NCBI GenBank assembly: GCA_965213675.1
Contig: OZ243916.1
Span: 3,328,001 to 3,392,000, forward strand
Reading direction: 5' to 3'
DNA length: 64,000 nt
DNA from: an uncultured Candidatus Binatia bacterium
GTDB taxonomy: Bacteria; Desulfobacterota; Binatia; UBA9968; JAJDTQ01
Part shown: in pieces, positions 1 to 64,000 of the stretch
Layout: each line of letters begins with the position of its first letter
Position numbering within the stretch: position 1 is the stretch's first letter
Translations under genes and position numbers: made by a program
The notes under the pieces: model-generated
Databases searched by the model: none
Told to the model about the DNA's origin: nothing
The model's input: the letters and a program-made list of their open reading frames with translations, nothing else

Positions 1-408
1 TTCCGGTTCCTGCGCGAGTTCCGGGTGGACGACGTGTCGGGTTACGAGTTGGGCCAGGAACTCACGGTGTCGGATCTTGCCGGCCCCGGAGACCTGGTGG
101 ACGTCACCGGCACCTCCAAGGGACGCGGCTTTTCGGGCGTGATGAAGCGCTGGGACTTTCGCGGCGTCTCCCGCACCCACGGCACCCACGAATACTTTCG
201 CCACGGCGGCTCCATCGGCGCCTGCGCCTATCCCGGGAAGGTGTTCAAGGGGAAGAGAATGGCCGGGCACTGGGGCAACGAGAGGGTGTCGATCCAGAAC
301 CTGCGGGTGGTGGGTGTGCGCCCCGAACAGAACCTTCTCCTGGTCAAGGGCGCCGTGCCGGGCGCCAACGGCGGCATGGTTCTCATCCGGCGCGCCGTCA
401 AGGGATAA
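1..408 (+). CDS. rplC: 50S ribosomal protein L3 (5' truncated by window)
   Basis: VDVTGTSKGRGF, KGKRMAGHWG, KGAVPG motifs; first in S10 cluster order. Confidence 0.97.
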   Translation, partial: FRFLREFRVDDVSGYELGQELTVSDLAGPGDLVDVTGTSKGRGFSGVMKRWDFRGVSRTHGTHEYFRHGGSIGACAYPGKVFKGKRMAGHWGNERVSIQNLRVVGVRPEQNLLLVKGAVPGANGGMVLIRRAVKG

Positions 409-411
409 GGC

Positions 412-1008
412 ATGGAACTGCGTCGAGTCGAGCACGAGCTCCCGCAAGCTATCTTTGGCGTCCCGGTCCGCCCCCATCTGTTGCACCAGGTGGTGGTCAT
501 GCAACTGAACAACCGGCGCGCGGGCACGGCCTCCACCAAGACGCGGGGCAAGGTACAGGGCAGCGGCAAGAAGCCCTGGCGCCAGAAGGGCTCGGGAAGA
601 GCCCGAGCGGGCAGTGTGCGCTCGCCCATCTGGGTCGGAGGCGGGACCGTGTTCGGTCCCCTTCCGCGGGACTATTCGTACCGCGTCCCGAAGTCGGCGC
701 GCCGCCAGGCGCTACTCTCGGCTCTCAGCCTGAAGTCCCAGGAAGAAAAGGTCGTGGTGGTGGAGCCCGCCGGCGTGTCCGAGATCAAGACCCGGCTCAT
801 GGCCGAGGCCGTGGCCGCGTTGGGGGTCGAAAAGGCGCTGATCGTCATCGCGGAAAAGGACGACCGCATCGAGTTGTCGGCGCGCAACCTGCCGCACATC
901 AAGGTCTTGAGGGCGGAGGGGTTGAACGTCTACGATCTGCTTCGCTTCGAACACTTGGTGCTGACTCGGGAGGCGCTGGGAAAGATCGAGGAGAGGTTTT
1001 CGCAATGA
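412..1008 (+). CDS. rplD: 50S ribosomal protein L4
   Basis: KPWRQKGSGRARAGS, GGGTVFGP motifs. Confidence 0.97.
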   Translation: MELRRVEHELPQAIFGVPVRPHLLHQVVVMQLNNRRAGTASTKTRGKVQGSGKKPWRQKGSGRARAGSVRSPIWVGGGTVFGPLPRDYSYRVPKSARRQALLSALSLKSQEEKVVVVEPAGVSEIKTRLMAEAVAALGVEKALIVIAEKDDRIELSARNLPHIKVLRAEGLNVYDLLRFEHLVLTREALGKIEERFSQ

Positions 1009-1295
1009 GAGGCGTTCGCGATGCCGTTCTCGGCCCGCTGATATCGGAAAAGGGCTCGATGCTGGCCGAGTCGACGAATCAGGTGATCTTCAAGGTCCGC
1101 CCGGACGCCAACAAGATCGAGATCCGGCAGCAGGTGGAGCGGCTGTTCAAGGTGACCGTGCTGGATGTGCGCACCGCGCGCTACCTGGGCAAGATGCGCC
1201 GCGTGGGCAGGAATACCGGAAGGTTGCCGTTGTGGAAGAAGGCGTATGTGACCCTCAAGGAGGGGGACCGCATCGATTTCTTCGGTGTCGGTTGA
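1005..1295 (+). CDS. rplW: 50S ribosomal protein L23
   Basis: PLISEK, ANKIEI, WKKAYVTL; synteny. Confidence 0.97.
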   Translation: MRGVRDAVLGPLISEKGSMLAESTNQVIFKVRPDANKIEIRQQVERLFKVTVLDVRTARYLGKMRRVGRNTGRLPLWKKAYVTLKEGDRIDFFGVG

Positions 1296-1306
1296 GGATG
1301 TAGTCC

Positions 1307-2134
1307 ATGTCCATCAAGAATCATCGCCCAACTTCTCCCGGGCGCCGTTTTGCTTCAGGCTTCGGGTTCGACGACGTCACCAAGGAGACGCCGCACAAGC
1401 CTTTGTTGCGGCCCCTCCGGGGACACGGCGGACGCAACAACACGGGCCGCGTCACCAAGGATCACCGCGGCGGGGGACACAAGCGGCGTTACCGCTTCAT
1501 CGACTTCAAGCGCGACAAGAAGGGCGTGCCGGGTCGGGTCGAGGCCATCGAGTACGATCCGAACCGCTCGGCCCTGGTGGCGCTCATCTGCTACCTCGAC
1601 GGCGAGCGGCGTTACATCCTTGCGCCCCAGAAGCTCAGGGTCGGCGGGCGGATCATTGCCGGGGACCAGGACATCGACATTCAACCGGGCAACTCCCTGC
1701 CGCTGAAGAGCATTCCCACTGGCACCCTCGTGCACAATGTGGAGCTCAAGGCCGGCAAGGGCGGACAGATCGTACGCAGTGCCGGAGCCTCCGCCCAGGT
1801 GATGGCCAAGGAAGGCTCCTATACGCTGCTCAAGCTTCCGTCCGGAGAGTTGCGCAACGTCCGCTCGGAGTGCCGCGCCACGGTGGGCGAGGTGGGCAAC
1901 AGCGAGTTCGAGAACATCACCTACGGCAAGGCGGGTCGCTCGCGCTGGCTGGGACGCCGCCCGGTCACCCGGGGTATCGCCAAGAACCCGGTGGACCATC
2001 CCCACGGCGGTGGTGAGGGTCAGTCCAAGGGCAACCACCCGCAGACCCCCTGGGGCAAGCCCACCAAGGGTTACCGGACCCGTGGCGTCAAGCCTTCCGA
2101 CAAGTACATCGTGAAGCGCAGAAAGGGACAGTAG
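1307..2134 (+). CDS. rplB: 50S ribosomal protein L2
   Basis: [21 protein letters not shown]. Confidence 0.98.
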
Positions 2135-2136
2135 GC

Positions 2137-2427
2137 ATGGCGCGTTCCATCAAGAAAGGTCCTTTTGTGGACGACCATCTGATGCGCAAGATCGAGGAAA
2201 TGAACCGGGCCCAGGCGCGCCGGGTGGTCAAGACATGGTCGCGGCGTTCGACCATTACCCCGGACATGATCGGCCACACCATCGCGGTTCACAACGGGCG
2301 CAAATTTCTACCGGTGTTCGTGACCGAGGACATGGTCGGCCACAAGCTCGGAGAGTTCTCGCCCACGCGCACGTTCCACGGGCACGCGGGTGACCGGCGC
2401 GGCGACGCCAGGGGCGTGAGGAGATAG
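2137..2427 (+). CDS. rpsS: 30S ribosomal protein S19
   Basis: [21 protein letters not shown]. Confidence 0.98.
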
Positions 2428-2430
2428 GCG

Positions 2431-2766
2431 ATGGAGGCGCGCGCTGTCACGAAGTTCGCCCGGGTCTCGCCCCGCAAGATGCGGCTGGTGGTGGATCAGG
2501 TTCGGGGACGATCCGTCGAGGACGCGCTGACGATCCTCAAATTCGTGCCCAAGGGCTGCGCCGGCATCGTCGCCAAGACCGTGCGGTCCGCGGTCGCCAA
2601 CGCGGAGAACACGCAGAACGTGGACGTGGACCTCTTGTACGTCAAGTTCGCGGAGGTGGGTCAGGCAGGAATGTGGAAACGCTTCATGCCGCGTGGAATG
2701 GGTCGCGCCAACCGCATTCGCAAGCGCTTGAGCCATTTGACCGTCGTGGTGGATGAGAAAGCCTAG
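2431..2766 (+). CDS. rplV: 50S ribosomal protein L22
   Basis: SPRKMRLVVDQVRG, SAVANA. Confidence 0.97.
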   Translation: MEARAVTKFARVSPRKMRLVVDQVRGRSVEDALTILKFVPKGCAGIVAKTVRSAVANAENTQNVDVDLLYVKFAEVGQAGMWKRFMPRGMGRANRIRKRLSHLTVVVDEKA

Positions 2767-2927
2767 TGTGGTGTCTGGTTGATTCGGGTCATAATCTGCG
2801 GAGGATTTTATGTTGTCGGCAAGGCGCGATGACGAGCAGTGGCGTGTACCACGCGAGGAAGAGCAACGCAGCCGACGGCGAAAAAGACCCGCAGATTATG
2901 ACCCGAATTAACCAGACACCACACTAG
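2763..2927. mobile_element. Palindromic MITE-like element at the rplV stop codon
   Basis: 39-bp inverted repeat (2763-2801 vs 2889-2927, 1 mismatch) beginning and ending with CTAG; non-coding; sits where rplV and rpsC are normally nearly contiguous. Confidence 0.75.
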
Positions 2928-3030
2928 CAGCTTGCGCCGCAGGAACCCGGCTCACCCCCGGGCGACGTAACGCAGCCGGTGGGGAAAGCCCCTCGGAACT
3001 TTGTGCGAACGAACCGGACAGGAAACCAGG

Positions 3031-3693
3031 ATGGGACAGAAAACACACCCCAAGGTCTTCCGCATGCGCGTGATCGAGTCGTGGGACTCGAAGTGGTACG
3101 CCGGGCACGATTACCCCGAACTGCTGCATGAGGACCTCAAGATCAAGAAGTTTCTCAAGGGACGGTTGCACCACGCGGGTATCTCGAAGATCGAGATCGA
3201 GCGCGCCACCAACAAGGCCAAGATCAACATCCACACCGCGCGTCCAGGCATCGTCATCGGCAAGAAGGGCGCCGAGATCGAGAAGCTCAAGGAAGAGTTG
3301 GCGAAGCTGTCGCCGCGGGAGGTGTTCATCAACATCCACGAGGTGCGCCGGCCCGATCTTGATGCGCAGTTGGTGGCGGAGAACGTGGCGCTGCAGCTTG
3401 AGCGTCGCGTGGCCTTCCGGCGCGCCATGAAGGAGAGCGTGTCCCGCGCCTTGCGCATGGGTGCGCAAGGGATTCGCATCCAGTGCGGCGGCCGGCTCGG
3501 CGGGCAGGAGATCGCGCGCACGGAGTGGTACCGCGAGGGGCGTGTGCCGCTGCACACGCTGCGGGCGGACGTGAGCTACGGCCTGGCCGAGGCCAAGACC
3601 ACCTACGGGGTCATCGGCGTCAAGGCATGGATCTTCCGTGGCGAGATCCTTACGAAGCAGGAAGAGCAGCAGAAGGCATCTCTGGGATTATAG
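3031..3693 (+). CDS. rpsC: 30S ribosomal protein S3
   Basis: [29 protein letters not shown]; start placed at ATG 3031. Confidence 0.98.
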
Positions 3694-3711
3694 GGTAGAG
3701 GGCGTGAGATC

Positions 3712-4116
3712 ATGCTTGAGCCAAAGAAAGTCAAGTTCCGGAAGATACAGAAGGGGCGCCGGGGCGGATCCGCGGGGCGCGGGTCGGAGTTGTCCTTCGG
3801 CGACTATGGCCTGAAGTGCGTGGACCGCGGCTACATTACGGCGCGCCAGATCGAGGCCGCGCGAATCGCCTTGACCCGCTACCTCAAGCGGCACGGCAAG
3901 GTGTGGATCCGGGTGTTTCCGGATAAACCCATCACCAAGAAGCCCGCCGAGGTGCGCATGGGGAAGGGCAAGGGGCCGCTGCATGCGTGGGTGGCCGTGG
4001 TCAAACCGGGCAAGCTGTTGTTCGAGATGGAGGGGGTTCAGCGGGACGACGCCAAGGAAGCGTTCCGCCTGGCCTCGCGCAAGCTGGGCCTGACCACCGC
4101 GTTCGTGGAGCGGTAG
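3712..4116 (+). CDS. rplP: 50S ribosomal protein L16
   Basis: [24 protein letters not shown]. Confidence 0.98.
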
Positions 4117-4129
4117 CGGGAGAGAGCGG

Positions 4130-4345
4130 ATGCGCGCCAAGGAAATGCGGGACATGGGCGTCGATGAGTTGCAGCAGAAGCGCACGGAGTTCAAGGATGA
4201 GATCTTTCACCTGACCCTGCGGCGCGCCACGGGACAGTTGGAAAGTCCCATGAAGCTGCGCCAGTCGCGCCGCAATCTGGCGCGGCTGGAGACGATCATC
4301 GTGGAACTCCGGCGCGCCGCGGAGCGGGAAGACGATCATGATTGA
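4130..4345 (+). CDS. rpmC: 50S ribosomal protein L29
   Basis: ATGQLESP..RRNLARLET; synteny. Confidence 0.95.
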   Translation: MRAKEMRDMGVDELQQKRTEFKDEIFHLTLRRATGQLESPMKLRQSRRNLARLETIIVELRRAAEREDDHD

Positions 4346-4613
4346 ACGTGGTGTCACGAAGCAGCGTGAGGGCGTCGTTAGAACGGACCGCATGGTCAAG
4401 ACCGTGGTGGTCGAGCTGGAGCGGATCGTTCTGCATTCGCGGTACAAGAAGTACCTCCGGCGCCGGACGCGGGTGAAGGCCCATGACGAGCGCGACGAGT
4501 GCCGCGTGGGCGACCGCGTCGTGATCACCGAGTGCCGGCCCCTCAGCCGCGAGAAGCGTTGGCGCGTAAGCCGCATCCTGAACCGCGCGGCGACGGGCAC
4601 GGCGACGGACTGA
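4338..4613 (+). CDS. rpsQ: 30S ribosomal protein S17
   Basis: KTVVV, AHDE, ECRPLSREKRW. Confidence 0.96.
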   Translation: MIERGVTKQREGVVRTDRMVKTVVVELERIVLHSRYKKYLRRRTRVKAHDERDECRVGDRVVITECRPLSREKRWRVSRILNRAATGTATD

Positions 4614-4700
4614 CACAGCGGCCGCGGCAACGACAGCCAGGGGCGATTCGCTCTCGTCCCGTGGAACAGGCCAACGACGCGAGACACAGAGGTCCAGGCA

Positions 4701-5069
4701 ATGATACAAGTGGGGACGGTGTTGGATGTGGCGGACAACTCGGGCGCCCGGCGAGTCCGGTGCATCAAGGTACTTGGCGGAACCAGGCGGAAATACGCCT
4801 CCATCGGCGACGTGATCGTCGTGTCCGTCAAGGAAGCGATGCCCAATTCCAAGGTGCCCAAGGGCCACGTGGCCAGAGCAGTGGTGGTGCGCACGGCGAA
4901 GGAGCTCAGCCGCGTGGACGGTTCCTACATTCGCTTCGACAACAACTCGGCGGTGTTGATCGACAACCAGAAAGAACCGGTGGGCACGCGCATCTTCGGT
5001 CCGGTCGCACGGGAGTTGCGCGCGAAGCGGTTCATGAAGATCGTGTCGCTGGCCCCGGAGGTGCTGTAG
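4701..5069 (+). CDS. rplN: 50S ribosomal protein L14
   Basis: [29 protein letters not shown]. Confidence 0.98.
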
Positions 5070-5071
5070 CC

Positions 5072-5389
5072 ATGAGCCTGTTCGTCCGCAAAGATGACAC
5101 CGTCATGGTGGTGACCGGCAGGGAGCGGGGGAAGACCGGCAAGGTCATCAAGGTGGTGCCGAGGAAGGACCGCCTGTTCATCGAACGAGTGAACCTCGTG
5201 AAGCGGCACACCAAGCCGCGCAGCGCCCAGCAGCCCGGTGGCATCGTCGAGAAGGAAGCTTCCATCCACGTCTCCAACGTCATGCTCATGTGCGACCCGT
5301 GCAACGCCCCGGTGCGCGTGGGCTACAAGTTCCTTGAGGATGGGGAGAAGGTGCGCATCTGCCGGCGTTGCGGTCAGGGTCTGGGCTAG
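5072..5389 (+). CDS. rplX: 50S ribosomal protein L24
   Basis: KOW motif, GGIVEKEASIHVSNV; real start ATG 5072 inside the longer ORF. Confidence 0.96.
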   Translation: MSLFVRKDDTVMVVTGRERGKTGKVIKVVPRKDRLFIERVNLVKRHTKPRSAQQPGGIVEKEASIHVSNVMLMCDPCNAPVRVGYKFLEDGEKVRICRRCGQGLG

Positions 5390-5413
5390 AGACCCGCAGT
5401 CTGGGATTCAACG

Positions 5414-5974
5414 ATGGTAAGGCTGGAACAGAAATATCACGAGGAGATCGTGCCCGCGATGATGGCCGACTTCGCCTATCGCAACAGGCATCAGGTCCCT
5501 CGGCTCAAGAACGTTTCCATCAACGTATGCATCGGCGAGGCGGTGCAGAACGCCAAGCTGCTGGACGCCGCGGTGTCCGAACTGGGCGCCATCAGCGGTC
5601 AGCGGCCGGTGGTGACGCGGGCGCGGAAGGACATTTCGAACTTCAAGCTGCGCCGCGGCAATCCCATCGGATGCATGGTGACGTTGCGGCGCGCGCGCAT
5701 GTACGAGTTCCTGGATCGACTCATACAGGTGGCGCTGCCCCAGGTGAGGGATTTCAAGGGGCTCTCGGACCGCTCCTTTGACGGTTGCGGAAATTACTCG
5801 CTTGGCATCCGGGAGCAGATCATTTTTCCCGAAGTGAGGCCGGATTCCGTGGATCGGCTCCACGGCCTGACGGTGTCCATCGTGACCACCGCGGGGACGG
5901 ATGAGGAGGGGAGAGCGTTGCTGCGCAGTCTCGGAATGCCGTTCGCGACGGATGGGGGTAGGACCAGTGGCTAA
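5414..5974 (+). CDS. rplE: 50S ribosomal protein L5
   Basis: [24 protein letters not shown]. Confidence 0.97.
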
Positions 5975-6152
5975 GAAGTGCCTGCGGATCAAGGCGGACA
6001 GGACTCCCAAGTTCAAGGTTCGCCAGTACAATCGTTGTCCCCTGTGCGGCAGGGCTCGGGCGTTTTACCGGCGGTTCCGCATGTGTCGGGTGTGCCTCAG
6101 GATGTACGCGCGCCGGGGTGAAATCCCCGGGGTAATCAAGGCAAGCTGGTAG
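5967..6152 (+). CDS. rpsN: 30S ribosomal protein S14 type Z (Zn-binding)
   Basis: GTG start, 61 aa, RCPLCGR...CRVC, GVIKASW. Confidence 0.96.
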
Positions 6153-6167
6153 GAGGGGTTGTCGCGC

Positions 6168-6572
6168 ATGAGTATGACCGATCCCATAGCCGATTTGCTG
6201 ACGCGGATGCGCAACGCCGCCATGGCGAAGCACGAAACCGTGGATGTTCCATGGTCGCGCCTCAAGGAAAACATCATGAAGGTACTGGTGGTGGAGGGGT
6301 ACGTGCGCCAGATCCGGCGTATTCCGGTGGAGGGGCAGGTGCAGGATACACTGCGCATCCAGCTCAAGTACGACAGGGAACATCAGCCAGTGATGAGCCA
6401 ACTGAAGCGGGTCAGCCGCCCGGGGCGCCGGGTCTACGTCGGCTACAAGGACATCCAGCCGCTGCACAAGGGGCTCGGCACCCATGTTCTGTCGACGCCC
6501 AAGGGAATCATCGTCGACAGGGAGGCCGTGAAGGCGAAGCTCGGCGGCGAGTTGCTGTGCTCCATCAGTTAG
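6168..6572 (+). CDS. rpsH: 30S ribosomal protein S8
   Basis: TDPIADLLTRMRNA, SRPGRRVY, GGELLC. Confidence 0.97.
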   Translation: MSMTDPIADLLTRMRNAAMAKHETVDVPWSRLKENIMKVLVVEGYVRQIRRIPVEGQVQDTLRIQLKYDREHQPVMSQLKRVSRPGRRVYVGYKDIQPLHKGLGTHVLSTPKGIIVDREAVKAKLGGELLCSIS

Positions 6573-6600
6573 TGGCCCCCGGCCGTGGGGAGGTTGTCTC

Positions 6601-7143
6601 GTGTCTCGTGTAGGAAAACTGCCGATCATGGTGCCCGGAACCGTCAAGGTGGCGACGGAAGGCGCGGAAATACGAGTGCAGGGTCCCAAGGGGACACTGG
6701 CGCACCGCATTCCGCAAGGCATCGAAGTGAATGTGAACGGCGACCGGCTCGAAGTGGGCCGGAGCGCCGAGACCAAGAGCGTCAGGGCGCTGCACGGGTT
6801 GACGCGCAAGTTGCTGGCCAACATGGTCCTGGGCGTGAGCGAGGGCTTCAAGAAGGTGCTCGAGATCAACGGCGTCGGCTACCGGGCCGAGTTGAAGGAA
6901 AACTCGCTGCACCTGACGCTGGGATTCTCCCATCCCGTCGAGTACCGGCTGCCGGAAGGCGTGAGCGCCTCGGTGGAACGTCAGACGGTGATTACCCTCG
7001 AGAGCCACGACAAGCAGGTGCTGGGTCAGGCCGCCGCCGAGGTGCGGCGTTTCCGCCCCCCCGAGCCCTACAAGGGCAAGGGGATTCGTTATCAGGGCGA
7101 AGTAGTCATGAGGAAGGCCGGCAAGGCCATGGGTTCCGCGTGA
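6601..7143 (+). CDS. rplF: 50S ribosomal protein L6
   Basis: [25 protein letters not shown]. Confidence 0.98.
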
Positions 7144-7165
7144 GCCGGCGGGATCGGGTGAACGC

Positions 7166-7531
7166 ATGCCGATGACAAGCAAGAAGGTTCTGGATCGCAA
7201 GCGGCGCCAGCACAGCGTACGCAAACGGATCAAGGGCAGCGATGCGCGCCCTCGCCTGTGCGTCTTTCGCAGTTCCAAGCACATCTACGCGCAGATCATT
7301 TCCGACGAACGCGGTGTGACCCTGGCGAGCGCGTCGACACTGTCGAAGGAAGCGGCTGCGGCCGACGACGCCAAGGGAGTCGAGGCGGCCCGGGACGTGG
7401 GCCGCAAGATCGCGGAGTTGTGCGAGGCGCGCGAGATCAAGCAGGTGATCTTTGATCGCAACGGGTTTCTCTTTCACGGTCGGGTAAAGGCATTGGCGGA
7501 GGCCGCGCGCGAGGCCGGCCTTTCCTTCTGA
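7166..7531 (+). CDS. rplR: 50S ribosomal protein L18
   Basis: [28 protein letters not shown]; start may be 7172. Confidence 0.97.
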
Positions 7532-7544
7532 TTCGGGGGTTGCT

Positions 7545-8042
7545 TTGGAACGAGTCGATCCGCAGGGCCTGGAGCTCAAGGAGAAGGTCATCCACATCAG
7601 CCGCGTGGCCAAGGTGGTCAAGGGCGGGCGGCGCTTCAGCTTCAATGCGTTGGTGGTGATAGGCGACGAGGCCTCGGTGGTCGGGTACGGACTGGGCAAG
7701 GCCAACGAGGTGCCCGAGGCGATTCGCAAGGGAGTCGAGCACGCGAAGAAGACGCTGCTGCGGGTGCCCCTGGTGGACGACAGTATTCCCTACGAGGTCA
7801 CGGGCCGGTACGGCGCCGGGCACGTGTTGCTCAAGCCCGCCGCCCCCGGAACCGGCGTCATTGCCGGCGCCGGCGTGCGCGCGGTGGTGGAGGCGGCGGG
7901 AATCCCCAACGTCCTGAGCAAGTGCATCGGCTCCAACAACCCGCACAACCTGGTCAAGGCGACGTTCGAAGCCCTGAAGCGCCTCAAGTCTCCGGAAGAG
8001 GTGTCGGTCTTGCGCGGCAAGCCGCTGGCCGAGATTCGATAA
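7545..8042 (+). CDS. rpsE: 30S ribosomal protein S5
   Basis: [22 protein letters not shown]. Confidence 0.97.
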
Positions 8043-8055
8043 GAGGGAACGGTTC

Positions 8056-8491
8056 ATGGATCTGAGCGAATTGCGCCCCCCGAAGGGGACGAAGCACGCC
8101 AAGAAGCGCGTGGGCCGGGGCGAGGCGTCCGGGACCGGCAAAACCAGCGGCCGCGGGCACAAGGGCCAGGGGTCCCGCTCCGGCGGGGGCGTGAGGCCCG
8201 GCTTCGAGGGCGGCCAGATGCCGCTCACCCGGCGTGTGCCCAAGCGCGGCTTCCACAACCTGTTCCGGACGGAATACACCCCCGTGAACCTCGACGGGCT
8301 CGGCGGTTTCGAGGCCGACGCGGAGGTTTCCCCCGAGACCCTGCGGGAGAAGGGGCTACTCAAGCGCGGCTTGGTGAAGATCCTGGGCCGCGGCGATATC
8401 GACAGGCCATTGACCGTCAGGGCGCACGGCTTCTCGCGTAGCGCGAAGCAGAAAATCGAGGCCGCGGGCGGCTCGGTCGAAGTTCTTTCTC

Positions 8492-8499
<8 letters not shown>
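8056..8499 (+). CDS. rplO: 50S ribosomal protein L15
   Basis: [20 protein letters not shown]. Confidence 0.97.
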
Positions 8500-9802
<1,303 letters not shown>

Positions 9803-9859
9803 AGGTGGGTTCCCGTACCGGGCCAGGGTTCGGCGGACGGGAATCGCGGATGATCGGGC

Positions 9860-10618
9860 ATGATCTATCTCAAGTCTCGCGCCGAAATCGACATCATGCG
9901 CCGCGTCAACGTGATCGTGGCGGAGGTGCTGGCGGTCCTGAAGGAGACGGCGCGGCCGGGCATGACGACCTTGGAACTAGACGAGTTGGCGGAGCGGCTG
10001 ACGCATGAGAAGGGAGCCAGACCCGCGTTCAAGGGATACGAGGTCGCCGGCAGAGTGTTCAGGCACAGCTTGTGCACCTCCGTCAACGAAGAGATCGTCC
10101 ACGGCGTTCCTTCGAATCGCGTTCTCAAGGAAGGCGACATCCTGGGGATGGACTTCGGGGTGGTGTACGAGGGTTTTTACGGCGACTCGGCGGTGACAGT
10201 GGGCCTGGGCCAGGTGAGTCCCGAGGCGGAGCGGCTCATGCGCGTCACCGAGACCGCTCTGACCGAAGGCATCGAAATGATGCGCGAGGGCAATCGGCTG
10301 GGAGACCTGGGGAGCGCCATTCAGGGCATTGCCGAGGGTTCGGGCTACTCGGTGGTGCGCGAGTTCGTGGGTCACGGCATCGGCAAGAAGCTGCACGAGG
10401 AGCCGCCGGTTCCCAACTACGGCGAGGCGGGCAAGGGGCAACGGCTGCGCGCCGGAATGGTACTGGCGGTGGAACCCATGGTCAACGCGGGGAAGAAGGA
10501 AGTCGCGATCCTGGAAGACGGCTGGACGGCCGTGACCCGTGACCGGAGCCTCGCAGCTCATTTCGAGCATTCCATCGCCGTGACCGCGGATGGCCCGTAC
10601 GTGCTGAGCCGGCTGTAG
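9860..10618 (+). CDS. map: Type I methionine aminopeptidase
   Basis: [25 protein letters not shown]. Confidence 0.97.
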
Positions 10619-10628
10619 GAGATCGGAA

Positions 10629-10742
10629 GTGAAGGTAAGAGCATCGGTCAAGAAGATCTGCAACAAGTGCAAAGTGGTTCGGCGCAAGGGGACCGTACGA
10701 GTCATCTGCGTCACCCGCAAGCACGCCCAGCGGCAGGGGTAG
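10629..10742 (+). CDS. rpmJ: 50S ribosomal protein L36 (below ORF-track cut-off)
   Basis: Hand translation [37 protein letters not shown]. Confidence 0.96.
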
Positions 10743-10770
10743 CTCCAGCCGCGGTTTCGCAGGAGGAGTC

Positions 10771-11154
10771 ATGGCACGTATTGCTGGGGTGGACCTGCCC
10801 AGGAACAAGAGCATGGATGTCGCGCTGACCTATATCTACGGCATCGGCGCCAGCACGTCCCGGAACATTCTGAAGGAAGCGGGGATCGCGTTCCAACTCA
10901 AGTCCGATGACCTCACGGACGACCAAGTGGTGGTGATACGCCGGATCATCGACCAGGAAATCAAGGTGGAAGGCGATCTGCGACGCGACATCACCACGGA
11001 CATCAAGCGCCACATGGACATCGGCACCTATCGCGGACTGAGACACCGGCGCGGCCTTCCGGTCAGGGGGCAGCGCACCCATACCAACGGACGCACCCGC
11101 ATGGGACCCCGGCGGACCATCGCCGGCAAGAGGAAACCGCCGTCCAAGGGTTAG
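10771..11154 (+). CDS. rpsM: 30S ribosomal protein S13
   Basis: [25 protein letters not shown]. Confidence 0.98.
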
Positions 11155-11189
11155 TGGCTCGACGAGCATAAACCGGAACAGGAGCATTC

Positions 11190-11600
11190 ATGGCCCAAGC
11201 CGCGAAGAGAGCGCGTGACGCGCGGGCGCCGAGGAAACGGCGCGGACGAAAGAACATCGCCGAGGGGGTGGCGCACATTCACTCCACCTTCAACAATACG
11301 ATCATCACCATCACCGACACCCAGGGCAACGTGGTGACGTGGTCGAGCGCGGGCGCCATCGGCTTCAAGGGGTCGCGCAAGGGCACCCCTTTCGCGGCGC
11401 AGCAGGCCGCGGACAACGTCGCGCGCAAGGCCATGGATCATGGCATGCATTCCATACAGGTCTACGTGCGCGGCCCCGGTTCGGCGCGGGAGTCGGCGTT
11501 GAGATCGCTTCAGTCAGCGGGATTGAACGTGAGTCTGATCAAGGACGTGACCCCTATTCCGCATAACGGCTGCCGGCCGCCCAAGCGCAGGCGCGTGTGA
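11190..11600 (+). CDS. rpsK: 30S ribosomal protein S11
   Basis: [25 protein letters not shown]. Confidence 0.98.
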
Positions 11601-11613
11601 GAGGAGATCGTTA

Positions 11614-12240
11614 GTGGCAAGGTATCATGGCCCGGTGTGCCGGCTGTGCCGGCGAGAGAACATGAAGCTGTTTCTCAAGGGAGAGCGGTGCTACACGGAC
11701 AAGTGCGCCATCGAGCGGCGCAACTATCCTCCAGGCCAGCATGGACAGCGGCGGATCAAGTTTTCCGAGTACAGCCTCCAACTCCGGGAGAAGCAGAAGG
11801 TCAAGCGCATGTACGGGCTGCTCGAAAAGCAGTTCAAGGGAAGCTTCGAGAGCGCGGAAAAATCCCGCGGCATCACCGGCGAGAGTCTGCTGGTGATCCT
11901 GGAAAGACGGCTCGACAACGTGGTTTACCGCCTCGGCTTCGCGTGTTCCCGGGGAGATGCCCGCCTTCTTGTGCGGCACGGCCACGTGCGGGTGAATGGC
12001 CGCCGGGTGACCATTCCTTCCTTTCGTGTGGGTGTCGGAGACGTGGTGGCTGTGGCGGAGAAGAGCCGCAAGTCCGAGCGCGTGCTCACCGCCATGGAAG
12101 GATCCCAGAGGCGCGGTGTGCCTGACTGGATCGAGGTGGACCGGGAGAATTTCTCCGGAACGGTCAAGATGCTCCCGAGCCGCGGCGATATCACGACGCC
12201 CATCAACGAAAAGCTCATCGTTGAGCTGTATTCCAAGTAA
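11614..12240 (+). CDS. rpsD: 30S ribosomal protein S4
   Basis: [25 protein letters not shown]. Confidence 0.98.
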
Positions 12241-12267
12241 TCAGCGGTGAACCGTGTTGGAGATCCC

Positions 12268-13293
12268 ATGTCCAAGCACTGGAGCGAACTGATCAAGCCG
12301 GAGAGCGTCGAGGTCGACGAGAAGAGCCACAGTTCGACCTACGGGAAGTTTGTCGGCGAACCCTTCGAACGCGGCTTCGGTCAGACCATCGGCAACAGTC
12401 TGCGCCGCATCCTGCTTTCGTCGCTCAGGGGCGCCGCCATCACATCCGTCCAGATCGAGAGCGCGCTGCACGAGTTTTCCACGATCCCGGGCGCTACGGA
12501 GGATGTGTCCGAAATCATCCTGAACCTCAAGGAGGTGCGGCTCAAGCTGCACAACACCGACCGGGAGGTCGTTCGTATCGACGCCACGGGACCCAAGGAG
12601 GTGCTGGCGGGGGATATCGTCCGGAGTGCGCAAGTGGAAGTACTCAACCCGGAGCACCGCATCGCGTCCCTTTCCAGGGAGGCGAGCCTGAATGCGAACA
12701 TGGTGGTGCGAACGGGTCAGGGATACGTACCCGCGGAGCGTAACCGGGAAGAAGAGCTGCCCGTGGACACGATCTTCATGGATGCCGTGTTCTCACCCAT
12801 TCGCAAGGTCAATTTCACGGTGACCAACGCACGGGTCGGCCAGCGCACGGACTACGACAAGCTGGTTCTGGAAGTGTGGACCGACGGCAGTGAGAAGCCT
12901 GAGGATGCGCTCGCCTACGCCGCGCGGATTCTGCAGGACCAGGTTGCCATCTTCGCCGACTTCGCCGAGGGCCCCCAGATGGTGGAGGTCGAGGCAGTGG
13001 CGGAGGGCCGCGCGCTCAACGAGAACCTCTTCTGCACGGTGGACGAACTGCAATGTCTGTCAGTGCGCGCGCACAACTGCCTGCAGAACGCCAACTTGAA
13101 GTACATCGGCGAGTTGGTGCAGAAGACCGAGCAGGACATGCTCAGGACCAAGAATTTCGGGCGGAAGTCCCTCAACGAGATCAAGGAGAAGCTTGGCGAG
13201 TTGGGGCTGGAGTTGGGAATGAAACTGGACCACTTCCCGAGCCGCGAAGAACTGGATGCCCGCAAGCAGGCCGAGCAGAAGGAGACAGCGTAG
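12268..13293 (+). CDS. rpoA: RNA polymerase alpha subunit
   Basis: [38 protein letters not shown]. Confidence 0.98.
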
Positions 13294-13296
13294 GCC

Positions 13297-13713
13297 ATGC
13301 GGCACTTGAAGAGCGGCAGAAAACTGAACCGTAGCGCGAGTCACCGGCACGCCTTGTGGCGCAACATGACCACCTCGCTGTTGCGGCACGATCGCATCAC
13401 CACCACCGACGCAAAGGCCAAGGAACTGAGGCGTTGGACTGACTGGCTGATCACCCTCGGCAAGGACGGAAGCCTCCACGCCCGGCGCCAGGCGCTGGCC
13501 TTCGTTCAGGACAAGGCCGTCGTGGCGCGTTTGTTCAACGAGCTGGGACCGCGTTTTCGCGACCGCCACGGAGGCTACACGCGGGTCGTGAAGGTGGGCC
13601 GCCGCCGGGGCGACGCGGCGCCGCTGTCCATCATCGAGTTGATACCGGCCGCCGGCGAGGCGACGGCGGGCGGTGACGCGGCCGGCGCGCCGTCCACGAC
13701 GAGCGGAACCTGA
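13297..13713 (+). CDS. rplQ: 50S ribosomal protein L17
   Basis: [24 protein letters not shown]. Confidence 0.97.
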
Positions 13714-13795
13714 GAGACGCTCCCTCGCCACCGCGCGCCGCGGCCGCGGGCCGTGCCCACCGGCAACCGTTGGAATGCGCCGTTCAGGGGTGTCT

Positions 13796-14326
13796 ATGGC
13801 CAACCATCGAAACGCGACCGCCCGCGGCAACGTCTACTTCAGCCGCGGGCAGCTCTTCGGCGTAGCCACGCTGTTCGTGGGCGTGGCGGCCGTTGTTTTC
13901 TTCTTCGGTATCCTCATCGGACAGAGCATCGAGGAGCGCAAGCTTGCCGGCGAGGGTTACGCCGGGATTACGGTCCCGGTGAGCCCGGGCGCGCCCGGCG
14001 ACGACCAGGAGTTGACCTTCTACGACACGTTGACCAAGACGGCTCCGCCCAAGGCCGGCGCGCCTGTCCAGATCCCGCCGGCCGAAGAAGTCAAGACTCC
14101 ATGGACCGTGCAGGTGGCCGCCGCGGAAACCCGGGCGAAAGCCGACAGCATGGTGGCGAAGCTGAAGGAGCGCGGCTACGAGGCGTACGTCACGTCCGGG
14201 CAACTCAACCGAAGGACCTTTTATCGCGTTCGGGTAGGACGGTACCGGAACCGCCAGGAGGCCATGGTGGATCTTCAGCGGCTCAAGAAGGACAAGTACG
14301 ACCCGATGATCATGGGGACCCAATGA
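13796..14326 (+). CDS. SPOR-domain membrane protein (FtsN/DedD-like)
   Basis: N-terminal TM helix, LTFYDTL motif, C-terminal WTVQVAA...YRVRVG SPOR domain. Confidence 0.85.
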
Positions 14327-15339
14327 ACATCCAGCAAGCCATAACCCGCCTGGTGGACGGCGCCGACCTCAACGAGTCGGAGATGGTGGATGTCATGAAC
14401 CAGGTCATGACGGGCGCGGCGACACCGATTCAGGTGGCGGGTTTCCTGACCGCGTTGCGCATCCAGGGCGAGACCGTGGAGGAGGTCACGGGCGCCGCCC
14501 GGGTGATGCGCGAGAAGGCGTTGCGCGTGGAGGCGGGTCCGGGCTGCGTGCTGGATACCTGCGGCACGGGCGGCGACGGCAAGAACACCTTCAACATCTC
14601 CACCACGGTGGCGTTCGTGGTGGCTGCCGCGGGCATCACCGTCGCCAAGCACGGCAACCGGGCGGTGTCCAGCGGGTCCGGCAGCGCGGACGTCCTGGGC
14701 GCTCTCGGGGTCCGGATCGACGTTCCCAGGGAAACGGTGGAACGCTGCCTGCGCGAGGTCGGTCTGGGGTTTCTGTTCGCGCCGATGATGCACGAGGCCA
14801 TGAAGTACGCCGTGGCTCCGCGCCGCGAGCTGGGCATACGGACCATCTTCAACCTCCTGGGTCCTCTGACCAACCCGGCCAGGGCCAGCCATCAGCTCCT
14901 GGGCATCTATGACGGCGCGCTCATCGGAACCGTGGCGCAAGTCCTTGGCAACCTCGGCAGCGACCGGGCCATGGTGGTGCACGGCGACGAAGGCCTCGAC
15001 GAAATATCGCTCGGTGGCCCCACGTCGGTGGCGGAATGGAAGGATGGGGCGGTGGCCCGCTACACGCTTCACCCCGGAGAATTCGGCTTCGAGACGTGTC
15101 CGGCCGAGCGCCTCACCGCCGCCGACCCGGCGGAATGCGCCGCCATCGTGACAGCGATTCTCAAGGGTGAAGCGGGACCGGCGCGGGATGTCGTGCTGCT
15201 CAACAGCGGCGCGGCGCTGTGCGTGAGCGAGCGCGCGGAGACCATCGCCCAAGGCATCGACGTGGCGCGGGAGTGCATCGATTCGGGAGCCGCCATGGGA
15301 AAGCTCGAACACCTGATCCGGCTGACCAATGAAGCATGA
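14323..15339 (+). CDS. trpD: Anthranilate phosphoribosyltransferase
   Basis: DTCGTGGDG, NIST, KHGNR, GLDE; real start ATG 14323. Confidence 0.97.
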   Translation: MNIQQAITRLVDGADLNESEMVDVMNQVMTGAATPIQVAGFLTALRIQGETVEEVTGAARVMREKALRVEAGPGCVLDTCGTGGDGKNTFNISTTVAFVVAAAGITVAKHGNRAVSSGSGSADVLGALGVRIDVPRETVERCLREVGLGFLFAPMMHEAMKYAVAPRRELGIRTIFNLLGPLTNPARASHQLLGIYDGALIGTVAQVLGNLGSDRAMVVHGDEGLDEISLGGPTSVAEWKDGAVARYTLHPGEFGFETCPAERLTAADPAECAAIVTAILKGEAGPARDVVLLNSGAALCVSERAETIAQGIDVARECIDSGAAMGKLEHLIRLTNEA

Positions 15340-16156
15340 CGGCGTTCAGCCCTCCGCCCACGACATTCTCCAGCGGATCGCGACGCATGTCCGCGCCGGG
15401 CTTGAGTCCCGCCGCCGCGAACGCCCGCCCGAAGCGCTGGCGGACCGCGCGCTCTACCAGGAACCGCGCCGGGGCTTCCGCGAGGCGCTGTCACGCCCGG
15501 GCCGGCACGTCATCGCCGAGGTCAAGCGGGCTTCGCCCTCCCAGGGGGTGATCCGTGAGGACTTCGAACCCGTTGGCATCGCCACGCGCTATGAAGCCAG
15601 CGGCGCCGCCGCGCTTTCGGTGGTCACCGAGGAACGCTTCTTTGACGGCTCCCTGCGCTACCTGTCGGACATCCGGGAGAAGGTCGCGCTGCCGCTCCTC
15701 AGGAAGGACTTCGTGCTGGACCCCTACCAGCTCGTGGAGGCCCGCGGCTTCGGCGCCGACGCCGTCCTGCTCATCGCCGCCATGCTCGATGAAGGCGCCA
15801 TGGAATCGCTGCACGCCGAAGCGCGCTCCCTGGCCCTGGACGTGCTGGTGGAGGTGCACTCGGAGCGCGAGCTGGAGAGCGCCGTGCGCATCGGCGCGTC
15901 GATCATCGGCATCAACAACCGCGACCTGCGCACCTTCGAAGTGGATCTCGCAGTGGCCGAAGCGCTTCTGCCCCGCATACCGCCGGACGCCGTGGCGGTA
16001 TGCGAGAGCGGCATCAAGGACGTGGCTCACGTCGAGCGGATCGAGGCGGCCGGCGGCCGGGTGTTCCTGGTGGGTGAAACGCTGATGCGCGCCCCCGATC
16101 CGGGCGTCAAGCTCGCGGAGCTTCTGGGAACGGCCGCCGTCCATGGTCAAGGTTAA
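15329..16156 (+). CDS. trpC: Indole-3-glycerol phosphate synthase
   Basis: IAEVKRASPS, LRKDF, GINNRDL, ESG. Confidence 0.97.
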   Translation: MKHDGVQPSAHDILQRIATHVRAGLESRRRERPPEALADRALYQEPRRGFREALSRPGRHVIAEVKRASPSQGVIREDFEPVGIATRYEASGAAALSVVTEERFFDGSLRYLSDIREKVALPLLRKDFVLDPYQLVEARGFGADAVLLIAAMLDEGAMESLHAEARSLALDVLVEVHSERELESAVRIGASIIGINNRDLRTFEVDLAVAEALLPRIPPDAVAVCESGIKDVAHVERIEAAGGRVFLVGETLMRAPDPGVKLAELLGTAAVHGQG

Positions 16157-16766
16157 GATCTGCGGCATTACCAACGCCGCCGACGCGTTCAAGGCGGTGG
16201 AGTACGGCGCCGACGCGTTGGGCTTCAACTTCTATCCGCCGAGTCCCCGCTACATCGAGCCGGAAGACGCCGCCGGGATCCTCCGGGACCTGCCCGCCGG
16301 CATTTGCGCCGCCGGTCTCTTCGTCAACGAGTCGCGCCAGCACGTGAAGGCCGCGCTCCGGTCATGCCGCTCCAAGGGCGGCCCGGGCCTCACCGCGGTG
16401 CAGTTCCACGGCGACGAAGAGCGCGACTACTGTGCGCGCTGGCCTCTCAAGGTGATCAAGGCGTTTCGCGTGCGCGACCCGGAGACCCTGGCACGGATCG
16501 GCGAATATCCGGCGGACTACTACCTGCTCGATTCCTGGAGCGAAGGCTTTGGCGGTTCGGGCGCCGCGTTCACCTGGAGCTGGCTGACAGTTCCGCTGGC
16601 GCGTCCGGTCATTCTCGCCGGCGGGCTCGGGGTGGACAACGTGGGCGCCGCGGTGCGCGCGCTCGAACCCTTCGGCGTGGACGTGTGCACCGGAGTCGAA
16701 GCCGCTCCCGGCCGCAAGGACCCCCTGCGCATGAAGGCGTTCATCGCGGCGGCCAAGGCGGGGTGA
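16143..16766 (+). CDS. trpF: Phosphoribosylanthranilate isomerase
   Basis: KICGIT, SPR, QFHGDE, LAGGL. Confidence 0.96.
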   Translation: MVKVKICGITNAADAFKAVEYGADALGFNFYPPSPRYIEPEDAAGILRDLPAGICAAGLFVNESRQHVKAALRSCRSKGGPGLTAVQFHGDEERDYCARWPLKVIKAFRVRDPETLARIGEYPADYYLLDSWSEGFGGSGAAFTWSWLTVPLARPVILAGGLGVDNVGAAVRALEPFGVDVCTGVEAAPGRKDPLRMKAFIAAAKAG

Positions 16767-16773
16767 GCCCGTC

Positions 16774-18117
16774 GTGAACGCCTACCGGAAGAGTCTCGAT
16801 TTCATCTTCAATCTGAGCGGGCGCGAGACCGACCTGCGGCTCGACCTGCGGCTCGAACGCGTGTCCGCGGCCCTGGCGCTCTTCGACCATCCCCAGCACC
16901 GCTTCCGCGTTTGTCACGTCGCCGGGACCAACGGCAAGGGCTCCACCGCGGCGATGATCCACGCCGTGCTGTCGGCTCAGGGCCATCGCGTAGGTCTCTA
17001 CACCTCGCCGCACCTCGAGTCGTTCACCGAACGGATCCGCGTCGGCAGGCGGCCCATCCCCCAGGCCGCGGTGGTCGCCCTGGTGCGAGAAGTCGCCGAA
17101 AGGACCCGGTACGCCGACATCGCGCTCTCGTTCTTTGAATTCGTCACGGTCATGGCATTCCTGCACTTCGCCCGGCAGGAGGTGGACGGCGCGGTGGTGG
17201 AGGTGGGGCTGGGGGGCAGGTTGGATGCCACCAACGTCGTCCGGCCGAGCGTTTGTGTGGTGACCACCATCTCCCGGGACCACGAACGCTTCCTCGGCAC
17301 ACGCATCGGCGACATCGCCCGGGAGAAGGGCGGCATCATCAAACCCGGAGTCCCCGTGGTGTTCGGCGCTTTGCCGCCGGCCGCCAGGCGCGCGCTGCGG
17401 CGCATCGCCCGCGAACGGGAAGCGCCCATGCGCGAGTGGGGCAAGGACTTCTCGGTGGCGCCGCGCCTGCCGGACCGGTTCGATTACCACGGCCGCGAGT
17501 GGCGTCTGGAAGGTCTGCGCCTGGGCGTGCGCGGCGAATATCAACGGCACAATGCGGCGGTCGCGCTGGCGGCGCTGGAAGCCCTGAACGGGGTCCTGCC
17601 GGCGGCCGCGAAGGCGGTCCGCGCCGGCCTTGCGTCGGTGCGCTGGCCCGGGCGCCTGGAGCTTTTGCCGGGTACACCCCCGGTGCTGCTGGACGGGGCG
17701 CACAATCCGGGCGGCGTCCACACCCTGGTGCGCGAAATTCCCGGTCTCCTCGGCTTTGGCAGGGTGCGCCTCCTGTTCGCCAGCATGGGGGACAAGGGCT
17801 GGCGGTCCATGCTGCGGGCGCTCTGCGCCGTGTCCCGGGAGGTGGTGCTGACGCGCAACCCGTCCGCGCGGGGGGCGGCGCCGGAGACCCTGCGCGCAGC
17901 GGTGCCGCGGGGGTTGCCGGTGACGGTGGTGGAAGACCCCGCCGAAGCCATCTTCGGGTTGATGGCGCACCGCCAGGGGCGCGACGATCCGGTGCTCGTG
18001 ACCGGATCATTGTATCTCGTGGGGGCTGTGCGCGCGGCCGTGTTACACTATCGGTCCGGCCAGGTTGCCGAGGTCGGGACGCAGGCCGGCACGGGCGGAC
18101 AGGGTCCGCGCCGGTAG
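16774..18117 (+). CDS. folC: Folylpolyglutamate synthase/dihydrofolate synthase
   Basis: HVAGTNGKGST, TSPHL, EVGLGGRLDATN, DGAHN, TGSLY. Confidence 0.96.
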   Translation: MNAYRKSLDFIFNLSGRETDLRLDLRLERVSAALALFDHPQHRFRVCHVAGTNGKGSTAAMIHAVLSAQGHRVGLYTSPHLESFTERIRVGRRPIPQAAVVALVREVAERTRYADIALSFFEFVTVMAFLHFARQEVDGAVVEVGLGGRLDATNVVRPSVCVVTTISRDHERFLGTRIGDIAREKGGIIKPGVPVVFGALPPAARRALRRIAREREAPMREWGKDFSVAPRLPDRFDYHGREWRLEGLRLGVRGEYQRHNAAVALAALEALNGVLPAAAKAVRAGLASVRWPGRLELLPGTPPVLLDGAHNPGGVHTLVREIPGLLGFGRVRLLFASMGDKGWRSMLRALCAVSREVVLTRNPSARGAAPETLRAAVPRGLPVTVVEDPAEAIFGLMAHRQGRDDPVLVTGSLYLVGAVRAAVLHYRSGQVAEVGTQAGTGGQGPRR

Positions 18118-18146
18118 CGGCGCGGCGTGAGTCGGCGGCATCGATC

Positions 18147-20432
18147 ATGCATCTGTGGCGTTCATACATGACGGCGTGGGCGGCGGCATGCTGGTGGACC
18201 CTGGTCCCCGTGGCCCTCGCTGGCGCCCAGTCGCCGGAGGCCGGAGAACGCATCGAGGTGTCGGCGGAAGACTCCATCGAGGCGACCCGCGAAACGGTCC
18301 GGGCGCAGGGCAACGTGGAGATCCGGCGGGGAGCGACGGTCTTCGGCGCCGACACGGTGGTGATCGACCATGCGCGGCGCACGCTGCGGGCGGAAGGGGC
18401 GGTGCGCGTGGACCATCCCCGGTACCGGCTGCGCGCCGCCGGACTGGAGATGAACCTCGACGACGAAACGGGCACGCTTCTTGACGCGGAAGTGTTCGTC
18501 GAGGAGGAGCGCCTCCGTCTGAGCGGAAGCCGGGTGGAGAAGTTCACCGGGCAGACCTACGAGATTCGCGACGGACGCCTCACCACGTGCCTGTGCGAGG
18601 AAGGCGCCGCGCCGTGGCGCATTGCCGCCGGCGCCCTCCGGCTGGAGGAAGGCGCCAAGGCCGCGATGGACGACGCCACCCTCTACCTCTACGACGTCCC
18701 GGTGCTGTATCTGCCCTACCTGTCGTTCGCCTACCTCACGGAGCGCACCACCGGATTCCTGATCCCTTCCTTCGGCTGGTCCCGGGGCGACGGGGTCCTC
18801 TACCGGCAGCCGTTCTTCTGGGCGCTGGACAAGAGCAACGACGCCACCTTCGAGTTGGCCGTGGAGTCCAGGACGCGCGCCGGCATGAACGCGCAGTACC
18901 GCACCGTCTGGAACCGCCACACCGCCGGCCGTTTGGAACTCTCCTACTTCAGCGAGCGCATGCGCAGGTCGACGTCCGCGCGCGACGCCGCCATTGCGGA
19001 TCCGGGGGTTCCCCTGGACCGCTGGAGCGTGCGCGGGTCCCACCGTCACCATCCCCCGGCCGGCTGGGCGACGTTCAGCGACGTCGCTCTGTATAGCGAC
19101 AACCTGGCGCCGCGGGAGCTGGCGGAGTTCTTCGTATCCGGCGCGAACGAGCAGGACATCTTGCGCGCGAACCGGTACAGCGCGTCACGCCTCGGCTTTC
19201 AGTGGCACGGGCCGGACATGGCGTTGACGGGCGAGGTGGACTACGTGCAGGACCTGGTCCAGCCGCAGAAGCGCGCGCTGCACCGCGCTCCCCACCTCTC
19301 CTTCACCGGAGGGCGCGGGCTTTGGCGCGGGCTCGGCCTCGAATGGGACGTGGCGCTGACCCATTACCTGCGCGAGCAGGGGTCGGACGGGCTGCGGGTG
19401 GACATGCGGCCCGAGATCACCTGGCGGGCCGCTCCGCTGCGTCACTTCCGCATGGACACCCGCGTGGCGTTGCGCGAGACGCTCTACCGGCTCGATTCGC
19501 TGGAAGGCGGATCCGCCGCCGGGAGCGCCGCTCACGCGCACAGGGAACTGATGGAATTCGGCTGGCGGCTGACCACGGCGCTGAGCCGAACCTACCGCTG
19601 GAAAATAGGCGGTTGGGAGCGGCTCCGGCATGTGCTGGAGCCCATGCTGGAGTACCGGTTCATTCCCGCGACGGATCAGGACGCATTGCCGATCTGGGAT
19701 CCGGTGGACCGCATCCGGCGCCGCAACCTGCTCACGGTTGCACTCAACCACCGCTTCTGGGGCGCCCTGGATCGGCAGCGGGGATCGGCGCCGGGCGACG
19801 GTGGTCCCGAGGAAGCGGATGCGGGCGGGCGCCCGCGGGCCGCCACGCCGTTCGCCCGCGCTTCGGTCACGGCCACACTTGACGTGGACAAGACCCGCGC
19901 GGGTGAGAACGGTCTTTCCGAAGTGGGTTTCGGGGTGCGGCTGGATCCCGTCGACCATCTGTACGCGTCCCTGGACCTGGGCATGGAGCCCGGTCCCGGG
20001 AACGTCCGGCGGGCCGCGCTGGCGATTTCGCTTTCCGATGCCGCGCCCGTGGAGACCCAGGCGCCGGACCGGGATTTCCGGCAACCCAGCCGCGTGTCGC
20101 TAGGGTATCGGTTCATTCGCGCGAACGTCCTGTCGCCCTTCGCGTACCACGCCAATCTGGATCTTCTGGCCGACTGCCCCGCGGACCCTCGATGCAATCC
20201 GCGGGACGCCCTGAACGGCGTGCACGCCAGCGCCGTGCTGCGGGCCACGGAGCGGATGCTGTTTATTTACGAGGGGAACTACGACACGGGCGGGTGGGAC
20301 AAGAACCGGCTGGGAATCAAGTATCTCTCCAGGTGTCAATGCTGGACCCTGACCCTGTCCCTGGAGCAGCGCACCAACCCGAATCGGACCAGTATCGGTT
20401 TCAAGTTCGACCTGCTGGGTCTCGGATCGTGA
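18147..20432 (+). CDS. lptD: LPS-assembly protein LptD
   Basis: Signal peptide, jelly-roll N-terminus (GNVEI, TTC...PW), TGFLIP, C-terminal CQCW; start uncertain (18147/18168). Confidence 0.85.
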   Translation: MHLWRSYMTAWAAACWWTLVPVALAGAQSPEAGERIEVSAEDSIEATRETVRAQGNVEIRRGATVFGADTVVIDHARRTLRAEGAVRVDHPRYRLRAAGLEMNLDDETGTLLDAEVFVEEERLRLSGSRVEKFTGQTYEIRDGRLTTCLCEEGAAPWRIAAGALRLEEGAKAAMDDATLYLYDVPVLYLPYLSFAYLTERTTGFLIPSFGWSRGDGVLYRQPFFWALDKSNDATFELAVESRTRAGMNAQYRTVWNRHTAGRLELSYFSERMRRSTSARDAAIADPGVPLDRWSVRGSHRHHPPAGWATFSDVALYSDNLAPRELAEFFVSGANEQDILRANRYSASRLGFQWHGPDMALTGEVDYVQDLVQPQKRALHRAPHLSFTGGRGLWRGLGLEWDVALTHYLREQGSDGLRVDMRPEITWRAAPLRHFRMDTRVALRETLYRLDSLEGGSAAGSAAHAHRELMEFGWRLTTALSRTYRWKIGGWERLRHVLEPMLEYRFIPATDQDALPIWDPVDRIRRRNLLTVALNHRFWGALDRQRGSAPGDGGPEEADAGGRPRAATPFARASVTATLDVDKTRAGENGLSEVGFGVRLDPVDHLYASLDLGMEPGPGNVRRAALAISLSDAAPVETQAPDRDFRQPSRVSLGYRFIRANVLSPFAYHANLDLLADCPADPRCNPRDALNGVHASAVLRATERMLFIYEGNYDTGGWDKNRLGIKYLSRCQCWTLTLSLEQRTNPNRTSIGFKFDLLGLGS

Positions 20433-20461
20433 ACGGCCCGTATTTTGCGTTCCCAACGGGC

Positions 20462-22579
20462 ATGAACTTCAAGACACTGTGGATTGTCGCATGGCTCCTG
20501 TCCGGGGCCTTCCTGCAGAACCCGACGGCGTGGTGCCAGCCGATGGAACCCGTGGCGGAAGCCGCTGGCGCGGTGGCGCGCGGCCCCGGCGCCGGGCGCG
20601 CCGATGACACCGGCGCCGTGACCTTGAACTTCGAAGGCGCCGATCTGGTCGAGGTCATCCATGTGTTCGCGCGCCACCTTCGCTTCAACTTCACCATCGA
20701 CCCGGACGTCCAGGGCACCGTCACCATCTTCAGCGGTCAGCCCGTGCGGCGTACCGACCTGATGCCGATCTTTCACGAATTGCTGCGCATCCACGACGCC
20801 GTGGCCATCAGGCGCGGCCAGCTTTACCGGATCACCACCGTGGCCAAGGGGCTTGGGGCCGCTTCCCTCGACCGCGGACGGGATGCGGGATTCGCCATGA
20901 GGATCGCGCCGGTGCGGTTCTTCCCGGCGGCGGTCATGAAGGGACTTCTGACGCCCTTCCTCGGCGAGGGAGGAACGATACTCGAACACGCGCGCGGCAA
21001 CTATCTGGTTATCGTCGACCTGCCGTCAAACATTCGCCGTTTGGTCGAGATCATGGAAATGATCGATGTCGAGGTGTTCGCGGGCACGCGCATGGAACTG
21101 TACGAGCCCAAGGAGGCCGCGGCACAGGACCTCGCGCGCGAATTGTCCGCCGCCATGCGCCTTTTCGCCGCCGCCGAGATGCAGGGCGACACGTTTGCCG
21201 CCCGGTTCCTGCCGTTGCCCAGGATCGACCGGTTGCTGGTGGTGGCCTACAGCGAGGCGGCCTGGCGCTACGTTCGACGCTGGCTCCAGCACCTGGACGT
21301 TGCCAGCCGGAGCGCGGGACGGAGGGTCTTCATCCGGCCCGTGGAGAACGGCGACGCGGTCGCACTGGCGCGAGTGCTCAACCGGGTGTTTGGAACCGGG
21401 AACCGCCCCACCGGGAAGGCGGCGTCCCGGCCGCGCCCGCCCGGGCTCGATGACCTGCCCCGGTGGTCCGCCGCCGGGGAACCGGAGGATGCGCCGGGAA
21501 ACGCCCGCTTCGGGGAAGCTTCCGCCCCGGGCGGAGGTCCCGCGGCCACGCTGCGGATCGGGAGCGATGCAACCGTGGATGCGGCATCTCCGAATCTCCC
21601 GCACGAAGACGCCGCAAAGATGAGCGAAGGCGCGCGCGTGGTGGCCGAACCCGCCACCAACACCCTTGTCATCCTGGCCACGCGCCGGGAATATCTGCGC
21701 CTTGCCGAGGTCCTGGCAAGGCTCGACGCGGTTCCCCGCCAAGTGCTCATGGAGGTCCTGGTGGCGGAGGTCACGCTCACCGACGAGTTCGCGCTGGGGG
21801 TGGAGCATGCGTTGTCGAAAGGAGGCTTCGCTCCGCCCTCCGAGGCGCAGGAAAAGACCCCCGGCGCACCGCTGGGCGCCGGCTTTCAGGCCCTTGACAC
21901 CGGGTTCACGTCCATCGTCGAAGCGGGCCGCGACTTTCGCGTGTTCGTCAATGCACTCATGAAGGACGCGCGGGTCAAGGTGCTGTCGTCGCCGCACCTG
22001 CTGGCAGTGGACAACCGGCCCGCGCGGATTCGCGTGGGCAGCGAGCAGCCCGTGGCCACCGGCACGGTGGTGTCCCAGGAAGCGCGGGCGACCACCACCA
22101 CCATCCAGTTCAAGAACGTCGGGCGGATCCTGACCATCATCCCCAGGGTCAACGATGCCGGTTTTGTGAACCTCCAGGTGCGGGTCGAGGTCAGCGACGT
22201 CGGCGAACGGGTGACGGTGGGGAACCAGACCTTCGACGCCTTCAACGTGCGGGATGCGGAGACCACCGCTGTGCTTCAGGACGGCCAGACGCTGGTCATC
22301 GGCGGCATCATCACCGACAACCTGCGCAAGACGCGGGTCGGCATTCCCCTGCTCATGAACGTGCCGGTGCTGGGGCAACTCTTCCGCACCGACGTCGAAC
22401 GCGCCGACAGGACCGAGCTGGTCATCCTGATCACACCCCGGGTCATCCGCAACCGCGAGGAGGGAGAGGCCGTGACCGAACGATTCCTGGCCAGGGTCGG
22501 GGCGGTCCGCCGCGAGTTGGAGGCACGCTGGAAGCGGCAACCGGGTGTCCCCGAAGCGGAACCGGGAGCGCCGCGGTAA
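20462..22579 (+). CDS. gspD: Type II secretion secretin GspD-like
   Basis: LNFEGADL N0 domain, QVLMEVLVAEV, KVLSSP, DGQTLVIGG, RTELVILITP. Confidence 0.85.
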   Translation: MNFKTLWIVAWLLSGAFLQNPTAWCQPMEPVAEAAGAVARGPGAGRADDTGAVTLNFEGADLVEVIHVFARHLRFNFTIDPDVQGTVTIFSGQPVRRTDLMPIFHELLRIHDAVAIRRGQLYRITTVAKGLGAASLDRGRDAGFAMRIAPVRFFPAAVMKGLLTPFLGEGGTILEHARGNYLVIVDLPSNIRRLVEIMEMIDVEVFAGTRMELYEPKEAAAQDLARELSAAMRLFAAAEMQGDTFAARFLPLPRIDRLLVVAYSEAAWRYVRRWLQHLDVASRSAGRRVFIRPVENGDAVALARVLNRVFGTGNRPTGKAASRPRPPGLDDLPRWSAAGEPEDAPGNARFGEASAPGGGPAATLRIGSDATVDAASPNLPHEDAAKMSEGARVVAEPATNTLVILATRREYLRLAEVLARLDAVPRQVLMEVLVAEVTLTDEFALGVEHALSKGGFAPPSEAQEKTPGAPLGAGFQALDTGFTSIVEAGRDFRVFVNALMKDARVKVLSSPHLLAVDNRPARIRVGSEQPVATGTVVSQEARATTTTIQFKNVGRILTIIPRVNDAGFVNLQVRVEVSDVGERVTVGNQTFDAFNVRDAETTAVLQDGQTLVIGGIITDNLRKTRVGIPLLMNVPVLGQLFRTDVERADRTELVILITPRVIRNREEGEAVTERFLARVGAVRRELEARWKRQPGVPEAEPGAPR

Positions 22580-22654
22580 GGGCCATGCAGGACTGTTCCA
22601 TGCCGTCGATTTGCAGGGAAACCGGAGATTCGGACGGCGTCCTTCCGTGACAGG

Positions 22655-23992
22655 CTACCGTCGTGACGCGTTCCGCTTCCGGATCGCCTCCCACGCTTCG
22701 AGGCGCTCTCGGATGACCCGTTCATGCCCCTGGTCCCCGGGTTGGTAGTAGCGGCGGCCCTCAAGCTCCGACGGCAGATACTCCTGCTCCGTGACGTGGC
22801 CGGGTTCGTCGTGGGGATAGCGGTAGTCGGCGCCGTAGTCCAGGGACTTCATGAGCCCGGTGGGGGCGTTGCGCAAATGGAGTGGGGTGGGCAGCGTGCC
22901 GTGCTCGCGCACGTCGCGGGTGGCCGCCAGCAGCGCCCGGTATGCGGCGTTGGATTTGGGCGCGGTGGCCAGGTAGGTGGCCGCCTGGCTCATGGGGATC
23001 CGCCCCTCCGGCAGGCCGACGAAGTGCACCGCGTCCCTGGCGGCCACGGCGACCTGGAGGGCGCGGGGGTCGGCGTTGCCCACGTCCTCGGCGGCGAAGA
23101 TGACCATGCGCCGGCAAATGAAGAGCGGGTCCTCGCCGGCTTCGACCATCCGCACCATCCAGTAAACGGCCGCGTCCGGGTCGCTGCCGCGCAGGCTCTT
23201 GATGAAGGCCGAGATCAGGTTGTAGTGCTCCTCGCCGGCCTTGTCGTAGTGCAGCGGCGAGACCTGCAGGGCCTGTTCCACGTGACTCGACTCGATGCGT
23301 TTCGCGCGGCCGCCGGCGAGCGCCAGCGTGGCGGCCCCCTCCAGGCCGTTGAGCGCCACCCGTGCGTCACCCTGGGCGCGCCGCACCAGCAAGGCGCGCG
23401 CCTCGGGCTCGATGGACATGTCCTCGTTCCACAGCCCCCGGCCGCGCTCGGTCAGGGCGCGGTCGATGACCCGGGCGAGGGTGTCCCCGGTCAAGGGATG
23501 GAGCACACACACCCGGCAACGGGAGAGCAACGGGGAGATGATTTCGAAAGACGGATTCTCGGTGGTGGCGCCGATGAGCGTGAGCAGCCCCGCCTCGACG
23601 TGCGGCAGAAAGGTGTCTTGCTGCGACTTGTTGAAGTGATGGATTTCGTCCACCAGCAGCGCCACCGGGACGTCGGCGCGTTGCAGGCGGCGGGCGTCGG
23701 GGAGGATTTTCTTGAGGTCGCGGGCGCCTGAACTGACGGCGGAGAAATGGATGCAGTGCGCGCGGCACGCGTCCGCCAGGAGGCGGGCCAGGGTGGTCTT
23801 GCCGCAACCGGGTGGCCCCCAAAGGATGATGGACTGAAGGCGGCCGCTTTCCGCCATGCCGCGCAGGAGTTTGCCGGAGCCGAGCAGGTGTTCCTGTCCC
23901 AGCACCTCGTCCAGCCGGGCCGGGCGCATGCGCTCGGCCAGCGGCGCATTGCCGCCGGTGGAGCGCGGACTCACAGGGTCGAAAAGATCCAC
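22655..23992 (-). CDS. rarA: Replication-associated recombination protein A (RarA/MgsA)
   Basis: PLAERMRP, GPPGCGKTT, DEIH, GATTENP, SAFIKSLRGSD; start at GTG 23992 inferred. Confidence 0.95.
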   Translation of the reverse strand: MDLFDPVSPRSTGGNAPLAERMRPARLDEVLGQEHLLGSGKLLRGMAESGRLQSIILWGPPGCGKTTLARLLADACRAHCIHFSAVSSGARDLKKILPDARRLQRADVPVALLVDEIHHFNKSQQDTFLPHVEAGLLTLIGATTENPSFEIISPLLSRCRVCVLHPLTGDTLARVIDRALTERGRGLWNEDMSIEPEARALLVRRAQGDARVALNGLEGAATLALAGGRAKRIESSHVEQALQVSPLHYDKAGEEHYNLISAFIKSLRGSDPDAAVYWMVRMVEAGEDPLFICRRMVIFAAEDVGNADPRALQVAVAARDAVHFVGLPEGRIPMSQAATYLATAPKSNAAYRALLAATRDVREHGTLPTPLHLRNAPTGLMKSLDYGADYRYPHDEPGHVTEQEYLPSELEGRRYYQPGDQGHERVIRERLEAWEAIRKRNASRR

Positions 23993-24086
23993 TTGTGTGC
24001 CGGGCAGCCGGACAGGACACCGGCCATGAGTCGGCGGCGCGGTCCTGGCGGCGGGTTGGCGCGTCAGCGGGCGTGGCGCCCGGTGG

Positions 24087-24443
24087 TCAGCGCGACGCCC
24101 GTGGCCGGCGGTCTTCCTCCAACCGCGCGCGCTTGCCCGAAAGGTTCCGCAGGTAGTAGAGCTTGGCCCGGCGCACCCGCCCCTGGGTGACGACCTCGAC
24201 CTTTTCGATGCGCGGCGAGTGGAGCGGGAAGATGCGTTCGACACCGACCCCGTAGGAAGTCTTGCGCACGACGAAGGTTTCCCGGTTGCCGCTGCCGGAG
24301 ATGGCGATGACGACACCTTCGAAGACCTGGATGCGTTCCTTCTCGCCCTCGATGATGCGCACATGCACGCGCACGCGTTGGCCCGGCTTGAGCGCCGGCA
24401 TCTCGCGCGTGTGCTCCTGCTCGATCTGGTCTATGACGTTCAT
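24087..24443 (-). CDS. rplS: 50S ribosomal protein L19
   Basis: [27 protein letters not shown]. Confidence 0.97.
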
Positions 24444-24556
24444 TGGACCCTTCCTTCCAGCCAGTGTGATTGCCCGTCCTTGCAGGACCCGCCAAAGCCT
24501 GGGCCGCGAGAATGATGACCGGACGACTTCCCGTAGGGGCAACCGGCCGGTCGTCC

Positions 24557-25843
24557 CTACCCTGGACCAGATCCGGCAGACTCCTGGTGGCCCAGTAGAC
24601 GGTCCATCATAATGGCGGAGGCGGCCCGTACGGACAGATGGTTGTAGTCGTCCCGGCCTGCGATGGGCTCGAGGATCAGGTCCGACCGGGCAAAGATGGC
24701 GTCCGCCAGTCCCCAACCCGTTCCCAGTAGAATCATGCAAGGAGTATCGTCCTTTATTAACACTTCCCGCATCTTTCCAAAAGTTGTGCGTTCCCTTCCC
24801 GGGACGGGCCGTGCCGAGGTCGCTACCAGCCGGGGGGTGGCGCCGCATTCCGCCCGCACCTGCGCCACCGCGTCGTCCAGAGTGTCGCACAGCCGCGCCA
24901 GGGAGAGCGCTTCCCTGCGCGTGCTGTTGTACGTGCTGCCGTAACCCCGTTCCCAATGGTCGATGATGCGGCCCGCCAGCGACTGGAGGGTCTTCACCGG
25001 GTTCACGACATGGAAGGCCTTCACCCCATAGGTGCGGCAGGTACGGGCGATGTCGTGGATGTCCAGATTGGTGATGGACGAGGTCACGGTGTCGCCGCGC
25101 CGGTCGCACACAGGGTAGTGCAGCAACGCCACGTAAACGTCGGCCAAGGGTATCCGGGCCGCCGTTGGGGTCTTCGCCAGCAGGTCCGGCCGCGTTCGCG
25201 CGGTGCTCTCCACGCTCATGCGGCGGCGCCAGTCGCGGATCCTCGCGTGGTCGCCCGAAAGCAGCACCTCCGGCACCTTCATGCCCCGGTACTCCGCGGG
25301 ACGGGTGTACTGCGGATACTCCAGAAGCCCTTCGACAAAGGACTCGTCGCGCGCGGACTGCTCGTTCCCCAGCACCCCCGGCACCAGCCGCGTCACCGCG
25401 TCGATGACGGTCAGCGCGGGGACCTCGCCGCCGCTCAGGGTGTAGTCGCCGACGGAGATCATGTCGTCGGTGTAGGCCGTCACTCTTTCGTCGAACCCCT
25501 CGTAGCGGCCGCACACCAGGATGACGTCCCGGGCTTCCATGAGTTGCGCGGCGGCGGCCTGGTCGAAGACCCGTCCGCGTGGGGAAAGAAGCACCACACG
25601 GGGTTCCCTCAGCCGGGTTCGGCATGCCTCGATGGCCTCGATGACGGGCTCCGGCTTGAGCACCATGCCCTGGCCGCCGCCGTAGGGGTAGTCGTCGGTG
25701 ACGCGGTGCCGGTCCCGGGCGTACTGGCGCAGGTCCACTAATTCGATGGATACGAGCTTCTTCTCCTGGGCGCGCTTCAGGATGCTGTGCGCCAAGGGAG
25801 ACGTGAACATGTCCGGAAAGAGCGTGATGACCGAGAAGTGCAT
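24557..25843 (-). CDS. trmD: tRNA (guanine-N1)-methyltransferase TrmD fused to a second SPOUT-like methyltransferase domain
   Basis: N-half [18 protein letters not shown]; C-half [28 protein letters not shown]. Confidence 0.93.
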
Positions 25844-25879
25844 CGAAACGGTGCCCGGCCCCGGTTCACGGGGGGAGGG

Positions 25880-26392
25880 TCAGAGGTCCAGAAGCCCGTC
25901 GGGCGGGTCGATGACGATGGTTCGCTCGACGACATCGATCTGCCGGATCACCTCCCGCACCGCGGGAACGAGATGTTCCCGCTCGGGGCCGGCCACCACC
26001 AGCAGGTCGCTACCCCGTTTGGCCCAGATCCGGTCTACCGTGCCAATGCGCCCACCCTCGGTGTCCACCACCGCGAAACCCACCACTTCCGCATGGTAGA
26101 ACTCGGACGAGCCGAGGGGTGCGAGCCGTTCGGCGGGCACCGACAGCCGGTACCCCACCAAGCCCCGGGCCGCGTCCATGTCGGCGATGCCCTGGAGCTT
26201 GACGAGCGCGAAACCCCGGTGCGGCTTGGCCTGCTCCACCGCAAGGGTGTGCCGGCTCTCCCCGCGCGTCAATTCCACCTGCGCGCTCGAATAGAGCGTA
26301 GGTCCTTCGGGGTTGAACAGCCGCAGGCGTACCCAGCCGGCCACGCCGTGCGTGGCCACGATGTCGCCCAGGGCGATCTGCTGCATGGACAA
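25880..26392 (-). CDS. rimM: 16S rRNA processing protein RimM
   Basis: G.IVATHGVAG, EFY, C-terminal PRC barrel PPDGLL; synteny. Confidence 0.92.
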   Translation of the reverse strand: MSMQQIALGDIVATHGVAGWVRLRLFNPEGPTLYSSAQVELTRGESRHTLAVEQAKPHRGFALVKLQGIADMDAARGLVGYRLSVPAERLAPLGSSEFYHAEVVGFAVVDTEGGRIGTVDRIWAKRGSDLLVVAGPEREHLVPAVREVIRQIDVVERTIVIDPPDGLLDL

Positions 26393-26402
26393 TGGAAAAG
26401 GG

Positions 26403-26639
26403 TTACGACTCGTCTACGATCTCAAGGACGACCTTCCGGTGGGTCCGCGCGGACGCGGCATTCAGGATCGTCCGGATGGATCTGGCGGTGCGGCCCTGTT
26501 TGCCGATGATCCGTCCAAGGTCTTCCTGGGCGACCTTGAGTTCAATCACGGAGGCGTCGTCTTCCTGCGTCTCCGTGATCTCTACGGCCTCGGGGCGGTT
26601 CACCATGGATTCCGCCAGGTACTGCACCAATTCCTTCAA
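26403..26639 (-). CDS. khpA: KH-domain RNA-binding protein KhpA (UPF0109)
   Basis: DLGRIIGKQGRTA; between rpsP and rimM. Confidence 0.92.
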   Translation of the reverse strand: MKELVQYLAESMVNRPEAVEITETQEDDASVIELKVAQEDLGRIIGKQGRTARSIRTILNAASARTHRKVVLEIVDES

Positions 26640-26694
26640 GAAGCCTGTCTCCTGGGGGCACGGATGCCGGGTGGGCGAGCGTCGCCCGGGGGGC

Positions 26695-27240
26695 CTATTC
26701 CTTGGGCGCTTCCGCGGTCTCCGCTCCGGCCGATCCTTCCGGTGGACTCTCCACTTCCGCCGCGCTCTCCGCCGGGGCAGGGCTCTCCGCTGCCGCCACG
26801 TTTTCCACGGGGCTTGGGCTCGCGGCCGGAGTCACGTCTTCCGCCGGGGCCGAAGTCTCCGTGGCAGGCGAACTCTCCGTCGCCGAGGATTCCGTCACCG
26901 AGGAGTTCTCCGTCACCGCCGCGTTCGCCGCCGTCTCCACGCTCCCTGCCGCCTCAGCGCTCACCGCGCCGGCCTCGGTACTCTCCGCCGCCGCGCCTGA
27001 TTCCTTGGCCGCCCGTTTCATGAGGTTGCGCACCGTCTGGGTCGGTTGGGCTCCCCTCTTGATCCAGCCATGGATCTTGGCCTGGTCCAGTTTCAGGGTG
27101 GCCGCCGAGGAGCGTGGGTCGTAGGTCCCCAACTGCTCGATAAAGCGTCCATCGCGCGGGTCGCGCGCGTCCGCTACCACGATGCGGTAGTACGGCCGCT
27201 TTTTCGCGCCGTGCCGGCTCAATCTGATCTTTACGCTCAT
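26695..27240 (-). CDS. rpsP: 30S ribosomal protein S16 with long acidic low-complexity C-terminal tail
   Basis: [32 protein letters not shown]. Confidence 0.96.
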
Positions 27241-27286
27241 ACGGGTTTGTTCCTTGCGGTCTATTCTGTAAACCAAGCTTTTTAGT

Positions 27287-28633
27287 TCATTGGAACGGCA
27301 TTGGCAACCGGTTCAAGAGCCCGCGGCGCTTGCCGCCGGACTGCTTCATCCGCTGCATCATCTTCCTCATCTCCATGTACTGTTTCATCAGCCGGTTGAC
27401 GTCCGTCACCGTGGTGCCGCTTCCGTCGGCGATGCGCCGGCGCCGGCTACCGTTCAGCAGGGCGGGGTTGCGGCGTTCCTTGAGGGTCATGGAATTGATG
27501 ATGGCCTCCACCCGCTTGAGTTCCTTCTCCGCCTGGCCCATGTCCACCTGCTGGGTCAGCTTGCGACCGCCGGGCACCATGTCCAGCAGGCTCCCGATGG
27601 AGCCCATCTTCTTGACGGCCTGCATCTGGGTCTGGAAGTCCTCGAGGGTGAACTCGCCCTTGCGCATGCGCTGTTCGAGCTTCGGCGCGGTCTTCTTGTC
27701 CACCGCCTGTTCCGCCTTCTCGATCAGCGAAAGCACGTCGCCCATGCCGAGAATGCGCGATGCCATGCGGTCCGGGAAGAAGGGCTCGAGCGCGTCCGCC
27801 TTCTCCCCCACGCCGACATAGAGCACCGGTTTGCCCACCACCGAGCGCACGGAGAGGGCGGCGCCGCCGCGGGCGTCGCCATCCATCTTGGTGAGGATCA
27901 CGCCGGTGAGGTCCAGGGCGTCGTTGAACCCCTGGGCCTGATTGACCGCGTCCTGGCCGATCATGGCGTCGACGGTCAGCACGATGTTGCGCGGCTCCAG
28001 CGCGGCGCGGATCGCCACGAGTTCCCGCATCATCTCCTGGTCGATCTGCAGCCGCCCGGCGGTATCCACGATGAGCACGTCGCACAGCCGCTGGTTCGCC
28101 TTGTCCACGGCGGCCCGGCAGATGTCCAGCGGCGCGTCGTTCTCGCCCGAGTCGTACACCGGCAGTCCGTTCTCGTCGCACAGCGTGCGCAGTTGCTCCC
28201 GCGCCGCCGGCCGGTACACGTCCGCCGACACCAGGTAGGGCATGCGCTTCTGTTGCTTCTTCAGATGCAGCGCCAGCTTCACCGCGGTGGTGGTCTTGCC
28301 CGATCCCTGGAGCCCCACCAGCATCAGCACCACCGGTTGCCGCCCCTTGAGATCCACGCCCGCGGCCTCGCCGCCGAGGAGCTTGATCAACTCCTCCCGG
28401 ACGATCTTGATGAGCTGCTGGTCCGGCGTCAGGCTCTGGAGCACGTCCTGCCCCATGGCCTGGGACCGCACCGAGTCCGTGAAGCTCTTCACCACCTTGA
28501 AGTGGACGTCCGCCTCCAGCAGCGCCGTGCGCACCTCGCGCAACGACTCCACCACGTTGGACTCGGTGATCCGCCCGTGCCCCCGCAGCCGCTTGAAAGT
28601 CTGCTCCAGCTTGTCGGTGAGGTTCTCGAACAT
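27287..28633 (-). CDS. ffh: Signal recognition particle protein Ffh
   Basis: [24 protein letters not shown], Met-rich M domain. Confidence 0.98.
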
Positions 28634-28820
28634 GGCTACCGATTCATTTCTGAAACCGTTTCCAAGGACCGGCTTCCCGTGTCCCAGCCACTTTGTCTAC
28701 CCCCCAAGACCTTGTGTCCTGGCTGCTCCACCCATGTCTTGGCTGCTCCAATATGCCAGTTCCATGAAGCAGGTCAATTCCCTTGCTTGTCAGCGCCTGC
28801 CCAACGGCCGCGCATTTCCG

Positions 28821-28863
28821 AAAAAAAGGGCCTGGAGCCTCTCTGCGGAGGCCCCAGGCCCTT
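28821..28863 (-). terminator. Intrinsic terminator after groEL
   Basis: Minus strand AAGGGCCTGG-GGCCTC/GAGGCT-CCAGGCCC hairpin followed by a 7-T run. Confidence 0.85.
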
Positions 28864-28883
28864 GATCTGCGGCAAAGGCAGCG

Positions 28884-30865
<1,982 letters not shown>

Positions 30866-30952
30866 GTTCGCTCCTCCTTTTTCAAGTATCGCCTGCAAGA
30901 AGTCCGAGACACCCGATGCACTGATAGACGCGCACCCCGTGGTGCGGCGATA

Positions 30953-30980
30953 AATCTAAGCACGGTCCCGGCACTGTCAA
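30953..30980 (-). promoter_or_regulatory. Candidate sigma70-type promoter for groES-groEL
   Basis: TTGACA-N16-TAGATT on minus strand; no CIRCE seen. Confidence 0.5.
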
Positions 30981-31099
30981 GGGGTGTGGATCACTTTTGT
31001 CGAGAATCGGACGCGGTCGCGCGTCCGGCGGCGCCCGCACGCCGTTTGCCGTACCAACGGAAACTTGACAGAATGGTGTGCAACTCCCCCAAGGACATC

Positions 31100-32026
31100 A
31101 TGAATCTCCTCAAACCGCCGCCCCTCAGGCCCGGCGACACCATCGGGGTCATCGCCCCGGCCGGCGCCGTGCACGAGGACCTTCTGGCCAAGGGCGTTCA
31201 CGCGCTCGAGGCGCGCGGATTCCGCGTGGCCCTCGCCGAGGGAATCCTCGCGCGCAAGGGCTACCTGGCTGGAAACGAGCGGCAGCGGGCGGAATCGTTG
31301 CAGCGTTTCTTTCTGCGGGATGACATCGCGGCCATTTTCTGCGCCCGCGGCGGCTTCGGCTCGATCCAGCTTCTGCCGGCCCTCGACGCCGGGCTCATCC
31401 GTACGCATCCCAAGATCTTCGTCGGATTCAGCGACGTGACCGCCCTGCTCAACTGGATGTCCCAGAGTTGCGGGATCGTGGCATTCCACGGCCCGATGGT
31501 TGCCGTCGAGTTCGCCGGGCAGATCGAATCCGGAGTGACCAGCGGGTTCTGGGACGCACTCACCGGGAAACGGCGGACCTGGCAGATCCCGGGCACGGAC
31601 GTGCTTCGTGGCGGCAACGGGCCGGTTCGGGGACCGTTGGCCGGAGGGTGTCTCTCGGTACTCGTGACGACCCTGGGTACTCCCTACGAGATCGATACCG
31701 CGGGAAAGATCGTTTTCCTGGAGGACGTGGGGGAGCGGCCCTATCGTATCGAACGCATGCTGACCCACCTGCGCATGGCAGGCAAGCTCGACGGCGTCGC
31801 CGGCGTGGTGACCGGCGCCTTCAACGGCTGCGAGACCGGCGCCGGGCGGGACGTCACCGAGGTTCTGGCCGATGTCTTCGCCGACGCCCCGTATCCGGTG
31901 GTGCGAGGTCTCCCTTGCGGCCACGCCACCCCGAACACGCTGCTCCCCATCGGGCTCGACGCCGAGCTGGACGACCGCAGCGGCGTGCTGATGCTGGTGG
32001 AGCCCGCGACCCGGGCCGAGTGCTGA
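31100..32026 (+). CDS. ldcA: LD-carboxypeptidase (peptidase S66)
   Basis: ARGGFG, GFSD, HGPM, FLEDV, CGH. Confidence 0.9.
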   Translation: MNLLKPPPLRPGDTIGVIAPAGAVHEDLLAKGVHALEARGFRVALAEGILARKGYLAGNERQRAESLQRFFLRDDIAAIFCARGGFGSIQLLPALDAGLIRTHPKIFVGFSDVTALLNWMSQSCGIVAFHGPMVAVEFAGQIESGVTSGFWDALTGKRRTWQIPGTDVLRGGNGPVRGPLAGGCLSVLVTTLGTPYEIDTAGKIVFLEDVGERPYRIERMLTHLRMAGKLDGVAGVVTGAFNGCETGAGRDVTEVLADVFADAPYPVVRGLPCGHATPNTLLPIGLDAELDDRSGVLMLVEPATRAEC

Positions 32027-33312
32027 TGCCGCCGTCGCGTCACACCCAACGCCCCCGCGGCGCGCGGGTCTGGCGCCCGCTCGACGCAACCTGTCGTGGC
32101 GGTGTAGCCGAAGGGGTGGCGCCCGGCATGGTGATTCTGGTGGGCCACAGCCGGGAAATCCTTTTTCACCGTGCCTACGGCTTTCGCACGCTGCTTCCCA
32201 TGCGGCTGCCGATGCTGCCCGATACCGTTTTCGACCTGGCGTCCCTCACCAAACCCATCGCCACCACCACCGCCATGATGCTGCTGGCGCGGGACGGGCG
32301 GATCGGCCTTGACGACCCCGTGAGCGCCGTCCTCCCCGAGTTCAGCGAAGGACTCAAGGCCGCGGTGACGTTCCGCCAGCTTCTGAACCACACGTCGGGC
32401 CTCCCCGCGTGGAAACCGTATTTCGAGTATTCAGCGGATGCCCCAGCCACTCCGGAACGTCGTTCCCGCGAGACCCTGTCCCCGACCCGGAGCGGGGGCG
32501 GGAATGACCGAGAAGCAGGCCGTACGGACAGAGGAGTCAGGAGCCACGACGGAGGAGCAGGCGGGTACGACGGAGAAGGGTGTCGCAGGGAGGATGCGGA
32601 TGGTGGGCGCATTCTCAAGGGCGTGCTTGAAGAGCCGCTGGTAGCGGCGCCGGGGGAGAAGGCCGCTTACAGCGACCTCGGATTCATCCTCCTGGGAGAG
32701 GCCATTGAGCGTTTGTCCGGCAAGTCGCTGGAACGATTTTGCCGCGACGAGATATTCGTCCCCTTGGGGCTTTCGTCGACATTCTTTGCAGACCTGAGCC
32801 TTCCTTCGTGTGGGCCGCCGCTCGCTTCCATCCATACCCTGGCGGCCACCGAGGACTGTTCATGGCGCGGCCGGATCCTTTGCGGAGAAGTCCACGACGA
32901 GAACGCGTTTGCCATGGGTGGCGTTGCCGGACACGCCGGACTTTTTTCGTCGGCCCCCGACCTGCACCGTTTCCTGTGCCATCTTGCGCGCAGCAGCGCG
33001 GGCGGCGCGCCGGACTTTCTGCCCGGGGTCGTGGTGCGCGAGTTTCTGGAGGCCCGGAGGACTCTTCCCGGGCTGACTCACGTGCTTGGATGGGACACGC
33101 CGTCACCGCAAGATTCGTCCAGCGGGAAGCGCTTCTCGGCCCGGACCGTTGGCCACCTGGGCTTCACCGGCGCCTCCATCTGGTGGGACATGGAGCGCGA
33201 CTTGCACGTCGTGCTGCTGACCAACCGGGTGCATCCGTCCCGTGACAACCACGCCATCCGCGAGTTCCGCCCGCGCGTGCATGACGCCGCCATGGAGGCG
33301 CTGTTCCCATGA
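32026..33312 (+). CDS. Serine hydrolase, beta-lactamase/AmpC family, with an internal low-complexity insert
   Basis: DLASLTK (SxxK), HTSGL, YSDLG, GEVHDEN, GHAGLFS, GHLGFTG, LTNR. Confidence 0.9.
   Translation: MPPSRHTQRPRGARVWRPLDATCRGGVAEGVAPGMVILVGHSREILFHRAYGFRTLLPMRLPMLPDTVFDLASLTKPIATTTAMMLLARDGRIGLDDPVSAVLPEFSEGLKAAVTFRQLLNHTSGLPAWKPYFEYSADAPATPERRSRETLSPTRSGGGNDREAGRTDRGVRSHDGGAGGYDGEGCRREDADGGRILKGVLEEPLVAAPGEKAAYSDLGFILLGEAIERLSGKSLERFCRDEIFVPLGLSSTFFADLSLPSCGPPLASIHTLAATEDCSWRGRILCGEVHDENAFAMGGVAGHAGLFSSAPDLHRFLCHLARSSAGGAPDFLPGVVVREFLEARRTLPGLTHVLGWDTPSPQDSSSGKRFSARTVGHLGFTGASIWWDMERDLHVVLLTNRVHPSRDNHAIREFRPRVHDAAMEALFP
32458..32509 (+). repeat. 52-bp palindromic element (GTCRTTCCCGC...GCGGGAATGAC) inside the serine hydrolase ORF
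   Basis: 41/52 identical by hand alignment to the reverse complement of 61378-61429. Confidence 0.75.
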
Positions 33313-34739
33313 TGCCGCACCTGAACCCCGGAGCGCACGTTCACTTCATCGCGGTCTGCGGCGTGGGCACGGGTTCCCTCGCCGGCATGCTCAAGCAACA
33401 GGGCTACCGCGTCACCGGCTCGGATGAGAACGTCTACCCGCCCATGAGCACCTTCCTGGAAAGCATGGGCATCGACATTCTGCCGGGGTTCAGCGAAGCT
33501 CATGTCGCCGCGTGGCCCGATCTGGTGGTCATCGGCAACGTGGTGTCGCGTGGCAACCCCGAAGCCGAGGCGGTGTTGCGCCAGCGCATTCCCTACGTGT
33601 CCCTGCCCCAGGCCCTGGGCCGTTTCCTCATCGACGGCAAGCGCTCCGTGGTGGTGGCAGGCACCCACGGCAAGACCACCACCACCTCGTTGATGTCCTG
33701 GGTGCTGGCGGCCGCCGGGCTGGACCCGAGTTTCTTCATCGGCGGGATCCCGTTGAACTTCGCCAGCGGTTTCCGCTCCGGCGCGGGCCCCTGGGTCGTG
33801 TTGGAGGGGGATGAGTACGACAGTGCGTTCTTCGACAAGGGGCCCAAGTTTCTGCACTACCAGCCGGAACGGGTGATCCTCACGAGCCTGGAGTTCGATC
33901 ACGCGGACATCTACCGTGACCTTGAGCACGTGAAGGACGCCTTTCGCCGCCTGGTGGCAATCATCCCCGCGGGCGGCCGCCTGTGGGTGTGCGACGATGC
34001 CGTCCATGCCCGGGACATCCTCCGCGGCGCGGCCTGCCCGGTCACGTCCTATGGTCTGGGCGGGGGAGCCGACTGGCAGGCGCGCGACGTACGCGCGTCA
34101 CAGGGCCGCACGTTCTTCACGCCCTGCTACCGGGGCGCGGCTGAAGATCGGGTCGAGTTGCCGCTGATCGGGCGGCATAATGCCAAGAACGCCCTGGCGG
34201 TCTACGCCATCGCGCGGGAGATCGGTTTGAGCGCGTCCGATGTCCGCGGCGCGCTGGCGGCCTTCCGCGGGGTGCGGCGAAGACAGGAAATCATCGGCGA
34301 GGCAGCCGGCGTTCTGGTCATCGACGACTTCGCACACCACCCGACGGCGGTGGCGGACACCGTGGCGGCGGTGCGGGAAGCCTGGCCGGGACGCCGGCTC
34401 TGGGCCGTGTTCGAGCCCCGTAGCCAGACCAGCCGGCGCCGCGTTTTCCTGGAAGAGTTCGCCGCGGCGCTGGGTCGGGCCGACCGCGTCATCCTGCCCG
34501 ATCTCTACCATCCGGAGAAGATTCCCGAGGACCAACGGCTCTCTCCCGCGGAACTGGTGGAACGCATCAACCGGCGCCGGAACGGTGGCGTGGCCGGCTA
34601 CCTGCCCGGCGTCGACGACATCGCCGGCCTCGTGATCCAGGAAGCCGCCGCCGGCGACATCGTCCTGGTGATGTCCAACGGCAGCTTCGGGGACCTGCCC
34701 GCCAGGATCGTGGCGGGGCTCCGCCGGAGAGAATCTTGA
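33309..34739 (+). CDS. mpl: Murein tripeptide ligase Mpl
   Basis: GSDENVYPPMS, GTHGKTTT, EGDEYDSAFFDK, DDFAHHPT, MSNG. Confidence 0.93.
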   Translation: MMPHLNPGAHVHFIAVCGVGTGSLAGMLKQQGYRVTGSDENVYPPMSTFLESMGIDILPGFSEAHVAAWPDLVVIGNVVSRGNPEAEAVLRQRIPYVSLPQALGRFLIDGKRSVVVAGTHGKTTTTSLMSWVLAAAGLDPSFFIGGIPLNFASGFRSGAGPWVVLEGDEYDSAFFDKGPKFLHYQPERVILTSLEFDHADIYRDLEHVKDAFRRLVAIIPAGGRLWVCDDAVHARDILRGAACPVTSYGLGGGADWQARDVRASQGRTFFTPCYRGAAEDRVELPLIGRHNAKNALAVYAIAREIGLSASDVRGALAAFRGVRRRQEIIGEAAGVLVIDDFAHHPTAVADTVAAVREAWPGRRLWAVFEPRSQTSRRRVFLEEFAAALGRADRVILPDLYHPEKIPEDQRLSPAELVERINRRRNGGVAGYLPGVDDIAGLVIQEAAAGDIVLVMSNGSFGDLPARIVAGLRRRES

Positions 34740-35155
34740 CTTGGAGGCAGCCGGTGACTAGACTGCCTTTTGTGGACACTCAAGAACAGACACCGCAGCG
34801 GGCTCTTTCGCCACAGGCGCTTCCCCAGGAGGCGCTTCGGTTGACCGCGTCCGCCGTCGCGCACGTGAAGAAGATCCGCGGGCGCGAGCGCATGGAAAGG
34901 CGCGGCCTACGGGTCTCCGTCACTCAGGGCGGCTGCTCCGGCTACTCCTACAAGCTCGACTTCGACGACGGCCCCAAGCCCGACGACATGGTGCTCGAGT
35001 TGGACGGCCTCCAGGTCTACGTGGAAAAGCCCCTCCTGAATCAGCTCCAAGGGACGGTCATCGACTACGTGAGCGAACTTCAGGGGTCGAGCTTCCGTTT
35101 CACAAACCCCAAGGCCACGGGCACCTGCGGGTGCGGCACTTCCTTTTCGGCCTGA
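34736..35155 (+). CDS. A-type Fe-S carrier (IscA/ErpA/HesB family)
   Basis: GGCSGYSY and CGCGTSF; start uncertain. Confidence 0.92.
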   Translation: MTWRQPVTRLPFVDTQEQTPQRALSPQALPQEALRLTASAVAHVKKIRGRERMERRGLRVSVTQGGCSGYSYKLDFDDGPKPDDMVLELDGLQVYVEKPLLNQLQGTVIDYVSELQGSSFRFTNPKATGTCGCGTSFSA

Positions 35156-35207
35156 CCGCTAGCGGCATCTCCGGCGGCGGGCGCAGCACTCTTCCGAGGC
35201 ACACTCC

Positions 35208-36242
35208 TTGAAAGCGGTCCGGATTCACGAGCACGGCGGCGCCGACAAGCTGCGCTACGAGGACGCGCCGGATCCGGTCTTGCGCTCGCCACGGGACGTG
35301 ATCGTGCGCCTGCGAGCGGCGTCCCTGAACCACATCGACCTGTGGAACCGCAAGGGACTCACCGGGATGAAGGTGGAGTTTCCGCATATTCTCGGCGCCG
35401 ACGGGGCCGGCGTGGTGGAGGAGGTGGGAAGCGCGGTCACCCACACACGCAAGGGCGACGCGGTCTGTCTCTATCCTCCGGTGGGGTGCGGCGCCTGCGA
35501 CTTCTGTCACACCGACCGGGACTTCATGTGTGTGCGCCTGCGCGTTATCGGCGAGGGCATGAAGGGGTCGTACGCGGAATACGTGGCAATTCCCGGCGAC
35601 AACTGCTTTCCGATTCCCGAAGGCTACGGGTTCGAGGAGGCCGCGGCCTTTCCACTGGTATTCGTGACGGTGTGGCGCATGCTCGTGACCAACGCGCGTC
35701 TCGTACCCGGAGAGAAGGTGCTGATCCTGGGCATCGGCGGCGGCGTGGCCCTGGCCGCCCTGCAGATCGCCAAGGCCATGAACGCCTGGGTGGCGGTGAC
35801 CTCGAGCAGCGACGAGAAGCTCGCGCGCGCCCGCAGCCTGGGGGCCGACTACGGCTTGAACTATACCCAGTGTGATTTCACCCGTGAGATCCGCAACGTC
35901 ACTGGCAAGCGGGGCGTGGACGTGGTGGTGGATTGCGTGGGGGGCGACAGTTGGGCCAAGAGCCTCGCTTCCCTCGTCAAGGGAGGACGCCTCGTCACCT
36001 GCGGCGCCACCACCGGCGCCACCCCACCCACGGACATCCGCCGGATCTTCTGGAACCACCTGCGCGTCTTCGGATCCACCCTGGGAAGCCGTGAAGAGTT
36101 CGAGCAGGTGCTGCGCTTCCTCGAAGCGGCGAAGATCGAGCCGGTCATCGACCGGAGTTTCCCACTGGCCGAGGCGGCCGAGGCCCAGACCCGGCTGGAA
36201 GACGGACGGCAGTTCGGCAAGATCATCCTGTTGCCAGAGTAG
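35208..36242 (+). CDS. Zn-binding alcohol dehydrogenase/quinone oxidoreductase (MDR family)
   Basis: LNHID, GADGAG, CGACDFC...C, GIGGGV, FGKIIL. Confidence 0.88.
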   Translation: MKAVRIHEHGGADKLRYEDAPDPVLRSPRDVIVRLRAASLNHIDLWNRKGLTGMKVEFPHILGADGAGVVEEVGSAVTHTRKGDAVCLYPPVGCGACDFCHTDRDFMCVRLRVIGEGMKGSYAEYVAIPGDNCFPIPEGYGFEEAAAFPLVFVTVWRMLVTNARLVPGEKVLILGIGGGVALAALQIAKAMNAWVAVTSSSDEKLARARSLGADYGLNYTQCDFTREIRNVTGKRGVDVVVDCVGGDSWAKSLASLVKGGRLVTCGATTGATPPTDIRRIFWNHLRVFGSTLGSREEFEQVLRFLEAAKIEPVIDRSFPLAEAAEAQTRLEDGRQFGKIILLPE

Positions 36243-36427
36243 CCCCTCATGCGGACCGTTGGCAGGCCCGGTGGTGCGTTCGCGCGGTTGCGTAGGATAG
36301 GGGCGACTGGCGGTGGCCTTCGCATCGGGGCGCGATCATTCGCCGGGTTGCATTGTCTGGATGCGACCCGCGGTCGCCCTTGTGTTGGCGGGCCGTGTCG
36401 ACAGGGTGTGACGGGATCATACCCGAC

Positions 36428-36988
36428 ATGCGCATCATTGGTGGCAACGCGCGTGGAAGAAGAATCCACGCGCCCAAGGGCAACGCCATCCGGCCCACCG
36501 CCGACCGGGTGCGGGAGGCGCTGTTCAACATGCTCCCGCGGGATCTTGCCGGGAAGCGGGTTCTGGACCTCTTCGCCGGCAGCGGCAGCCTGTCCCTGGA
36601 GGCTCTCAGCCGGGGGGCCGAGTCCGCGCTCTTGGTGGACGCATCGCCGGCGGCGGCAAGGCTGGTCCGCCGCAACCTGGATGTGCTGGGCTTCACGGAT
36701 CGGGCACGGGTATGGGTCCATCCGGCGCGGCATGCGGTGAACCGGCTGGGGCAGGAGGGGACGGCCTTTGACGTCATCTTCCTCGACCCTCCGTACGACG
36801 GCGAATGGGTGGGAAAGACTCTGGCCGCCATCGGGACGGCCGGCACGCTCCAGGCAGAAGGCCTCGCCGTGGTCGAACACAGCCCGCGGGAGAGAGTCGA
36901 AGAGCGATACGGTCCCCTGGCGCGCCGCGACCGCCGGCAATATGGCGATACGGTGCTCTCCTTCTACATGCTCCACGATCAGAGATAG
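36428..36988 (+). CDS. rsmD: 16S rRNA m2G966 methyltransferase
   Basis: MRIIGG, RPT.DRVREALFN, DLFAGSG, DPPY. Confidence 0.95.
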   Translation: MRIIGGNARGRRIHAPKGNAIRPTADRVREALFNMLPRDLAGKRVLDLFAGSGSLSLEALSRGAESALLVDASPAAARLVRRNLDVLGFTDRARVWVHPARHAVNRLGQEGTAFDVIFLDPPYDGEWVGKTLAAIGTAGTLQAEGLAVVEHSPRERVEERYGPLARRDRRQYGDTVLSFYMLHDQR

Positions 36989-36997
36989 GTTCTTCAC

Positions 36998-37504
36998 ATG
37001 GCGGAAACCAGCATAGCGGTCTACCCGGGGTCCTTCGACCCCATCACCAACGGCCACATCGATCTGGTGCGGCGGACGCTCCGGATCTTCGATCAGGTGA
37101 TCATCGCCATCGCGTACAACCAGGAAAAGGGGGGCGCCCTCTTCTCGGTGCAGGAACGCATGGTCACCGTGCGCAAGGTCTTCGAGTCCGAGGAGCGCGT
37201 GTGCGTGGACAGCTTCCAGGGGCTGCTCGTGGATTACGCGGAGGCGGTGTCGGCCAAGGTGGTCATCCGGGGGTTGCGGGCCGTGTCCGACTTCGAATAC
37301 GAGTTTCAGATGGCCACCATGAACCGCCGGCTGAAGCCGGAAATCGAGACCTTCTTCATGATGACCAGCGAGTCGTCCTTCTACATCAGCTCGCGGCTGG
37401 TGAAGGAGGTAGCCGGCCTCGGCGGCGACGTTGCCGCGTTCGTCCCGGAGGTCGTGCTCAATCAGCTCCTGGAGAAGTTTCCTCAGTCCTCACGCGGTTC
37501 GTGA
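36998..37504 (+). CDS. coaD: Phosphopantetheine adenylyltransferase
   Basis: YPGSFDPITNGH, RGLRAVSDFEYE. Confidence 0.97.
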   Translation: MAETSIAVYPGSFDPITNGHIDLVRRTLRIFDQVIIAIAYNQEKGGALFSVQERMVTVRKVFESEERVCVDSFQGLLVDYAEAVSAKVVIRGLRAVSDFEYEFQMATMNRRLKPEIETFFMMTSESSFYISSRLVKEVAGLGGDVAAFVPEVVLNQLLEKFPQSSRGS

Positions 37505-37526
37505 AGCGCCAACGCGCGTCACGCGG

Positions 37527-37555
37527 TTGACACCACCGCACCCACCCGCTACAAA
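37527..37555 (+). promoter_or_regulatory. Candidate sigma70 promoter of tRNA-Met
   Basis: TTGACA-N17-TACAAA, ending 6 nt before the tRNA 5' end. Confidence 0.6.
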
Positions 37556-37561
37556 CACTCC

Positions 37562-37638
37562 TGCGGGGTGGAGCAGCCCGGTAGCTCGCAAGGCTCATAA
37601 CCTTGAGGTCGGTGGTTCAAATCCACCCCCCGCATCCA
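37562..37638 (+). tRNA. tRNA-Met(CAT), initiator-like
   Basis: 77-nt cloverleaf, anticodon loop CTCATAA, GGTTCAAATCC T-arm, encoded CCA; A11:U24 as in initiators. Confidence 0.93.
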
Positions 37639-37640
37639 TT

Positions 37641-37682
37641 CAATCCCCTAAAAACATTAAAGTTTTTGGGGGATTGTTGTTT
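37641..37682 (+). terminator. Hairpin terminator after the tRNA
   Basis: CAATCCCCTAAAAAC/GTTTTTGGGGGATTG stem then TTGTTT. Confidence 0.65.
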
Positions 37683-37843
37683 CTGGGTTAGCAACCAAAA
37701 AGAGAATGTCAACACCATGTCAACACCGTGGCAGGCATGTGACGTAGCCGCCTGTTTGGGGCGATCATTCGAAAGTAAAAAAAGATCTTTTCACGCAAGT
37801 GGAGATCGTCTCCCGCGGAGGTGCTGCCGTGTTGGTGCAAGGG

Positions 37844-37896
37844 TGTCAATGTCAGCCGAAAATGTCCCATTTGTGTCAATCGAAAATGTCCCACTT
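37844..37896. repeat. IS21-family terminal inverted repeat (outer element, right end)
   Basis: Starts TG, tandem CGAAAATGTCCCA units; 37861-37894 matches the reverse complement of 45252-45285 at 32/34. Confidence 0.75.
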
Positions 37897-37969
37897 CTGA
37901 TGAGGGGTGCGGTTCAGGACAGACGCGCTCCGGTTGGGTCCGCCGCTGGGTGAGGGGGTGGACGGAGGG

Positions 37970-38414
37970 TTACGCCGCGGACTGGTAGATGGCCTGTAGC
38001 CCCATCAAGCGCATCATACGCCGCACCCGGTGACGACCTACACAGACGCCTTCCCGCCACAGATGGCGGACCATCTGGCAGCTGCCGTAGAAGGGGTACT
38101 CCAGGAACAGCTCCCCGATCTTCGCGTGCAGGTCCCGAATCTCCCCCTCGTGGTCGCCCCTCGTCCGCTCCGTCCCCTTCGTGAAGACCTCCTTCATCCC
38201 CTCCACCGCCCGCTGCTTCCACGTGCTCACCTGGTTCGGATGAACCTTGTGCCGCACAGCGATCTCCTGGATCGTCTTGTCCCCGCGCAGCGCCTCCAGC
38301 GCCACTTTCGCCTTGAACTCCCCGCTGAACCGTCGTCTCGTGCTCATTGCGTATCCCTCCCCAAGTCGGTGGAATACACCTTGGCTACCTGTCCGTTTTT
38401 CCGGGACCACCTCA
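37970..38414 (-). pseudogene. IS3-family relic: left IR plus orfA fused by deletion to an orfB fragment
   Basis: IR TGAGGTGGTCC at 38414; MSTRRRFSGEFKAKVALEA...HAKIGE joined directly to PFYGSCQM...LMGLQAIY. Confidence 0.85.
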
Positions 38415-38548
38415 CCTGAAGGCGTCAGGTGTCCAGCGCCTTCGCCACATGGATATTTTGAAGTTATCTCTATTGCATGGTTATTATCCATGTATGGACG
38501 CTTTCAATGAAACATCACCTTGGTTTGTTTCGAAACTGTGCTATTTTA

Positions 38549-39391
38549 ATGGTAATGCGCCATCAAAGAACGCCACGTCTGAAACCACTCCTGGATGCGG
38601 TCCCCCCCGGCTTCATGGTGGACACGCGGTGGCTCAGGGCCCAGGGCATCGACCCCAAGTCCATCCACGACTATGTCGCCCGCGGATGGCTTGAGCGGGT
38701 TGTCCGCGGGGTCTACCGCCGTCCGCTGCCGGAAGGCGCACGGGGCGCCTACGGAGAATCCTGGGAAATCCCCCTTCTCTCCCTGCAATGGCTCATGAAG
38801 TACGCCGTGCATCTGGGCGGAGAGAGCGCCCTCGACGTGCTCGGCTACGCGCATTACCTGAGACTCGGAGAAAAGCCCCGCGTTTGGTTCTACGGCGAGG
38901 CGCCGTCCTGGATCAAGCGGCTGCCGATCGGGACGCAGATCGTGATGCGCCGGCGCACGCTCTTCGGCGACGACCCGCTGGGCATCGAGGATGCCGGTTC
39001 CGGGGCGGACGGACCGGCGGTCGGCGTGTGGCGCTGGCCTCTCAAGGCGTCGTCTCCGGAGCGAGCCGTCCTGGAGGCCCTTGACGAGCTGCCGCGGCGC
39101 GCCGGCTTCGAGAACCTGGACAAGGTATTCGAGGGGCTGGCGTCGCTCCGGCCCGGGCGGCTCATGGCGCTTCTGACGGCTTGCCGCAGCGTAAAGGTGC
39201 GCAGGCTGTTCTTTGTCTTCGCGGACAGGCACGGGCACGAATGGCGCAAGCACCTGGACGCATCGAGGATCGACTTCGGGTCGGGACCGCGGGCCTTGGT
39301 GGAGGGCGGCAGGCTTCACCCGGACTACCGCATCTACGTGCCCCGGGCACTGGCGCGCGGGAAACCTGCGGCGGCGGACGGCAATGCTTGA
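38549..39391 (+). CDS. Type IV TA antitoxin, AbiEi family
   Basis: N-terminal wHTH (WLERVVRGVY), SSPERA.LE, C.SVKV.RLF; overlaps toxin start. Confidence 0.85.
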   Translation: MVMRHQRTPRLKPLLDAVPPGFMVDTRWLRAQGIDPKSIHDYVARGWLERVVRGVYRRPLPEGARGAYGESWEIPLLSLQWLMKYAVHLGGESALDVLGYAHYLRLGEKPRVWFYGEAPSWIKRLPIGTQIVMRRRTLFGDDPLGIEDAGSGADGPAVGVWRWPLKASSPERAVLEALDELPRRAGFENLDKVFEGLASLRPGRLMALLTACRSVKVRRLFFVFADRHGHEWRKHLDASRIDFGSGPRALVEGGRLHPDYRIYVPRALARGKPAAADGNA

Positions 39392-40298
39392 CCGGTACGT
39401 GGCGCAGGTACGCCTGCTGCTGAGCGTGCTGCCGGACATTGCGGGGGAGACCGCGTTCGCGCTCAAGGGCGGCACCGCCATCAACCTGTTCCACAGGGAC
39501 ATGCCGAGGCTGTCCGTAGACGTCGACCTGACCTACCTGCCGGTCGCGGACCGCCGGTCGTCGCTTGAAGCAATCGACAGTACGCTCGACCGCATCGCGG
39601 CGGCGGTAACCGCCCGCAATCCGCGGCTCAGGGCGCGCCGCATCGCGGGCGGCGGGGACATCGGCACGCGCATCATGGTGAGCGATGGCCGCGCGCGGAT
39701 AAAGATCGAGACCTCCCCGGTGACGCGAGGGGCGGTGCATCCGGCAAGGCCGATGACCGTGTGCGAGAGAGTCACGGAGCAATTCGGATTCGCCGAAGCG
39801 AACGTGCTGGCCTTCGAGGACCTGTACGGCGGGAAGCTCCATGCGGCGCTCGACCGCCAGCATCCGCGCGACATCTTCGACGTCAGGCTCCTGTACGACA
39901 ACGAAGGCATGACGGACGGCCTCTTCCGCACGTTCATGGTCTATTTGGCGAGCTCGAACCGTCCGATGCATGAGCTCCTGGCGCCGGCGGCGCTTCCCGG
40001 AGAGGATCTGTACTACGAAGAGTTCGCCGGGATGACGCGCGAGGCGGTATCCAGGGATGAACTGGCCGACGCGCGAGGCCGTCTGCACGCCGACATCGCA
40101 TCGCGGTTGAAGGGCGACATCGCGGCGTTCCTGCTCTCCCTCCACGATGCGGAGCCCGACTTTGGCCTGATCGGCTTGCCCGAGGCCGTGAACCTGCCGG
40201 CCGTGCGCTGGAAATTGGTGAACCTGGAGAAGCTCAAGCGGGAAAATCCGTACAAGCACGCGGTGGAGCGCGAAGCGCTCGAAAACCTCTTCCGGTAA
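39384..40298 (+). CDS. Type IV TA toxin, AbiEii nucleotidyltransferase
   Basis: LKGGTAINL, RLSVDVDL, GKLHAALDRQHPRD.FD. Confidence 0.9.
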   Translation: MLDRYVAQVRLLLSVLPDIAGETAFALKGGTAINLFHRDMPRLSVDVDLTYLPVADRRSSLEAIDSTLDRIAAAVTARNPRLRARRIAGGGDIGTRIMVSDGRARIKIETSPVTRGAVHPARPMTVCERVTEQFGFAEANVLAFEDLYGGKLHAALDRQHPRDIFDVRLLYDNEGMTDGLFRTFMVYLASSNRPMHELLAPAALPGEDLYYEEFAGMTREAVSRDELADARGRLHADIASRLKGDIAAFLLSLHDAEPDFGLIGLPEAVNLPAVRWKLVNLEKLKRENPYKHAVEREALENLFR

Positions 40299-40680
40299 CG
40301 ACGAAGCCCGTTTGACAAAGTTCATGAGTGGCGGTCAAGTGGAGAAATGATCAAGTCTTCGATCGCGTTCTCCAAGTCCCGCAGGACCTTGATCGCGTCG
40401 CTGGAAGGTGACGCGCGTAGAGGATAGAGGATCGGATTAGCGAGGCCCGCAACGAAAACCCGTGGCGACAGGCTAAAGAAACCGCTGGTGGCGGAGACTG
40501 TGCGTGAGAAACGTATGACTTCTGTCAATGGCAATCGAAAACTGCACACTTTCGAGAAGAGCGTCAGTGCAGAAGTGACGCTCTGCGGTTGGTTCGGTTC
40601 ATGCGTCATAGTCTGGACGGAGGGAGCGGAGCGAGCGGAGTCCAGGCCATGACGGGTAGCAGATCGGGAGGACATGGCGC

Positions 40681-41142
40681 TCACAAGACGCCTCCCTGGC
40701 GAGGCTGCTGGTCGGCTGACCGCATGAGGTTGCGGTGTTCGCGCATCCGGTAGCTGTTCCCGCGGATGTTGACGATGTGGCAGTGGTGCAGGAGCCGGTC
40801 GATGAGGGCAGCAGCCATGACCTCGTCGCCGAGGACGCTGCCCCAGTCCTCGAAGCCCTTGTTGGAGGTGAGCACGGTGGAGGCGCGTTCGTGCCTGGCG
40901 TTGATGAGCTGGAAGAAGAGCACGGCGCCGTCCTGAGTGACGGGCAGGTAGCCGATCTCGTCCACCACGAGCAAGGCGGGATAGGTAAGGACCCGCAGCC
41001 GGCGGGAGAGCTCGCCTGCGGCCTTGGCCTCCAGCAGCGACTCGATCAGTCCGGCCAAGGTTCCGTAGTAGACGCGGTGGCCGGATTCGGCGGCGGCGAC
41101 GGCCAGGCTGATAGCAAGATGAGTCTTGCCGACCCCGGGCGG
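40681..41142 (-). pseudogene. istB: istB 3' fragment
   Basis: GVGKTHLA, VDEIGY, LTSN, DRLLHH, GNSYR. Confidence 0.9.
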
Positions 41143-41150
41143 ACCCGCCA

Positions 41151-41627
41151 CATATTGCCCGTTATCACGGTCGCGAGATAACCATTCGTTACCCGTTCCA
41201 TCCTCGTGCTGGCGAGACGATGGCGGTCATCCGGCGCCACCGGTTCCGTGGCATGAGCGTCTTCGTTGTCAGGCAGCCCGACGGAACGCTGGCGCAGATC
41301 CCTGCATGGATGTGCGCCACGGAGGCGGGCGCGATGTCGGTGACGAAGTCCCCACGCCTTCCAGTGGCCGAACTGCACACGCTTCGCATTACCGTCGACG
41401 CCCTTCTATCATCGCTCTCCAAACCCCCCAACGAAGGAGAGCCACATGGGCAAGAACGGGATTCGTCGTCAGAGAGATCTGCTGAAGCTGTTGGAGCCAG
41501 GGCCGGTGCTCGCACCGGAGTTGCTCAAGTCGGTCGTGCCGCTGCTGGCGACACTGCTGCTGCAAGCGGTGGAAGCCGAGGCGCAAAGCGCCGCGGAAAC
41601 GGTGACGGTGGAGGGAGCGAGCAATGA
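41151..41627 (+). CDS. Small accessory protein of the recombinase element (resembles Y4bD/DUF5372-type); natural start absent in integrated state
   Basis: IRYPFHP..G and DGTLAQIPAWM motifs; first in-frame ATG (41220) lies after YPFHP; family name from recall. Confidence 0.55.
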   Translation, partial: HIARYHGREITIRYPFHPRAGETMAVIRRHRFRGMSVFVVRQPDGTLAQIPAWMCATEAGAMSVTKSPRLPVAELHTLRITVDALLSSLSKPPNEGEPHGQERDSSSERSAEAVGARAGARTGVAQVGRAAAGDTAAASGGSRGAKRRGNGDGGGSEQ

Positions 41628-41631
41628 GTAA
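41446..41631 (+). CDS. Small hypothetical protein preceding the recombinase
   Basis: AGGAG RBS, 61 aa, overlaps recombinase start. Confidence 0.4.
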   Translation: MGKNGIRRQRDLLKLLEPGPVLAPELLKSVVPLLATLLLQAVEAEAQSAAETVTVEGASNE

Positions 41632-43577
41632 GGTCTCGGCCGATCATCTCTCCCGTAAGGCGTTTGTCTACATCCGTCAATCCACCCCGGACCAGTTGAG
41701 ACACAATCACGAGAGCCGGCGGCGGCAGTACGGCCTGACGGTGAGAGCCCGGAAGTTGGGATGGGGCGAGACGGTGGTGATCGACGAGGATCTCGGCCGT
41801 TCGGGCAGTGGCACGGCACGGCCGGGGTTCGAGCGGTTGTTGTTGGCGATCTGCGAGGGACGGGTGGGCATTGTCCTGGCGTTGGAGGCTTCACGCCTCG
41901 CCCGCAACGGCCGCGACTGGCACACGCTGCTTGAGTTCTGCGGGCTGGTGGGGTGTCTGCTCGCCGACGAGGAGGGCGTCTACGACCCGCGCCTGCCCAA
42001 CGACCGTCTCCTTCTGGGCATGAAAGGGACCCTGTCGGAGCTTGAGCTGTCCACGATGCGTCAGCGCTCGCTGGAGGCGCTGCGCCAGAAGGCGCGCCGT
42101 GGCGAGCTCCTGCTGAACGTCGCCGTGGGCTACGTGAAGGTTCCGCGAGACCGGATCGTCAAGGATCCCGACCGGCGCGTGCAGGAGGCGATCAGCTTGG
42201 TGTTCCGCAAGTTCTCAGAGTTCCAGAGCGTTCGGCAAGTCCATCTTTGGCTCCGTCAGGAGGAAGTGCTGCTGCCGGCAGTGGACGGCGAGCCGGGTGA
42301 CGGTGGAAGGCGGCCGCAAGCGGGTCAGCCGGGGCCATCGCCGGGACCGCGAGGCCTGGGACGTGTTGATCGTGGATCACCATGAGGGTTATGTTTCCTG
42401 GGAGGAGTTCGAGAGGAACCAGCGTTTGATCGCCGACAACGCCAACTGCAAGGGGTTGATGACACGGGGCGCGGTTCGCCGTGGCGATGCCCTGCTGGCG
42501 GGGCTCTTGCGCTGCGGTCACTGCGGCCGGCGGTTGCATGTTTCCTATAGCGGCACCGACGGCTACTGCGTTCGCTACAGTTGCCGCGGGGCGCACCTCA
42601 ACCATGGGACTCGGCGCTGCATCTCGTTCGGCGGCGTTCGTGTGGACTCGGCGGTTGCCGAGGAGGTGCTACGGCTGTTGAGCCCGTTGGGCATCGAGGC
42701 CTCGGTGGAAGCCGTGACGATGAGGGAGGACAACGTCGCCGAGACGCGGCGCCAGGTGGAGCTGGGTTTGACCCAGGCGCGCTACGAGGCGGATCTTGCG
42801 CGTCGCCAGTACGATGCGGTGGACTCGCAGAACCGGCTGGTGGCGGCGGAGCTCGAGCGCAGATGGAACGAGCGGCTGGCGGAGGTGGCGAGGCAGGAAG
42901 AGCGGTTGGCGGCCACGGCGGCTGTCCAGCCGGATGCCTTGTCCGGCGAGGACAGAGAGCGGCTGCTGGCGCTCGGGGGCGACCTTGAGACGGTCTGGGA
43001 GCACCCCGGCGCCACGGCGGAAACCCGCAAGCGGATACTGCGCGCGGTGCTGGAAGAGATCGTCGCCACCTCGGCCGAGGACCGTATCGAACTCCTGCTG
43101 CACTGGCGCGGTGGCGATCACACCCGCCTGAGCGTTGCCCGCAACCGCACCGGGCAACATCGGTGGCGGACCAGCGCGGAGGTCGGCGAGCTGATCCGCG
43201 GCCTTGCCCGACAGCAGCCGGACAGCGCCATAGCGGCCACGCTGAATCGGCTGGGCAAGCGGACCGGCCGCGGCAACGCATGGACGGAGATGCGGGTCCG
43301 CAGCTTCCGGTGCCATCACACGGTTCCCGTGTACCGGCCGGGCGAGATGGGGGAACGCGGAGAACTCACTCTCAAGGAGACTGCGGGCAGGCTCAGGGTC
43401 AGCACGATGACGGTCCTGCGTCTCATCAGCGCCGGAACGATTACGGCGCGGCAACTCTGCAAGGGGGCGCCCTGGGCGGTGCCGGAGGCGCAGATCACGG
43501 GACTCGAAGGCGCGGAGGTGGTTCCCCACCATCCGCTAACAGCCAACACGGATCAGAAAGAACTGGATTTCCAATAA
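41624..43577 (+). pseudogene. Large serine recombinase, frameshifted near 42290
   Basis: YIRQST catalytic Ser, DLGRSG, SRLARN; second frame carries CGHCG Zn ribbon, coiled coil and HTH; junction appears to lack the NPxYAG segment. Confidence 0.85.
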
Positions 43578-43609
43578 CGTAGAGAGGTGTGCATTATGAA
43601 GCCCGACTC

Positions 43610-43950
43610 GGCGGGCCGATAAAAATGACGTTTTCGCGGCGATCCAGGAAGCCGAGTTCGTGGAGGCTCTCGATCTGCTCGCGCTTGATGCTGGGCTGGA
43701 AGGCGAAGTCGAACTGGGCCAGGGTCTTCACGGCCGGCAGCCGCGACGAGCGCATGGCGGTCTGGAGGCGGCGGTTGTTGCGCAACCCGATCTGGGCGTC
43801 CAACAACTGCTCGATAGCCTCGCTGGCGGTGGCCGCCCCGCTGTCGGCCTGGGCCAGGACGTCGTCGACGGCCTCGAGCGCGCCCGGCATCTTCAGGTCC
43901 GCCAGCATCGCCCGCAGCCGGTCGCGCCGGTTGCCTGCCTCGGCCCTCAT
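43610..43950 (-). pseudogene. istB: istB 5' fragment
   Basis: KTLAQFDFAFQPSI...ENVIFIGPP; ATGA overlap with istA. Confidence 0.9.
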
Positions 43951-44969
43951 GACACGGCCTCCGCATAGGCGCTGAGCGAGCGCCGCTCGACGTCTACGGT
44001 GACGGGCAGGGGGCGCCGGGCTTGCTGTGGAAGCGTGTGCATACCAAGGCGCCGATACGGGCAACTCGCCAACGGCAGCAGCGCCTGTAGCTCGTCACGC
44101 TCGAAGCGGTCCACCGGGCGCTCCCTGGTGGTGCCGTGCCAGCGCCGGTTCGCGGTTCCCTCAAGCCACAAGCGCACCTGCTCGTTCAGGTCCTCGTCGT
44201 TCAGGAACTCCCGGCCGTAGAAGAAGTTGTTGCGGATGTAGCGGATCGGGCGCTCCACCTTGCCCTTGGTTTGGGCTCGGTACGGCCGGCATGCCCGAGG
44301 CCGGAACCCCCAGTGCGCGGCGAACCGTAAGAAGTCCGCGTTCAACACCAACTCGCCCCCGCCCGCGCGGCCGTCCGACACCACCACCGAACGCATCTGG
44401 TCGAACTACAGCTCCTGCGGCACCCCGCCGAAGCACTCGAAGGCGCTCTCCAGCCCTTCGATCAGCACTGCCATCGTCTGCCGCCTGTAAAACCGCAGCC
44501 ACAACAGCCGGGAGTGGCTCAGAACCGTCACCAGAGCGTGCCGCCGCCCCCAGGGAAGCGTGAACGTCGCAAAGTCCACCTGCCCCTGCCGTCCCGCCGG
44601 CGTCTCGAACCGCACCACCGCCTCCGCCGTCTCCCGCGGCCGTACCGACCGAACGTACTCCCTCACACGGACGTACCCGCCCGTGTACCCCGCCCCTCGT
44701 ACCTCGTCGTATAGCCGCTTCGCCGACAACCGCGGATACTCCTCCAGTCGCGCCTCGATGATCCCCTTGTACGGATCCAGCTTGTGACACACCGCCGGTC
44801 TCGCCCTGTACCGCGTCCCGCCTCCCGACAGATCCCGGTCTAACTGCCCCGTCTCCACCCACTCGTGGATCGTCCGGCGACTCACCCCGAACCGCCGCGA
44901 CAGCTCCGTCTTCGTTACACCCCGTTCCAGATAGTGCCTAAGCAGCATCCTCGTCTCCCATCCGTGCAT
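43947..44969 (-). pseudogene. istA: IS21 transposase IstA with in-frame TAG at 44406-44408
   Basis: RFETPAG.QGQVDF, PQEL*FDQM, KGKVER; both ORF halves share a frame. Confidence 0.9.
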
Positions 44970-45089
44970 CTGTGCTCCGCTCCGTTCCTGTTGCTCTTGC
45001 CAACAGCGTGGACCCGAGCACTCACACCGGCAATCAATCTGTGCAGTTTTCGATTGCCATAAATGGGAAATTTACAGTTGCCACCAACA

Positions 45090-45285
45090 ATCCACACCAA
45101 ACCGTCGCGACAACTCCGCCCTGGTCACGCCTCGTTCCAGATAGTGCCTTATCAGCATCCTTGTCTCCCATCCGTGCATCAGTTCGCCGCTCCATTCCTG
45201 TTGGCTTTTCCCAACAGACTGGCCAACGTACACCTCCTCGCAATCTTCTATGTGCGACATCTTCGATTGACACAAATGGGACATT
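45090..45285 (-). pseudogene. Left-end relic of a second (outer) IS21 with the first ~30 istA codons
   Basis: MHGWETRMLIRHYLERGVTRAELSRRFGV (ATG 45179) duplicates the inner istA start; truncated IR 45252-45285. Confidence 0.8.
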
Positions 45286-45467
45286 GCATCGCGTACTGCC
45301 GCGTAAGCTTCGTCCTAGCGACTTGACCGGTCTATGAGGAAATCCACCTTATTGGCGGACAGGACGCACCGTGTGGCGTTGACCACGGTCTTTCTCGCTT
45401 ACACCCGACCCGCCGGCATTGACCAAGGTGTCCGTCGGCAGTAAGAGTTTGAACGCGGATTACGCCC

Positions 45468-45570
45468 CAAGCCATTGATTTTGTTAGAAACGTCTGTACA
45501 CCTTTCAGGCTCTGCATCTCCTTATTCTGTTATAACTACAATAATTGTATGAATAGTGTTGGCAACTATG
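45468..45570 (+). promoter_or_regulatory. AT-rich leader of the conjugation operon with an IHF-consensus site and palindromes
   Basis: CAAGCCATTGATT (45468-45480) fits the reverse IHF consensus; TGTACA 45495-45500, GTTATAAC 45529-45536, TACAATAATTGTA 45537-45549. Confidence 0.4.
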
Positions 45571-45617
45571 TGATTGTCGTGCTAGACTCTCAGCACTGAC
45601 CATGAGGAGGACCATAA

Positions 45618-45812
45618 ATGGCGAGAAAACCCACGATCCGCGAGCTTGAACAGCTCTTGGAGTCCGAAGAGGATACCCCCATCGAAATACTGCCGAACGG
45701 CGAGATTCGCGCCCGGGGGGGGAGCGATGCCGCAGAGCGGGGCTACAAGAAGCCTCTCACAATGCGAGAGGACCTCGGCGGCGAGTATGGGCGAGGGGGG
45801 ATCCGGGCATGA
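45618..45812 (+). CDS. 64-aa small protein, candidate peptide modifier
   Basis: Strong GAGGAGG RBS, ATGA coupling to next gene; C-terminus DLGGEYGRGGIRA. Confidence 0.75.
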   Translation: MARKPTIRELEQLLESEEDTPIEILPNGEIRARGGSDAAERGYKKPLTMREDLGGEYGRGGIRA

Positions 45813-46183
45813 ATCTGACAAGGGTTCGCCATGAGATCGCGGCCGCTCAGCAGTACTTCGACTACGTGGAGGGCCATCCAACCCCTGAAGGAGGCGTGAT
45901 TGCGTTGATCGCCTTGCAGACAAGCAGGGATGTGTACACGATGGCCGTCTCCTTCCCGGAGTCTTACCCGAACGGGATGCCGGAGGTGCATGTCAGGAGG
46001 CCCGCGTTGCGACCATCTCCCCACAGGTACACGGACAACAAAATCTGTTTCTTGCATCCGCGCATGTGGAACCCGGGGCGCCACAACCTCGCGTTCGTGA
46101 TTCAGCGAGCGGCGAAGTGGTTCGCGAAGTACGAGGTATACCTCGAGACAGGAAAATGGGCCGGCGTCGAAATTAAGCACTAG
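45809..46183 (+). CDS. Prokaryotic E2/UBC-like protein
   Basis: FPESYP..MP, PHRYTDNKICFL, WNP: UBC YP...P / H-x7-C / W.P pattern. Confidence 0.75.
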   Translation: MNLTRVRHEIAAAQQYFDYVEGHPTPEGGVIALIALQTSRDVYTMAVSFPESYPNGMPEVHVRRPALRPSPHRYTDNKICFLHPRMWNPGRHNLAFVIQRAAKWFAKYEVYLETGKWAGVEIKH

Positions 46184-46187
46184 TACG

Positions 46188-46718
46188 ATGGCGATCGAAT
46201 TCAAGCCATTGCCGATGATGGCATTGCGAAGCAGGCCCGGCGAGGTCCTGGATGAGGTGTCCCGAGATGGCGCAGCGTTCCTCATCGAGAGAAACGGGCA
46301 ACAGAAGGCTTGTCTTGTACCGATATCGTACTTCCTTCCAGACATTCAGACGTCCCGCGTCGCGGAGGAGTTGGACAAGATCATCGACTCGAACGAGCAC
46401 TACCGGATCACAATCAGCGGCCAGCGGGAGATTCAACTCATATTCCGGGAGTTCAGTGGCGAAACGCAGGTCGACGTGACGGTAACGCTACCCCACGGCT
46501 ATCCGAACAAAGCGCCGGTTGTATACGCGGCGCCGATCGATGACGGGTGTCCACACCGTTGGCCGGATGGGACGTTGTGCATATACGGTGCCGTAGCTGT
46601 GTGGAACCCAGGAAAACACGACGTGATGCACGCGGTGGCGCTGTTCAGACGGTGGATCCAGCACTACTCGGTTTGGCGGCAGGCCGGACAATGGCCGACG
46701 GAGGGAACTGAACCATGA
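46188..46718 (+). CDS. Phd/YefM-like DNA-binding domain fused to an E2/UBC-like domain
   Basis: N-term LRSRPGEVLDEV..DGAAFLIERNGQQKACLVP; C-term LPHGYP..AP, PHRWPDGTLCIY, WNP. Confidence 0.7.
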   Translation: MAIEFKPLPMMALRSRPGEVLDEVSRDGAAFLIERNGQQKACLVPISYFLPDIQTSRVAEELDKIIDSNEHYRITISGQREIQLIFREFSGETQVDVTVTLPHGYPNKAPVVYAAPIDDGCPHRWPDGTLCIYGAVAVWNPGKHDVMHAVALFRRWIQHYSVWRQAGQWPTEGTEP

Positions 46719-47566
46719 AGGGTCGGTTGTTCGCGAGGATCGAACAGCTATTCGATGTGAAGGCGTTCGAAGACCTTTGGGTGTTGATTGCAGGGTGCGG
46801 ATCGGGCGGTGGCCAAGTGGCGCTGCAGTTGGCCATGTCTGGAGTGAAGAAGTTCATCCTGGCGGACACGGATAAGCTGGAAGTGGAAAATGTTATCCGG
46901 CACGTCTGCGGGATCCGGTACCTGGGTTGGAAGAAGACGGCGGCCCTTGCTGACGTCTTGAGTGACCGCAACCCGCAGATCGAAGTCAAAGAATTTTACG
47001 GCGACGTAACAGCGTGGCCGAGACTGGCAGAGGAGGTCGAGCGCGCGAGCGTTGTAGTCTTGGGGACGGACAACGAACCGAGCCGGTATCGGCTGAACGA
47101 GGTCTGTGTGGAAACGGCGACGCCGTTCACGGTTGGTCGAGTCTTTACGCGAGGAATTGGGGGTGAGGTGTACTCCTACAGGCCCGGGATCGGCGGCTGC
47201 CTGGCCTGCCTTGAGGGGCTTCTTGAGCGGAGCCAATACCGCGACGGTGTCAGGGAAATCGACCTCGTTTCGGAGGAGGAGCGGCAGAAGGTGTACGACC
47301 TTGAAATCGAGGAGATCAAGGACTCGCCCGGCCTATCGGTGGATATCGGGTTCATCGCAGCCTTCCACACGCGGTTCACTTTGGACGCACTGGGCCACGA
47401 AGCGGAGTCCCCACCTAAGTTTATGACGCCGATCGACCATAACTACCTAGTGTGGGGAAATCGAGCCGTGTACCCGTTCTCGAAGAACTTCGAACTGCAG
47501 CGCATGAAGCTGCCACCGCAGGACGGATGTCTGGTTTGTGGAGGACAAGATGAAGGCCAAGAGTAA
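46715..47566 (+). CDS. ThiF/MoeB-family E1-like adenylyltransferase
   Basis: GCGSGG, D.D...N..RH, K, GTDN..SR, Zn pairs CLAC and CLVC. Confidence 0.88.
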   Translation: MKGRLFARIEQLFDVKAFEDLWVLIAGCGSGGGQVALQLAMSGVKKFILADTDKLEVENVIRHVCGIRYLGWKKTAALADVLSDRNPQIEVKEFYGDVTAWPRLAEEVERASVVVLGTDNEPSRYRLNEVCVETATPFTVGRVFTRGIGGEVYSYRPGIGGCLACLEGLLERSQYRDGVREIDLVSEEERQKVYDLEIEEIKDSPGLSVDIGFIAAFHTRFTLDALGHEAESPPKFMTPIDHNYLVWGNRAVYPFSKNFELQRMKLPPQDGCLVCGGQDEGQE

Positions 47567-48467
47567 GGTGCGGGAGGTACGCTTGGAGATCCCGGGAGTC
47601 GTCCTGGAGAGCGTGTTCGAGGAGTGCGACCGCTATGACCGCGAAGAGACGGGGGGGCGCGTGGTAGGCCATTTCACCATAGATTTCGGGACGCTGGTGG
47701 TGCACGTCGGGGGAGTGATTGAGCCGGGTCCAAATGCCCACCGCACAAGCACCAGCTTCTTTCAAGACGGCGATCACCAAGCTGAGGTGTTCCGCCAACT
47801 CGAGGCGGAAGACCCATCGATCGAGCATCTTGGCAACTGGCATACACATCATGTGAACGGATTTCCGAGGCTGAGTGCAGGCGACGTGGCGACCTATCGC
47901 CGGATCGTGAACCACCAGTTACACAACCTGGATTTCTTCTACGCATTGCTTGTGACGAATAGAAACGAAGGCCGGACCGGACTGGACCGATATGCAGTAC
48001 GGCACCACGTGTTGTTTCGTGGTGAAGAGGCCGTCCACGAAATCCGACCGGCCGATGTACACGTAACGGTCGGGCCGAGGATCTGGCCAAAGGAGGCAGA
48101 CTCTTCCACACAAGCTCCTGGCGCAGGTGGCGCAGAGGACGACGGGGCGCGCGGGATTGTTGAAGTACGGGGGCGGGACCAAAGTGTCCTAGGCGTGCTG
48201 TGCCCCTCGATGGAACCCCGGGTGTCAAACCAAACGGGAACGTTCTTTTGGAAGGGTTCGCTGCCGTTAATCGACGGGTCCACGGTAGAGATTCGGGTCG
48301 CCGAAGTCGAAGACGACGGCGGACTGCTCTACTACCCCATCGTCTCAGGCGTGTCGGCGGATGTGGCTGAGTTGTGCGAAACACCATTCCCGAGCGCGTC
48401 CCACGCGGTCCGTGCGTTGGAGTCGCAGATAAATCGGGAGATTTACGAGTCCGCGATAAGGCGGTGA
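47550..48467 (+). CDS. JAB/MPN metalloprotease with C-terminal extra domain
   Basis: EETGG, GNWHTHH...LSAGD JAMM motif; GGAGG RBS before ATG 47550. Confidence 0.82.
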   Translation: MKAKSKVREVRLEIPGVVLESVFEECDRYDREETGGRVVGHFTIDFGTLVVHVGGVIEPGPNAHRTSTSFFQDGDHQAEVFRQLEAEDPSIEHLGNWHTHHVNGFPRLSAGDVATYRRIVNHQLHNLDFFYALLVTNRNEGRTGLDRYAVRHHVLFRGEEAVHEIRPADVHVTVGPRIWPKEADSSTQAPGAGGAEDDGARGIVEVRGRDQSVLGVLCPSMEPRVSNQTGTFFWKGSLPLIDGSTVEIRVAEVEDDGGLLYYPIVSGVSADVAELCETPFPSASHAVRALESQINREIYESAIRR

Positions 48468-48477
48468 GGGCCAAAAT

Positions 48478-49302
48478 ATGGAAGTGTTGACGCTTTACGT
48501 CGGACAAGGGAATTTCGCCGTCATCCGCCACGGTAGGCAGGCTATCGCAGTGGACACTCGGTGGCTTGCTGACCAATCAGACGATATCGAGTCGACGGTG
48601 GGCCGCTTCCTGCAACGGCGGGAACTTGTGGGCGTCGTGTTGACCGGGTTTGATGACGATCACGCCGATCCCGTCGGGCTGGACTGGTTTCTTGAGAACT
48701 ATACGCCCGGCTGGGTGATGTACCCAAAATACTACAAGGATACCGACAACGCGGAAGCGGTCTTCAACGTGGTTCGGAAGCACGAGCGGCGTCGCCAGGG
48801 CACAGCAAACCCGCTTGAGCGCGTTTCTGTACGGCTTGATCGGCTGGAGTCCCGGTACCTCGATGATCTGTCGGAGGAATTCCAGCTAGAGTTGTTCTCA
48901 CCCCACGTCGAGGACATGGACAGCTCTAACAACTGCAGCATCGTGCTGAAGGTGGAAGGAATCGGTCCGGGCGGATTTACATACTTGGTTACGGGCGACA
49001 CGGAGGTCCCCCGGTGGGACCGGATCGTCCAACTTTTCGACGACGCGTTGGACTCGGACGTTCTGGCGGCGCCACACCACGGATCGAAAAACGCCGCTCA
49101 CCCTGGGATGGTCTTGGCGGTCACACCGAACACGGTGCTTATCAGCGCGGGAGTCGACAACCAGTACGGGCACCCGGACAGAAAAGCGGTGCAGTTGTAT
49201 CTGCGGGTGGCGAAGCGCGTATTTCGGACAAACGTGCGGAACGGAATTTCGCTTCTCACAAGGCGAAACGGCGGGGAGTTCCAGACTACCCGTGTGCGTT
49301 AA
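48478..49302 (+). CDS. Metallo-beta-lactamase-fold hydrolase (ComEC/Rec2-like)
   Basis: VGQG, TGFDDDH, NNCS, TGD, APHHGS, NQYGHP. Confidence 0.85.
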   Translation: MEVLTLYVGQGNFAVIRHGRQAIAVDTRWLADQSDDIESTVGRFLQRRELVGVVLTGFDDDHADPVGLDWFLENYTPGWVMYPKYYKDTDNAEAVFNVVRKHERRRQGTANPLERVSVRLDRLESRYLDDLSEEFQLELFSPHVEDMDSSNNCSIVLKVEGIGPGGFTYLVTGDTEVPRWDRIVQLFDDALDSDVLAAPHHGSKNAAHPGMVLAVTPNTVLISAGVDNQYGHPDRKAVQLYLRVAKRVFRTNVRNGISLLTRRNGGEFQTTRVR

Positions 49303-49462
49303 CGGTCGATGGAATTTTCTTCTGCCCATTGGCGCCACCAACATCCTGGCGCTCTTAGGCGAGCCCTAGACTGAATGATTGGGAACACTTCCAATGCGTT
49401 GGGGCTCTTCAACACAACGGTGTGGAACGGGAAAAGCCCAAACAACCCGAGAGGAACGAATT

Positions 49463-50587
49463 ATGACCTTTGAACTACCAACACGCGGGCTCGTTTTTTG
49501 GCCAGTCGGAAACGGTGACAGCACCACCATCGTCATCGACCCCAAGACCTGTCTCCAGATAGACCTCAACCACCTCGAGAAATCCGAGGACGACGACGCC
49601 TCTTGGCCCGTGGTTGATGAACTTGTCAAGCACCTGCCCAAAGTCAACCGCCGCCCCTATCTCGCTGCGTTCGCGCTCACACATCCTGATCAGGACCATT
49701 GCCGGGGCTTCGCCAAACTCCTCAACGAAGTCGATATCGGTGAATTGTGGTTTACACCTAGAGTGTTCCGTGAGTACAAGAAGGACCTCTGCGACGACGC
49801 GGTGGCATTCAAGAAGGAGACGGAACGCCGCGTTCAGAAGGCTATCGACGCCAAGCACGCCCCAGGCTCGGGCGACCGCATTCGGGTCTTCGGCTACTCC
49901 GACCTGCTGGAAGAGGACGACTTCAAGGATTTCCCCAAGGATCGCCTAACTGTCCCCGGTAATGAACTTACCGTCGTCGACGAGAAGGACTTGGCTGGCC
50001 ACTTCCGCGCCTTCGTCCACGCTCCGTTCAAAGATGATGACGCGGGCGAGCGGAACGATACGAGCCTCGCCATGCAAGTCACGCTCCACGCTGGCCCGCA
50101 AAGACTTCGCGCGCTCCTTCTTGGAGACCTTCCCTACCCGATCATCAAGCGCATCTTCGCGATTAGTGACGCCGAGGACCTCGCCTGGAATGTGCTCCTC
50201 GCACCCCACCACTGCTCGAAGGCCGTAATGTACTGGAAGAATGACGGCGACGACGACGAGAAGCTCAAAAAGCACATCGTCGACGAAATGGACGAGGCGG
50301 CACAGGACCCGAATCGTGTCGTATCCAGCTCCAATCCCGTGCCGTCATCCAACAAGGCTGGCGACAACCCGCCTCACGCCAAGGCAAAGACGCAGTACGA
50401 GACCATCACCGACTCCTTCCTGTGTACGATGGACCAGGATGAACCTATCGTGGCTGAACTTGACCACCAAAGGATCGTTCTCGCCGGGGTTGCGACGGCC
50501 TCCAAGTCCGCATCGCAGGCCGCAGACGAAGCGCGCGGCTCAAACAGACCCCCCGACGGCGCCCACACCTACGGCTGTGGCAAATGA
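49463..50587 (+). CDS. Metallo-beta-lactamase-fold protein of the type found beside E2-E1-JAB fusions
   Basis: VGNGDS, THPDQDH, NDTS, GD, APHHCS, PPH; C-terminal tail HTYGCGK; GAGG RBS before ATG 49463. Confidence 0.85.
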   Translation: MTFELPTRGLVFWPVGNGDSTTIVIDPKTCLQIDLNHLEKSEDDDASWPVVDELVKHLPKVNRRPYLAAFALTHPDQDHCRGFAKLLNEVDIGELWFTPRVFREYKKDLCDDAVAFKKETERRVQKAIDAKHAPGSGDRIRVFGYSDLLEEDDFKDFPKDRLTVPGNELTVVDEKDLAGHFRAFVHAPFKDDDAGERNDTSLAMQVTLHAGPQRLRALLLGDLPYPIIKRIFAISDAEDLAWNVLLAPHHCSKAVMYWKNDGDDDEKLKKHIVDEMDEAAQDPNRVVSSSNPVPSSNKAGDNPPHAKAKTQYETITDSFLCTMDQDEPIVAELDHQRIVLAGVATASKSASQAADEARGSNRPPDGAHTYGCGK

Positions 50588-53500
50588 GTAATGGCTACAC
50601 GCTCGCTGGCGAACAGCTAAGGGAGATCGCCGAAACATCGGAAGGCACCGTTCAAATTCATGACGAAACCACACGGCCAAGCGGCTACCGCCAGTTCGAC
50701 GTAAGCATGCGCTTCGACGGCCTTCAACGTGTCGAAGACGGACTTGCAGTGCGAGCCCGTGAGCCATTCCGCGTCATTGTTTCACCTGCCTTCCCTTTCA
50801 AACATCCCGTTGTCGAGACGCCTCACTCTCGTTTCGCCGGCTTCCGGCACGTACAGTGGCGGCGGAGCCCCTGCCTGTACCAAAGCTCCTCCGATTGGGG
50901 CCCAAGCGACGGCATGTACGGCTTCATTACGCGCCTCGACGCCTGGATACGCGACGCCGCACTTAACAATCTCGACCCGGACGACGCACCCCTCCACCCA
51001 CCAGTCGAGTACCCCACGGTCCATCGCCTAATTGTGCCCAAGGCAAATACGCCGGCGGTCTCTGGCACGCCATGGTTTGGATTCGCCAAACTCCGCGAAA
51101 GGAACCATCGCACCGAGATCATTGGATGGGAAGAGAACAGCCAAGAAGGCTCTGACTTCGCGCCTGCAATCCTCCTCCACGAGAATCTTCCCTTCGAATA
51201 CCCCGAAACTGTCCACGCTCTACTGAAAGAACTCGAATTCCACGGAATCGACTATGTGCCCTTTGTCTTCCGACTTGCCGCCCAGGCACGACGCAGCGAC
51301 GCAGGCACACCGCTAACCGTAGTTCTTGGAACTCCGATGCGCCGCGTCGACCCGGGGGGGCCTACCCTTCAGCACTTGGCCGTGTGGGAGATTTCTGCCG
51401 ACGACGCGGACAAGCTGCGCGAGCTGAACATCTCCGCGCAGTTCCGCGGGTCACCGCGATGGGAAGCCGCGACGACGGCGGTCGCCGAATGGGCTGTGTT
51501 TGCCAAGGTGGGGTGGTGCATCGTCCGTGAGATGCGGCCCGAAGTGACCAGCAGACGCGACCATTCATCAGCCATGGCTTGGTTTCGTGGAAAGCGTGTG
51601 GCCATCTGGGGTTGCGGCGCCGTAGGCACTCACGTGGCGGAATCGATTGTACGCGCCGGGGCCAGAACCGTTGAACTCGTCGACAACAAGACTGTTGCAC
51701 CCGGTCTCCTAGTACGGCAAGTCTTCGAAGACGCCGACATCGGAGAGTTTAAGGCCCAAGCGCTCGCCGAACGACTTAAACGGATCGAACCTGACCTCGA
51801 GACACATGTTTCAACCGACGACCTTGTCCTACGTATCATAGGTCCACACCCGGTCCCGGAGGTGGACTTGATAGTCGACTGCACAGCTTCATCGGCCGTT
51901 CAGACAGCCCTCGAGCGAGCACTCCAGGCCGTCGACTCACGCCCCGCGATAGCTGCTGTATCCATCGATAGCCAAGCCGCCACGGCCATTGCCACTCTCT
52001 CTTCGCGCAACCACAGCGGTGCGACCCTCGACCTTGTTCGCCGGCTCAAGCTGGAAGCATGTAGCACACCGGCGCTTTCGAAGGTCCTTGAGGCATTCTG
52101 GCCAAGAACAACGCCAAGTGAGCGCTTTCAGCCAGAGCCCGGCTGTTCGGAACCGACGTTCATCGGTTCCGACGCAGATCTTGCCGCGCTATCTGCGCGC
52201 ATGCTGAATTCCATCACTCACGCTATTGGAAACCCCCGCGATGGCCACACGGGGGCAGGTTGGTTGTTGGAAGAATCGGGAGCGTTACGTGGTTTCGCGT
52301 GGCCTCCGGACCACACCCTGAGGGATGAGGGGCGGGGCTACTCCGTCAGGGTATCTTCACTGGCCGCGCGGGAAATGCGAGGATGGGCTAGGCGTTCCGC
52401 ACGTACGGTCGGCTCAACAGTCGAGACGGGCGGCCTCGTCTTCGGCGAGCTCAACGAAGCCGCGACCGTTCTCTGGGTAACAGATGTCGAGGGACCGCCA
52501 CCCGACAGCGAGGCAGCTGGGGATCATTTCACCTGCGGCACGGACGGCATGGAAACCGTTGCCCAAGAAAGGCAACGCAGGTTCCGTGGATCTGTAGACT
52601 GCCTCGGTAGTTGGCACACCCACCCAACGTCAGCACCCCATCCAAGTCGCGTCGACATCGGCGCTGTCATACAGCTTCTCGCCAACCCGGGTTCGACCCG
52701 TCGAACTTGCCTTGTTTTGATCCTCTCTGGTGACCCGGATGACCCAAGACTGGGCGCGTATGCCTTCAGAACAAAACTAGTCGGCGAAACGCTCATCCGC
52801 ATCCAACCAAGCGCGGCTGCAACCGCGTCCCTTGGGCCAAAGCCAAAGAAACCGCGCAACATCGGAACTGCCCTCTCAGGCGGAGGCTCGCGCGCCATCG
52901 CGTTCCACCTCGGGTGCCTGCGCGCCCTGCACGACCTCGATCTACTCAGCCGTGTTCAGGTAATTTCGAGCGTCTCCGGCGGGTCTATAATCGCGGCCAT
53001 GTACGCCTATTCTTGCGACTCGTTTCGGGAGTTTGACGCGCGTGTTGTAGAGCTTCTTCATCGAGGATTCAAACGGGATATCTTCCGCGAGGTGTTCAAG
53101 CTGGTTTCAATTGGGAAGATCCTGCGACGCCATGTCAGGGCGACCGCGTCTTTCCTATCTCGCACGTTCCTTCGGCTACTTCACGCCGTCGTGAGACCGG
53201 TTGTGGCTCATCGCCAAGGCCCGCCGCCGACCCGCACGTTCAGCCGCACGGAGGCGTTTCGCGACATCATTGCCACCTCCCAATTCGGTGACACCATCGT
53301 ACGCGACGTCGCCCGACATTCACTCCATACGGTCATCAATGCCACAGAACTACGAACCGGCTCCGCATTTCGGTTCGGAAGCAGCCAAAGCGGCTGCTGG
53401 CGATTCGGCACGATTCCCCCCGAAGACGCTCTGGTTGCAGACGCCGTGGCTGCCTCGGCGGCGTACCCGGCACTCTTCCCGGCACTCGAGCGCGAGTACC

Positions 53501-53994
53501 GCTTCACGAAGAACGGGTCCAGCACCGATGCCGCGCGCGTTCTGCTTACCGACGGTGGGGTCTTTGAGAACCTCGGCGTGAATCCGATGGAGCCGGGCCG
53601 GACACCTTCGGTCACCACTAACGTCTTCGACCCCGACTACATTATTTGCTGCGACGCGGGTGCTGGTCTATTCGATGATGACAGCTACCCGACACGTTTG
53701 CACACCCGGATATACAGATCGTTCCTCACGGTCTTTCGCAAGGTCCAAGACGCCACCCGAAAACGCCTACACCACCTTGCCGACGCCGGGGAAATCTCCG
53801 GCTTCGCGTTATGCTATCTCGGGCAGCAGGACAATGCCTTGCCCTGGGTACCAGCAGGTCTTCCTAGAAGGGATGAGGTTCGAGATTACCCTACCGACTT
53901 CGCCGCGATGTCAACGGAAGACGTCGATCGGTTAGCTCTCCGTGGAGAACTCCTGATGAGGCTTCTCGTTGCGTACTACCTCCCAGACCTCTAA
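50584..53994 (+). CDS. E2-E1-JAB-patatin four-domain fusion
   Basis: E2: FPFKHP, HVQW..SPCLY; E1: GCGAVG, DCTAS, EPGCSEPTF; JAB: ETGG, WHTHP....PS.VD; patatin: LSGGGSR, SSVSGG, DGG. Confidence 0.85.
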   Translation: MSNGYTLAGEQLREIAETSEGTVQIHDETTRPSGYRQFDVSMRFDGLQRVEDGLAVRAREPFRVIVSPAFPFKHPVVETPHSRFAGFRHVQWRRSPCLYQSSSDWGPSDGMYGFITRLDAWIRDAALNNLDPDDAPLHPPVEYPTVHRLIVPKANTPAVSGTPWFGFAKLRERNHRTEIIGWEENSQEGSDFAPAILLHENLPFEYPETVHALLKELEFHGIDYVPFVFRLAAQARRSDAGTPLTVVLGTPMRRVDPGGPTLQHLAVWEISADDADKLRELNISAQFRGSPRWEAATTAVAEWAVFAKVGWCIVREMRPEVTSRRDHSSAMAWFRGKRVAIWGCGAVGTHVAESIVRAGARTVELVDNKTVAPGLLVRQVFEDADIGEFKAQALAERLKRIEPDLETHVSTDDLVLRIIGPHPVPEVDLIVDCTASSAVQTALERALQAVDSRPAIAAVSIDSQAATAIATLSSRNHSGATLDLVRRLKLEACSTPALSKVLEAFWPRTTPSERFQPEPGCSEPTFIGSDADLAALSARMLNSITHAIGNPRDGHTGAGWLLEESGALRGFAWPPDHTLRDEGRGYSVRVSSLAAREMRGWARRSARTVGSTVETGGLVFGELNEAATVLWVTDVEGPPPDSEAAGDHFTCGTDGMETVAQERQRRFRGSVDCLGSWHTHPTSAPHPSRVDIGAVIQLLANPGSTRRTCLVLILSGDPDDPRLGAYAFRTKLVGETLIRIQPSAAATASLGPKPKKPRNIGTALSGGGSRAIAFHLGCLRALHDLDLLSRVQVISSVSGGSIIAAMYAYSCDSFREFDARVVELLHRGFKRDIFREVFKLVSIGKILRRHVRATASFLSRTFLRLLHAVVRPVVAHRQGPPPTRTFSRTEAFRDIIATSQFGDTIVRDVARHSLHTVINATELRTGSAFRFGSSQSGCWRFGTIPPEDALVADAVAASAAYPALFPALEREYRFTKNGSSTDAARVLLTDGGVFENLGVNPMEPGRTPSVTTNVFDPDYIICCDAGAGLFDDDSYPTRLHTRIYRSFLTVFRKVQDATRKRLHHLADAGEISGFALCYLGQQDNALPWVPAGLPRRDEVRDYPTDFAAMSTEDVDRLALRGELLMRLLVAYYLPDL

Positions 53995-54256
53995 CGATCG
54001 ATCCCCCCTTTCCACTGCGCACCGTGCCCTCAGGAGCGGAGACTTCGAGGGTCATCGCGATTGGAACCTACGCCGGTGATGCCCAACAGTACCAGCGACC
54101 CTCAGCACCGAAGGATAAGGGGCCCCCGGACAATAGTCCTCGACCCGTCCCGGACCATTCGGCGATCAGCGCGCTGATCGCCCTCGTCGTGCGGGGGCGG
54201 TCCAGTGGCCGTCGTGATTTACGGCTCGTATCAGCTGTGAAACTGGATGTGGTGAT

Positions 54257-55312
54257 TTAGGTGCTTCTCTTGAGGGCGATGTGGAGCAGTTTCGTTTGGT
54301 AGGTAGCGATGCTGTGATCGCTGAGGAGGCTACCCCATTTGTTCGTCCCATTGAAGATCGCCCGAACCCGTCTGCCCCAACCGACCGTGTAGAGCAGGGT
54401 AGCCCTGGAGAAGTCGCCGTCCTTGCAGTTGGTGATAAATCGCATGTTGCCGCCGTGTTCGTAGCCGGAGAAGTACCGTTCGAGCATGTTGCCGATCCAT
54501 ACGAGGAAGGTAAGGAAAGGGGCAAGGCGCCCTAACGCGCGAAGCCCCTTTGTCAGGAGGGCTATCGCCGTGCCGGTTAAAGGGACCATCGGGACGACGT
54601 CGGCCGAGTTCACGATCCTGTAGACCGGACTCTTGATTTGCCCAAGCCACGCCTCGCTCCCGCTCCGGGGCGACCCGTAGGTGTAGCAGGCGGCAATCTG
54701 TCGCTCCGCGCTCAGGCGTCTGGTGGCAATGGTCGCTACTGCCCCGCCGAGGCTGTGGCCCGTAATGAAAAGGGGCTTGTTCGCAACCCCTTCCATATCC
54801 AGCGCCGCCTCAATCGCATCCTCGACATCATTGTACTGGCCCTGGAAACCGGCATGGACGTGTCCGCCAGTTCGGCTCCGCGCCTTATAGGATTTCAGAT
54901 CAGCCCTGATATCACGTATGGATGTTGATTCCGTTCCCCGGAATGCTAGGACGGCGTGATCCGTACTGTAGGCTACAAAGGCTTGGGTGGCGTTTACGCT
55001 GATAGTTTTCGCCAAGGTCCAGCCGATCTTCTTCAACCGACTACTCAGTCTGGCCTCTTCAGCTTCGTAATCTTGTCCGCAGGCCTTCGTGATGGCTCCG
55101 AGTATCTTCGCGTCAGAGCTCTTCGGCAGTCCTCTCAGGGCACGTTGGACGAGCTTAAGAACGGCCTCTCCCTCGAAGGCGGATTTGTCGAACTTCAGAT
55201 AGGCCAATTCCGACATGTAGGCCATGAGCCAAGCAGCTCGATCGCTGTACGCCTTGCGGTAGTCGGGCATCTTCTTGCCGAGAACCTTATCGTGCAAATC
55301 CTGTTCGACCAT
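54257..55312 (-). CDS. Class 3 lipase-family alpha/beta hydrolase
   Basis: AFRGT, VHAGF, GHSLGG, TYGSPR, DVVP, DH. Confidence 0.88.
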   Translation of the reverse strand: MVEQDLHDKVLGKKMPDYRKAYSDRAAWLMAYMSELAYLKFDKSAFEGEAVLKLVQRALRGLPKSSDAKILGAITKACGQDYEAEEARLSSRLKKIGWTLAKTISVNATQAFVAYSTDHAVLAFRGTESTSIRDIRADLKSYKARSRTGGHVHAGFQGQYNDVEDAIEAALDMEGVANKPLFITGHSLGGAVATIATRRLSAERQIAACYTYGSPRSGSEAWLGQIKSPVYRIVNSADVVPMVPLTGTAIALLTKGLRALGRLAPFLTFLVWIGNMLERYFSGYEHGGNMRFITNCKDGDFSRATLLYTVGWGRRVRAIFNGTNKWGSLLSDHSIATYQTKLLHIALKRST

Positions 55313-55503
55313 GGAGTCAATCCCTTCCGGTTCTACTGCGTTACCGACAAGTCTCGTTGCTTCTCCTCGGCATCATCAGGTAATATCCGCCTAGTCAAAC
55401 CGTCATCACCCAAATCCCTCATCCCAACTACGCGCTCTGCTGACTACCGCGAGATCATACACACATCAGCTAGATGCGATGTCCCCTTGGAGATAGAGAC
55501 GGT

Positions 55504-56025
55504 CTACGCTGACCAACGAAACTCACTCGGCTCATCTTCTTCCAAGAAACAACCGTTATCCAGATTCTGCACGAAAATAATAAGATTCGTCCAGTCGTAT
55601 AGTGCAGACGGCACGATTAGGCCGTCATATCCCAAATAAGTCAGACCGTCAACAATGTCTTGGGTGCGTGAATAATCTCGGCTTTGATAGTCTACCTGTC
55701 TTATCCCGAGGTGTTCAAGCTCCTCGAAAATCAACTCCACGAGACGCTTCAATCGAACTCTCAGTTTCCAGTTTAGTACCTGCCGGTCAGGTGTCTGCAC
55801 GAACAGCGACCAGAACGCTTCGAATTCTGCGCTGGCCCCTTCCGCTTCAAATCACGTATTGACGACCTCAAACTGACAATCGGGACTGTTCCAACGACCG
55901 CGCGCCCCATTACTACCGTGGACCGGGCTCTTGTTAGCCCACACCACTCGATGGACAATTCCCTCGACCGCGGTTTGGCCGCAACGGTCTAGATGTTCGA
56001 GTAAACCCGGGTCGGGCTGCAACAT
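55504..56025 (-). pseudogene. RES-domain toxin with in-frame TGA at 55852-55854
   Basis: Hand translation MLQPDP...GRWN...NT*FEAEGASAE...DGLIVPSA: R, E and S motifs all in one frame. Confidence 0.8.
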
Positions 56026-56043
56026 CTGCGGACCGCTCCAAGG

Positions 56044-56390
56044 CTACGTGTACGTTGGATCAGCCATAGCCTGAATGGCCTCCAGGACTTCGTCAATTCG
56101 CCCTTCCTGAATCAAATCAGCAGGTCGAAGGCCGTTGAAGTACCTGTGCCGAGAATACAACCGTGCTCGTGCCGTTTTCGGGTCGGAACAGAATTCCGAA
56201 AGTCGCTTCACTATATACTCTAGGTCAACAAGAAGGTTCTCCTTGACCGGCCTGGGATAGGCGCGCCCTCGATTCCACCGAGAGAATGTTTCAGGAGTCG
56301 TCCCGAGCATATCCGCCACGTCAACCGCCCGAATGGCTGCTCGGCTTTTAAGAGATCAAGTTTTTCAGCCACGACGTTCTTTTCTGCGAA
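56044..56390 (-). pseudogene. Xre/MbcA-type antitoxin (HTH plus C-terminal toxin-binding domain), 5' frameshift
   Basis: DVADMLGTTPETFSRW HTH; RPADLIQEG..DEV; upstream NVVAEKLDL is out of frame near 56350. Confidence 0.7.
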
Positions 56391-56402
56391 AAAAGTCCAT
56401 TA

Positions 56403-57700
56403 GCAGGTTGTTGAAAAACTTGGCCTGACGCGGATAACAGTAAATAACATATTGGTATCGACCGGGAGTAAGGGATGAGAGGAACGGATCCGCGCCAGGA
56501 AGGGATGTTCAGCTATGTGTCGCTGGAGGCGCGGGTGCGGGCGGACCATCCATTGCGAGCGATACGGAAGATGGTGAACCGTGCGCTTGAAGGACTGACG
56601 CGGGAGTTTGAGGAGATGTACTCGCACACGGGGCGGCCTTCGATAGCGCCGGAGCAGTTGCTGCGTGCGTTGCTGCTTCAGGTGCTTTACTCGATCCGTA
56701 GCGAACGGTTGTTGGTGGAGCAACTGGACTACAACTTGCTGTTCCGGTGGTTTGTGGGACTGTCGATGGACGATCCGGTGTGGGGCCACTCGACGTTCAC
56801 CAAGAACCGACAGCGGTTGATCGGGTCGGACATGGCGCGGGCCTTTTTCGGGCAGATACTGGGCCAGGCCCGCGAAGGACGCCTTTTGTCGGATGAACAC
56901 TTCAGCGTGGACGGGACGTTGCTGGAGGCGTGGGCGTCGATGAAGTCGTTCCGGCCGAAAGACGGAGGCGGACGGCTTGGTGGCGGCGGACGCAATGCGG
57001 AGGCGGACTTCCACGGCGAGAAGCGCAGCAATGCGACCCACCAGTCGAGCACCGATCCGCAGGCACGGCTGTACCGCAAGGGCCAGGGACGGGAAGCGAA
57101 GCTGCGCTACCTGGGCCATGCGTTGATGGATAACCGCCATGGACTGATCGTCGATACCCGTACCACCGAAGCCGGCGGCCGGGCTGAGCGCGAGGCGGGC
57201 TTGGCGATGATTGCCGCGCGTCCCGGCGCCGATCGGCTCACCCTCGGGGCGGACAAGGGATACGATACAAAAGACTTTGTGGAGGGACTGCGCTGCGCCA
57301 ACGTCAGTCCGCATGTGGCCCAGAACGACACCCGCCAGCGTTCCGCCATTGACCGGCGCACCACCCGTCACCGTGGTTACGCGGTGAGCCAGCGCATCCG
57401 CAAACGGATCGAGGAAGGCATCGGCTGGGCCAAGACCATCGGAGGCATGCGCAAACTCAAGCACCGGGGCCTGCCCAAGGTCGACTTCCAGTTCACCCTC
57501 ACCTTCGCCGTCTACAACCTGGTGCGACTGCGTACCCTGGGAGTCGGAGGTTGAGCATGCGTCCATGGCCTCCGGGCGTCTGCGCCGGCTTCGTTGGCCT
57601 GAAATGGCCCGCGAAACAAGTTCTGCTTCACGCCCTGAAGCCGGCTTTTCCATCGATTCTCTCACAAACGCTCAAATCTAGGCGTTTTTCCACGGCCTGC
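56403..57700 (+). mobile_element. IS5-family insertion sequence, apparently intact
   Basis: IRs GCAGGTTGTTGAAAAAC / GTTTTTCCACGGCCTGC (14/17), flanked by TA on both sides. Confidence 0.88.
56475..57554 (+). CDS. IS5-family DDE transposase
   Basis: DHPLR, GRPSI, VDGT, ADKGYD, RKRIEE, YNL. Confidence 0.93.
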   Translation: MRGTDPRQEGMFSYVSLEARVRADHPLRAIRKMVNRALEGLTREFEEMYSHTGRPSIAPEQLLRALLLQVLYSIRSERLLVEQLDYNLLFRWFVGLSMDDPVWGHSTFTKNRQRLIGSDMARAFFGQILGQAREGRLLSDEHFSVDGTLLEAWASMKSFRPKDGGGRLGGGGRNAEADFHGEKRSNATHQSSTDPQARLYRKGQGREAKLRYLGHALMDNRHGLIVDTRTTEAGGRAEREAGLAMIAARPGADRLTLGADKGYDTKDFVEGLRCANVSPHVAQNDTRQRSAIDRRTTRHRGYAVSQRIRKRIEEGIGWAKTIGGMRKLKHRGLPKVDFQFTLTFAVYNLVRLRTLGVGG

Positions 57701-57829
57701 TAGCAGCAAGGCTAGAGGCATGGAGACGCTGATGAGCTGGGGTCGGCTCGATAGCGAGACAAGGGGCTCCATCGTGGACGCCTCTTCCTTGTTATTGACC
57801 TATGTCGATGGACACCATACACCTGAAAA

Positions 57830-58108
57830 GCGATCAGGGCCTTTCGGCATCGTGGCTTGAGAGATCTCTATGAGCAGGGCCGTTCGCCGAAGGTGGCTCA
57901 GGAGCATGTGCAAAAACTCTTGCGCATCCTGACGGCCCTAGACCACTCCACTCGTCCGGAGGGAATGGATATGCCAGGCTTTCGACTGCACCCCCTCAAG
58001 GGCCGCATGCGGAGACACCATGCGGTGTTCGTCTCGGGGAACTGGCGGGTGACGTTTCGGTTCGAAGATGGCCACGCCGTAGATGTCGATTATCTGGATT
58101 ACCATTAA
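57830..58108 (+). CDS. higB: HigB/RelE-family toxin; expected start codon reads GCG, possibly inactive
   Basis: IRAFRHRGL..LYE, LHPLKG, VSGNWRVTFRF, DYLDYH. Confidence 0.75.
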   Translation, partial: AIRAFRHRGLRDLYEQGRSPKVAQEHVQKLLRILTALDHSTRPEGMDMPGFRLHPLKGRMRRHHAVFVSGNWRVTFRFEDGHAVDVDYLDYH

Positions 58109-58119
58109 GAGGTGCTCTC

Positions 58120-58407
58120 GTGGCAATGAACAATCCTGTACACCCCGGCGCCATCGTGCGTGAAGACTGCCTGAAACCGCTGGGTTTGTCCGTGACCGAA
58201 GGCGCAAAGCGGCTCGGTATCGGACGTCAGACTCTTTCCAATTTGGTCAACGAAAAGGCATCCGTCTCGATTGAGATGGCCTACCGCCTGTCGAAGGCGT
58301 TTGGCTCCACGCCTGAAACCTGGCTCGCCATGCAGTTGGCCTTCGACCTCGCAGGGTCACGGCACCTGGAACAGAAAATAAAGGTGAGAAGAATCGCTGC
58401 CGCGTAG
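58120..58407 (+). CDS. higA: HigA antitoxin
   Basis: PVHPG, HTH, EMAYRLSKAFGSTPETWL.MQ. Confidence 0.92.
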   Translation: MAMNNPVHPGAIVREDCLKPLGLSVTEGAKRLGIGRQTLSNLVNEKASVSIEMAYRLSKAFGSTPETWLAMQLAFDLAGSRHLEQKIKVRRIAAA

Positions 58408-58528
58408 GCCTTCATCGGTGTTCGACAAATACCGGCGGTCTCATCCCAACTCGGGCTGTTTGTCGAGGGCGACCTACAGACCACGCATCGGACGGACGTG
58501 CTGTAGCAGCGCTCCATTTCTAGGGGGG

Positions 58529-58610
58529 TGAGGTGGTCCTGGTTTGTAGGACAGGGAGGCGGCGGAGTTAAGGCGTATTCCAGACGTTCAATCATGCCGC
58601 CAAGGTCCGC
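58529..58610 (-). repeat. IS3-family right-end relic
   Basis: TGAGGTGGTCC...GGACAG and AAGGYGTATTCC shared with the IS3 end at 38414. Confidence 0.6.
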
Positions 58611-58661
58611 GAAGCACTCGCGGGTAAACTTCGCCAGATCAAGCATGATCTGATTTGTCTT

Positions 58662-58687
58662 GCATACCAGACAAAAGTCTGGTATGC
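58662..58687. promoter_or_regulatory. Perfect palindrome upstream of lexA, candidate LexA operator
   Basis: GCATACCAGAC-AAAA-GTCTGGTATGC, overlapping TTGCAT-N17-TATGCG. Confidence 0.7.
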
Positions 58688-58695
58688 GCATCCTC

Positions 58696-59298
58696 ATGAC
58701 ACCCTTCACTCCACCGGGGGAGACCCGGGACAAGGTTTACCGGTTCGTGCGCAGGCGGACCCTGGAGGAGCTTCCTCCCACGGTTCGGGAGGTCCAGGAG
58801 GCGTTCCGATTCAGGGCGGTGCAGACAGCCCGGCAGCACCTGGAGCGGCTGGTGGCCGAGGGGCGGCTGGTCAAGGCGCACGGGAAATCCAGGGGCTACC
58901 GACTGCCCCGGGAGCCCGGGACGCTGTTGGTACCGTTGCTGGGGCGGGTGCAGGCCGGCGGTCTGCGGGCGGCCATCGAGGAATGCGAAGGCTACATCCC
59001 GGTCCAGTCACGGGGCTCGGAGGAAGTGTTCGGGCTCCGGGTCCAGGGAGAAAGCATGACCGGAGCGGGCATCCTTCCCGGCGACATCGTCGTCGTGAGG
59101 CAGCAGGCGGAAGCCGCCTCGGGGGACATCGTCGTGGCCCTGGTGGGCGACGAGGCCACCATCAAGAGGCTACGCCTGCGCCAGAGCCGGATCGAGCTGC
59201 ATCCGGAGAACCCGGCTTTCGCAACCATCGTTCCCAGGGCCGATGAGTGCACCGTCCTGGGCAAGGTGGTGGAGGTGAGACGCTATCTGGAAGGATAG
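58696..59298 (+). CDS. lexA: SOS repressor LexA (imu-cassette associated)
   Basis: PPTVRE wHTH, VQAG cleavage site, GESM Ser, ATIK Lys; start 58684 or 58696. Confidence 0.95.
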   Translation: MTPFTPPGETRDKVYRFVRRRTLEELPPTVREVQEAFRFRAVQTARQHLERLVAEGRLVKAHGKSRGYRLPREPGTLLVPLLGRVQAGGLRAAIEECEGYIPVQSRGSEEVFGLRVQGESMTGAGILPGDIVVVRQQAEAASGDIVVALVGDEATIKRLRLRQSRIELHPENPAFATIVPRADECTVLGKVVEVRRYLEG

Positions 59299-59385
59299 AC
59301 CCGAAGGATCGCATGGGCGCGGCATCCGGGGCAACGTGTTCCCGGCGTCCGATCCTTTGCCTTTCGCAGGACACGGAGCGCTTTC

Positions 59386-60033
59386 ATGGACGTTTTCGCC
59401 GAAAAGACTCACGACGCCATACCGGCTTCGGGCGCCGCCCCCGCGGCGCCCCGCCGCCGGCCTGTCCGCGAGACCCCGAGGGCCTGGAACCTGTCCTCCC
59501 TGGCCGGACGACTCACCGAAATGTCGGACTCGGGCGCGGCCCCTTCCCTCACCGCCGCGGCCGCCCTCATCCTCCAGGCCCAGCAGCGGGGAGAGCCCGC
59601 GGCGTGGATCGGCTTCGGCAACTCGATCTTCTTCCCGCCGGATTTCGCCGAGTGGGGCATCGACCTCGAGGCCCTGCCGGTGGTCCGGGTCCCCGACGCC
59701 CTTGCCGCGTCCCGCGCGGCCGACCAGTTGCTGCGTTCCGGCGCGTTCGGGCTGGTGGTGCTGGACCTGAAGGCCGAGGCGCGGATGCACATGGCGGCCC
59801 AGAGCCGCCTGGCGGCTCTGGCCCGGAAGCACCACACGGCGCTCCTCTGCCTCACCCGCAAGAAGCGGGGCGCTCCCTCGCTGGGGCCCCTGGTGTCGCT
59901 TCACGGCGAGGGCAGTATCACGAGGACGGCCTTCAGCCGCTTCGACTGGGAAATCCGCATGGTCAAGGACAAGCGGGGGGCTCCGGGTTGGAGCCACATG
60001 GAGTCGTGCCGTGGAACGGATGGCCTGTGTTGA
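59386..60033 (+). CDS. imuA: ImuA-like RecA-fold protein
   Basis: GRLTE, FFPPD..EWGIDL, LLRSGAFGLVVLD; no intact Walker A; position in cassette. Confidence 0.82.
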   Translation: MDVFAEKTHDAIPASGAAPAAPRRRPVRETPRAWNLSSLAGRLTEMSDSGAAPSLTAAAALILQAQQRGEPAAWIGFGNSIFFPPDFAEWGIDLEALPVVRVPDALAASRAADQLLRSGAFGLVVLDLKAEARMHMAAQSRLAALARKHHTALLCLTRKKRGAPSLGPLVSLHGEGSITRTAFSRFDWEIRMVKDKRGAPGWSHMESCRGTDGLC

Positions 60034-61588
60034 CGTTGCGGCCTTTCCCCTGCAACTGCTGCTCCGGGACCATCCGGACTGGAAAGACCATCCCGCCGCG
60101 GTGGTGGACCGGGACAAGGCCCAGGGGACCATCCTCTGGGTAAACCGGCGGGCGCGGGCCATGTGCATCCTCCCGGGCATGAGCTATGGCGCGGGGCTCG
60201 CGCTCTCGCGTCATCTCCGGGCGGACGTCATTGCCCCCTCGGCCATCGACAAGGCCGTGGCCGGCCTGGTTCCACGCCTGCGGCGTTTCGCCGCCGAGGT
60301 GGAGCCCTCCCGGGACGAGCCCGGTGTGTTCTGGCTCGGGGCCTCGGGGCTTTCCCTGCTCCATCCCCGCCTGGAGGAATGGGCCGGGCTCATCCACGGC
60401 GACCTCGACGGCGCCGGCCTTCGCAACACCGTGGCCGTAGGGTTCTCGCGTTTCGGCAGCTATGCCGCGGCCAGATCCAGCGACCGGGTCGTGGTCTTCC
60501 GCACGCCCGAGGAAGAGCACAAACATGTCCGCGACGTCCGGATCGAAAGTCTCGACCTCGCCCCCAAGGTCCGCGACCTCCTGGCCCGTCTCGGCATCCA
60601 CACCCTGGGCGGCTTCCTGGACCTGCCCGCGTCCCAGGTGCGCTCGCGGCTGGGACGGGAAGCCCAGCGTCTCCACCGGCTGGCCGCGGGCGAACTGTGG
60701 AGCCCGCTCCATCCGGAGACGCCGTCCGAGCCCACTGCCGCGGGGGTCTTCCTGGACTACCCGGAGAGCGACCGCCAGCGCCTGGCGGTGCTCGTGGAGG
60801 AGATGCTGGAGCCTTTGCTTGAAGCGCTGGAGCAGCGCCACGAGGTAATGACCGCCCTCCTCCTCCAACTTCGCCTGGACGACAAATCGGAGAAGGCCGA
60901 GACCCTGCGGCCAGCCCGGCCCATCCTCGACCGGACGCAGATCCTGGACCTCTTGCGGCTGCGCCTGGAGGCCACGGAGCTACCGGCCGGGGTGACGGAA
61001 ATCCTCATGGAGCTCCGGGGAGCTTCGCCGGACATCCGGCAGGGAGAGCTTTTCCACGACGCCTCCGCCCGCGACCGCGACGCGGCCAACCGTGCACTGG
61101 CGCGGCTACGCGCCCGGTTCGGCGACGGCGCGCTGCTGCGGGCGCGGCCCCGTGCCGGGCATCTTCCGGAGGCGCGCTTCACCTGGGAGCCCATGGAAGA
61201 CGTGCCGGCACCGAGGCCGCGACGGGTCCGGCTACGCCCACTGGTGCGGCGTTTCTTCCCCAAGCCCCTCCGGCTCCCGAACAAGACTGCGTCAAGACTC
61301 CACATGGATACGGGAACGGCAACACCCGCATCGTCATCCCCACACCTCTCTCCGTCATCCCCGCAAAGGCGGGAATCCGTCATTCCCGCCCCCGATCGGG
61401 ATCGAGGGCAAACTTTCGCGGGAATGACGTCTTCGACCGGCCCCTACATCATCTCCGGAGGATGGTGGGGGTCCGGCGCCGGCGTGCACCGCGAGTACCA
61501 CTTCATCCGTGACGGCGAGGGCCCGTGGCTGTGGATCTACTATGACTCCAAGCGGCGCGGCTGGTTCCTGCACGGGAAGGTGGAGTAG
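60011..61588 (+). CDS. imuB: ImuB, inactive Y-family polymerase
   Basis: Y-family fold lacking catalytic acids, LGIHTLG, GPY..SGGWW, REY, GWFLHG. Confidence 0.88.
   Translation: MERMACVDVAAFPLQLLLRDHPDWKDHPAAVVDRDKAQGTILWVNRRARAMCILPGMSYGAGLALSRHLRADVIAPSAIDKAVAGLVPRLRRFAAEVEPSRDEPGVFWLGASGLSLLHPRLEEWAGLIHGDLDGAGLRNTVAVGFSRFGSYAAARSSDRVVVFRTPEEEHKHVRDVRIESLDLAPKVRDLLARLGIHTLGGFLDLPASQVRSRLGREAQRLHRLAAGELWSPLHPETPSEPTAAGVFLDYPESDRQRLAVLVEEMLEPLLEALEQRHEVMTALLLQLRLDDKSEKAETLRPARPILDRTQILDLLRLRLEATELPAGVTEILMELRGASPDIRQGELFHDASARDRDAANRALARLRARFGDGALLRARPRAGHLPEARFTWEPMEDVPAPRPRRVRLRPLVRRFFPKPLRLPNKTASRLHMDTGTATPASSSPHLSPSSPQRRESVIPAPDRDRGQTFAGMTSSTGPYIISGGWWGSGAGVHREYHFIRDGEGPWLWIYYDSKRRGWFLHGKVE
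61332..61429. repeat. Cluster of GTCATYCCCGC palindromic units inside imuB
   Basis: CGTCATCCCCGCAAAGGCGGGAATCC (61353-61378) followed by a 52-bp palindrome (61378-61429). Confidence 0.78.
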
Positions 61589-61594
61589 GGAACC

Positions 61595-64000
<2,406 letters not shown>

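Follow-up and report, generated by a model that had tools for sequence, protein, structure and literature searches.

A DUF5372 gene most likely split by the attachment site of a large serine recombinase element and whole only on the excised circle

The window analysed here is a 64,000-nt stretch of DNA from an uncultured Candidatus Binatia bacterium (GCA_965213675.1 OZ243916.1:3328001-3392000). Positions 41138-43614 are occupied by a small mobile element of 2.47 kb, driven by a site-specific large serine recombinase (LSR), in which the genes follow the order DUF5372 gene, small overprinted ORF, LSR gene (Table 1). The element interrupts an IS21 istB gene at the codons for its Walker-A motif. 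Matches to Pfam IstB_IS21 were found on both flanks, one over 40681-41151 (E 1.4e-54, profile positions 98-236) and the other over 43594-44064 (E 5e-21, profile positions 2-101). Remnants of istA lie upstream in two frames (43947-44396 and 44406-44969), giving the arrangement by which the IS21 family is recognized, a gene for the IstB helper ATPase adjoining istA. This host IS21 has decayed as well.

When the element and one copy of the core are removed in silico, the sequence G-P-P-G-V-G-K-T is rebuilt in istB, and because an uninterrupted Walker-A motif is thereby restored, 41138 and 43614 are taken to be the true ends. The duplicated core, the imperfect inverted repeat and the precise restoration of the target are those of an LSR element. 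Symmetry and comparison with relatives place the crossover most likely at the dinucleotide GG at 41138-41139. The left arm of the inverted repeat ends in CATATTGC in the window and in CATACTGC in relatives, and the CAT at 41151 within it is the His codon at which protein homology starts.

Table 1. The element and its surroundings; positions are counted from the first nucleotide of the window
Feature	Position	Strand	Basis or remark
Left flank: istB C-terminal part, from the Walker-A G-x-G-K-T codons on	40681..41139	-	Pfam IstB_IS21
attL copy of the 5-bp core GGCGG	41138..41142	+	pentamer repeated at both ends
Left arm of the recombinase-binding inverted repeat (predicted)	41140..41158	+	arm alignment
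DUF5372 frame without a start of its own	41142..41627	+	Pfam PF17342; domain to ~41440, then variable tail to TGA 41625-41627
61-aa ORF overprinted on the DUF5372 tail in another frame	41446..41631	+	own AAGGAG Shine-Dalgarno
LSR gene, N-terminal part: catalytic Resolvase domain and start of the Recombinase domain	41624..42287	+	Pfam Resolvase E 3.7e-24
LSR gene break	42288..42296	+	~39 codons absent relative to intact relatives, frame shifted
LSR gene, C-terminal part	42297..43577	+	Pfam matches; TAA stop 43575-43577
GAGGTG, Shine-Dalgarno-like	43584..43589	+	6 nt upstream of ATG
Right arm of the inverted repeat, starting GCATTATG	43591..43609	+	contains ATG 43596-43598 and first codons M-K-P-D-S
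attR copy of the core GGCGG	43610..43614	+	pentamer repeated at both ends
Right flank: istB N-terminal part	43612..44064	-	Pfam IstB_IS21
istA transposase remains of the host IS21-type IS	43947..44969	-	ORFs, weak HTH and rve matches

The LSR gene of the window is in two pieces, which align with residues 1-221 (80% identity) and 261-686 (69% identity) of the intact 686-aa LSR of a relative, locus L001. The N-terminal frame continues out of register to 42385. The C-terminal part holds the end of the Recombinase domain, the zinc ribbon, the coiled-coil region and a C-terminal HTH_17, and Pfam matches to Recombinase (E 5.2e-06) and Zn_ribbon_recom (E 3.9e-09) were obtained with the pieces. The LSR of another intact relative (L045) matches Resolvase, Recombinase, zinc ribbon and HTH_17, the domains expected of an LSR. 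Since its LSR gene carries a frameshifting deletion, the window copy is dead; it is inert on its own and cannot run a switch by itself.

A first-pass annotation of this DNA had proposed that excision assembles a gene from the two ends of the element, and the core, ribosome-binding site, ATG, stop and ORF on which it relied were all found where it had placed them. The right-end ATG follows the LSR stop by 18 nt and lies 14 nt short of the crossover; the GAGGTG before it is complementary to CACCUC at the 3′ end of 16S rRNA. At the left end, the frame containing the motifs YPFHP and IPAWM is open from 41115 to its TGA. In the integrated state this frame was said to have a stop at 41112 and no ATG, GTG or TTG before 41220, and this is the case: the stop is TAG, and the first such codon is the ATG at 41220. 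Reading from 43596 through a single copy of the core and onward from 41143 keeps the DUF5372 frame, in agreement with the claim that the joined ends bring the right-end ATG into frame with the YPFHP/IPAWM ORF. In the window, as in 63 junctions built from relatives of its element, codons 5 and 6 of the junction ORF lie on opposite sides of the crossover. The match of the window ORF to PF17342 is marginal, scoring 26.2 bits where the curated cut-off is 25 and taking in profile positions 1-45 of 78; a close relative of the protein carries a precomputed PF17342 assignment.

As the annotation itself had pointed out, an ATG will be in frame by chance one time in three, and homologues were needed. 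Relatives of the window element, here called family 1, were found by a tblastn-type search with a 13-sequence alignment (A2), and their right ends were located by a motif scan. Choosing right ends by the best reverse complement of the left arm gave noisy scores (13-17 of 24) and picked wrong sites. Of the 80 loci for which downstream sequence exists, 65 have the right-end motif, and it was also found in three loci at contig ends; the other 15 of the 80, in which the scan did not find it, are truncated copies, rearranged copies or contig ends. All 68 loci with the motif have a start codon, ATG in 67 and GTG in one, at a distance of 14 nt from the crossover. Many intact copies occur in some genomes, among them a Paraburkholderia genome (loci L043-L054) and that of P. 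xenovorans LB400 (L074). Among 50 distinct sequences the codon is ATG in 49 and GTG in one; it is preceded by AGGTG in 36 and by AGATG in 8, and the Shine-Dalgarno sequence is weaker than AGGTG in 14. Protein homology sets in 13 nt from the crossover with the His codon, at which the tblastn matches begin in most loci, and a three-base periodicity of conservation starts at the Arg codon of H-T-A-R-Y. The distance from start to motif is 21, 22 or 25 codons, always in frame.

Junctions were built with a single fixed excision geometry, in which the left-hand crossover precedes the His codon by 13 nt and the right-hand one follows the A of the ATG by 14 nt. The frame was open into the DUF5372 domain in all 63 buildable junctions, a count to be read knowing that the frame in family 1 is set by this fixed 27-nt geometry and that the 65 loci are not 65 independent tests, 50 being distinct and many related or identical. 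The ends are validated by the restoration of the target, since removal in silico rebuilt a Walker-A motif (G..G.GK[ST], 47 loci) or a tyrosine-recombinase box (10 loci) in 57 of the 63 testable loci. IstB formed 39 of 49 distinct left flanks of the relatives, all beginning at profile position 102. Four short contigs start or stop within 1 nt of the predicted boundaries. In a search for circle junctions, no terminal overlaps were found in the short contigs examined, which break off at the limits of the element. In 9 of 63 loci the dinucleotide at attL is not the one at attR, an uncommon situation for LSRs.

It could be held that the window element is a dead relic whose in-frame ATG is a coincidence, given its broken LSR, the decay of the host IS21 and the one-in-three chance that a random ATG falls in frame. 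But start, spacing and frame are shared by intact relatives across several phyla, and by a second family described below. The comparison goes beyond chance and already contradicts this explanation, which can hardly be right.

The ATG also lies inside a conserved inverted repeat, GCATTATG being mirrored by CATACTGC, and its conservation may derive in part from recombinase binding. Taken to its limit, this would make the ATG and the purine stretch merely an attP arm recognized by the LSR; the frame would follow from half-site symmetry and DUF5372 would be translated in some other way. Consistent with such a by-product, ATG and CAT mirror each other in the conserved inverted repeat of 8-12 bp, and the spacing is invariant in family 1. 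Stop codons in the nine junction codons could not separate coding from non-coding sequence: of 50 distinct sequences, none had one in frame 0, 40 had one in frame +1 and none had one in frame +2, frame +2 being as open as frame 0 and the stops in frame +1 being due to ATGA. The two arms are not conserved alike, which is difficult to reconcile with binding by the recombinase as the sole cause. AGGTG is kept in the right arm and not in its mirror (A in 48/48, G in 44/48, G in 39/48, T in 46/48 and G in 47/48 distinct sequences), as fits pairing with the anti-Shine-Dalgarno sequence, and of the 48 distinct sequences 47 retain the A of the ATG but 38 its mirror base.

Further evidence on this point came from seven distant elements (family 2) of Alpha- and Betaproteobacteria and Rhodococcus, which are inserted in DDE-transposase genes and have an HTH gene between the DUF5372 and LSR genes. 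The right end reads (G/A)AGGTGCAGT followed by a start codon in 7/7. All seven junctions are in frame, and excision restores the DDE-transposase motif in each. The layout is that of the window, with the crossover inside a predicted coding sequence of the element in 7/7. The distance from start to domain is 25, 26 or 28 codons, again always in frame. The left arms of these elements have TCA, TCA, CGC, GCA, TCG, AGG and GCA in place of the CAT mirror, yet the right-arm start is retained in all seven. Wherever the distance from arm to domain varies, in either family, it does so by a multiple of three, and no other start is conserved. An origin of the junction start as a by-product of recombinase recognition is, on these grounds, unlikely. 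In RefSeq plasmids the family-2 genes are labelled 'DUF5372 family protein', with PGAP starts that are inconsistent and in some cases downstream of the conserved motif. The check proposed in the first-pass annotation, circularization of homologous elements, thus found ribosome-binding site, start codon and frame kept in family 1 and in 7/7 of family 2. An internal start upstream of YPFHP in the homologues, or a junction frame that was not conserved, was to have counted against the proposal; no internal start is conserved among the homologues, and the junction frame is kept.

No conserved start was found in the integrated state among the 50 distinct family-1 elements examined. Between the upstream stop and the His codon, 32 have no in-frame ATG, GTG or TTG, and 18 have some start-type codon; in 8 of these it is a GTG or TTG that arises at codon -4 and has no Shine-Dalgarno sequence before it. 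These upstream starts are scattered and lack a Shine-Dalgarno sequence, except for one 329 codons upstream; between the left arm and YPFHP, scattered start-type codons occur in 6 of the 50. Some integrated copies might make a protein. The DUF5372 gene is left unannotated by PGAP in L001 and in a second relative, L002. A promoter scan, with the joined sequence inspected by eye only, detected nothing resembling a sigma-70 site at the element's right end in the window, and the sole promoter-like site in the scan is internal (41383-41412, + strand). What the junction brings together is a Shine-Dalgarno sequence and ATG with an ORF, instead of the -35 and -10 halves of a promoter. The proposal that the full accessory protein is made only from the excised circle draws support from the conserved start, Shine-Dalgarno sequence and frame, and to judge from the sequences the DUF5372 gene is most likely whole only on the circle.

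At the protein level the DUF5372 domain is conserved, with 711 representatives at E<=1e-3, and its structural model is confident (mean pLDDT 87.8). When the model was compared with PDB folds, weak matches to ribosomal protein eS4 were the only ones (best E 5.4e-3, TM 0.36), and a profile search of PDB sequences gave one match, at E 0.099, and no solved relative. A model of the complex of DUF5372 with the LSR scored 0.70, compared to 0.00 for the best of 3 controls. Of 157 solved complexes 116 attain this mark, as do 2 of 215 mismatched pairs; with the custom alignments used here, these figures apply only roughly. Agreement in contacts between runs was at least 93%, and partner pLDDT at least 72. 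Since DUF5372 has no solved relative by sequence or fold, the result is unlikely to reflect memory of a solved complex. The model docks DUF5372 against the zinc ribbon and the coiled-coil base of the LSR; among the LSR residues at this predicted interface, W530, G532, G533, D534, H535 and T536 do not vary across the alignment.

The zinc ribbon and base of the coiled coil of LSRs are where known directionality factors act, and the predicted contact would also suit a classical factor, expressed at attL thanks to initiation that is weak or non-canonical, or to read-through out of the flanking sequence, for which the junction start would be irrelevant. The start-type codons upstream in 18 of the 50 elements could be used in this way, but they vary in position and all but one are without a Shine-Dalgarno sequence; the other 32 elements have none. 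PGAP, moreover, omits the gene in L001 and L002 and is inconsistent in its starts in family 2. A classical factor independent of the junction is accordingly very unlikely.

The DUF5372 TGA overlaps the LSR ATG in the window (ATGA), and stop and start overlap as ATGA or GTGA in 59 of 66 distinct loci; in two family-2 elements it is the LSR stop that overlaps the junction ATG. In most relatives an ORF of 55-66 aa with shared motifs occupies the place of the 61-aa ORF, and in L001 and L002 PGAP calls it a hypothetical protein. That the small ORF is spurious was ruled out by its conservation and its own Shine-Dalgarno sequence. The DUF5372 frame remains open over it in 60 of the 60 loci analysed, 5 of 65 having been set aside beforehand, versus ~19 expected from a simulation of codon usage, which argues against a tail that is a chance open frame. 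The overlaps at both ends of the LSR gene, and a frame open far beyond expectation, would be in keeping with a leader or coupling device, in which ribosomes on the DUF5372 frame finish at the LSR ATG and raise recombinase on the circle, the protein being secondary. Several observations speak against this. DUF5372 is conserved and confidently modelled as a protein and is predicted to bind the LSR, the HTH gene of family 2 stands between the two genes, and the LSR has its own GGAGG upstream, because of which coupling is not required for its translation. It is improbable that the frame serves chiefly as a leader.

The explanation that best covers the whole, and is probably correct, is a DUF5372 gene split at the junction and rejoined on the circle, whose product tunes the LSR while the element is free. 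Integration would separate the ORF, at the left end, from the Shine-Dalgarno sequence, ATG and five codons at the right end, and excision as a circle, or a head-to-tail tandem, would reunite them. The circle would be a closed loop, running from the LSR gene through a short spacer to the rejoined DUF5372 gene and back into the LSR gene. Because the DUF5372 stop overlaps the LSR ATG on this loop, the excised state would yield full-length DUF5372 and probably more LSR. DUF5372 would then tune the LSR on the free element, most likely favouring or licensing re-integration, by which its gene would be split again and turned off. The anatomy and ends of the element and the conservation of start, Shine-Dalgarno sequence and frame are matters of observation; expression from the circle and an effect on recombination are inferred from them. 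A switch of directionality or re-integration is likewise suggested, with help from the predicted interface between DUF5372 and the LSR. A factor made only after excision cannot be its trigger, a timing opposite to that of classical directionality factors, and its effect could run in either direction.

The insertion targets seen were the Walker A of IstB and of Lon, the K-x-x-V-E motif of DDE transposases and a conserved tyrosine-recombinase box. A broader reading, whose chances are somewhat short of even, is that DUF5372-LSR elements are a widespread superfamily of hyperparasites that home into DNA encoding catalytic motifs, in genes of other mobile elements and in some host genes, and sense their excised state by a rejoined start, the product binding and directing the recombinase; they would then represent a new class of excision-state switch. 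By entering short conserved coding motifs of other transposable elements they knock them out, an unusual relation of parasite to parasite.

In the literature, no paper was found on DUF5372 or PF17342. At the level of titles and abstracts, no paper was found that describes a start codon split by attP or links a large serine recombinase with IstB, nor any relevant one on insertion of a serine recombinase element in IS21, istA or Walker A. The main text of a preprint surveying LSRs (10.1101/2021.11.05.467528) contains neither 'IstB' nor 'Walker'.

Mobile elements must act differently when integrated and when free, and they are known to achieve this by promoters that form when the circle closes or by directionality factors induced while the element is integrated. 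In the present elements the coding sequence itself appears to hold the switch, the att site parting the gene from its ribosome-binding site and start, so that the protein would report the excised state only. If this is true, an uncharacterized Pfam family gains a role as partner of an LSR, the tendency of annotation to miss the DUF5372 gene or to start it wrongly is explained, and nature would have provided a compact state sensor for enzymes widely used in genome engineering.

Among the closest parallels are Tn4451 and Tn4453, whose LSR, TnpX, excises them as circles in which the joined ends create an expression signal for an element gene. The likeness lies in an LSR-driven element whose joined ends form such a signal. 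In Tn4451 and Tn4453 a promoter is assembled that serves the recombinase, whereas here a coding sequence is split, with Shine-Dalgarno, ATG and five codons on one side and the ORF on the other, and the gene is that of the accessory DUF5372. In the IS911/IS3 family, IS30, IS21 and IS110/IS1111, a circle or tandem junction transiently turns on the element genes; these are DDE or DEDD transposases that join -35 and -10 halves, whereas here a start codon is joined to an ORF. The directionality factors of serine integrases (Bxb1 gp47, phiC31 gp3, SPbeta SprB) are accessory proteins that bind the LSR and bias the direction of the reaction, as DUF5372 may do if it binds at the predicted place, close to the zinc ribbon and coiled-coil base. 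Those factors trigger excision, whereas the predicted timing of DUF5372 is reversed, coming after excision, and it has no relation in sequence or fold to solved proteins.

State-dependent expression from ends joined only in the circle is also described for Pcirc of ICEclc and P3'end of ICEKp1 (PMC13023037). These are ICEs with tyrosine recombinases in which a 3′-end promoter reads across attP into an intact int, and no gene is split. The 'suicidal' integrases of the SSV type have the att site within their own gene, which is whole only on the free circle (PMC8371274). They resemble the present elements in having the recombination site inside a gene of the element, which integration fragments. 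They differ in that an archaeal tyrosine integrase is itself split in mid-gene, whereas the elements described here are bacterial LSR elements in which an accessory gene would be divided, with only the start and five codons set apart.

The element interrupts a single IS21-type istB gene, the two halves of which flank it on the minus strand (Pfam IstB_IS21, E 1.4e-54 and 5e-21), exactly at the Walker-A codons. Removal of the insert together with one core copy in silico gives an unbroken G-P-P-G-V-G-K-T in istB. Between crossovers the insert is 2472 bp long and holds three genes, all on the plus strand: a frame encoding DUF5372, a small ORF and a large serine recombinase (LSR) gene. The first-pass annotation had described a GGCGG core at both ends and a ribosome binding site with ATG at the right end, and these were found where it had placed them; the GAGGTG and ATG lie 18 nt past the recombinase gene stop. 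It had also stated, correctly, that the frame containing YPFHP and IPAWM is preceded by a stop at 41112 (the codon is TAG), has no ATG, GTG or TTG before 41220, and is entered in phase from the right-end ATG through one core copy when the ends are joined. In an intact relative the LSR has 686 aa, and the two pieces align to its residues 1–221 and 261–686, which means a loss of about 39 codons and a shift of frame. Judged by its sequence, this copy is unable to mobilise itself, and its host IS21 is decayed as well, with istA split over two frames.

Features of the element and its surroundings (window positions)
Feature	Position	Strand	Remarks
AbiEi antitoxin/AbiEii nucleotidyltransferase toxin pair	38477-40298	+	Type IV toxin-antitoxin; adjoins IS21 remnant; Pfam E 1e-37, 2.8e-39
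DUF5372 frame (YPFHP, IPAWM)	open 41115 to TGA 41625-41627	+	PF17342, 26.2 bits vs cut-off 25
GGCGG core, left	41138-41142		
His codon CAT	41151		Start of protein homology
Sigma-70-like promoter match	41383-41412	+	In DUF5372 frame, just upstream of small ORF; only plus-strand match of the element
Small 61-aa ORF	41446-41631	+	Own AAGGAG
LSR gene, two pieces	break and frameshift near 42288-42296	+	From alignment to intact relative
GAGGTG	43584-43589		
Right-end ATG	43596-43598		
GGCGG core, right	43610-43614		
ORF resembled at its start by the next fragment	44406-44969		
Second IS21 istA-type N-terminal fragment	45072-45284	-	
Ubiquitin-like conjugation gene cluster	45809-53994	+	ThiF (E1-like) and Prok-JAB genes; 1136-aa fusion of Prok-E2_A, ThiF, JAB and patatin phospholipase

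The second istA-type fragment suggests, from its sequence, nested or duplicated IS21 remnants. The conjugation gene cluster looks like a defence-island module beside mobile elements.

Relatives were gathered by searching proteins exhaustively with the DUF5372 portion as query (711 representatives at E<=1e-3), by blastn against plasmids (265 records) and by scanning genome contigs with an alignment of 13 sequences (80 loci, L004–L083). Among the blastn matches, a Skermanella plasmid copy (L001) has an intact LSR; it shows 72.8% identity across 85% of the query. Plasmids were also searched by tblastn, the query being a protein annotated as 'DUF5372 family protein' (96 records), and nine loci of a second, distant family (L084–L092) were examined. 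Comparison with these relatives showed the anatomy of the element and the conservation of its layout at the level of sequence. The same istB site is occupied in the chromosome of a Thermodesulfobacteriota MAG (L004, 4997–6000), where the DUF5372 protein is 93% identical and the copy is truncated about 170 codons into the LSR. In a single Paraburkholderia genome the element is present in at least 12 identical copies (L043–L054) with two kinds of istB flank (2 + 10 copies); either many copies of the same IS21 were hit, or an interrupted IS21 was multiplied in trans. Two elements have odd sizes between validated ends: L012 measures 1502 bp, having an internal deletion, and L061 measures 5142 bp, with additional DNA inside and a left flank matching Transposase_20.

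Protein homology starts at the His codon, which lies within a highly conserved left-end motif, CATACTGC. The conserved right-end motif takes in the final LSR codons and continues through GAGGTG-N-GCATTATG. The two are mirror images, GCA(T/G)TATG, each 11 nt from the central dinucleotide. The crossover accordingly falls 13 nt upstream of the His codon at the left end and, at the right end, 14 nt downstream of the A of the ATG. These cut points were tested apart from the reading-frame question, by the target motif regained after excision in silico. Among 63 testable loci, 47 regained a minus-strand G..G.GK[ST] and 10 a plus-strand conserved tyrosine-recombinase box; of the six that regained neither, one has too short a left flank, one is apparently shifted by a base, and one, by eye, resembles the tyrosine-recombinase box outside the search pattern. 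The ends of four short contigs coincide, to within 1 nt, with the predicted boundaries. The central dinucleotides of attL and attR were unequal in 9/63 loci (L005, L010, L014, L023, L025, L038, L074, L075, L082), always at one of the two positions. A matching central dinucleotide is considered a requirement of large serine recombinases, so that a mismatch is unexpected; recombination into degenerate targets with tolerance of mismatches is one possible cause, subsequent mutation another.

The first family inserts, by its flanking sequences, in the Walker-A codons of AAA+ genes. In 39 of 49 distinct left flanks the ORF was IstB, in all cases from profile position 102. Four were Lon protease genes in Vicinamibacterales MAGs (L024, L026, L028, L030), one was Mg-chelatase ChlI-like (L080), one matched Transposase_20 only and four had no match. 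The Lon and ChlI-like flanks indicate that host genes as well as IS21 are knocked out. A subgroup (L059, L064–L067, L070, L071, L073, L077, L078; probably L063 and L068) is inserted in sense orientation in the tyrosine-recombinase box I-R-V-I-Q-x-L-L-G-H, with central dinucleotide CT. In a few database proteins the recombinase N-terminus is joined to DUF5372 in a frameshifted fusion. The second family (L084–L088, L090, L091), with central dinucleotide TT, is inserted at the codons for K-x-x-V-E in genes of DDE transposases (IstA and others); this motif holds the catalytic glutamate. Taken together, on the evidence of these sites, the two families target the catalytic-motif DNA of other mobile elements.

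The proposal that the gene is completed at the joined ends had been made contingent on homologues, and the right-end ribosome binding site, start and junction frame proved to be kept among relatives of both families. In the first family the right-end motif was present at 65 of the 80 loci with downstream sequence (the window, L001 and 78 genome loci), and at three more at contig ends; the other 15 of the 80 are truncated copies, rearranged copies or contig ends. The start codon was ATG in 49 of 50 distinct right ends and GTG in one, preceded by AGGTG (36/50), AGATG (8/50) or a weaker stretch (6/50). From this start to the YPFHP-type motif there were 22 codons in 40 of 49 distinct sequences, 21 in eight and 25 in one, a whole number in every case. 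The three-base period of conservation begins at the Arg codon of H-T-A-R-Y, and DUF5372 coding, as read from these alignments, extends to the element boundary.

An internal start in homologues would have spoken against the proposal, and no conserved one was found in the integrated state among 50 distinct elements. In 32 of these the stretch from the upstream stop to the His codon had no ATG, GTG or TTG in frame. Codon -4 was GTG or TTG in eight, formed by the crossover base and the first two arm bases, and in the remainder start-type codons were scattered in flanking DNA. Only one start-type codon among the 50, 329 codons upstream, had a Shine-Dalgarno-like sequence. RefSeq annotation has no DUF5372 gene in L001 or L002, which is weak evidence since the gene table omits pseudogenes.

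The main rival explanation is that the ATG is retained only as part of a recombinase-binding site. It is weakened by the asymmetric conservation of the two arms. AGGTG, the complement of the anti-Shine-Dalgarno CACCU, is conserved in the right arm only, the mirror positions of the left arm being different. Of 48 distinct sequences, 47 retain the A of the ATG and 38 retain its mirror base. The second family also argues against it. These DUF5372-HTH-(small ORF)-LSR elements of 3.3–3.5 kb are annotated on plasmids of Bradyrhizobium, Microvirga, Mesorhizobium, Caballeronia, Rhodococcus, Sinorhizobium fredii NGR234 and Paraburkholderia phymatum. Both ends were available for seven of nine loci, L089 and L092 having no LSR or right end in the stretch examined. 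All seven right ends read (G/A)AGGTGCAGT, then a start codon, 11 nt and TT; in one, GTG is followed directly by ATG. Excision in silico regained a DDE-transposase motif (IstA and others) of the P-x-x-P-x-D-K-A-K-V-E kind in 7/7, with the junction ORF in frame in 7/7 and 25, 25, 25, 28, 25, 26 and 28 codons from the start to the H-P-F-H-P motif. Since the left arms lack the CAT mirror (TCA, TCA, CGC, GCA, TCG, AGG, GCA), the start codon is not retained merely as half of a palindrome. PGAP starts for these DUF5372 genes are inconsistent, some falling on a GTG immediately ahead of the motif and others downstream of it.

The DUF5372 frame continues about 146–162 codons beyond the His codon; in 59 of 66 distinct loci its stop and the LSR start share bases, as ATGA or GTGA. 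Its last 55–65 codons overprint the small ORF, which in relatives is conserved, acidic, 55–66 aa long, with common motifs and its own Shine-Dalgarno sequence, and which terminates a few bases beyond the start of the LSR; no Pfam match was found for it. The DUF5372 frame was open over the small ORF in 60/60 loci versus about 19/60 expected by chance, a significance overstated because the loci are related. The simulation drew small-ORF codon choice from the LSR codon usage of each locus, and five of 65 distinct loci had been left out beforehand (four with ORF lengths outside 140–165 codons, one whose small-ORF frame contains a stop). A second rival, which may hold alongside a protein function, is that the frame mainly couples translation into the LSR. 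The LSR carries its own GGAGG. The promoter match within the DUF5372 frame could drive the small ORF and LSR when the element is integrated. It is conceivable that the small ORF encodes the true excision factor, and that its translation is disturbed by ribosomes reading the DUF5372 frame.

The model of the window's DUF5372 domain (mean pLDDT 87.8; alignment of 47 sequences) has a disordered N-terminus, a small beta-sheet domain and then a long helix. Among solved structures no informative relative was found by fold or by sequence. A modelled complex of the intact LSR of L045, one of the Paraburkholderia copies, with its DUF5372 domain scored 0.70 versus 0.00 for the best control; the mark for such scores, approximate here as own alignments were used, is reached by 116/157 solved complexes and 2/215 mismatched pairs. 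Runs agreed in at least 93% of contacts, with partner pLDDT at least 72. In the predicted contact the DUF5372 helix and F-H-P turn face the LSR zinc ribbon (333–338), residues 387–400 and residues 472–537, taking in the invariant W530, G532, G533, D534, H535 and T536. The model supports, but does not show, binding of DUF5372 to the LSR.

Integration would thus part the Shine-Dalgarno sequence, ATG and five codons from the remainder of the first gene, and excision would rejoin them. On the circle the genes would form a closed, translationally linked loop; in the second family the LSR stop overlaps the junction ATG in two elements. Full-length DUF5372, and probably extra LSR, would therefore be made only while the element is free. 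We infer such expression from the circle and an effect on recombination, DUF5372 acting on the LSR. The favoured role is to license or favor re-integration, which would itself end the signal.

In the open-access literature searched, no description was found of a bacterial serine-recombinase element with an accessory gene parted from its start codon by attP, of a function for DUF5372, or of LSR elements targeting IstB, DDE-transposase or tyrosine-recombinase motifs. In Tn4451 a circle-junction promoter serves TnpX, and insertion sequences use junction promoters. ICEclc and ICEKp1 have promoters active in the excised state (PMC13023037), and the gene of SSV-type integrases of archaea is split by its own att site (PMC8371274). 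State-dependent expression through joined ends is thus already known, being common to Tn4451, ICEclc, ICEKp1 and insertion sequences.

Follow-up and report, generated by a model that had tools for sequence, protein, structure and literature searches.

The closest described systems to the locus reported here are 6A-MBL, the two forms of type II CBASS, Bil and Bub. 6A-MBL is operon type 6a of Iyer et al. 2006 and is represented in NCBIfam by the models NF058523 and NF058524. E2-CBASS, the 'short' form of type II CBASS, consists of a CD-NTase, an effector and a single E2; this E2 is recruited by a C-terminal helix and three-stranded sheet, and itself trims the ...Y-G-E tail after Gly (PMC12948482; bioRxiv 2022.05.25.493364). 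Type II CBASS has Cap2, an E2-E1 fusion, and the JAB protein Cap3. In Bil, the modifier loses its tail, which exposes a Gly (PMC11601603; PMC11601596). The Bub (6E) operon class has RWD-like inactive E2 domains (Iyer et al. 2006). In trypsin-MBL modules, a latent MBL is reported to be activated by a paired protease.

In the window, which is the whole 64,000-nucleotide stretch of DNA analyzed here, six genes (g1 to g6) are closely packed on the + strand with spacings of -29 to +10 nt, as the first-pass annotation had described. Profile searches agree with its domain assignments (E2, Phd/YefM-E2 fusion, ThiF/E1, JAB and ComEC-like MBL) and, in line with the absence it had noted, matched no CD-NTase or beta-grasp family in the eight ORFs from g1 to g8. 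The island with TA and IS relics was also recognized: the upstream DNA carries an AbiEi antitoxin and a split serine recombinase together with IS21 fragments, and the GC content drops from about 0.67 to 0.55–0.60 at about position 45000. A weak sigma-70-like promoter match on the + strand (45559–45588; TTGGCA-18-TAGACT, 9/12 consensus positions) is located 30 nt upstream of g1; three such sites were observed in the region against 3.0 expected, and it is the position alone that makes this candidate suggestive.

The gene g2 (45809–46183, 124 aa) encodes a stand-alone E2, and g3 (46188–46718, 176 aa) a second E2 preceded by a Phd/YefM-like N-terminal domain. g2 matches the PADLOC CBASS-E2 model PDLC00862 (5.7e-13) and has the invariant residues H72, C80 and W87-N-P-G-x-H92. 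Its family matched 98 PDB sequences at E<=1, and nearly all of the 60 listed are UBC E2 enzymes, the best being UBE2W-type (4.4e-4) with the catalytic Cys aligned. g3 matches Phd/YefM (2.8e-5, under the Pfam cut-off) and a PADLOC E2 model (4e-8), its invariant Cys is C131, and its relatives carry the precomputed assignments PF26395 (E2-CBASS) and PF02604. By profile alignment, g2 and the C-terminal half of g3 are paralogues (hhalign 99.1 %, E 4.8e-19), and the catalytic E2 Cys is invariant in both. The E2-like character proposed earlier for the two ORFs is thus borne out at the level of profiles, by the PDB matches of g2, the g2/g3 paralogy and the Pfam family of the g3 relatives. The gene g4 (46715–47566, 283 aa) encodes a ThiF/MoeB-type E1 adenylation enzyme (ThiF 8e-27; PADLOC E1-E2 models down to 4e-25) with GxGxxG, R62, D119 and two CxxC pairs, and its ATP and Zn motifs are invariant. 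Y194 is invariant as well. Cys is absent from the crossover region (166–224) in all 23 sequences mapped, so the canonical E1 thioester step is unlikely.

The product of g5 (47538–48467, 309 aa; the start is perhaps the ATG at 47550, judging by homologues) is a JAB/JAMM isopeptidase followed by a linker and a C-terminal RWD/UEV/E2-like domain. It matches Prok-JAB at 25.2 bits (cut-off 25), and the JAMM residues E37, H102, H104, S113 and D116 are invariant. The predicted structure (pLDDT 82) consists of the JAB domain, a disordered linker and a C-terminal alpha-beta4-alpha-alpha domain. In structure searches, the JAB domain matched an archaeal Rpn11 homologue (Z 17.2), Cap3 (Z 16.4) and BilC (Z 13.4). 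The C-terminal domain matched FANCL (Z 7.5), RWD (6.8) and UEV (6.8), in a range (6.4–7.5) that, according to the search tool, can stem from a common arrangement; it has no conserved Cys, and by this model a third E2-like domain, one without the Cys, is probably present in g5. The last of the six genes, g6 (48478–49302, 274 aa), encodes a ComEC-type MBL-fold hydrolase. It matches the ComEC/Rec2 model TIGR00361 (7e-26, under the model cut-off) and ComEC/Rec2 MBL domains (4.4e-11), and its metal-ligand residues (G57-x-D59-x-D61-H62, H143, D174, H200, H201 and H232) are invariant. Weak PADLOC matches to defence MBLs (LmuA, RTasMBL and PDC-M48B) were also found, and g6 is likely to be a nuclease-type effector or target.

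The first gene, g1 (45618–45812), encodes a peptide of 64 aa that is a candidate tag (modifier). It belongs to a real gene family with 578 representatives. Residues 1–57 are conserved, with the invariant end L53-G54-G55-E56-Y57 in 24 sequences, and a variable tail follows. Among the best 150 of the 578 representatives, LGGEY is present in 134, and Tyr is the last residue in 13 and is followed by a tail of 1–13 aa in 102 and of at least 15 aa in 25; the ORF stops precisely at ...LGGEY in loci L012, L019 and L020 and on a Mesorhizobium plasmid. A helix (7–15) and a hairpin (22–32) are predicted, with the remainder disordered (pLDDT 64), and on this model g1 is not a beta-grasp. Comparisons of g1 with Ubls, Pup and the tails of 6A-type MBLs detected no similarity, and neither did sequence comparison with PDB chains. 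One natural peptide-E2 fusion (P0185) was found. The invariant LGGEY end lends support to the proposal that the peptide may serve in tagging.

Searches with g3 yielded 24 genome loci, spread over many bacterial phyla plus a single archaeal MAG, and g1–g6 have the same order and strand in every one of them. Complete six-gene sets exist in 21 of these; in L014, g1 is missing and so is half of g2, a contig end truncates L016, and g5 and g6 are in pieces in L020. In metagenome loci found with g1, the order was kept wherever there was room (g2, 72/72; g3, 59/59; g4, 47/47; g5, 36/36; g6, 32/32). The arrangement is far beyond chance, and the conserved synteny sought after the first-pass annotation is strong in both sets of loci. 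None of the named systems was matched in full: g4, g5 and g6 reached only 44.5, 44.4 and 38.7 bits with the 6A-MBL models (cut-offs 320 and 220), and the PADLOC matches are isolated CBASS-type components with the cyclase absent. The six-gene set is named as a system in none of the libraries, and RefSeq labels the genes of the Mesorhizobium copy with generic names only.

Like this cassette, 6A-MBL is without a CD-NTase or beta-grasp gene and has its components in the order E2, E1, JAB, MBL-fold hydrolase; it is frequently adjacent to the cassette, and its Cap2_3 model is the best defence-family NCBIfam match, below threshold, of g4 and g5. However, the cassette scores far under the curated cut-offs, splits E2, E1 and JAB into separate genes and adds a Phd-fused E2 and a dedicated peptide, and g6 is ComEC-type, lacking the conserved ...G and short tail of 6A-type MBLs. 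With E2-CBASS the cassette shares the Pfam family of its E2 domains and the matches to PADLOC CBASS-E2 models, and the E2-CBASS substrate module (a helix, a small sheet and a Gly tail followed by a trimmed residue) resembles g1 in size and predicted elements. In contrast to E2-CBASS, the cassette has an E1, a JAB protein and two E2 paralogues, and what is presumed to be its substrate module stands alone as a 57-aa peptide, with no CD-NTase present. The E1 and JAB proteins of type II CBASS are homologous to those of the cassette, and patatin-type effectors are again found nearby, whereas in the cassette the genes are split, the cyclase, the crossover-loop Cys of E1 and any recognized nucleotide-sensing effector domain being absent.

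Bil also has separate E1, E2 and JAB genes and a small separate modifier gene, but its modifier has at least one beta-grasp domain while g1 has none, it has one E2 and no MBL, and BilC fits g5 worse than Cap3 does. Bub has Ubl-E2 pre-proteins that are cleaved after a conserved Gly, which the fusion P0185 resembles, and the Bub E1 likewise lacks the crossover-loop Cys and has an invariant Tyr (PMC11601596). The Bub E2, however, uses Ser where the cassette has its invariant Cys, and neither the beta-grasp Ubls nor the BubE protease of Bub was found in the cassette. The weak model matches of g6 to ComEC-like MBL effectors (Avs1a, Lamassu LmuA-MBL, DRT-associated MBL and trypsin-MBL modules) are all below threshold; unlike the trypsin-MBL modules, the cassette pairs its MBL with a JAB metalloprotease within a conjugation set, not with a trypsin-like protease.

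Directly downstream of the six genes and outside the six-gene finding, a named anti-phage system, 6A-MBL with a fused patatin, is recognized by its model scores. Its MBL-fold protein is g7 (49379–50587, +, with translation probably starting from the ATG at 49463), with 280.5 bits for NF058524 (cut-off 220) and a C-terminus of ...H-T-Y-G plus a 3-aa tail. The gene g8 (50584–53994, +) encodes the Cap2_3 protein (E2-E1-JAB; NF058523, 350.2 bits, cut-off 320, residues 53–707) fused to a C-terminal patatin phospholipase (Patatin 2.3e-20, residues 763–1000). In the window g7 fills a seventh position that is variable: in 50 informative loci it is occupied by patatin (13), a 6A-like MBL module (11), small hydrophobic or membrane proteins of four families (19), another MBL (2), singletons (4) or nothing (1). 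The seventh gene is thus a swapped module. The first-pass annotation overlooked this neighbor, the variability of the seventh gene and how closely the cassette is related to E2-CBASS and 6A-MBL; in view of all three, the cassette is not wholly unprecedented.

We give about an even chance to the reading that g1–g6 together make up the core of a conjugation cassette that is horizontally mobile, as yet without a name, and part of the E2-CBASS/type II CBASS/6A-MBL lineage, and that most likely acts against phages in the manner of abortive infection. The defence role and the tagging are what we infer; they are built on observations of which genes are present and how their order is conserved, of their catalytic residues, of the motif in the peptide, of the modular seventh genes and of the patchy distribution. 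g1 would be made as a pro-peptide, and its 57 conserved residues (helix, beta-hairpin and flexible LGGEY) would act like the C-terminal helix, beta-sheet and Gly-tail module of the E2-CBASS cyclase. Residues beyond Gly55 would be cut away either by the JAB protein g5 or, as demonstrated in E2-CBASS, by an E2 that works as a Cys protease. g4 would adenylate the exposed C-terminus, and the peptide would then pass to the catalytic Cys of g2 and/or g3 and thence to a target. As in CBASS, that target could be a component of the cassette itself, its MBL or its seventh-gene effector, which would thereby be primed; as in Bil, it could instead be a protein of the phage. The JAB domain of g5, aided by its RWD/UEV-like domain, would undo or limit the tagging. 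g6 and the exchangeable seventh gene would be the killing or arrest modules, the latter being either a membrane-acting protein (patatin or a small multi-pass membrane protein) or an entire 6A-MBL module. Counting against this reading are the lack of detectable similarity of g1 to Ubls, Pup or 6A-type MBL tails, the missing crossover-region Cys of g4 and the Z range of the g5 C-terminal domain.

The same peptide end admits another reading, possible if rather unlikely: g1 may be a non-covalent regulatory subunit or pseudo-substrate, a plug or decoy that inactivates E1, E2 or JAB until infection, with g6, the seventh-gene product or an E2 as the conjugated protein. E56 and Y57 are conserved as strongly as both Gly residues (24/24 loci; 134 of the best 150 representatives), which is unusual for residues that are simply removed, so the mature end could be Tyr57 or g1 may never be processed; with the frequent ORF ends at this motif, the end may work unaltered. 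Also against the main reading, the variable tail overlaps the start region of g2, and thus its variability may be unrelated to processing. g1 alone is mostly disordered by prediction, the related CBASS and 6A-MBL pathways conjugate their own enzyme (PMC11601596), and the neighboring 6A-type MBLs carry a conserved Gly with a 0–4-aa tail. However, the C-termini of g6 proteins have no conserved Gly/Ala end (RVA, RVR, WVK, LVG etc.), those of the stand-alone patatins shown are likewise without a terminal Gly, Leu-Gly-Gly followed by a short variable tail has the classic look of a modifier precursor, and the peptide-E2 fusion points the same way.

The distribution bears on whether the cassette might serve housekeeping or stress-related protein tagging, such as a Pup-like quality control, rather than defence. 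In its favour, g1 resembles Pup in its size, its disorder and its Gly-Gly-Glu near the end, but we consider this reading improbable. The cassette is patchy (present in 2 of the 25 same-genus genomes searched, and matched at full length in none of 16 genomes of the same order), g3 copies show up to 82 % amino-acid identity between phyla, and the cassette sits in an island with IS elements and, on the Mesorhizobium plasmid, adjoins an IS30 transposase. The exchangeable seventh genes are of lytic type and 6A-MBL adjoins, there is no Pfam Pup match, and the conserved clusters contain no recurring gene of proteasome or PafA type.

Very improbable, in our estimate, is that the cassette turns a peptide into a small molecule, be it RiPP-like or a signal; g1 would then be a leader with a double-Gly site, g4 an MccB/PaaA-like enzyme and the JAB protein a leader peptidase, and the membrane or patatin partner would either be activated by a Glu-Tyr-derived product or handle it. 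MccB does top the PDB sequence matches of g4 (4.5e-19), which also include MoeB (1.7e-17), ThiF (5e-17), PaaA (1.2e-9) and Cap2 (2e-9); g4 has no crossover-loop Cys; and g1 has 55 conserved N-terminal residues, with Gly-Gly within them, before Glu-Tyr. But MccB, MoeB and ThiF are within 7 bits, so the match is unspecific, and the alignment of g4 with MccB is confined to its adenylation domain (about residue 111–114 of the chain onwards). Two Cys-invariant E2 paralogues and a third E2-like domain would have no role in known RiPP routes, no conserved exporter was found in the cassette, and the g1 segment after Tyr is unconserved and often missing. That the six genes are accessories of the neighboring 6A-MBL/patatin system, all eight genes being one system, is very improbable too, for although the g6–g7 gap is at most about 160 nt without a terminator-like site, g7 and g8 overlap and a 6A-like module follows g6 in the 11 loci counted above, no such module comes directly after g6 in the other 39 of the 50, the six genes have their own E1, E2, JAB and MBL, and 6A-MBL is defined as two genes (PMC1779556 Table 1 row 6a; NCBIfam models). 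In the window, the surroundings of the cassette, with 6A-MBL adjacent on one side and AbiEi, IS and recombinase relics upstream, speak for defence as context only.

Six closely packed genes, g1 to g6, lie on the forward strand at positions 45618-49302 of the window, and their coordinates match exactly those of the co-directional set described in the first-pass annotation. They comprise a peptide gene (g1, 45618-45812, 64 aa), two E2 genes (g2, 45809-46183, 124 aa; g3, 46188-46718, 176 aa), an E1 gene (g4, 46715-47566, 283 aa), a JAB gene (g5, 47538-48467, 309 aa) and an MBL hydrolase gene (g6, 48478-49302, 274 aa), with overlaps of at most 29 nt and gaps of at most 10 nt at the junctions. The GC content drops from about 0.67 to 0.55-0.60 near position 45000. 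The same annotation placed the genes in an island of toxin-antitoxin (TA) and IS relics, and such relics were indeed found upstream of g1: an AbiEi-type antitoxin/regulator gene (38477-39391; PF11459, 1e-37), probably part of an AbiE-like abortive-infection/TA pair, and the mobile-element debris of a serine recombinase split into two overlapping ORFs (41624-42385 and 42297-43577), IS21 istB and istA fragments (43594-44969, reverse strand) and a further short copy of the N-terminal part of IstA (45072-45284, reverse strand). On the other side, beyond the next two genes (g7 and g8), are a class-3 lipase gene (54257-55312, reverse strand; 9.8e-23), convergent with g8, and, further downstream, a gene for a LexA-like S24 peptidase repressor (58660-59298, forward strand).

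A scan in which each species was represented by a single genome yielded 24 genome loci, which according to their record titles belong to Gammaproteobacteria, Acidobacteriota-type orders, Binatia, Gemmatimonadota-type MAGs, Nitrospirales, Elusimicrobiota, Alphaproteobacteria and one Methanosarcinales MAG. The six-gene synteny that the first-pass annotation proposed to look for elsewhere is present there: by tblastn, the order and strand of g1-g6 are kept in all 24 loci, and the set (hereafter the cassette) is complete in 21 of them. In locus L014, a decayed copy, an unrelated gene of opposite strand has taken the place of g1 and the first half of g2 (approximately 8802-10213), locus L016 ends inside g6, and L020 has g5 and g6 in pieces. 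Clustering of all flanking ORFs of the genome loci revealed no additional gene present throughout. A metagenome scan starting from g1 confirmed 380 stretches; in the best 80 of these, counting the contigs that extend that far, downstream of g1 come g2 (72/72), g3 (59/59), g4 (47/47), g5 (36/36) and g6 (32/32). Among 90%-identity clusters, 332 relatives of g3 were recognized at E ≤ 1e-3. The cassette is single-copy in its own genome and patchily distributed around it, being found in two of the 25 genomes searched within the genus, and 16 genomes of the same order gave no full-length match. A plasmid search returned one record, 18 pattern matches of the g3 profile in viral contigs gave no confirmed case, and PHROGs contains no family for g1, g2, g3 or g5.

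Both E2 genes are assigned to their superfamily by sequence profile. The protein of g2 matches the PADLOC CBASS-E2 models (best 5.7e-13), and its family profile (24 members) retrieved 98 PDB sequences at E ≤ 1 (best 4.4e-4), of which the best 60 are nearly all UBC E2 enzymes. A segment of g2, P-H-x-Y-x-N-x-x-I-C, lines up with the HPN...Cys region of these enzymes, and H72, C80 and W87-N-P-G-x-H92 are invariant. The C-terminal half of g3 is a paralogue of g2 (hhalign 99.1%, E = 4.8e-19) with an invariant C131, and g3 likewise matches the PADLOC E2 models (4e-8), although g3 alone against the PDB gave weak matches (UFC1 at 0.059). Its N-terminal part is Phd/YefM-like (2.8e-5, under the Pfam cut-off) and may dimerise g3 or bind an operator. 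Relatives of g3 carry precomputed PF26395 (named E2-CBASS in the Atlas output) together with PF02604; membership of PF26395, which is outside the Pfam set scored, is thus read from these relatives and not from g2 and g3 themselves. In short, g2 and the C-terminal half of g3 qualify, at the level of profiles, as members of the UBC/E2 superfamily with a presumed catalytic Cys at the canonical position after an HPN-like motif, and the possibility raised earlier that the two ORFs are devoid of a UBC fold finds no support.

The g4 protein is a ThiF/MoeB-type adenylating enzyme (8e-27) with profile matches to MccB (4.5e-19), MoeB (1.7e-17), ThiF (5e-17) and Cap2 (2e-9). Invariant features include the nucleotide loop, R62, D119 and two CxxC pairs. 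Residues 166-224, which we take to be the stretch where ThiF and the canonical E1s carry their catalytic Cys, contain no Cys in any of the 23 family sequences, and Y194 is invariant; a crossover loop devoid of Cys together with an invariant Tyr has been described for BubCD.

In g5 the JAMM motif is complete (E37, H102, H104, S113 and D116 are invariant). In the confidently predicted model (pLDDT 82), a JAB domain is joined by a disordered linker (183-203) to a C-terminal domain of alpha-beta4-alpha-alpha topology. The former resembles an archaeal Rpn11 homologue (Z = 17.2), CBASS Cap3 (9ild; Z = 16.4, rmsd 2.4 over 142 aligned residues) and a bacterial Ubl-deubiquitinase (Z = 13.4). For the C-terminal domain (residues 193-309), six of the seven structural-match rows are FANCL, RWD or UEV, with Z of only 6.4-7.5, and this part has no invariant Cys; the model is thus suggestive, not conclusive, of a third, Cys-less E2-like (RWD/UEV-like) domain. 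The last gene, g6, had been described as a ComEC-like MBL hydrolase, and it matches both TIGR00361 (ComEC/Rec2 type; 7e-26, under the cut-off) and the MBL domains of ComEC in the PDB (4.4e-11). Its Asp/His metal ligands are invariant, although motif 2 has the form G-x-D-x-D-H. The C-terminus of g6 was ruled out as a conjugated end because it is not conserved.

The peptide gene g1 represents a real, large gene family, with 578 representatives (50% clustering, E ≤ 1e-3), 244 of them at ≤ 1e-10. Residues invariant in 24 aligned copies include I24-L-P-N-G-E29, R31, K45-P46, T48, E51 and L53-G-G-E-Y57, and those past Y57 are unconserved. LGGEY is present in 134 of the best 150 of the 578 representatives. 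In the 140 motif-positive sequences of the same 150, the tail after the Tyr is 0 aa long in 13, 1-13 aa in 102 and at least 15 aa in 25, and the ORF stops directly after this Tyr in L012, L019, L020 and a Mesorhizobium copy. The representative P0185 is a peptide-E2 fusion in which LGGEY is followed by two residues and then by a g2-type E2; another library protein, P0131, is a g3-g4 fusion with the same E2-E1 order as Cap2. Predicted alone, g1 has a helix (7-15) and a hairpin (22-32), the remainder being disordered (pLDDT 64, low confidence), and as modelled it is not a beta-grasp. No Pfam family matches g1, its profile retrieved no PDB sequence at E ≤ 10, and the ESM Atlas gave no usable match. 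The model had no PDB match by Foldseek (E ≤ 0.001) or by VIA wide (Z ≥ 2), searches which say nothing on the fold because the model has low confidence. A complex prediction with the E1 family alignment and g1 residues 1-55 scored 0.02, which is non-informative either way. As a split-off tail of a 6A-type MBL, g1 found no support (hhalign probability 0.07%). In size, disorder and Gly-Gly-Glu it is, we presume, similar to Pup.

The six genes are not named as a system in Pfam, NCBIfam (June 2026), PADLOC-DB 2.0.0 or PHROGs, so that a full match to a named system, against which the first-pass proposal of a new defence system had been set, is absent from these collections. No description of the six-gene layout was found in the literature searched; supplementary operon tables, which were outside that search, might list it. 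Like type II CBASS, the cassette has a JAB isopeptidase of the Cap3 type whose JAMM motif is intact, but it contains no CD-NTase, as judged from the eight window ORFs against Pfam, NCBIfam and PADLOC and from the lack of any recurring cyclase gene in the loci. The sole 'Cyclase' match, PDLC00816, covers model positions 457-542 of 542 and is aligned to the E2 part of g2. Together with the predicted lack of a beta-grasp in g1, this bears out the earlier statement that neither established type of modifier is recognizable here. The Bil modifier has at least one beta-grasp domain, whereas the g1 model comprises one helix and one hairpin (pLDDT 64) and has no Pfam family. Bub (6E) systems combine a DUF6527/BubE protease and a beta-grasp Ubl with an E2 whose catalytic residue is Ser, whereas the cassette E2s have an invariant Cys; DUF6527 was not found in the window ORFs (Pfam), and the cassette has no extra conserved gene. 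Pup/UBact differs in that g1 has no Pfam Pup match and no PafA/Dop ligase occurs among the recurring genes. We rate the cassette as a probable member of the bacterial E1/E2/JAB conjugation defence systems, and a peptide modifier other than a beta-grasp, if confirmed, would be an element new in kind.

Directly downstream of g6, at 49379-53994, is what the profile models recognize as a complete, named anti-phage system, 6A-MBL, which the first-pass annotation does not mention. It consists of g7 (49379-50587; NF058524, 280.5 bits against a cut-off of 220) and g8 (50584-53994; NF058523, 350.2 bits against 320). The name refers to row 6a in Table 1 of Iyer et al. 2006 (PMC1779556), which in that table is an E2-E1-JAB triple protein beside an MBL; a review (PMC13276650) credits the anti-phage activity to Van den Berg et al. 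2024, and a Corbett-lab preprint (PMC11601596) places 'Type II CBASS/Pycsar/MBL' together as pathways with a fused E2-E1 that conjugates the enzyme of the system itself. The g8 match is confined to residues 53-707, NF058523 having 665 positions, and is followed by a patatin phospholipase domain (residues 763-1000, 2.3e-20). This fusion of the E2-E1-JAB polypeptide (Cap2_3) with patatin also occurs in L005, L014, L015 and L017, and patatin is a separate gene in L011-L013. Eleven aligned 6A-type MBLs (g7 and those of L011-L015, L017, L023-L025 and L032) end with a conserved Gly and a short variable tail: P-R-A-G plus 0-3 aa in all six of one subgroup, and [Y/F]-G plus 2-4 aa in all five of the other, which includes g7 (ending at 50587). 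From the alignment, these ends are in line with the pattern expected of a trimmed, conjugated C-terminus, as proposed for the MBL pathways, whereas g6 has no such Gly and tail. The cassette itself falls far below the 6A-MBL thresholds: g4 and g5, which are separate genes, score 44.5 and 44.4 bits against NF058523 (≥ 320 bits), and g6 scores 38.7 bits against NF058524 (≥ 220 bits).

What follows g6 varies among loci. Seventh genes were counted in 50 loci with at least 1.2 kb past g6 (24 genome loci, including the window, and 26 metagenome loci; the identical pair L025/L026 was taken once, and L016 and L049 were omitted for lack of room). The first same-strand gene is a patatin in 13 of the 50, a 6A-like MBL followed by a Cap2_3-like gene in 11, a member of four unrelated families of proteins of about 160-325 aa in 19 (8, 6, 3 and 2), another MBL in two and a singleton in four; one locus has none, a biotin synthase gene being on the other strand. 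A patatin domain is fused or next in line in eight of the 11 6A-like modules, so that with the 13 patatin loci a patatin domain lies within about 5 kb downstream in 21 of the 50. In L005, a decayed copy and one of these 11, the 6A-type MBL gene (13375-16114) is broken by an insertion with a 532-aa ORF on the other strand. A 422-aa ORF in L024 was rejected as a patatin, since phmmer found nothing. The four small-protein families (for example, L047 7868-8542, L003 13159-13920, L036 11736-12404 and L019 13469-13954) have two to five hydrophobic 19-residue segments each (Kyte-Doolittle ≥ 1.6), against none in the eight window proteins, and at least one such segment is present in three of the four singletons. 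Eighteen seventh-gene membrane proteins gave weak, non-significant matches to Pfam and PADLOC, and the four families are candidate new membrane effectors. In known abortive-infection systems, too, a constant core is followed by interchangeable modules that attack membranes or act as nucleases.

The closest worked-out precedent, by analogy, is E2-CBASS. According to PMC12948482 and bioRxiv 2022.05.25.493364, a C-terminal helix and three-stranded sheet of the cyclase (residues 352-398) recruit the E2, whose active site takes up the tail (400-407, ...Y-G-E), and the E2 itself cuts off the residue after a conserved Gly and forms a thioester and then an isopeptide. The cassette E2s are of the E2-CBASS family (by PADLOC, and by PF26395 in g3 relatives) with an invariant catalytic Cys. 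However, E2-CBASS has no ubiquitin-type enzyme besides its E2, which works without an E1, and the substrate there is a CD-NTase with a C-terminal E2-recruiting module, whereas the cassette has an E1 and a JAB and no CD-NTase. The peptide g1 is about equal in length to that module, with similar predicted elements, a Gly-Gly with removable residues and neighbouring E2s of the same Pfam family; we therefore propose that it may be a free-standing version of the module that acts as a tag. It would be trimmed by the JAB or an E2, adenylated by g4, handed over directly or via Tyr194 (the crossover loop having no Cys, as argued for Bub) and carried by the E2s; conjugates would be edited by the JAB-RWD protein g5, and execution would fall to g6 and the seventh gene. 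The whole reading, of a genuine E1/E2-conjugated tag with no ubiquitin fold, made of an E2-recruiting helix, a hairpin and a Leu-Gly-Gly end, with two catalytic E2 paralogues (one fused to a Phd/YefM domain for dimerisation or DNA binding) and a JAB-RWD editor controlling nuclease and membrane effectors, is a tentative one, which we rate somewhat short of an even bet.

The chief reservation concerns Glu56 and Tyr57, which match the two Gly in conservation: the mature end of g1 might be Gly55 or Tyr57, and even tagging itself is no more than a proposal. It is less likely, but g1 might be a regulator and not a tag. The adenylating enzyme, with MccB as its strongest named profile match, might serve a RiPP-like or signal-making pathway, or the cassette might be a housekeeping tagging pathway. 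It might also depend on the neighbouring 6A-MBL, a module that follows g6 in 11 of the 50 loci. All four explanations account more poorly than the tag proposal for the combination of three E2-fold domains (the third a probable one), an invariant catalytic Cys, modular effectors and the Leu-Gly-Gly end.

How ubiquitin signalling arose is best studied through the bacterial E1/E2/JAB systems. In every characterised case known to us, what is conjugated is either a protein with the beta-grasp fold (Bil, Bub) or an enzyme tail belonging to the system itself (CBASS, 6A-MBL). The cassette, widespread as it is (380 metagenomic stretches, 578 peptide representatives, many phyla and one archaeal MAG), combines these enzymes, among them two catalytic E2s and a JAB with a probable third E2-like domain, with a dedicated 57-residue peptide predicted to lack the beta-grasp fold. 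If g1 is a tag, an E1-E2 cascade could run on a minimal, mostly disordered modifier, g1 would be a living intermediate between conjugated enzyme tails and free ubiquitin-like proteins, and the cassette would represent a new anti-phage family with exchangeable nuclease, phospholipase and membrane effectors.

The archaeal copy (L019, in a Methanosarcinales archaeon MAG, approximately 9677-13954) contains the whole cassette, with 38-65% identity to the window proteins, followed by a 161-aa hydrophobic protein, and reflects either cross-domain transfer or a binning error. The plasmid copy (L108) is located on the 750-kb plasmid pMspAR10a of the cultured Mesorhizobium sp. AR10 (record positions 115261-120167), which makes the cassette directly testable. 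An IS30 transposase gene adjoins this copy, in which the peptide gene stops exactly after LGGEY and the seventh gene is a patatin; the RefSeq labels are, in order, hypothetical, ubiquitin-conjugating enzyme E2, Phd/YefM antitoxin, ThiF family adenylyltransferase, hypothetical, hypothetical and patatin-like phospholipase.

What the first reader, a model, noticed from the sequence alone, without database searches (positions are those of the whole stretch)
45618..45812. 64-aa peptide as a putative non-ubiquitin modifier with a cleavable YG tail
Seen: first gene, strongest RBS (GAGGAGG), coupled to the E2; charged, Gly/Pro-rich, short for a beta-grasp fold; ends DLGGEYG|RGGIRA. The neighbouring MBL ends HTYG|CGK, the same aromatic-Gly-plus-tail pattern. 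Established: Cap2-type E1s activate C-termini ending aromatic-Gly/Ala and JAB proteases cut after that residue. Inference: JAB trims after LGG, EYG or RGG and E1 adenylates the exposed Gly.
Basis: partly seen in the sequence, partly recalled or inferred. Interest (0 to 1): 0.85.

Follow-up and report, generated by a model that had tools for sequence, protein, structure and literature searches.

The report
Conserved tag peptide heading E1–E2 operon
A tiny, very conserved protein that sits directly in front of a set of bacterial ubiquitin-type enzymes looks like their own non-ubiquitin tag, which would be a new sort of protein modifier in what is probably an anti-phage system.

Summary
The 64-codon ORF at 45618-45812 is a real gene. 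It has 592 protein homologues and 674 clusters at 50% identity. Codon differences over residues 45-57 are 323 synonymous against 27 non-synonymous.

It heads a conserved cassette: peptide, E2, Phd-E2, E1, JAB, MBL. An E2 follows the peptide in 48 of 48 genome loci found through the peptide. The peptide is present in 55 of 57 metagenome loci found through the E1.

Conservation stops at Tyr57 (…LGGEY), not at a Gly. The tail is 0-8 variable residues in most homologues, and many natural homologues end exactly at …LGGEY.

The peptide is not a beta-grasp in a low-confidence model. A co-fold with the E1 passes its controls, 0.66 against 0.00. It places the hairpin and residues 46-57 against the E1's nucleotide loop. 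Natural peptide-E2 fusions exist, as in BubAB.

Best reading: a free-standing, non-ubiquitin substrate/modifier of a split Cap2/Cap3-like module. Conjugation itself is not shown.

The adjacent MBL2 and E2-E1-JAB-patatin genes are a known 6A-MBL anti-phage system.

The parts
45559..45588 (+). promoter-like site (TTGGCA-18-TAGACT, TG before the second hexamer), about 30 nt before the peptide's ATG
   Evidence: It matches 9 of 12 positions. The region holds 2 such sites against 1.8 expected, so this is weak and only the position fits.
45604..45610 (+). Shine-Dalgarno site GAGGAGG, 7 nt before the start codon
45618..45788 (+). conserved core of the peptide, residues 1-57: helix 7-15, hairpin 22-32 (…IEILPNGEIR…), variable linker 33-44, then the conserved C-terminal segment KPLTMREDLGGEY
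   Evidence: LGGEY is exact in 245 of the 255 sequences that carry the motif. Y57 is the consensus in 0.99 of 133 rows.
45789..45812 (+). variable tail (residues 58-64, GRGGIRA) and stop codon; overlaps the Shine-Dalgarno site and the ATG of the E2 gene (ATGA)
   Evidence: In homologues the tail is 0-8 residues in 107 of 137 representatives. Consensus fractions at positions 58-64 are 0.36 to 0.07.
45809..46183 (+). E2a, a 124-aa UBC-fold protein with catalytic-type Cys80
   Evidence: PADLOC E2 5.7e-13. Foldseek matches Ubc9/Ubc6 at E about 5e-5, using the model of the natural fusion P0279. C80, H72 and H92 conserved at 1.00, N88 and P89 at 0.95 or more, in 48 sequences.
46188..46718 (+). PhdE2, 176 aa: an N-terminal Phd/YefM-like domain fused to a second E2-like domain with Cys131
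   Evidence: PhdYeFM 2.8e-5, below Pfam's cut-off. E2 4.2e-8. C131 conserved at 0.96. It is absent in 6 of 48 loci.
46715..47566 (+). E1, a 283-aa ThiF/MoeB/MccB-type adenylating enzyme with a Gly-rich loop (27-32), D119, four zinc cysteines (162, 165, 272, 275), and invariant C65, C131 and Y194
   Evidence: ThiF 8.2e-27. MccB 1.5e-19, ThiF 4e-18, MoeB 6e-18, Cap2 1.4e-9..
47538..48467 (+). JAB/JAMM metalloprotease, 309 aa, with a complete E37…H102-x-H104…S113-x-x-D116 motif
   Evidence: Prok-JAB 1.6e-5. JAB 5.5e-18; the motif residues are conserved at 0.95 or more in 44 sequences.
48478..49302 (+). MBL1, a 274-aa metallo-beta-lactamase-fold protein (ComEC/Rec2-like), the last gene of the conserved cassette
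   Evidence: ComEC_Rec2 7.3e-26 and 6A-MBL_enzyme 6.3e-10, both below their cut-offs. It is present in 42 of 48 loci. Its C-terminus is not conserved.
49463..50587 (+). MBL2, the MBL-fold protein of the 6A-MBL anti-phage system (the ORF is also open from a TTG at 49379); it ends …HTYG plus CGK
   Evidence: context. NF058524 280.5 bits against a cut-off of 220; homologues are 374 aa, with a conserved TYG and a short tail. A 160-nt gap follows MBL1.
50584..53994 (+). E2-E1-JAB triple protein of 6A-MBL (cap2_3) fused to a patatin-like phospholipase, 1136 aa
   Evidence: NF058523 350.2 bits against a cut-off of 320. Prok-E2_A, ThiF, Prok-JAB and Patatin 2.3e-20.

Best explanation
The ORF encodes the dedicated substrate or 'tag' of the E1/E2/JAB enzymes that follow it. 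It is a small protein of about 57 residues that is not a beta-grasp. Its hairpin (residues 21-28) and its conserved C-terminal segment (46-57) dock on the ThiF-type E1, so that the C-terminus reaches the ATP site.

Inferred steps:
1. Where a tail is present (0-8 variable residues; in some relatives a whole fused E2), the JAB protease removes it.
2. The E1 adenylates the carboxylate at the end of the conserved core. This is most likely Tyr57 of …LGGEY.
3. The acyl group passes to Cys80 of E2a and/or Cys131 of PhdE2, and from there to a target that is not known.
4. The JAB also reverses the conjugation.

The cassette behaves as a mobile, defence-type module. Its frequent companions are the MBL-fold protein and patatin-like phospholipases.

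Shown here: the gene is real, the linkage to the enzymes is strict, the pattern of conservation, the natural ends at Tyr57, the natural fusions to E2, and intact catalytic motifs in all the enzymes.

Inferred: E1 binding (model only), cleavage, adenylation, thioester transfer, the target and the biological role.
For: - Real and conserved: 592 homologues; 674 clusters at 50% identity with E<=1e-3 and 219 with E<=1e-10; 323 synonymous against 27 non-synonymous codon differences over residues 45-57 in 47 loci.
- Linkage both ways: an E2 follows directly in 48 of 48 loci found via the peptide, and an E1 is present in 47 of 48. Of 57 loci found via E1 patterns with room upstream, 55 carry the peptide. 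The 2 exceptions are 5'-truncated cassettes.
- First gene: no upstream gene is shared among 44 loci, apart from a divergent patatin gene in 5.
- Coupling: the ATGA overlap occurs in the window and in 24 of 48 loci.
- C-terminal signature: LGGEY is exact in 245 of 255 sequences. Entropy jumps from 0.06 bits at Y57 to 2.25 at position 58. Tail lengths are mostly 0-8.
- Natural stops right after Y57: 12 of 137 representatives, 4 of 48 genome loci, 15 of 55 metagenome loci and a Mesorhizobium plasmid.
- Co-fold of the E1 with peptide 1-57, ATP and Mg: ipSAE 0.69/0.53/0.66, median 0.66, best of 3 controls 0.00. In calibration the mark was reached by 58 of 80 solved complexes and 2 of 110 mismatched pairs. 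The runs share at least 88% of contacts, and the partner's pLDDT is at least 63. The interface is peptide 19, 21-28, 46-57 against E1 27, 29-32 (Gly-rich loop), 117-119 (T118-D119), 141-151 and others.
- Natural peptide-E2 fusions with a 1-2 residue linker in 6 clusters. This is the arrangement of BubAB, which its operon's peptidase cleaves after the Ubl's last Gly (passages).
- A non-Ubl substrate has a precedent: the disordered C-terminus of cGAS sits in the Cap2 adenylation site (passages).
- The cassette has no Ubl or CD-NTase of its own, yet the E1, both E2s and the JAB keep their catalytic residues.
Against: - No experiment, and no RNA data.
- A C-terminal Tyr as the activated residue has no precedent that I know of (recall). 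The tool did not report which peptide residue lies at the ATP.
- The co-fold used my own alignments with ligands riding along, so the calibration holds only roughly. E1-tail complexes are solved, so part of the score may come from memory.
- The overlap between interface and conserved residues (0.87 against 0.53 mean consensus fraction) is not independent of the alignment that was fed in.
- The peptide-alone model is weak: pLDDT 70.8, pTM 0.29.
- In the model of the natural fusion, the peptide part stays at pLDDT 60-81 while the E2 part is at 95-98. No confident docking on E2 is seen.
- Fusion to E2 fits an accessory-domain reading equally well.
- Loci whose peptide has no tail still keep the JAB, so tail removal cannot be the JAB's only job.
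Confidence: 0.5

Rival explanations
1. Same modifier role, but the activated residue is Gly55. The JAB cuts …LGG|EY plus tail, as the first reader's 'LGG' option has it. The invariant Glu-Tyr would then be a recognition element for the protease that is thrown away.
For: L53-G54-G55 are each the consensus in 0.98 of rows. LGG resembles the ends of ubiquitin-type modifiers (recall). In the CBASS and Bub passages I read, a C-terminal Gly is the residue mutated or exposed. In the neighbouring 6A-MBL family the conserved end is a Gly.
Against: E56 and Y57 are as invariant as the Gly pair, at 0.99 each. Residues removed from other modifiers are variable (recall). Many natural proteins end exactly at Y57 and none in the sets I looked at ends at G55. 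The co-fold with a peptide ending at Y57 passed. That result does not discriminate between the two sites.
Confidence: 0.15
2. The peptide is not conjugated. It is a non-covalent subunit or pseudo-substrate regulator that binds the E1 (plugging the adenylation groove) and/or the E2. It would hold the module inactive or act as an adaptor.
For: Fusions to E2a (6 clusters) and to a Phd/YefM domain (P0282) are what one expects of interacting subunits. The co-fold shows binding, not chemistry. A terminal Tyr is an odd acyl donor. Proteins with and without tails coexist, so no processing is needed in this reading.
Against: The module would then have an E1, two E2s with conserved Cys and an active-looking JAB, but no substrate of its own. 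The sharp stop of conservation at the C-terminus, with natural ends there, is typical of an end that must be free. The strongest RBS sits on the first gene, which fits a stoichiometric substrate. This last point is inference.
Confidence: 0.2
3. The peptide is a RiPP-type precursor. An MccB-like E1 would modify its C-terminus (peptidyl-nucleotide or other) to give a small toxin or signal, and the JAB would act as the maturation protease.
For: The best solved relatives of the E1 by sequence are MccB (1.5e-19), and PaaA also appears (2.1e-11). Both act on short ribosomal peptides (recall). The order, a small first gene followed by the enzymes, is RiPP-like.
Against: The match to MccB covers only the adenylation domain (query 17-170 against MccB 111-264). 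There is therefore no counterpart of MccB's N-terminal part. ThiF and MoeB score almost the same. The peptide does not end in Asn, which is MccA's rule (recall). Two UBC-fold E2s with catalytic Cys, and the PADLOC matches to CBASS Cap2/Cap3, point to transfer onto proteins. No exporter or immunity gene is conserved in the cassette.
Confidence: 0.05
4. It is a chance ORF or a leader with no protein product.
For: It is short, has no family match in Pfam, PADLOC or NCBIfam, and the protein Atlas gave no usable hit.
Against: 592 homologues across many phyla, the codon-position pattern 45/4/328, and a strong RBS.
Confidence: 0.01

Closest known systems
Type II CBASS: Cap2 (E2-E1), Cap3 (JAB) and the CD-NTase C-terminal tail
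   Same: An E1/E2/JAB set acts on a substrate that is not a beta-grasp. The substrate's disordered, conserved C-terminus enters the E1 adenylation site, and the JAB cuts after the last conserved residue (passages of the 2022 preprint). The window's E1, E2a and JAB match PADLOC's CBASS models at 4e-25, 5.7e-13 and 5.5e-18.
   Different: There is no cyclase in the cassette. The E2 and E1 are separate genes, and there are two E2s. The substrate is a free 57-64-residue peptide rather than an enzyme. Its conserved end is Tyr, not Gly. An MBL-fold protein is always attached.
6A-MBL anti-phage system (E2-E1-JAB triple protein plus MBL; Iyer et al. 2006, Table 1 row 6a; named in NCBIfam)
   Same: It has the same three enzyme types plus an MBL-fold protein, and a full 6A-MBL pair lies directly downstream in the window. 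The MBL of that system carries a conserved …TYG end with a 0-4 residue tail. This is the same logic as the peptide's end.
   Different: The cassette's E1, JAB and MBL1 score 44.5, 44.4 and 38.7 bits against cut-offs of 320 and 220. Its genes are split, and a second E2 with a Phd domain and the peptide are added. MBL1 has no conserved C-terminus. A profile comparison of the peptide with the MBL2 tail is not significant: probability 1%, E 0.051.
Bub pathway (BubAB Ubl-E2 pre-protein cleaved by the operon's peptidase)
   Same: The modifier is encoded directly in front of, or fused to, the E2. The fusion is cut to free the modifier's C-terminus (passages). Here the peptide-E2 fusions are P0279, P0280, P0286, P0287, P0145 and P0285.
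   Different: BubA is a beta-grasp Ubl that ends in Gly. Bub works through Tyr/Ser oxyesters and a serine protease. Here the E2s keep Cys and the protease is a JAB.
Bil (BilA-D) bacterial ISG15-like conjugation
   Same: Separate Ubl, E2, JAB and E1 genes in a defence operon (passages).
   Different: BilA is made of beta-grasp domains. Bil has no MBL, no second E2 and no Phd domain.
Pup (and UBact)
   Same: A small tag of about 60 residues, largely disordered, with a Gly-Gly-acid motif near its end (recall, not tested here).
   Different: Pup is ligated by PafA/Dop-type enzymes through the side chain of its terminal Glu (recall). Here the neighbours are E1/E2/JAB, the motif is followed by an invariant Tyr, and no sequence match to any Pfam family was found.

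Membership tests
Ubiquitin-like beta-grasp modifiers (Ub, ThiS/MoaD, BilA, BubA) | beta-grasp fold | tested here: not met
   The AF2 model built from 133 sequences shows a helix at 7-15 and a hairpin at 22-24/29-32, with the rest coil. Its pLDDT is 70.8 and pTM 0.29, so confidence is low. Foldseek gave 7 rows, all with E>6. No Pfam match.
Ubiquitin-like beta-grasp modifiers (Ub, ThiS/MoaD, BilA, BubA) | the last conserved residue is Gly (usually Gly-Gly) | tested here: not met
   Gly54-Gly55 are followed by E56 and Y57, each at 0.99. Position 58 is G in 0.36 of rows. Natural ends are at Y57.
Ubiquitin-like beta-grasp modifiers (Ub, ThiS/MoaD, BilA, BubA) | encoded with, and bound by, a cognate E1 through the C-terminal tail | tested here: inconclusive
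   The gene linkage is met. Binding is supported only by a model: ipSAE 0.66 against a best control of 0.00, with 58 of 80 solved and 2 of 110 mismatched pairs reaching the mark.
Type II CBASS | a CD-NTase cyclase in the operon | tested here: not met
   No cyclase family appears among the 8 proteins. The PADLOC 'Cyclase' rows (PDLC00816) touch only positions 457-542 of a 542-position model, and they do so with the E2 proteins.
Type II CBASS | an E2-E1 fusion (Cap2) and a JAB (Cap3) | tested here: inconclusive
   The homologous domains are present but split into separate genes. The JAB matches NCBIfam Cap3 at 25.3 bits against a cut-off of 200.
6A-MBL anti-phage system | NCBIfam equivalog scores for cap2_3 (320 bits) and the MBL enzyme (220 bits) | tested here: not met
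   For the peptide cassette the E1 scores 44.5, the JAB 44.4 and MBL1 38.7 bits. The cut-offs are met by the neighbouring pair, MBL2 at 280.5 and the 1136-aa protein at 350.2.
Microcin C-type RiPP (MccA/MccB) | a precursor ending in Asn, and an MccB with an N-terminal peptide-binding part | tested here: not met
   The peptide ends …GGEY plus a tail. The alignment to MccB covers only the adenylation domain, 17-170 against 111-264. The Asn rule is recalled.
Pup/UBact | a PafA/Dop ligase partner and a C-terminal GGQ/GGE | not tested
   I made no search for PafA/Dop in the genome. The neighbours are E1/E2/JAB. The motif is GGEY.

The most novel reading that the evidence does not exclude
This is a new class of prokaryotic protein tag. 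A roughly 57-residue peptide, neither a beta-grasp nor an enzyme, is activated by an E1 at a C-terminal tyrosine. It is then relayed through two cysteine E2s onto targets as the working principle of a widespread, horizontally spread defence cassette. It would be the first E1-E2 cascade whose modifier is a free peptide with a non-glycine acyl end. It would also suggest that the tails of CD-NTases and of the 6A-MBL MBL proteins are built-in versions of such tags.
Probability: 0.35. Interest if true: 0.9.

Novelty: new variant of a known kind. Interest (0 to 1): 0.78.

Why it matters
Bacterial E1/E2/JAB modules are now known to conjugate either beta-grasp Ubls (Bil, Bub) or a whole enzyme (CBASS).

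A free, tiny peptide that is not a beta-grasp, serving as the substrate, would widen what counts as a ubiquitin-type modifier. It would also show that an E1 can work on an end other than Gly.

It would give a handle on a conserved cassette that current libraries name only piecemeal. In a RefSeq plasmid the genes are called 'E2', 'Phd/YefM antitoxin', 'ThiF' and 'hypothetical'.

The peptide is short enough to synthesise, so the chemistry is directly testable. The cassette also occurs in a cultured Mesorhizobium plasmid.

Tried and rejected
- Peptide against Pfam, PADLOC and NCBIfam: no family.
- Protein Atlas: no usable hit.
- Foldseek of the peptide model: nothing below E 6.
- Homology between the peptide and the C-terminal module of the 6A-MBL MBL proteins. 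I saw by eye an acidic stretch, a hairpin with a PNG-type turn, a linker and a conserved end. hhalign gave probability 1% and E 0.051 over 17 columns, which is not significant. Only the architecture is alike.
- Long proteins with 6-11 matched stretches (P0148, P0156, P0226, P0254). The three I fetched (P0148, P0226, P0254) look like tetratricopeptide-type repeat proteins by eye, not scanned. I dropped them as spurious. P0156 was not fetched and was dropped on the same pattern.
- Fourteen of the 269 fetched sequences had no LGGEY-type motif or were longer than 250 aa. They were left out of the tail counts.
- An apparent peptide-E2 fusion in L020 was an error of my ORF-extension script. The peptide there ends …LGGEY followed by a stop.
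- Docking of the peptide on E2a in cis, using the model of the natural fusion P0279: the peptide part has only pLDDT 60-81, so there is no conclusion.
- Expression: no RNA holder is listed for the stretch.
- Phage records: no match to the peptide.
- Literature: 'LGGEY' found 7 unrelated papers. 'PF26395' found none. Searches for JAB / E1-like / E2-like / MBL / patatin gave only Iyer et al. 2006 and the CBASS, Bil and Bub papers. None of the passages I read describes this peptide.
- The primary 6A-MBL paper (Van den Berg et al. 2024) is not held. I saw it only as cited in a review and a preprint.
- The listing of cluster members could not be run.
Full report
**The observation.** An ATG at 45618 opens a 64-codon frame that stops at 45810-45812. 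GAGGAGG lies 7 nt upstream and is the best Shine-Dalgarno match of the operon. The stop overlaps the ATG of the next gene (ATGA). A promoter-like site lies about 30 nt upstream, but such sites are no more frequent there than in shuffles, 2 against 1.8. The genes that follow on the same strand are:
- an E2 (124 aa);
- a Phd/YefM-like domain fused to a second E2 (176 aa);
- a ThiF-type E1 (283 aa);
- a JAB protease (309 aa);
- an MBL-fold protein (274 aa);
- after a 160-nt gap, a second MBL (374-402 aa);
- a 1136-aa E2-E1-JAB-patatin protein.

The island has 0.55-0.60 G+C against 0.65-0.69 in the flanks. It lies among IS21 and IS5 fragments, a split serine recombinase and an AbiEii-type gene.

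**Is it a gene?** Yes.
- A search of the clustered protein collection found 592 proteins at E<=0.01. The best 120 are 75-98% identical and nearly all are 64 aa long.
- A profile search of the 50%-identity representatives found 674 clusters at E<=1e-3 and 219 at E<=1e-10.
- Across 47 loci, residues 45-57 differ from the window by 323 synonymous and 27 non-synonymous codons. The base differences fall 45/4/328 on the three codon positions. Residues 5-33 give 602 against 364.
- The genome holds one copy.
- No Pfam, PADLOC or NCBIfam family covers the peptide. In a RefSeq plasmid it is annotated 'hypothetical protein'.

**Linkage.**
- Forty-eight genome loci were found through two peptide patterns. 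By their record titles they come from MAGs labelled Gammaproteobacteria, Alphaproteobacteria, Acidobacteria-type, Gemmatimonadetes, Binatia, Myxococcota, Planctomycetes, Verrucomicrobia, Elusimicrobiota, Armatimonadetes, Nitrospirales and others, plus one Methanosarcinales MAG.
- In 48 of 48 an E2a homologue follows at once. The E1 is present in 47, the JAB in 45, and MBL1 and PhdE2 in 42 each. Several of the misses are contig ends. L035 is a remnant with only the peptide (…LGGEH) and the E2.
- The ATGA overlap occurs in 24 of 48, and a 1-nt overlap in 5 more (starts chosen by my script).
- No upstream gene is shared among 44 loci with 1.5 kb or more upstream, apart from a divergent patatin gene in 5.
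- The reverse test used 80 metagenome loci found through two E1 patterns. Of the 57 with at least 1250 nt upstream of the E1, 55 carry the peptide. The other two are 5'-truncated cassettes.
- After MBL1 the content varies. The next ORF is a patatin-like phospholipase in 11 of the 32 scanned. In others it is a 6A-MBL-like pair.
- A cultured strain, Mesorhizobium sp. AR10, carries the cassette followed by a patatin gene on a plasmid.

**Where conservation stops.**
- In 133 aligned sequences, L53, G54 and G55 are the consensus in 0.98 of rows, and E56 and Y57 in 0.99. Position 58 falls to 0.36, and positions 59-64 to 0.07-0.19.
- LGGEY is exact in 245 of the 255 sequences with a recognisable motif. 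Fourteen of the 269 fetched sequences were left out.
- Among 137 representatives, the tail after Y57 is 0-8 residues in 107. Twelve end exactly at Y57. Where position 58 exists it is A (48), G (46), S (12), C (4) or something else (15).
- Of 109 short tails, 33 end in Ala-Ala. I cannot explain this.
- Natural stops right after Y57 also occur in 4 of 48 genome loci, in 15 of 55 metagenome loci and in the Mesorhizobium plasmid.
- In the window's close relatives, position 58 can be R, H, E, T, W, Q, F or N.
- The Gly/Arg-rich tail of the window is encoded by the purine-rich stretch that serves as the E2 gene's ribosome-binding site. Most loci show GGAG-like strings there.

So the last residue that matters is Tyr57. 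LGG|EY cannot be excluded.

**Fold and binding.**
- AlphaFold2 with 133 sequences gives a helix (7-15), a hairpin (22-24, 29-32) and coil, with pLDDT falling from 86 to 53 along the chain and pTM 0.29. It is not a beta-grasp, but the model is weak. Nothing in the PDB resembles it.
- I co-folded the E1 (alignment of 41 sequences) with peptide 1-57 (132 rows), ATP and Mg. It scored ipSAE 0.69, 0.53 and 0.66, median 0.66, against 0.00 for the best of three controls.
- In calibration the mark was reached by 58 of 80 solved complexes and 2 of 110 mismatched pairs. The runs share at least 88% of contacts, and the partner's pLDDT is at least 63.
- The confident interface is peptide 19, 21-28 and 46-57 against E1 27 and 29-32 (the Gly-rich nucleotide loop), 117-119 (T118, D119), 141-151, 169-172 and 242-270.
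- This is how Ubl tails and the cGAS tail lie on their E1s, according to the passages I read.
- The caveats are the tool's own. It used my alignments, ligands rode along, and the score may owe something to memory of solved E1 complexes. The agreement of the interface with the conserved blocks (0.87 against 0.53) is not independent of the alignment.

**The enzymes look active.**
- E2a keeps C80, H72, N88 and P89. PhdE2 keeps C131.
- The E1 keeps the Gly-rich loop, R62, D119 and four zinc cysteines, plus invariant C65, C131 and Y194.
- The JAB keeps E37, H102, H104, S113 and D116.
- The model of E2a has the UBC fold.
- By sequence, the E1's nearest solved relatives are MccB, ThiF and MoeB. Cap2 is further away.

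**Fusions.**
- Six clusters encode the peptide fused in frame to E2a, with only 1-2 residues after …LGGEY.
- One protein from a single short contig has two tandem peptide copies before the E2.
- One has a Phd/YefM domain in front of the peptide.
- A modifier-E2 pre-protein that the operon's own peptidase cuts after the modifier's last residue is known from Bub. The same fusions could equally mean a mere subunit.

**What it is most like.**
- The cassette is a split relative of the Cap2/Cap3 module of type II CBASS and of 6A-MBL.
- The window's downstream pair passes NCBIfam's cut-offs for 6A-MBL, at 280.5 against 220 and 350.2 against 320. That operon type was first listed as row 6a by Iyer et al. 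2006 (passages). It is cited as a validated anti-phage system (passages; the primary paper was not seen).
- The peptide cassette itself falls far below those cut-offs.
- The 6A-MBL MBL proteins end in a conserved …TYG followed by a 0-4 residue tail. Twelve of 120 end at the Gly. More distant ones end …PRAG with or without a tail.
- This suggests that in 6A-MBL the MBL itself is the E1 substrate, as the cyclase is in CBASS, and that in the split cassette the peptide takes over this role. MBL1 has no such end. This paragraph's conclusion is inference.

**Verdict.** It is wrong in detail, because the conserved end is a tyrosine, not a glycine.
- I give 0.5 to the modifier reading with Tyr57 as the activated end.
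- I give 0.15 to the same reading with Gly55.
- I give 0.2 to a non-covalent subunit or regulator.
- I give 0.05 to a RiPP-type precursor.

I found no description of this peptide in the searches named above. I rate it a new variant of a known kind of system, with interest 0.78.

Noticed in passing
window 49463-50587 and 50584-53994: This pair is a 6A-MBL anti-phage system by NCBIfam cut-offs, with a patatin-like phospholipase fused to the C-terminus of the E2-E1-JAB protein. In 113 of 120 close homologues the MBL carries a conserved …TYG-type end followed by a short variable tail of 0-4 residues in all but one. Twelve of 120 stop at the Gly. More distant ones end …PRAG with or without a tail. 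This suggests that the MBL itself is the substrate of its E1, as the cyclase is in CBASS.
   Followed up: partly
P0270, P0282: P0270 has two tandem copies of the peptide in front of an E2, on a single 1354-nt contig. P0282 has a Phd/YefM domain fused in front of the peptide. In the window the Phd domain sits on the second E2 instead.
   Followed up: partly
homologues of window 45789-45809: Of 109 short tails after …LGGEY, 33 end in Ala-Ala and 7 in Val-Ala. Position 58 is a small residue (A, G, S or C) in 110 of 125 representatives that have one. I have no explanation for either pattern.
   Followed up: no
window 39213-40298 (+): An AbiEii-type nucleotidyltransferase toxin gene (Pfam 2.8e-39) lies just upstream of the IS fragments. 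It is another abortive-infection-type gene in the same island.
   Followed up: partly
window 40681-45284 and 56475-57554: IS21 fragments are present: IstB on the minus strand, and two N-terminal IstA-like pieces. There is also a large serine recombinase split over two overlapping frames (41624-42385 and 42297-43577) and an IS5-type transposase. The island has lower G+C than its flanks.
   Followed up: partly
window 54257-55312 (-): A class-3 lipase-like gene (Pfam 9.8e-23) converges on the end of the 1136-aa gene. Whether it belongs to the defence island is unknown.
   Followed up: no
L035 10001-10571: This is a remnant locus with only the peptide and the E2. The peptide there reads …LGGEH instead of …LGGEY, and no E1, JAB or MBL hit follows in the rest of the locus.
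   Followed up: no
window 46715-47566: Besides the four zinc cysteines, the E1 has two invariant cysteines (C65, three residues after the conserved Arg62, and C131) and an invariant Tyr194 in the region after the first zinc pair. Which of them, if any, carries an intermediate is open. Bub E1s use a tyrosine.
   Followed up: no
window 58660-64000: By eye, and not tested with any tool, the ORFs downstream look like a LexA-type repressor followed by an ImuA/ImuB/DnaE2-type mutagenesis cassette. The Mesorhizobium plasmid cassette also lies next to an 'error-prone DNA polymerase' gene.
   Followed up: no

Follow-up and report, generated by a model that had tools for sequence, protein, structure and literature searches.

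The open reading frame at positions 46188-46718 of the window (the whole 64,000-nt stretch of DNA analysed) encodes a 176-aa protein that, on sequence and structure-model comparisons, is a Phd/YefM-type antitoxin head joined to a small E2 domain. Judged from sequence, the gene belongs to a conserved, defence-like and horizontally spread operon, which appears to be undescribed. We propose, with a probability of about 0.6, that this Phd-E2 protein is a dimeric autorepressor and, at the same time, supplies a second E2 to a defence-like system for peptide conjugation.

Architecture of the Phd-E2 protein

The features of the fusion gene are as follows.

46188-46718, + strand: Phd-E2 fusion ORF, 176 aa, two domains
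46188..46340, + strand: Phd/YefM-fold N-terminal domain, residues 1 to ~51 (Pfam, Foldseek, VIA-align, AF2 model)
46227-46229, + strand: codon of Arg14, in the N-terminal domain
46350..46718, + strand: E2/UBC-fold C-terminal domain, residues 55-176 (BLASTP, Foldseek, PADLOC)
46578-46580, + strand: codon of Cys131, the candidate catalytic Cys, in the C-terminal domain

The Pfam profile PF02604 (PhdYeFM_antitox) aligns residues 9-47 of the window protein with profile positions 5-43 of 74 (E 2.8e-5; 24.2 bits, below the gathering score of 29.8), and TIGR01552 (phd_fam) matches at E 0.007 with 15.7 bits, short of its cut-off of 20.8. The PF02604 match recurs at E <= 0.01 in all 26 aligned members of the Phd-E2 family, with a best value of 3.3e-6. 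Searched against 1.84 billion representatives, the family profile also matched small proteins, through its N-terminal part only; all 10 of those chosen match PF02604, 9 of them above the Pfam cut-off. Modelled with AF2, residues 1-60 (pLDDT 84.6) show the element order b-a-a-b-b, the N-terminal fold of Phd from phage P1 and of YefM. A Foldseek search with this model returned Phd/YefM/RelB-type antitoxins in every row to rank 46, at a best E of 9.7e-3 with none at 1e-3; the N-terminal DNA-binding domain of Phd (4zlx_A) aligned with a TMt of 0.83 and an rmsd of 1.6 over 47 columns. The top 23 rows from VIA-align are likewise all Phd/YefM-type antitoxins (44-54 residues aligned), with Z from 6.6, which falls in the tool's own 'middling' range, to 4.3; the next rows have Z <= 3.4. 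A PDB search with the sequence profile of the domain found no Phd/YefM chain, its best match being an unrelated protein at E 0.28. The Phd/YefM pattern that the original prediction had read in the N-terminus is thus borne out by Pfam in all 26 members and by the antitoxins heading both structural searches, and the structural match on which that reading had been made to depend is to antitoxins of this type.

In the VIA-align comparison with S. aureus YefM bound to DNA (6l8e_B), model residues 5-54 pair with YefM residues 1-51, which places the invariant Arg14 at YefM Arg10. According to PMC7544224, YefM Arg10 reads operator-core guanines, the b2-b3 wing touches the minor groove, and the operators overlap the -35 and -10 boxes. 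Both Arg14 and the b2-b3 wing are invariant in the aligned Phd-E2 members, which is non-specific evidence because the whole protein is so conserved. Phd-E2 differs from classical Phd/YefM in lacking the toxin-neutralising tail, in the place of which residues 55-176 adopt a predicted E2 fold. As had been noted at the outset, there is no cognate toxin gene: Pfam and NCBIfam detect no classical toxin (Doc, YoeB, RelE or ParE families) among the eight operon proteins, and a classical toxin-antitoxin pair was ruled out on that ground.

The C-terminal half is, by sequence and model comparison, a minimal Cys-bearing E2 and a paralogue of E2a, the stand-alone E2 encoded upstream. BLASTP aligns the two at 31% identity over 74 aa (E 2e-13), and the motifs in the alignment are those named when the resemblance was first proposed. 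The model has a UBC fold, in which an N-terminal helix is followed by a four-stranded sheet, an active-site loop and another helix: it shows a helix (55-67), four strands and a second helix (146-166), with pLDDT just 50-68 around residues 131-150. Foldseek with the full model returned UEV and E2 chains, two of them at E <= 1e-3 (1uzx_A, 3.5e-4; 3r3q, 6.5e-4); further matches include many E2s, among them the CBASS CdnG-E2 chain 8yjy_B. Pfam gives weak RWD and UEV matches, the former in 12 of the 26 members. Cys131, whose retention had been pointed out earlier, is invariant in the 26 aligned members and is also found in two divergent proteins, those of P0121 and L024. It aligns with Cys80 of E2a and, in a weak UFC1 profile alignment (E 0.047), coincides with the GKIC-motif Cys, which is catalytic. 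The HPN motif is replaced by CPH in the window protein and by T-P-H or A-P-H in the P0121 and L024 proteins. Cys121 is not universal (Thr in P0121, Ala in the L024 protein).

That the E2-fused head is a conserved architecture follows from the 332 homologues that match at E <= 1e-3, the majority with lengths of 174-199 aa. Conservation is strong in both halves, and R14, R35, G37, Q39 and C131 are invariant in the aligned members. The gene is single-copy in the host genome. A gene-call or assembly artefact was ruled out by the 332 homologues of like length and by 20 loci with the same gene order. In the literature that we searched, no published description of the fusion or the cassette came up; operon tables in supplements, such as those to the papers on Bil and Bub, might list the cassette. 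The original statement that no description was known therefore stands for the literature searched and needs amending for the databases: among the 120 homologues listed of the 332, 118 carry the precomputed label PF26395.1, which covers the family, and 31 additionally carry PF02604, and one NCBI record calls a member a Phd/YefM antitoxin.

A metagenome scan found a different N-domain on a Phd-E2-type E2 in P0142, the whole protein lying on one 1.9-kb contig (L020), and the same N-domain alone at three loci (L021-L023); P0142 may be a chimera. L024, found in the same scan, is an ordinary cassette.

The cassette and its relation to known systems

The genes around the fusion, and the module that adjoins them, are listed here.

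45618..45812, + strand: orf64, a 64-aa peptide ending in KKPLTMREDLGGEY plus a 7-aa variable tail; candidate conjugated modifier
45809..46183, + strand: E2a, stand-alone minimal E2, 124 aa, Cys80 (PADLOC PDLC00862 at 5.7e-13)
46715..47566, + strand: E1-like adenylating enzyme, ThiF family, 283 aa (Pfam ThiF 8.2e-27)
47538..48467, + strand: JAB/JAMM peptidase, 309 aa, JAB domain at about residues 25-140 (Prok-JAB 25.2 bits, just above the cut-off of 25)
48478..49302, + strand: MBL1, ComEC-type metallo-beta-lactamase (MBL) fold, 274 aa (TIGR00361 ComEC_Rec2 7.3e-26, below cut-off)
49379..53994, + strand: neighbouring 6A-MBL module, with an MBL-fold protein (49379-50587) and an E2-E1-JAB-patatin fusion (50584-53994)

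The fusion gene is always part of one cassette, in the order orf64, E2a, Phd-E2, E1, JAB and ComEC-type MBL, usually with a patatin gene or a 6A-MBL module next. The stop codon of orf64 overlaps the start codon of E2a, as that of Phd-E2 overlaps the start codon of E1. The cassette occurs in 19 species genomes from many phyla, and all six genes are complete at 17 of these 19 loci; at L017 the cassette is cut by the contig end, and L015 has a methyltransferase gene in place of orf64 and the 5' part of E2a. It is also present at L024, an extra metagenome locus (49% identity). A sample of 300 further genomes from the phylum to which the window belongs contained no copy, and a scan of viral contigs found no relative. 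Rarity among reference genomes combined with spread over many phyla is a pattern that fits a mobile defence element. A patatin domain is encoded downstream in the window, at L024 and at 15 of the 19 genome loci; at these 15 it follows directly (6 loci), comes after MBL2 and an E2-E1-JAB protein (5) or is fused (4). No patatin follows directly at L003, L004 and L011. The 6A-MBL module lies directly downstream in the window and at 9 of the 19 loci. The 64-aa LGGEY peptide gene, the ComEC-type MBL and the patatin link did not figure in the original prediction.

The small peptide has 592 homologues; 100 of the 120 listed share its exact length of 64 aa, and 102 have the 7-aa tail. About 57 of its residues are conserved. 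It matches nothing in Pfam, NCBIfam or PADLOC, and an Atlas search with it gave no usable match. In two relatives (P0190 and P0191) orf64 is fused in frame to an E2. Cys80, His72 and the WNPGRH motif of E2a are invariant in 18 sequences; Pfam UQ_con matches this protein at E 0.0073, under its cut-off. An Atlas search with JAB residues 150-309, covering the C-terminal ~170 aa, scored <= 0.80 and gave leads only. The 6A-MBL enzyme model matches MBL1 at 6.3e-10, below cut-off, and a C-terminal Gly is not a conserved feature of MBL1.

Bacterial E1/E2/JAB systems (CBASS Cap2/Cap3, Bil, Bub and 6A-MBL) are current models for the origin of ubiquitin-type signalling and its use in immunity. The cassette resembles type II CBASS and E2-CBASS in that its proteins match PADLOC models for these systems: the CBASS 'E2' models match Phd-E2 at 4.2e-8 and E2a at the value listed above, the Cap2-type E1-E2 models match the E1 at 4e-25, and the JAB model matches the peptidase at 5.5e-18. 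The E2 chain of S. marcescens CdnG-E2 is among the fold matches of Phd-E2, as described above, and the effector classes are likewise defence-like. However, Pfam, NCBIfam and PADLOC detect no nucleotidyltransferase family, and thus no CD-NTase, the enzyme conjugated through its C-terminus in type II CBASS, in any cassette protein; the sole 'Cyclase' match is to the E2-like C-terminal end of PDLC00816, on E2a. The cassette further differs from type II CBASS in encoding E2 and E1 as separate genes, in having two E2 paralogues, one of them Phd-headed, and in adding the LGGEY peptide gene and the ComEC-type MBL.

With Bil and Bub the cassette shares genes for an E1, an E2 and a JAB peptidase. In type I Bub, a Ubl-E2 fusion is cleaved by a peptidase-E1 protein, and the orf64-E2 fusions of P0190 and P0191 resemble this Ubl-E2 fusion. 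Unlike systems with a beta-grasp Ubl such as BilA, the cassette has no Ubl family match in Pfam, NCBIfam or PADLOC. Bub uses oxyester intermediates, whereas the cassette E2s keep their Cys, and neither Bil nor Bub has the extra Phd-E2 and MBL. The 6A-MBL anti-phage system (row 6a in Table 1 of Iyer et al. 2006, PMC1779556; NCBIfam NF058523 and NF058524) also combines E2, E1 and JAB with an MBL-fold protein, but its three enzymes are joined in a single polypeptide that has a Prok-E2_A domain. With its models, the cassette E1 and JAB reach 44.5 and 44.4 bits where the cut-off is 320, and MBL1 reaches 38.7 bits where it is 220, all far too low. The true 6A-MBL pair in the window is the neighbouring 49379-53994, which scores 280.5 bits with NF058524 (cut-off 220) and 350.2 bits with NF058523 (cut-off 320), and in which Pfam detects Patatin at 2.3e-20 and Prok-E2_A at 4.6e-18.

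Promoter motif and predicted homodimer

Upstream of orf64 lie the following putative control elements.

45529..45590, + strand: putative promoter/operator with a palindrome and -35-like and -10-like boxes
45537-45549, + strand: palindrome TACAAT-A-ATTGTA, upstream of orf64
45559-45564, + strand: -35-like box TTGGCA, with GTGATTGT in the spacer
45583-45588, + strand: -10-like box TAGACT of the putative promoter

The promoter-like site of the window scores 9/12, and such sites are no commoner in the region than in shuffles. Across 20 cassette upstream regions the top de novo 8-mer is TGCAATTA/TAATTGCA, present in 16 of the 20 at <=1 mismatch, whereas the highest count in a shuffle had a mean of 8.8 over 100 shuffles and was 12 at most. 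The motif TGCAATTA often occurs as a 7-3-7 palindrome across the -35/-10 region. Allowing <=3 mismatches, GCAATTA-N3-TAATTGC occurs 17 times in 332,206 nt, and 10 of the 17 occurrences fall within the 1,729 nt lying at -110 to -20 from orf64, an enrichment that is partly circular because the 17-bp palindrome was derived from the same loci. It recurs at two positions, about -85 and about -41 from orf64, and in a MAFFT consensus its copies flank the -35 box on both sides. The promoter at L005 carries a perfect copy, GCAATTA-TCC-TAATTGC. The window itself has no match at <=3 mismatches anywhere, the best upstream match having 4; its own copy of the motif is degenerate. A generic inverted-repeat test on the upstream regions did no better than shuffles (6.68 versus 6.66), and the AT-rich locus L024 has one promoter match among two in total, versus 1.23 expected by chance. 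A first half-site test (11.37 versus 9.36 in shuffles) was set aside, the consensus having been read off the same sequences. Within 2 kb upstream, we found no ORF conserved across loci that could encode a separate regulator, except at L007, L008 and L010, which have shared flanks.

The predicted Phd-E2 homodimer scored 0.42 versus 0.00 for the best of three controls. This is exactly at the mark, which was reached by 20 of 30 same-chain-pair structures and 1 of 23 single-chain structures, counts that hold only roughly here because a custom alignment was used. The runs showed contact agreement of at least 85% and partner pLDDT of at least 77. The predicted interface comprises residues 3-49, with strand residue 43 facing residue 43. 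Because Phd/YefM dimers have already been solved, the pass may merely mirror likeness to known dimers.

In its predicted N-terminal homodimer, as in having Arg at the YefM Arg10 position, the protein follows Phd and YefM, and the palindromic motif across -35 and -10 recalls yefM-yoeB; the E2 domain in place of a toxin-binding tail, the lack of a Doc, YoeB or RelE gene in the operon and a Pfam score under the cut-off set it apart. The promoter motif, the lack of a conserved regulator gene, Arg14 and the predicted dimer give indirect support to autoregulation of the operon. As a precedent, separate CapH/CapP regulators are described for 15% of type II Bil operons in bioRxiv 10.1101/2023.09.26.559546. 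CapH/CapP and CapW exert the kind of transcriptional control over bacterial immune operons that we propose for Phd-E2, but they are separate proteins of other folds, whereas the candidate repressor domain of the cassette shares a polypeptide with a pathway enzyme.

Proposed function and alternatives

In the reading that we favour, the N-terminal Phd/YefM-fold domain would dimerise the protein and bind TGCAATTA-type palindromic operators across its own -35 and -10 boxes, and so keep the cassette repressed in the manner of Phd and YefM on their own operons. The operon would be a defence-like conjugation system with parts related to CBASS Cap2/Cap3. JAB would trim the 64-aa peptide, probably after LGG; the E1 would adenylate the trimmed peptide, and E2a, perhaps also Phd-E2, would bear it in thioester linkage. 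As effectors, the MBL and the patatin phospholipase are likely. We infer DNA binding and repression from the comparisons above, and E2 catalysis and the role of the peptide as a modifier are proposed on the same footing. The C-terminal 170 aa of JAB, or orf64, could be the DNA binder instead, since both are without an assigned fold.

The Phd-fold domain might also be a dimerisation module only, pairing E2 domains for chain building or for E2a/E1 pairing, with the promoter motif read by something else. The confinement of the predicted interface to residues 3-49, at a score that just reaches the mark, the degenerate palindrome of the window and the negative inverted-repeat test would all suit such a module. 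It would leave unexplained why a motif found de novo is shared by 16 of the 20 promoters, which come from many phyla, with no conserved separate regulator gene upstream, why Arg14 and the b2-b3 wing are invariant, and why DNA-bound Phd and YefM are among the closest structures; we consider it unlikely. We are somewhat more sceptical of an enzymatic antitoxin, in which the Phd head represses while the E2 tail silences the MBL or patatin by conjugation or binding, to be reversed by JAB on infection. The domain order, a DNA-binding head and then a tail where the classical neutralising one is absent, is that of an antitoxin, and potentially toxic effectors are linked to the gene, given the patatin found downstream at most loci. 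Yet conjugation to either effector would be conjecture, MBL1 has no conserved Gly end, three loci have no patatin directly downstream, and in CBASS, according to 10.1101/2022.05.25.493364 and PMC12948482, conjugation primes rather than silences.

More improbable again is that the E2 half is a non-catalytic UEV/RWD-like variant, a sensor or adaptor that binds the peptide or E2a and in which the Cys is structural. The two best Foldseek matches are UEV domains, weak RWD and UEV matches appear in Pfam, and the HPN motif is lost, all in favour of such a variant. Against this stand the matches to PADLOC E2 models and the invariance of Cys131 in the 26 members; this Cys is retained even by the divergent proteins of P0121 and L024, and its partners in the alignments are the catalytic Cys residues of E2a and UFC1.

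The autorepressor that we favour admits a further step, which we put forward tentatively and regard as doubtful, if slightly less so than any of the three alternatives just weighed: the dimer would sit on its operators until charging or self-modification of its E2 with a 54-residue, non-beta-grasp LGG peptide from orf64 freed it from DNA. A coupling of conjugation state to repression was raised in the original prediction, as was an E2-E2 relay scaffolded by Phd dimerisation; both are speculative. If this effect of E2 charging on repression holds, a ubiquitin-like cascade would directly control its own transcription, arming the MBL and patatin. Phd-E2 would then be the first bacterial E2 that is itself a transcription factor, and the peptide the first bacterial E1/E2-conjugated modifier too small for a beta-grasp.

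New to the known bacterial conjugation systems would be an E2 that carries a putatively DNA-binding head of toxin-antitoxin type, alongside a second E2, and a very small LGG-ending candidate modifier that is fused to an E2 in some relatives, together with MBL and patatin as candidate effectors. Should the Phd head repress by binding the operator, a conjugation enzyme would be physically tied to the control of its own operon, and the family would show the reuse of antitoxin modules as regulators of defence systems.

Architecture of the fusion protein and its operon

The gene for the fusion protein Phd-E2 is the third of six in a tightly packed operon, with the start and stop codons of the first four genes 4 nt apart or overlapping.

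Genes of the cassette and its 3′ neighbour in the window
45618-45812, +, orf64, gene 1 of the operon
45809-46183, +, stand-alone E2 (E2a), gene 2
46188-46718, +, Phd-E2 fusion gene (176 aa), gene 3
46715-47566, +, ThiF-type E1, gene 4
47538-48467, +, JAB peptidase, gene 5
48478-49302, +, ComEC-type MBL-fold protein (MBL1), gene 6
49379-53994, +, 6A-MBL pair directly 3′ of the cassette, whose E2-E1-JAB protein (1136 aa) ends in a patatin domain

In PADLOC, the E1 matches Cap2-type models (4e-25) and the peptidase the JAB model (5.5e-18). The 6A-MBL pair exceeds the NCBIfam cut-offs for NF058524 (280.5 bits) and NF058523 (350.2 bits), and its E2-E1-JAB protein has a Pfam Patatin match (2.3e-20). 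By eye, translations of both strands of 40681-45100 show pieces of IS21-like transposase and helper genes, as well as two ORFs (41624-42385 and 42297-43577) that together represent a split serine recombinase. The cassette seems to be located in a rearranged mobile region.

The original prediction that a Phd/YefM head is fused to an E2 was confirmed by profile, structure and paralogy results. The N-terminal half has a Phd/YefM fold. Residues 9-47 match PF02604 at E 2.8e-5 (24.2 bits, below the Pfam cut-off of 29.8), the match to TIGR01552 has E 0.007, and all 26 aligned family members match PF02604 at E ≤ 0.01. Searching 1.84 billion representatives with the family profile gave 173 matches at E ≤ 1e-3, including proteins of 70-105 aa that align to the N-terminal part alone; ten of these small proteins were picked, and all match PF02604, nine of them above the Pfam cut-off. 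A PDB sequence-profile search with the N-domain did not find Phd/YefM-type antitoxin chains. The AF2 model of residues 1-60 (pLDDT 84.6; β5-9, α10-15, α17-27, β30-35, β38-43) retrieved Phd/YefM/RelB-type antitoxins in every Foldseek row displayed to rank 46 (best E 9.7e-3), with 4zlx_A, a Phd N-terminal DNA-binding domain, superposing at TMt 0.83 and rmsd 1.6 over 47 columns. VIA-align likewise placed such antitoxins in its 23 top rows (Z 6.6-4.3, 44-54 residues aligned), with unrelated proteins from Z 3.4. In the 253-aa relative P0121, two near-identical Phd domains in tandem precede the E2 (PF02604 matches two stretches, 48.8 bits); this protein is either a pseudo-dimer in a single chain or the result of a duplication during assembly.

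The C-terminal half has a minimal E2 fold. It is paralogous to E2a (31% identity over 74 aa, BLASTP E 2e-13), and PADLOC CBASS 'E2' models match both Phd-E2 (4.2e-8) and E2a (5.7e-13). In the full-length model (pLDDT 73.3) this half has one helix, four strands and a second, long helix, and Foldseek aligns it with UEV/E2 chains (1uzx_A, 3.5e-4), then many E2s, UFC1 and a CBASS CdnG-E2 chain. The cysteine said to be retained is Cys131, which is invariant in the aligned family; its counterparts are Cys80 of E2a and, by a weak alignment (E 0.047), the catalytic Cys of UFC1. In place of an HPN motif the protein has C-P-H, and two divergent relatives carry Thr or Ala instead of its Cys121.

Evidence bearing on autoregulation

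With no prior used, the most widely shared 8-mer was TGCAATTA/TAATTGCA, present in 16 of 20 cassette upstream regions compared with at most 12 in 100 shuffles. It often forms a 7-3-7 palindrome, perfect in L005, one of the cassette loci, and MAFFT alignment places motif copies on both sides of the −35 box. At ≤3 mismatches the palindrome has 17 matches in 332 kb, of which 10 fall within the 91 nt examined ahead of each orf64, near −85 or −41. This enrichment is partly circular because the pattern was taken from the same loci. A generic inverted-repeat test on cassette upstream regions was negative. In the window the element is degenerate: the 17-mer palindrome has no match at ≤3 mismatches, and a palindrome TACAAT-A-ATTGTA lies at 45537-45549, 10 bp 5′ of a −35-like TTGGCA. 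About 60 bp upstream of that box, at 45495-45500, is a TGTACA palindrome; the Staphylococcus aureus yefM-yoeB operator has this hexamer as its core (PMC7544224).

Phd-E2 is predicted to homodimerize through residues 3-49, scoring 0.42 compared with 0.00 for the best of three controls; at least 85% of contacts agree between runs, with pLDDT of at least 77. Of proteins solved as same-chain pairs, 20 of 30 attained this mark, as did 1 of 23 solved as single chains, counts that hold only roughly because our own alignment was used. The pass may be due only to likeness with solved Phd/YefM dimers. In VIA-align, residues 5-54 of the model align with residues 1-51 of S. aureus YefM in its DNA-bound form, which places the invariant Arg14 at the position of Arg10, the residue that reads operator guanines (PMC7544224). 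The YefM β2-β3 wing contacts the minor groove (PMC7544224), and the wing of Phd-E2 (E34-K40) is invariant or nearly so in the family.

Pfam recognized no DNA-binding domain in the other cassette proteins, among which orf64 and the C-terminal part of JAB lack a fold assignment. The interpretation first offered was that conjugation state may be coupled to autoregulation of the operon or that Phd dimerization may scaffold an E2-E2 relay. It is supported in part: autoregulation gains indirect support from the conserved promoter motif, the predicted dimer, Arg14 and upstream regions in which no ORF is conserved across loci. Autoregulation of the cassette by Phd-E2 is therefore plausible.

A candidate modifier, and the spread of the cassette

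orf64, a highly conserved peptide of 64 aa with 592 homologues, is likely to be the modifier and may be too short for a β-grasp fold. It is conserved through ...REDLGGEY; the 7-aa tail after this varies and overlaps with the ribosome-binding region of the next gene. JAB would expose the LGG, and E1 would activate it. In two representative relatives, P0190 and P0191, orf64 and E2a are joined into one reading frame; P0191 shares 70% identity with orf64 residues 2-57 and 50% with E2a. Such fusions recall Type I Bub, in which a Ubl-E2 fusion is cut by a peptidase-E1 protein (PMC11601603, PMC11601596). In the 248-aa P0235, an orf64-like hairpin motif (…PNGEIV…GTVIKPQRW) occurs three times before the E2 domain; this protein may be a poly-modifier-E2 fusion.

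Phd-E2 has 332 homologues at E ≤ 1e-3. The source genome holds one copy of its gene; none turned up in a sample of 300 other genomes of the same phylum, nor in the viral contigs scanned. A scan of 185,579 species genomes yielded 19 cassette loci (56-82% identity) from Gammaproteobacteria, Holophagales, Binatia, Gemmatimonadota, Longimicrobiales, Vicinamibacterales, Terriglobia and Paracoccaceae MAGs. All six genes are whole in 17; L017 is interrupted by a contig end, and L015 lacks the promoter end because orf64 and E2a codons 1 to ~54 have given way to an opposite-strand gene for a 430-aa methyltransferase-like protein (6802-8216). The order is unchanged in the metagenome locus L024 (49% identity). 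On a 1.9-kb contig, P0142 (L020 1202-1798) joins a different ~105-aa N-terminal domain, present alone on three other contigs (L021-L023), to a Phd-E2-type E2; either a genuine domain swap or chimerism of the contig could explain this.

Patatin is fused to the E2-E1-JAB protein in the window and four loci, follows MBL2 and the E2-E1-JAB protein in five, and directly follows MBL1 in six; three loci have no patatin directly downstream of the cassette. Outside the fusions it is a separate gene or lies directly after the cassette without 6A-MBL. An LA2681-like HEPN protein (PF18733, 7.8e-55) is encoded downstream of the cassette in L011 (13728-15188), and an SNF2-type helicase gene follows patatin in L007; both neighbours are consistent with a defence-island setting.

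The family carries a precomputed Pfam label, PF26395.1, and one NCBI record names a member Phd/YefM antitoxin. Our literature search, which covered main article texts, found no mention of the fusion or the cassette. None of rows 6a-6e of Iyer et al. 2006 (PMC1779556) has the cassette's make-up, and Bil and Bub differ from it in make-up when compared by their descriptions. The cassette can be classed with the E1/E2/JAB defence-like systems of bacteria, as a variant form.
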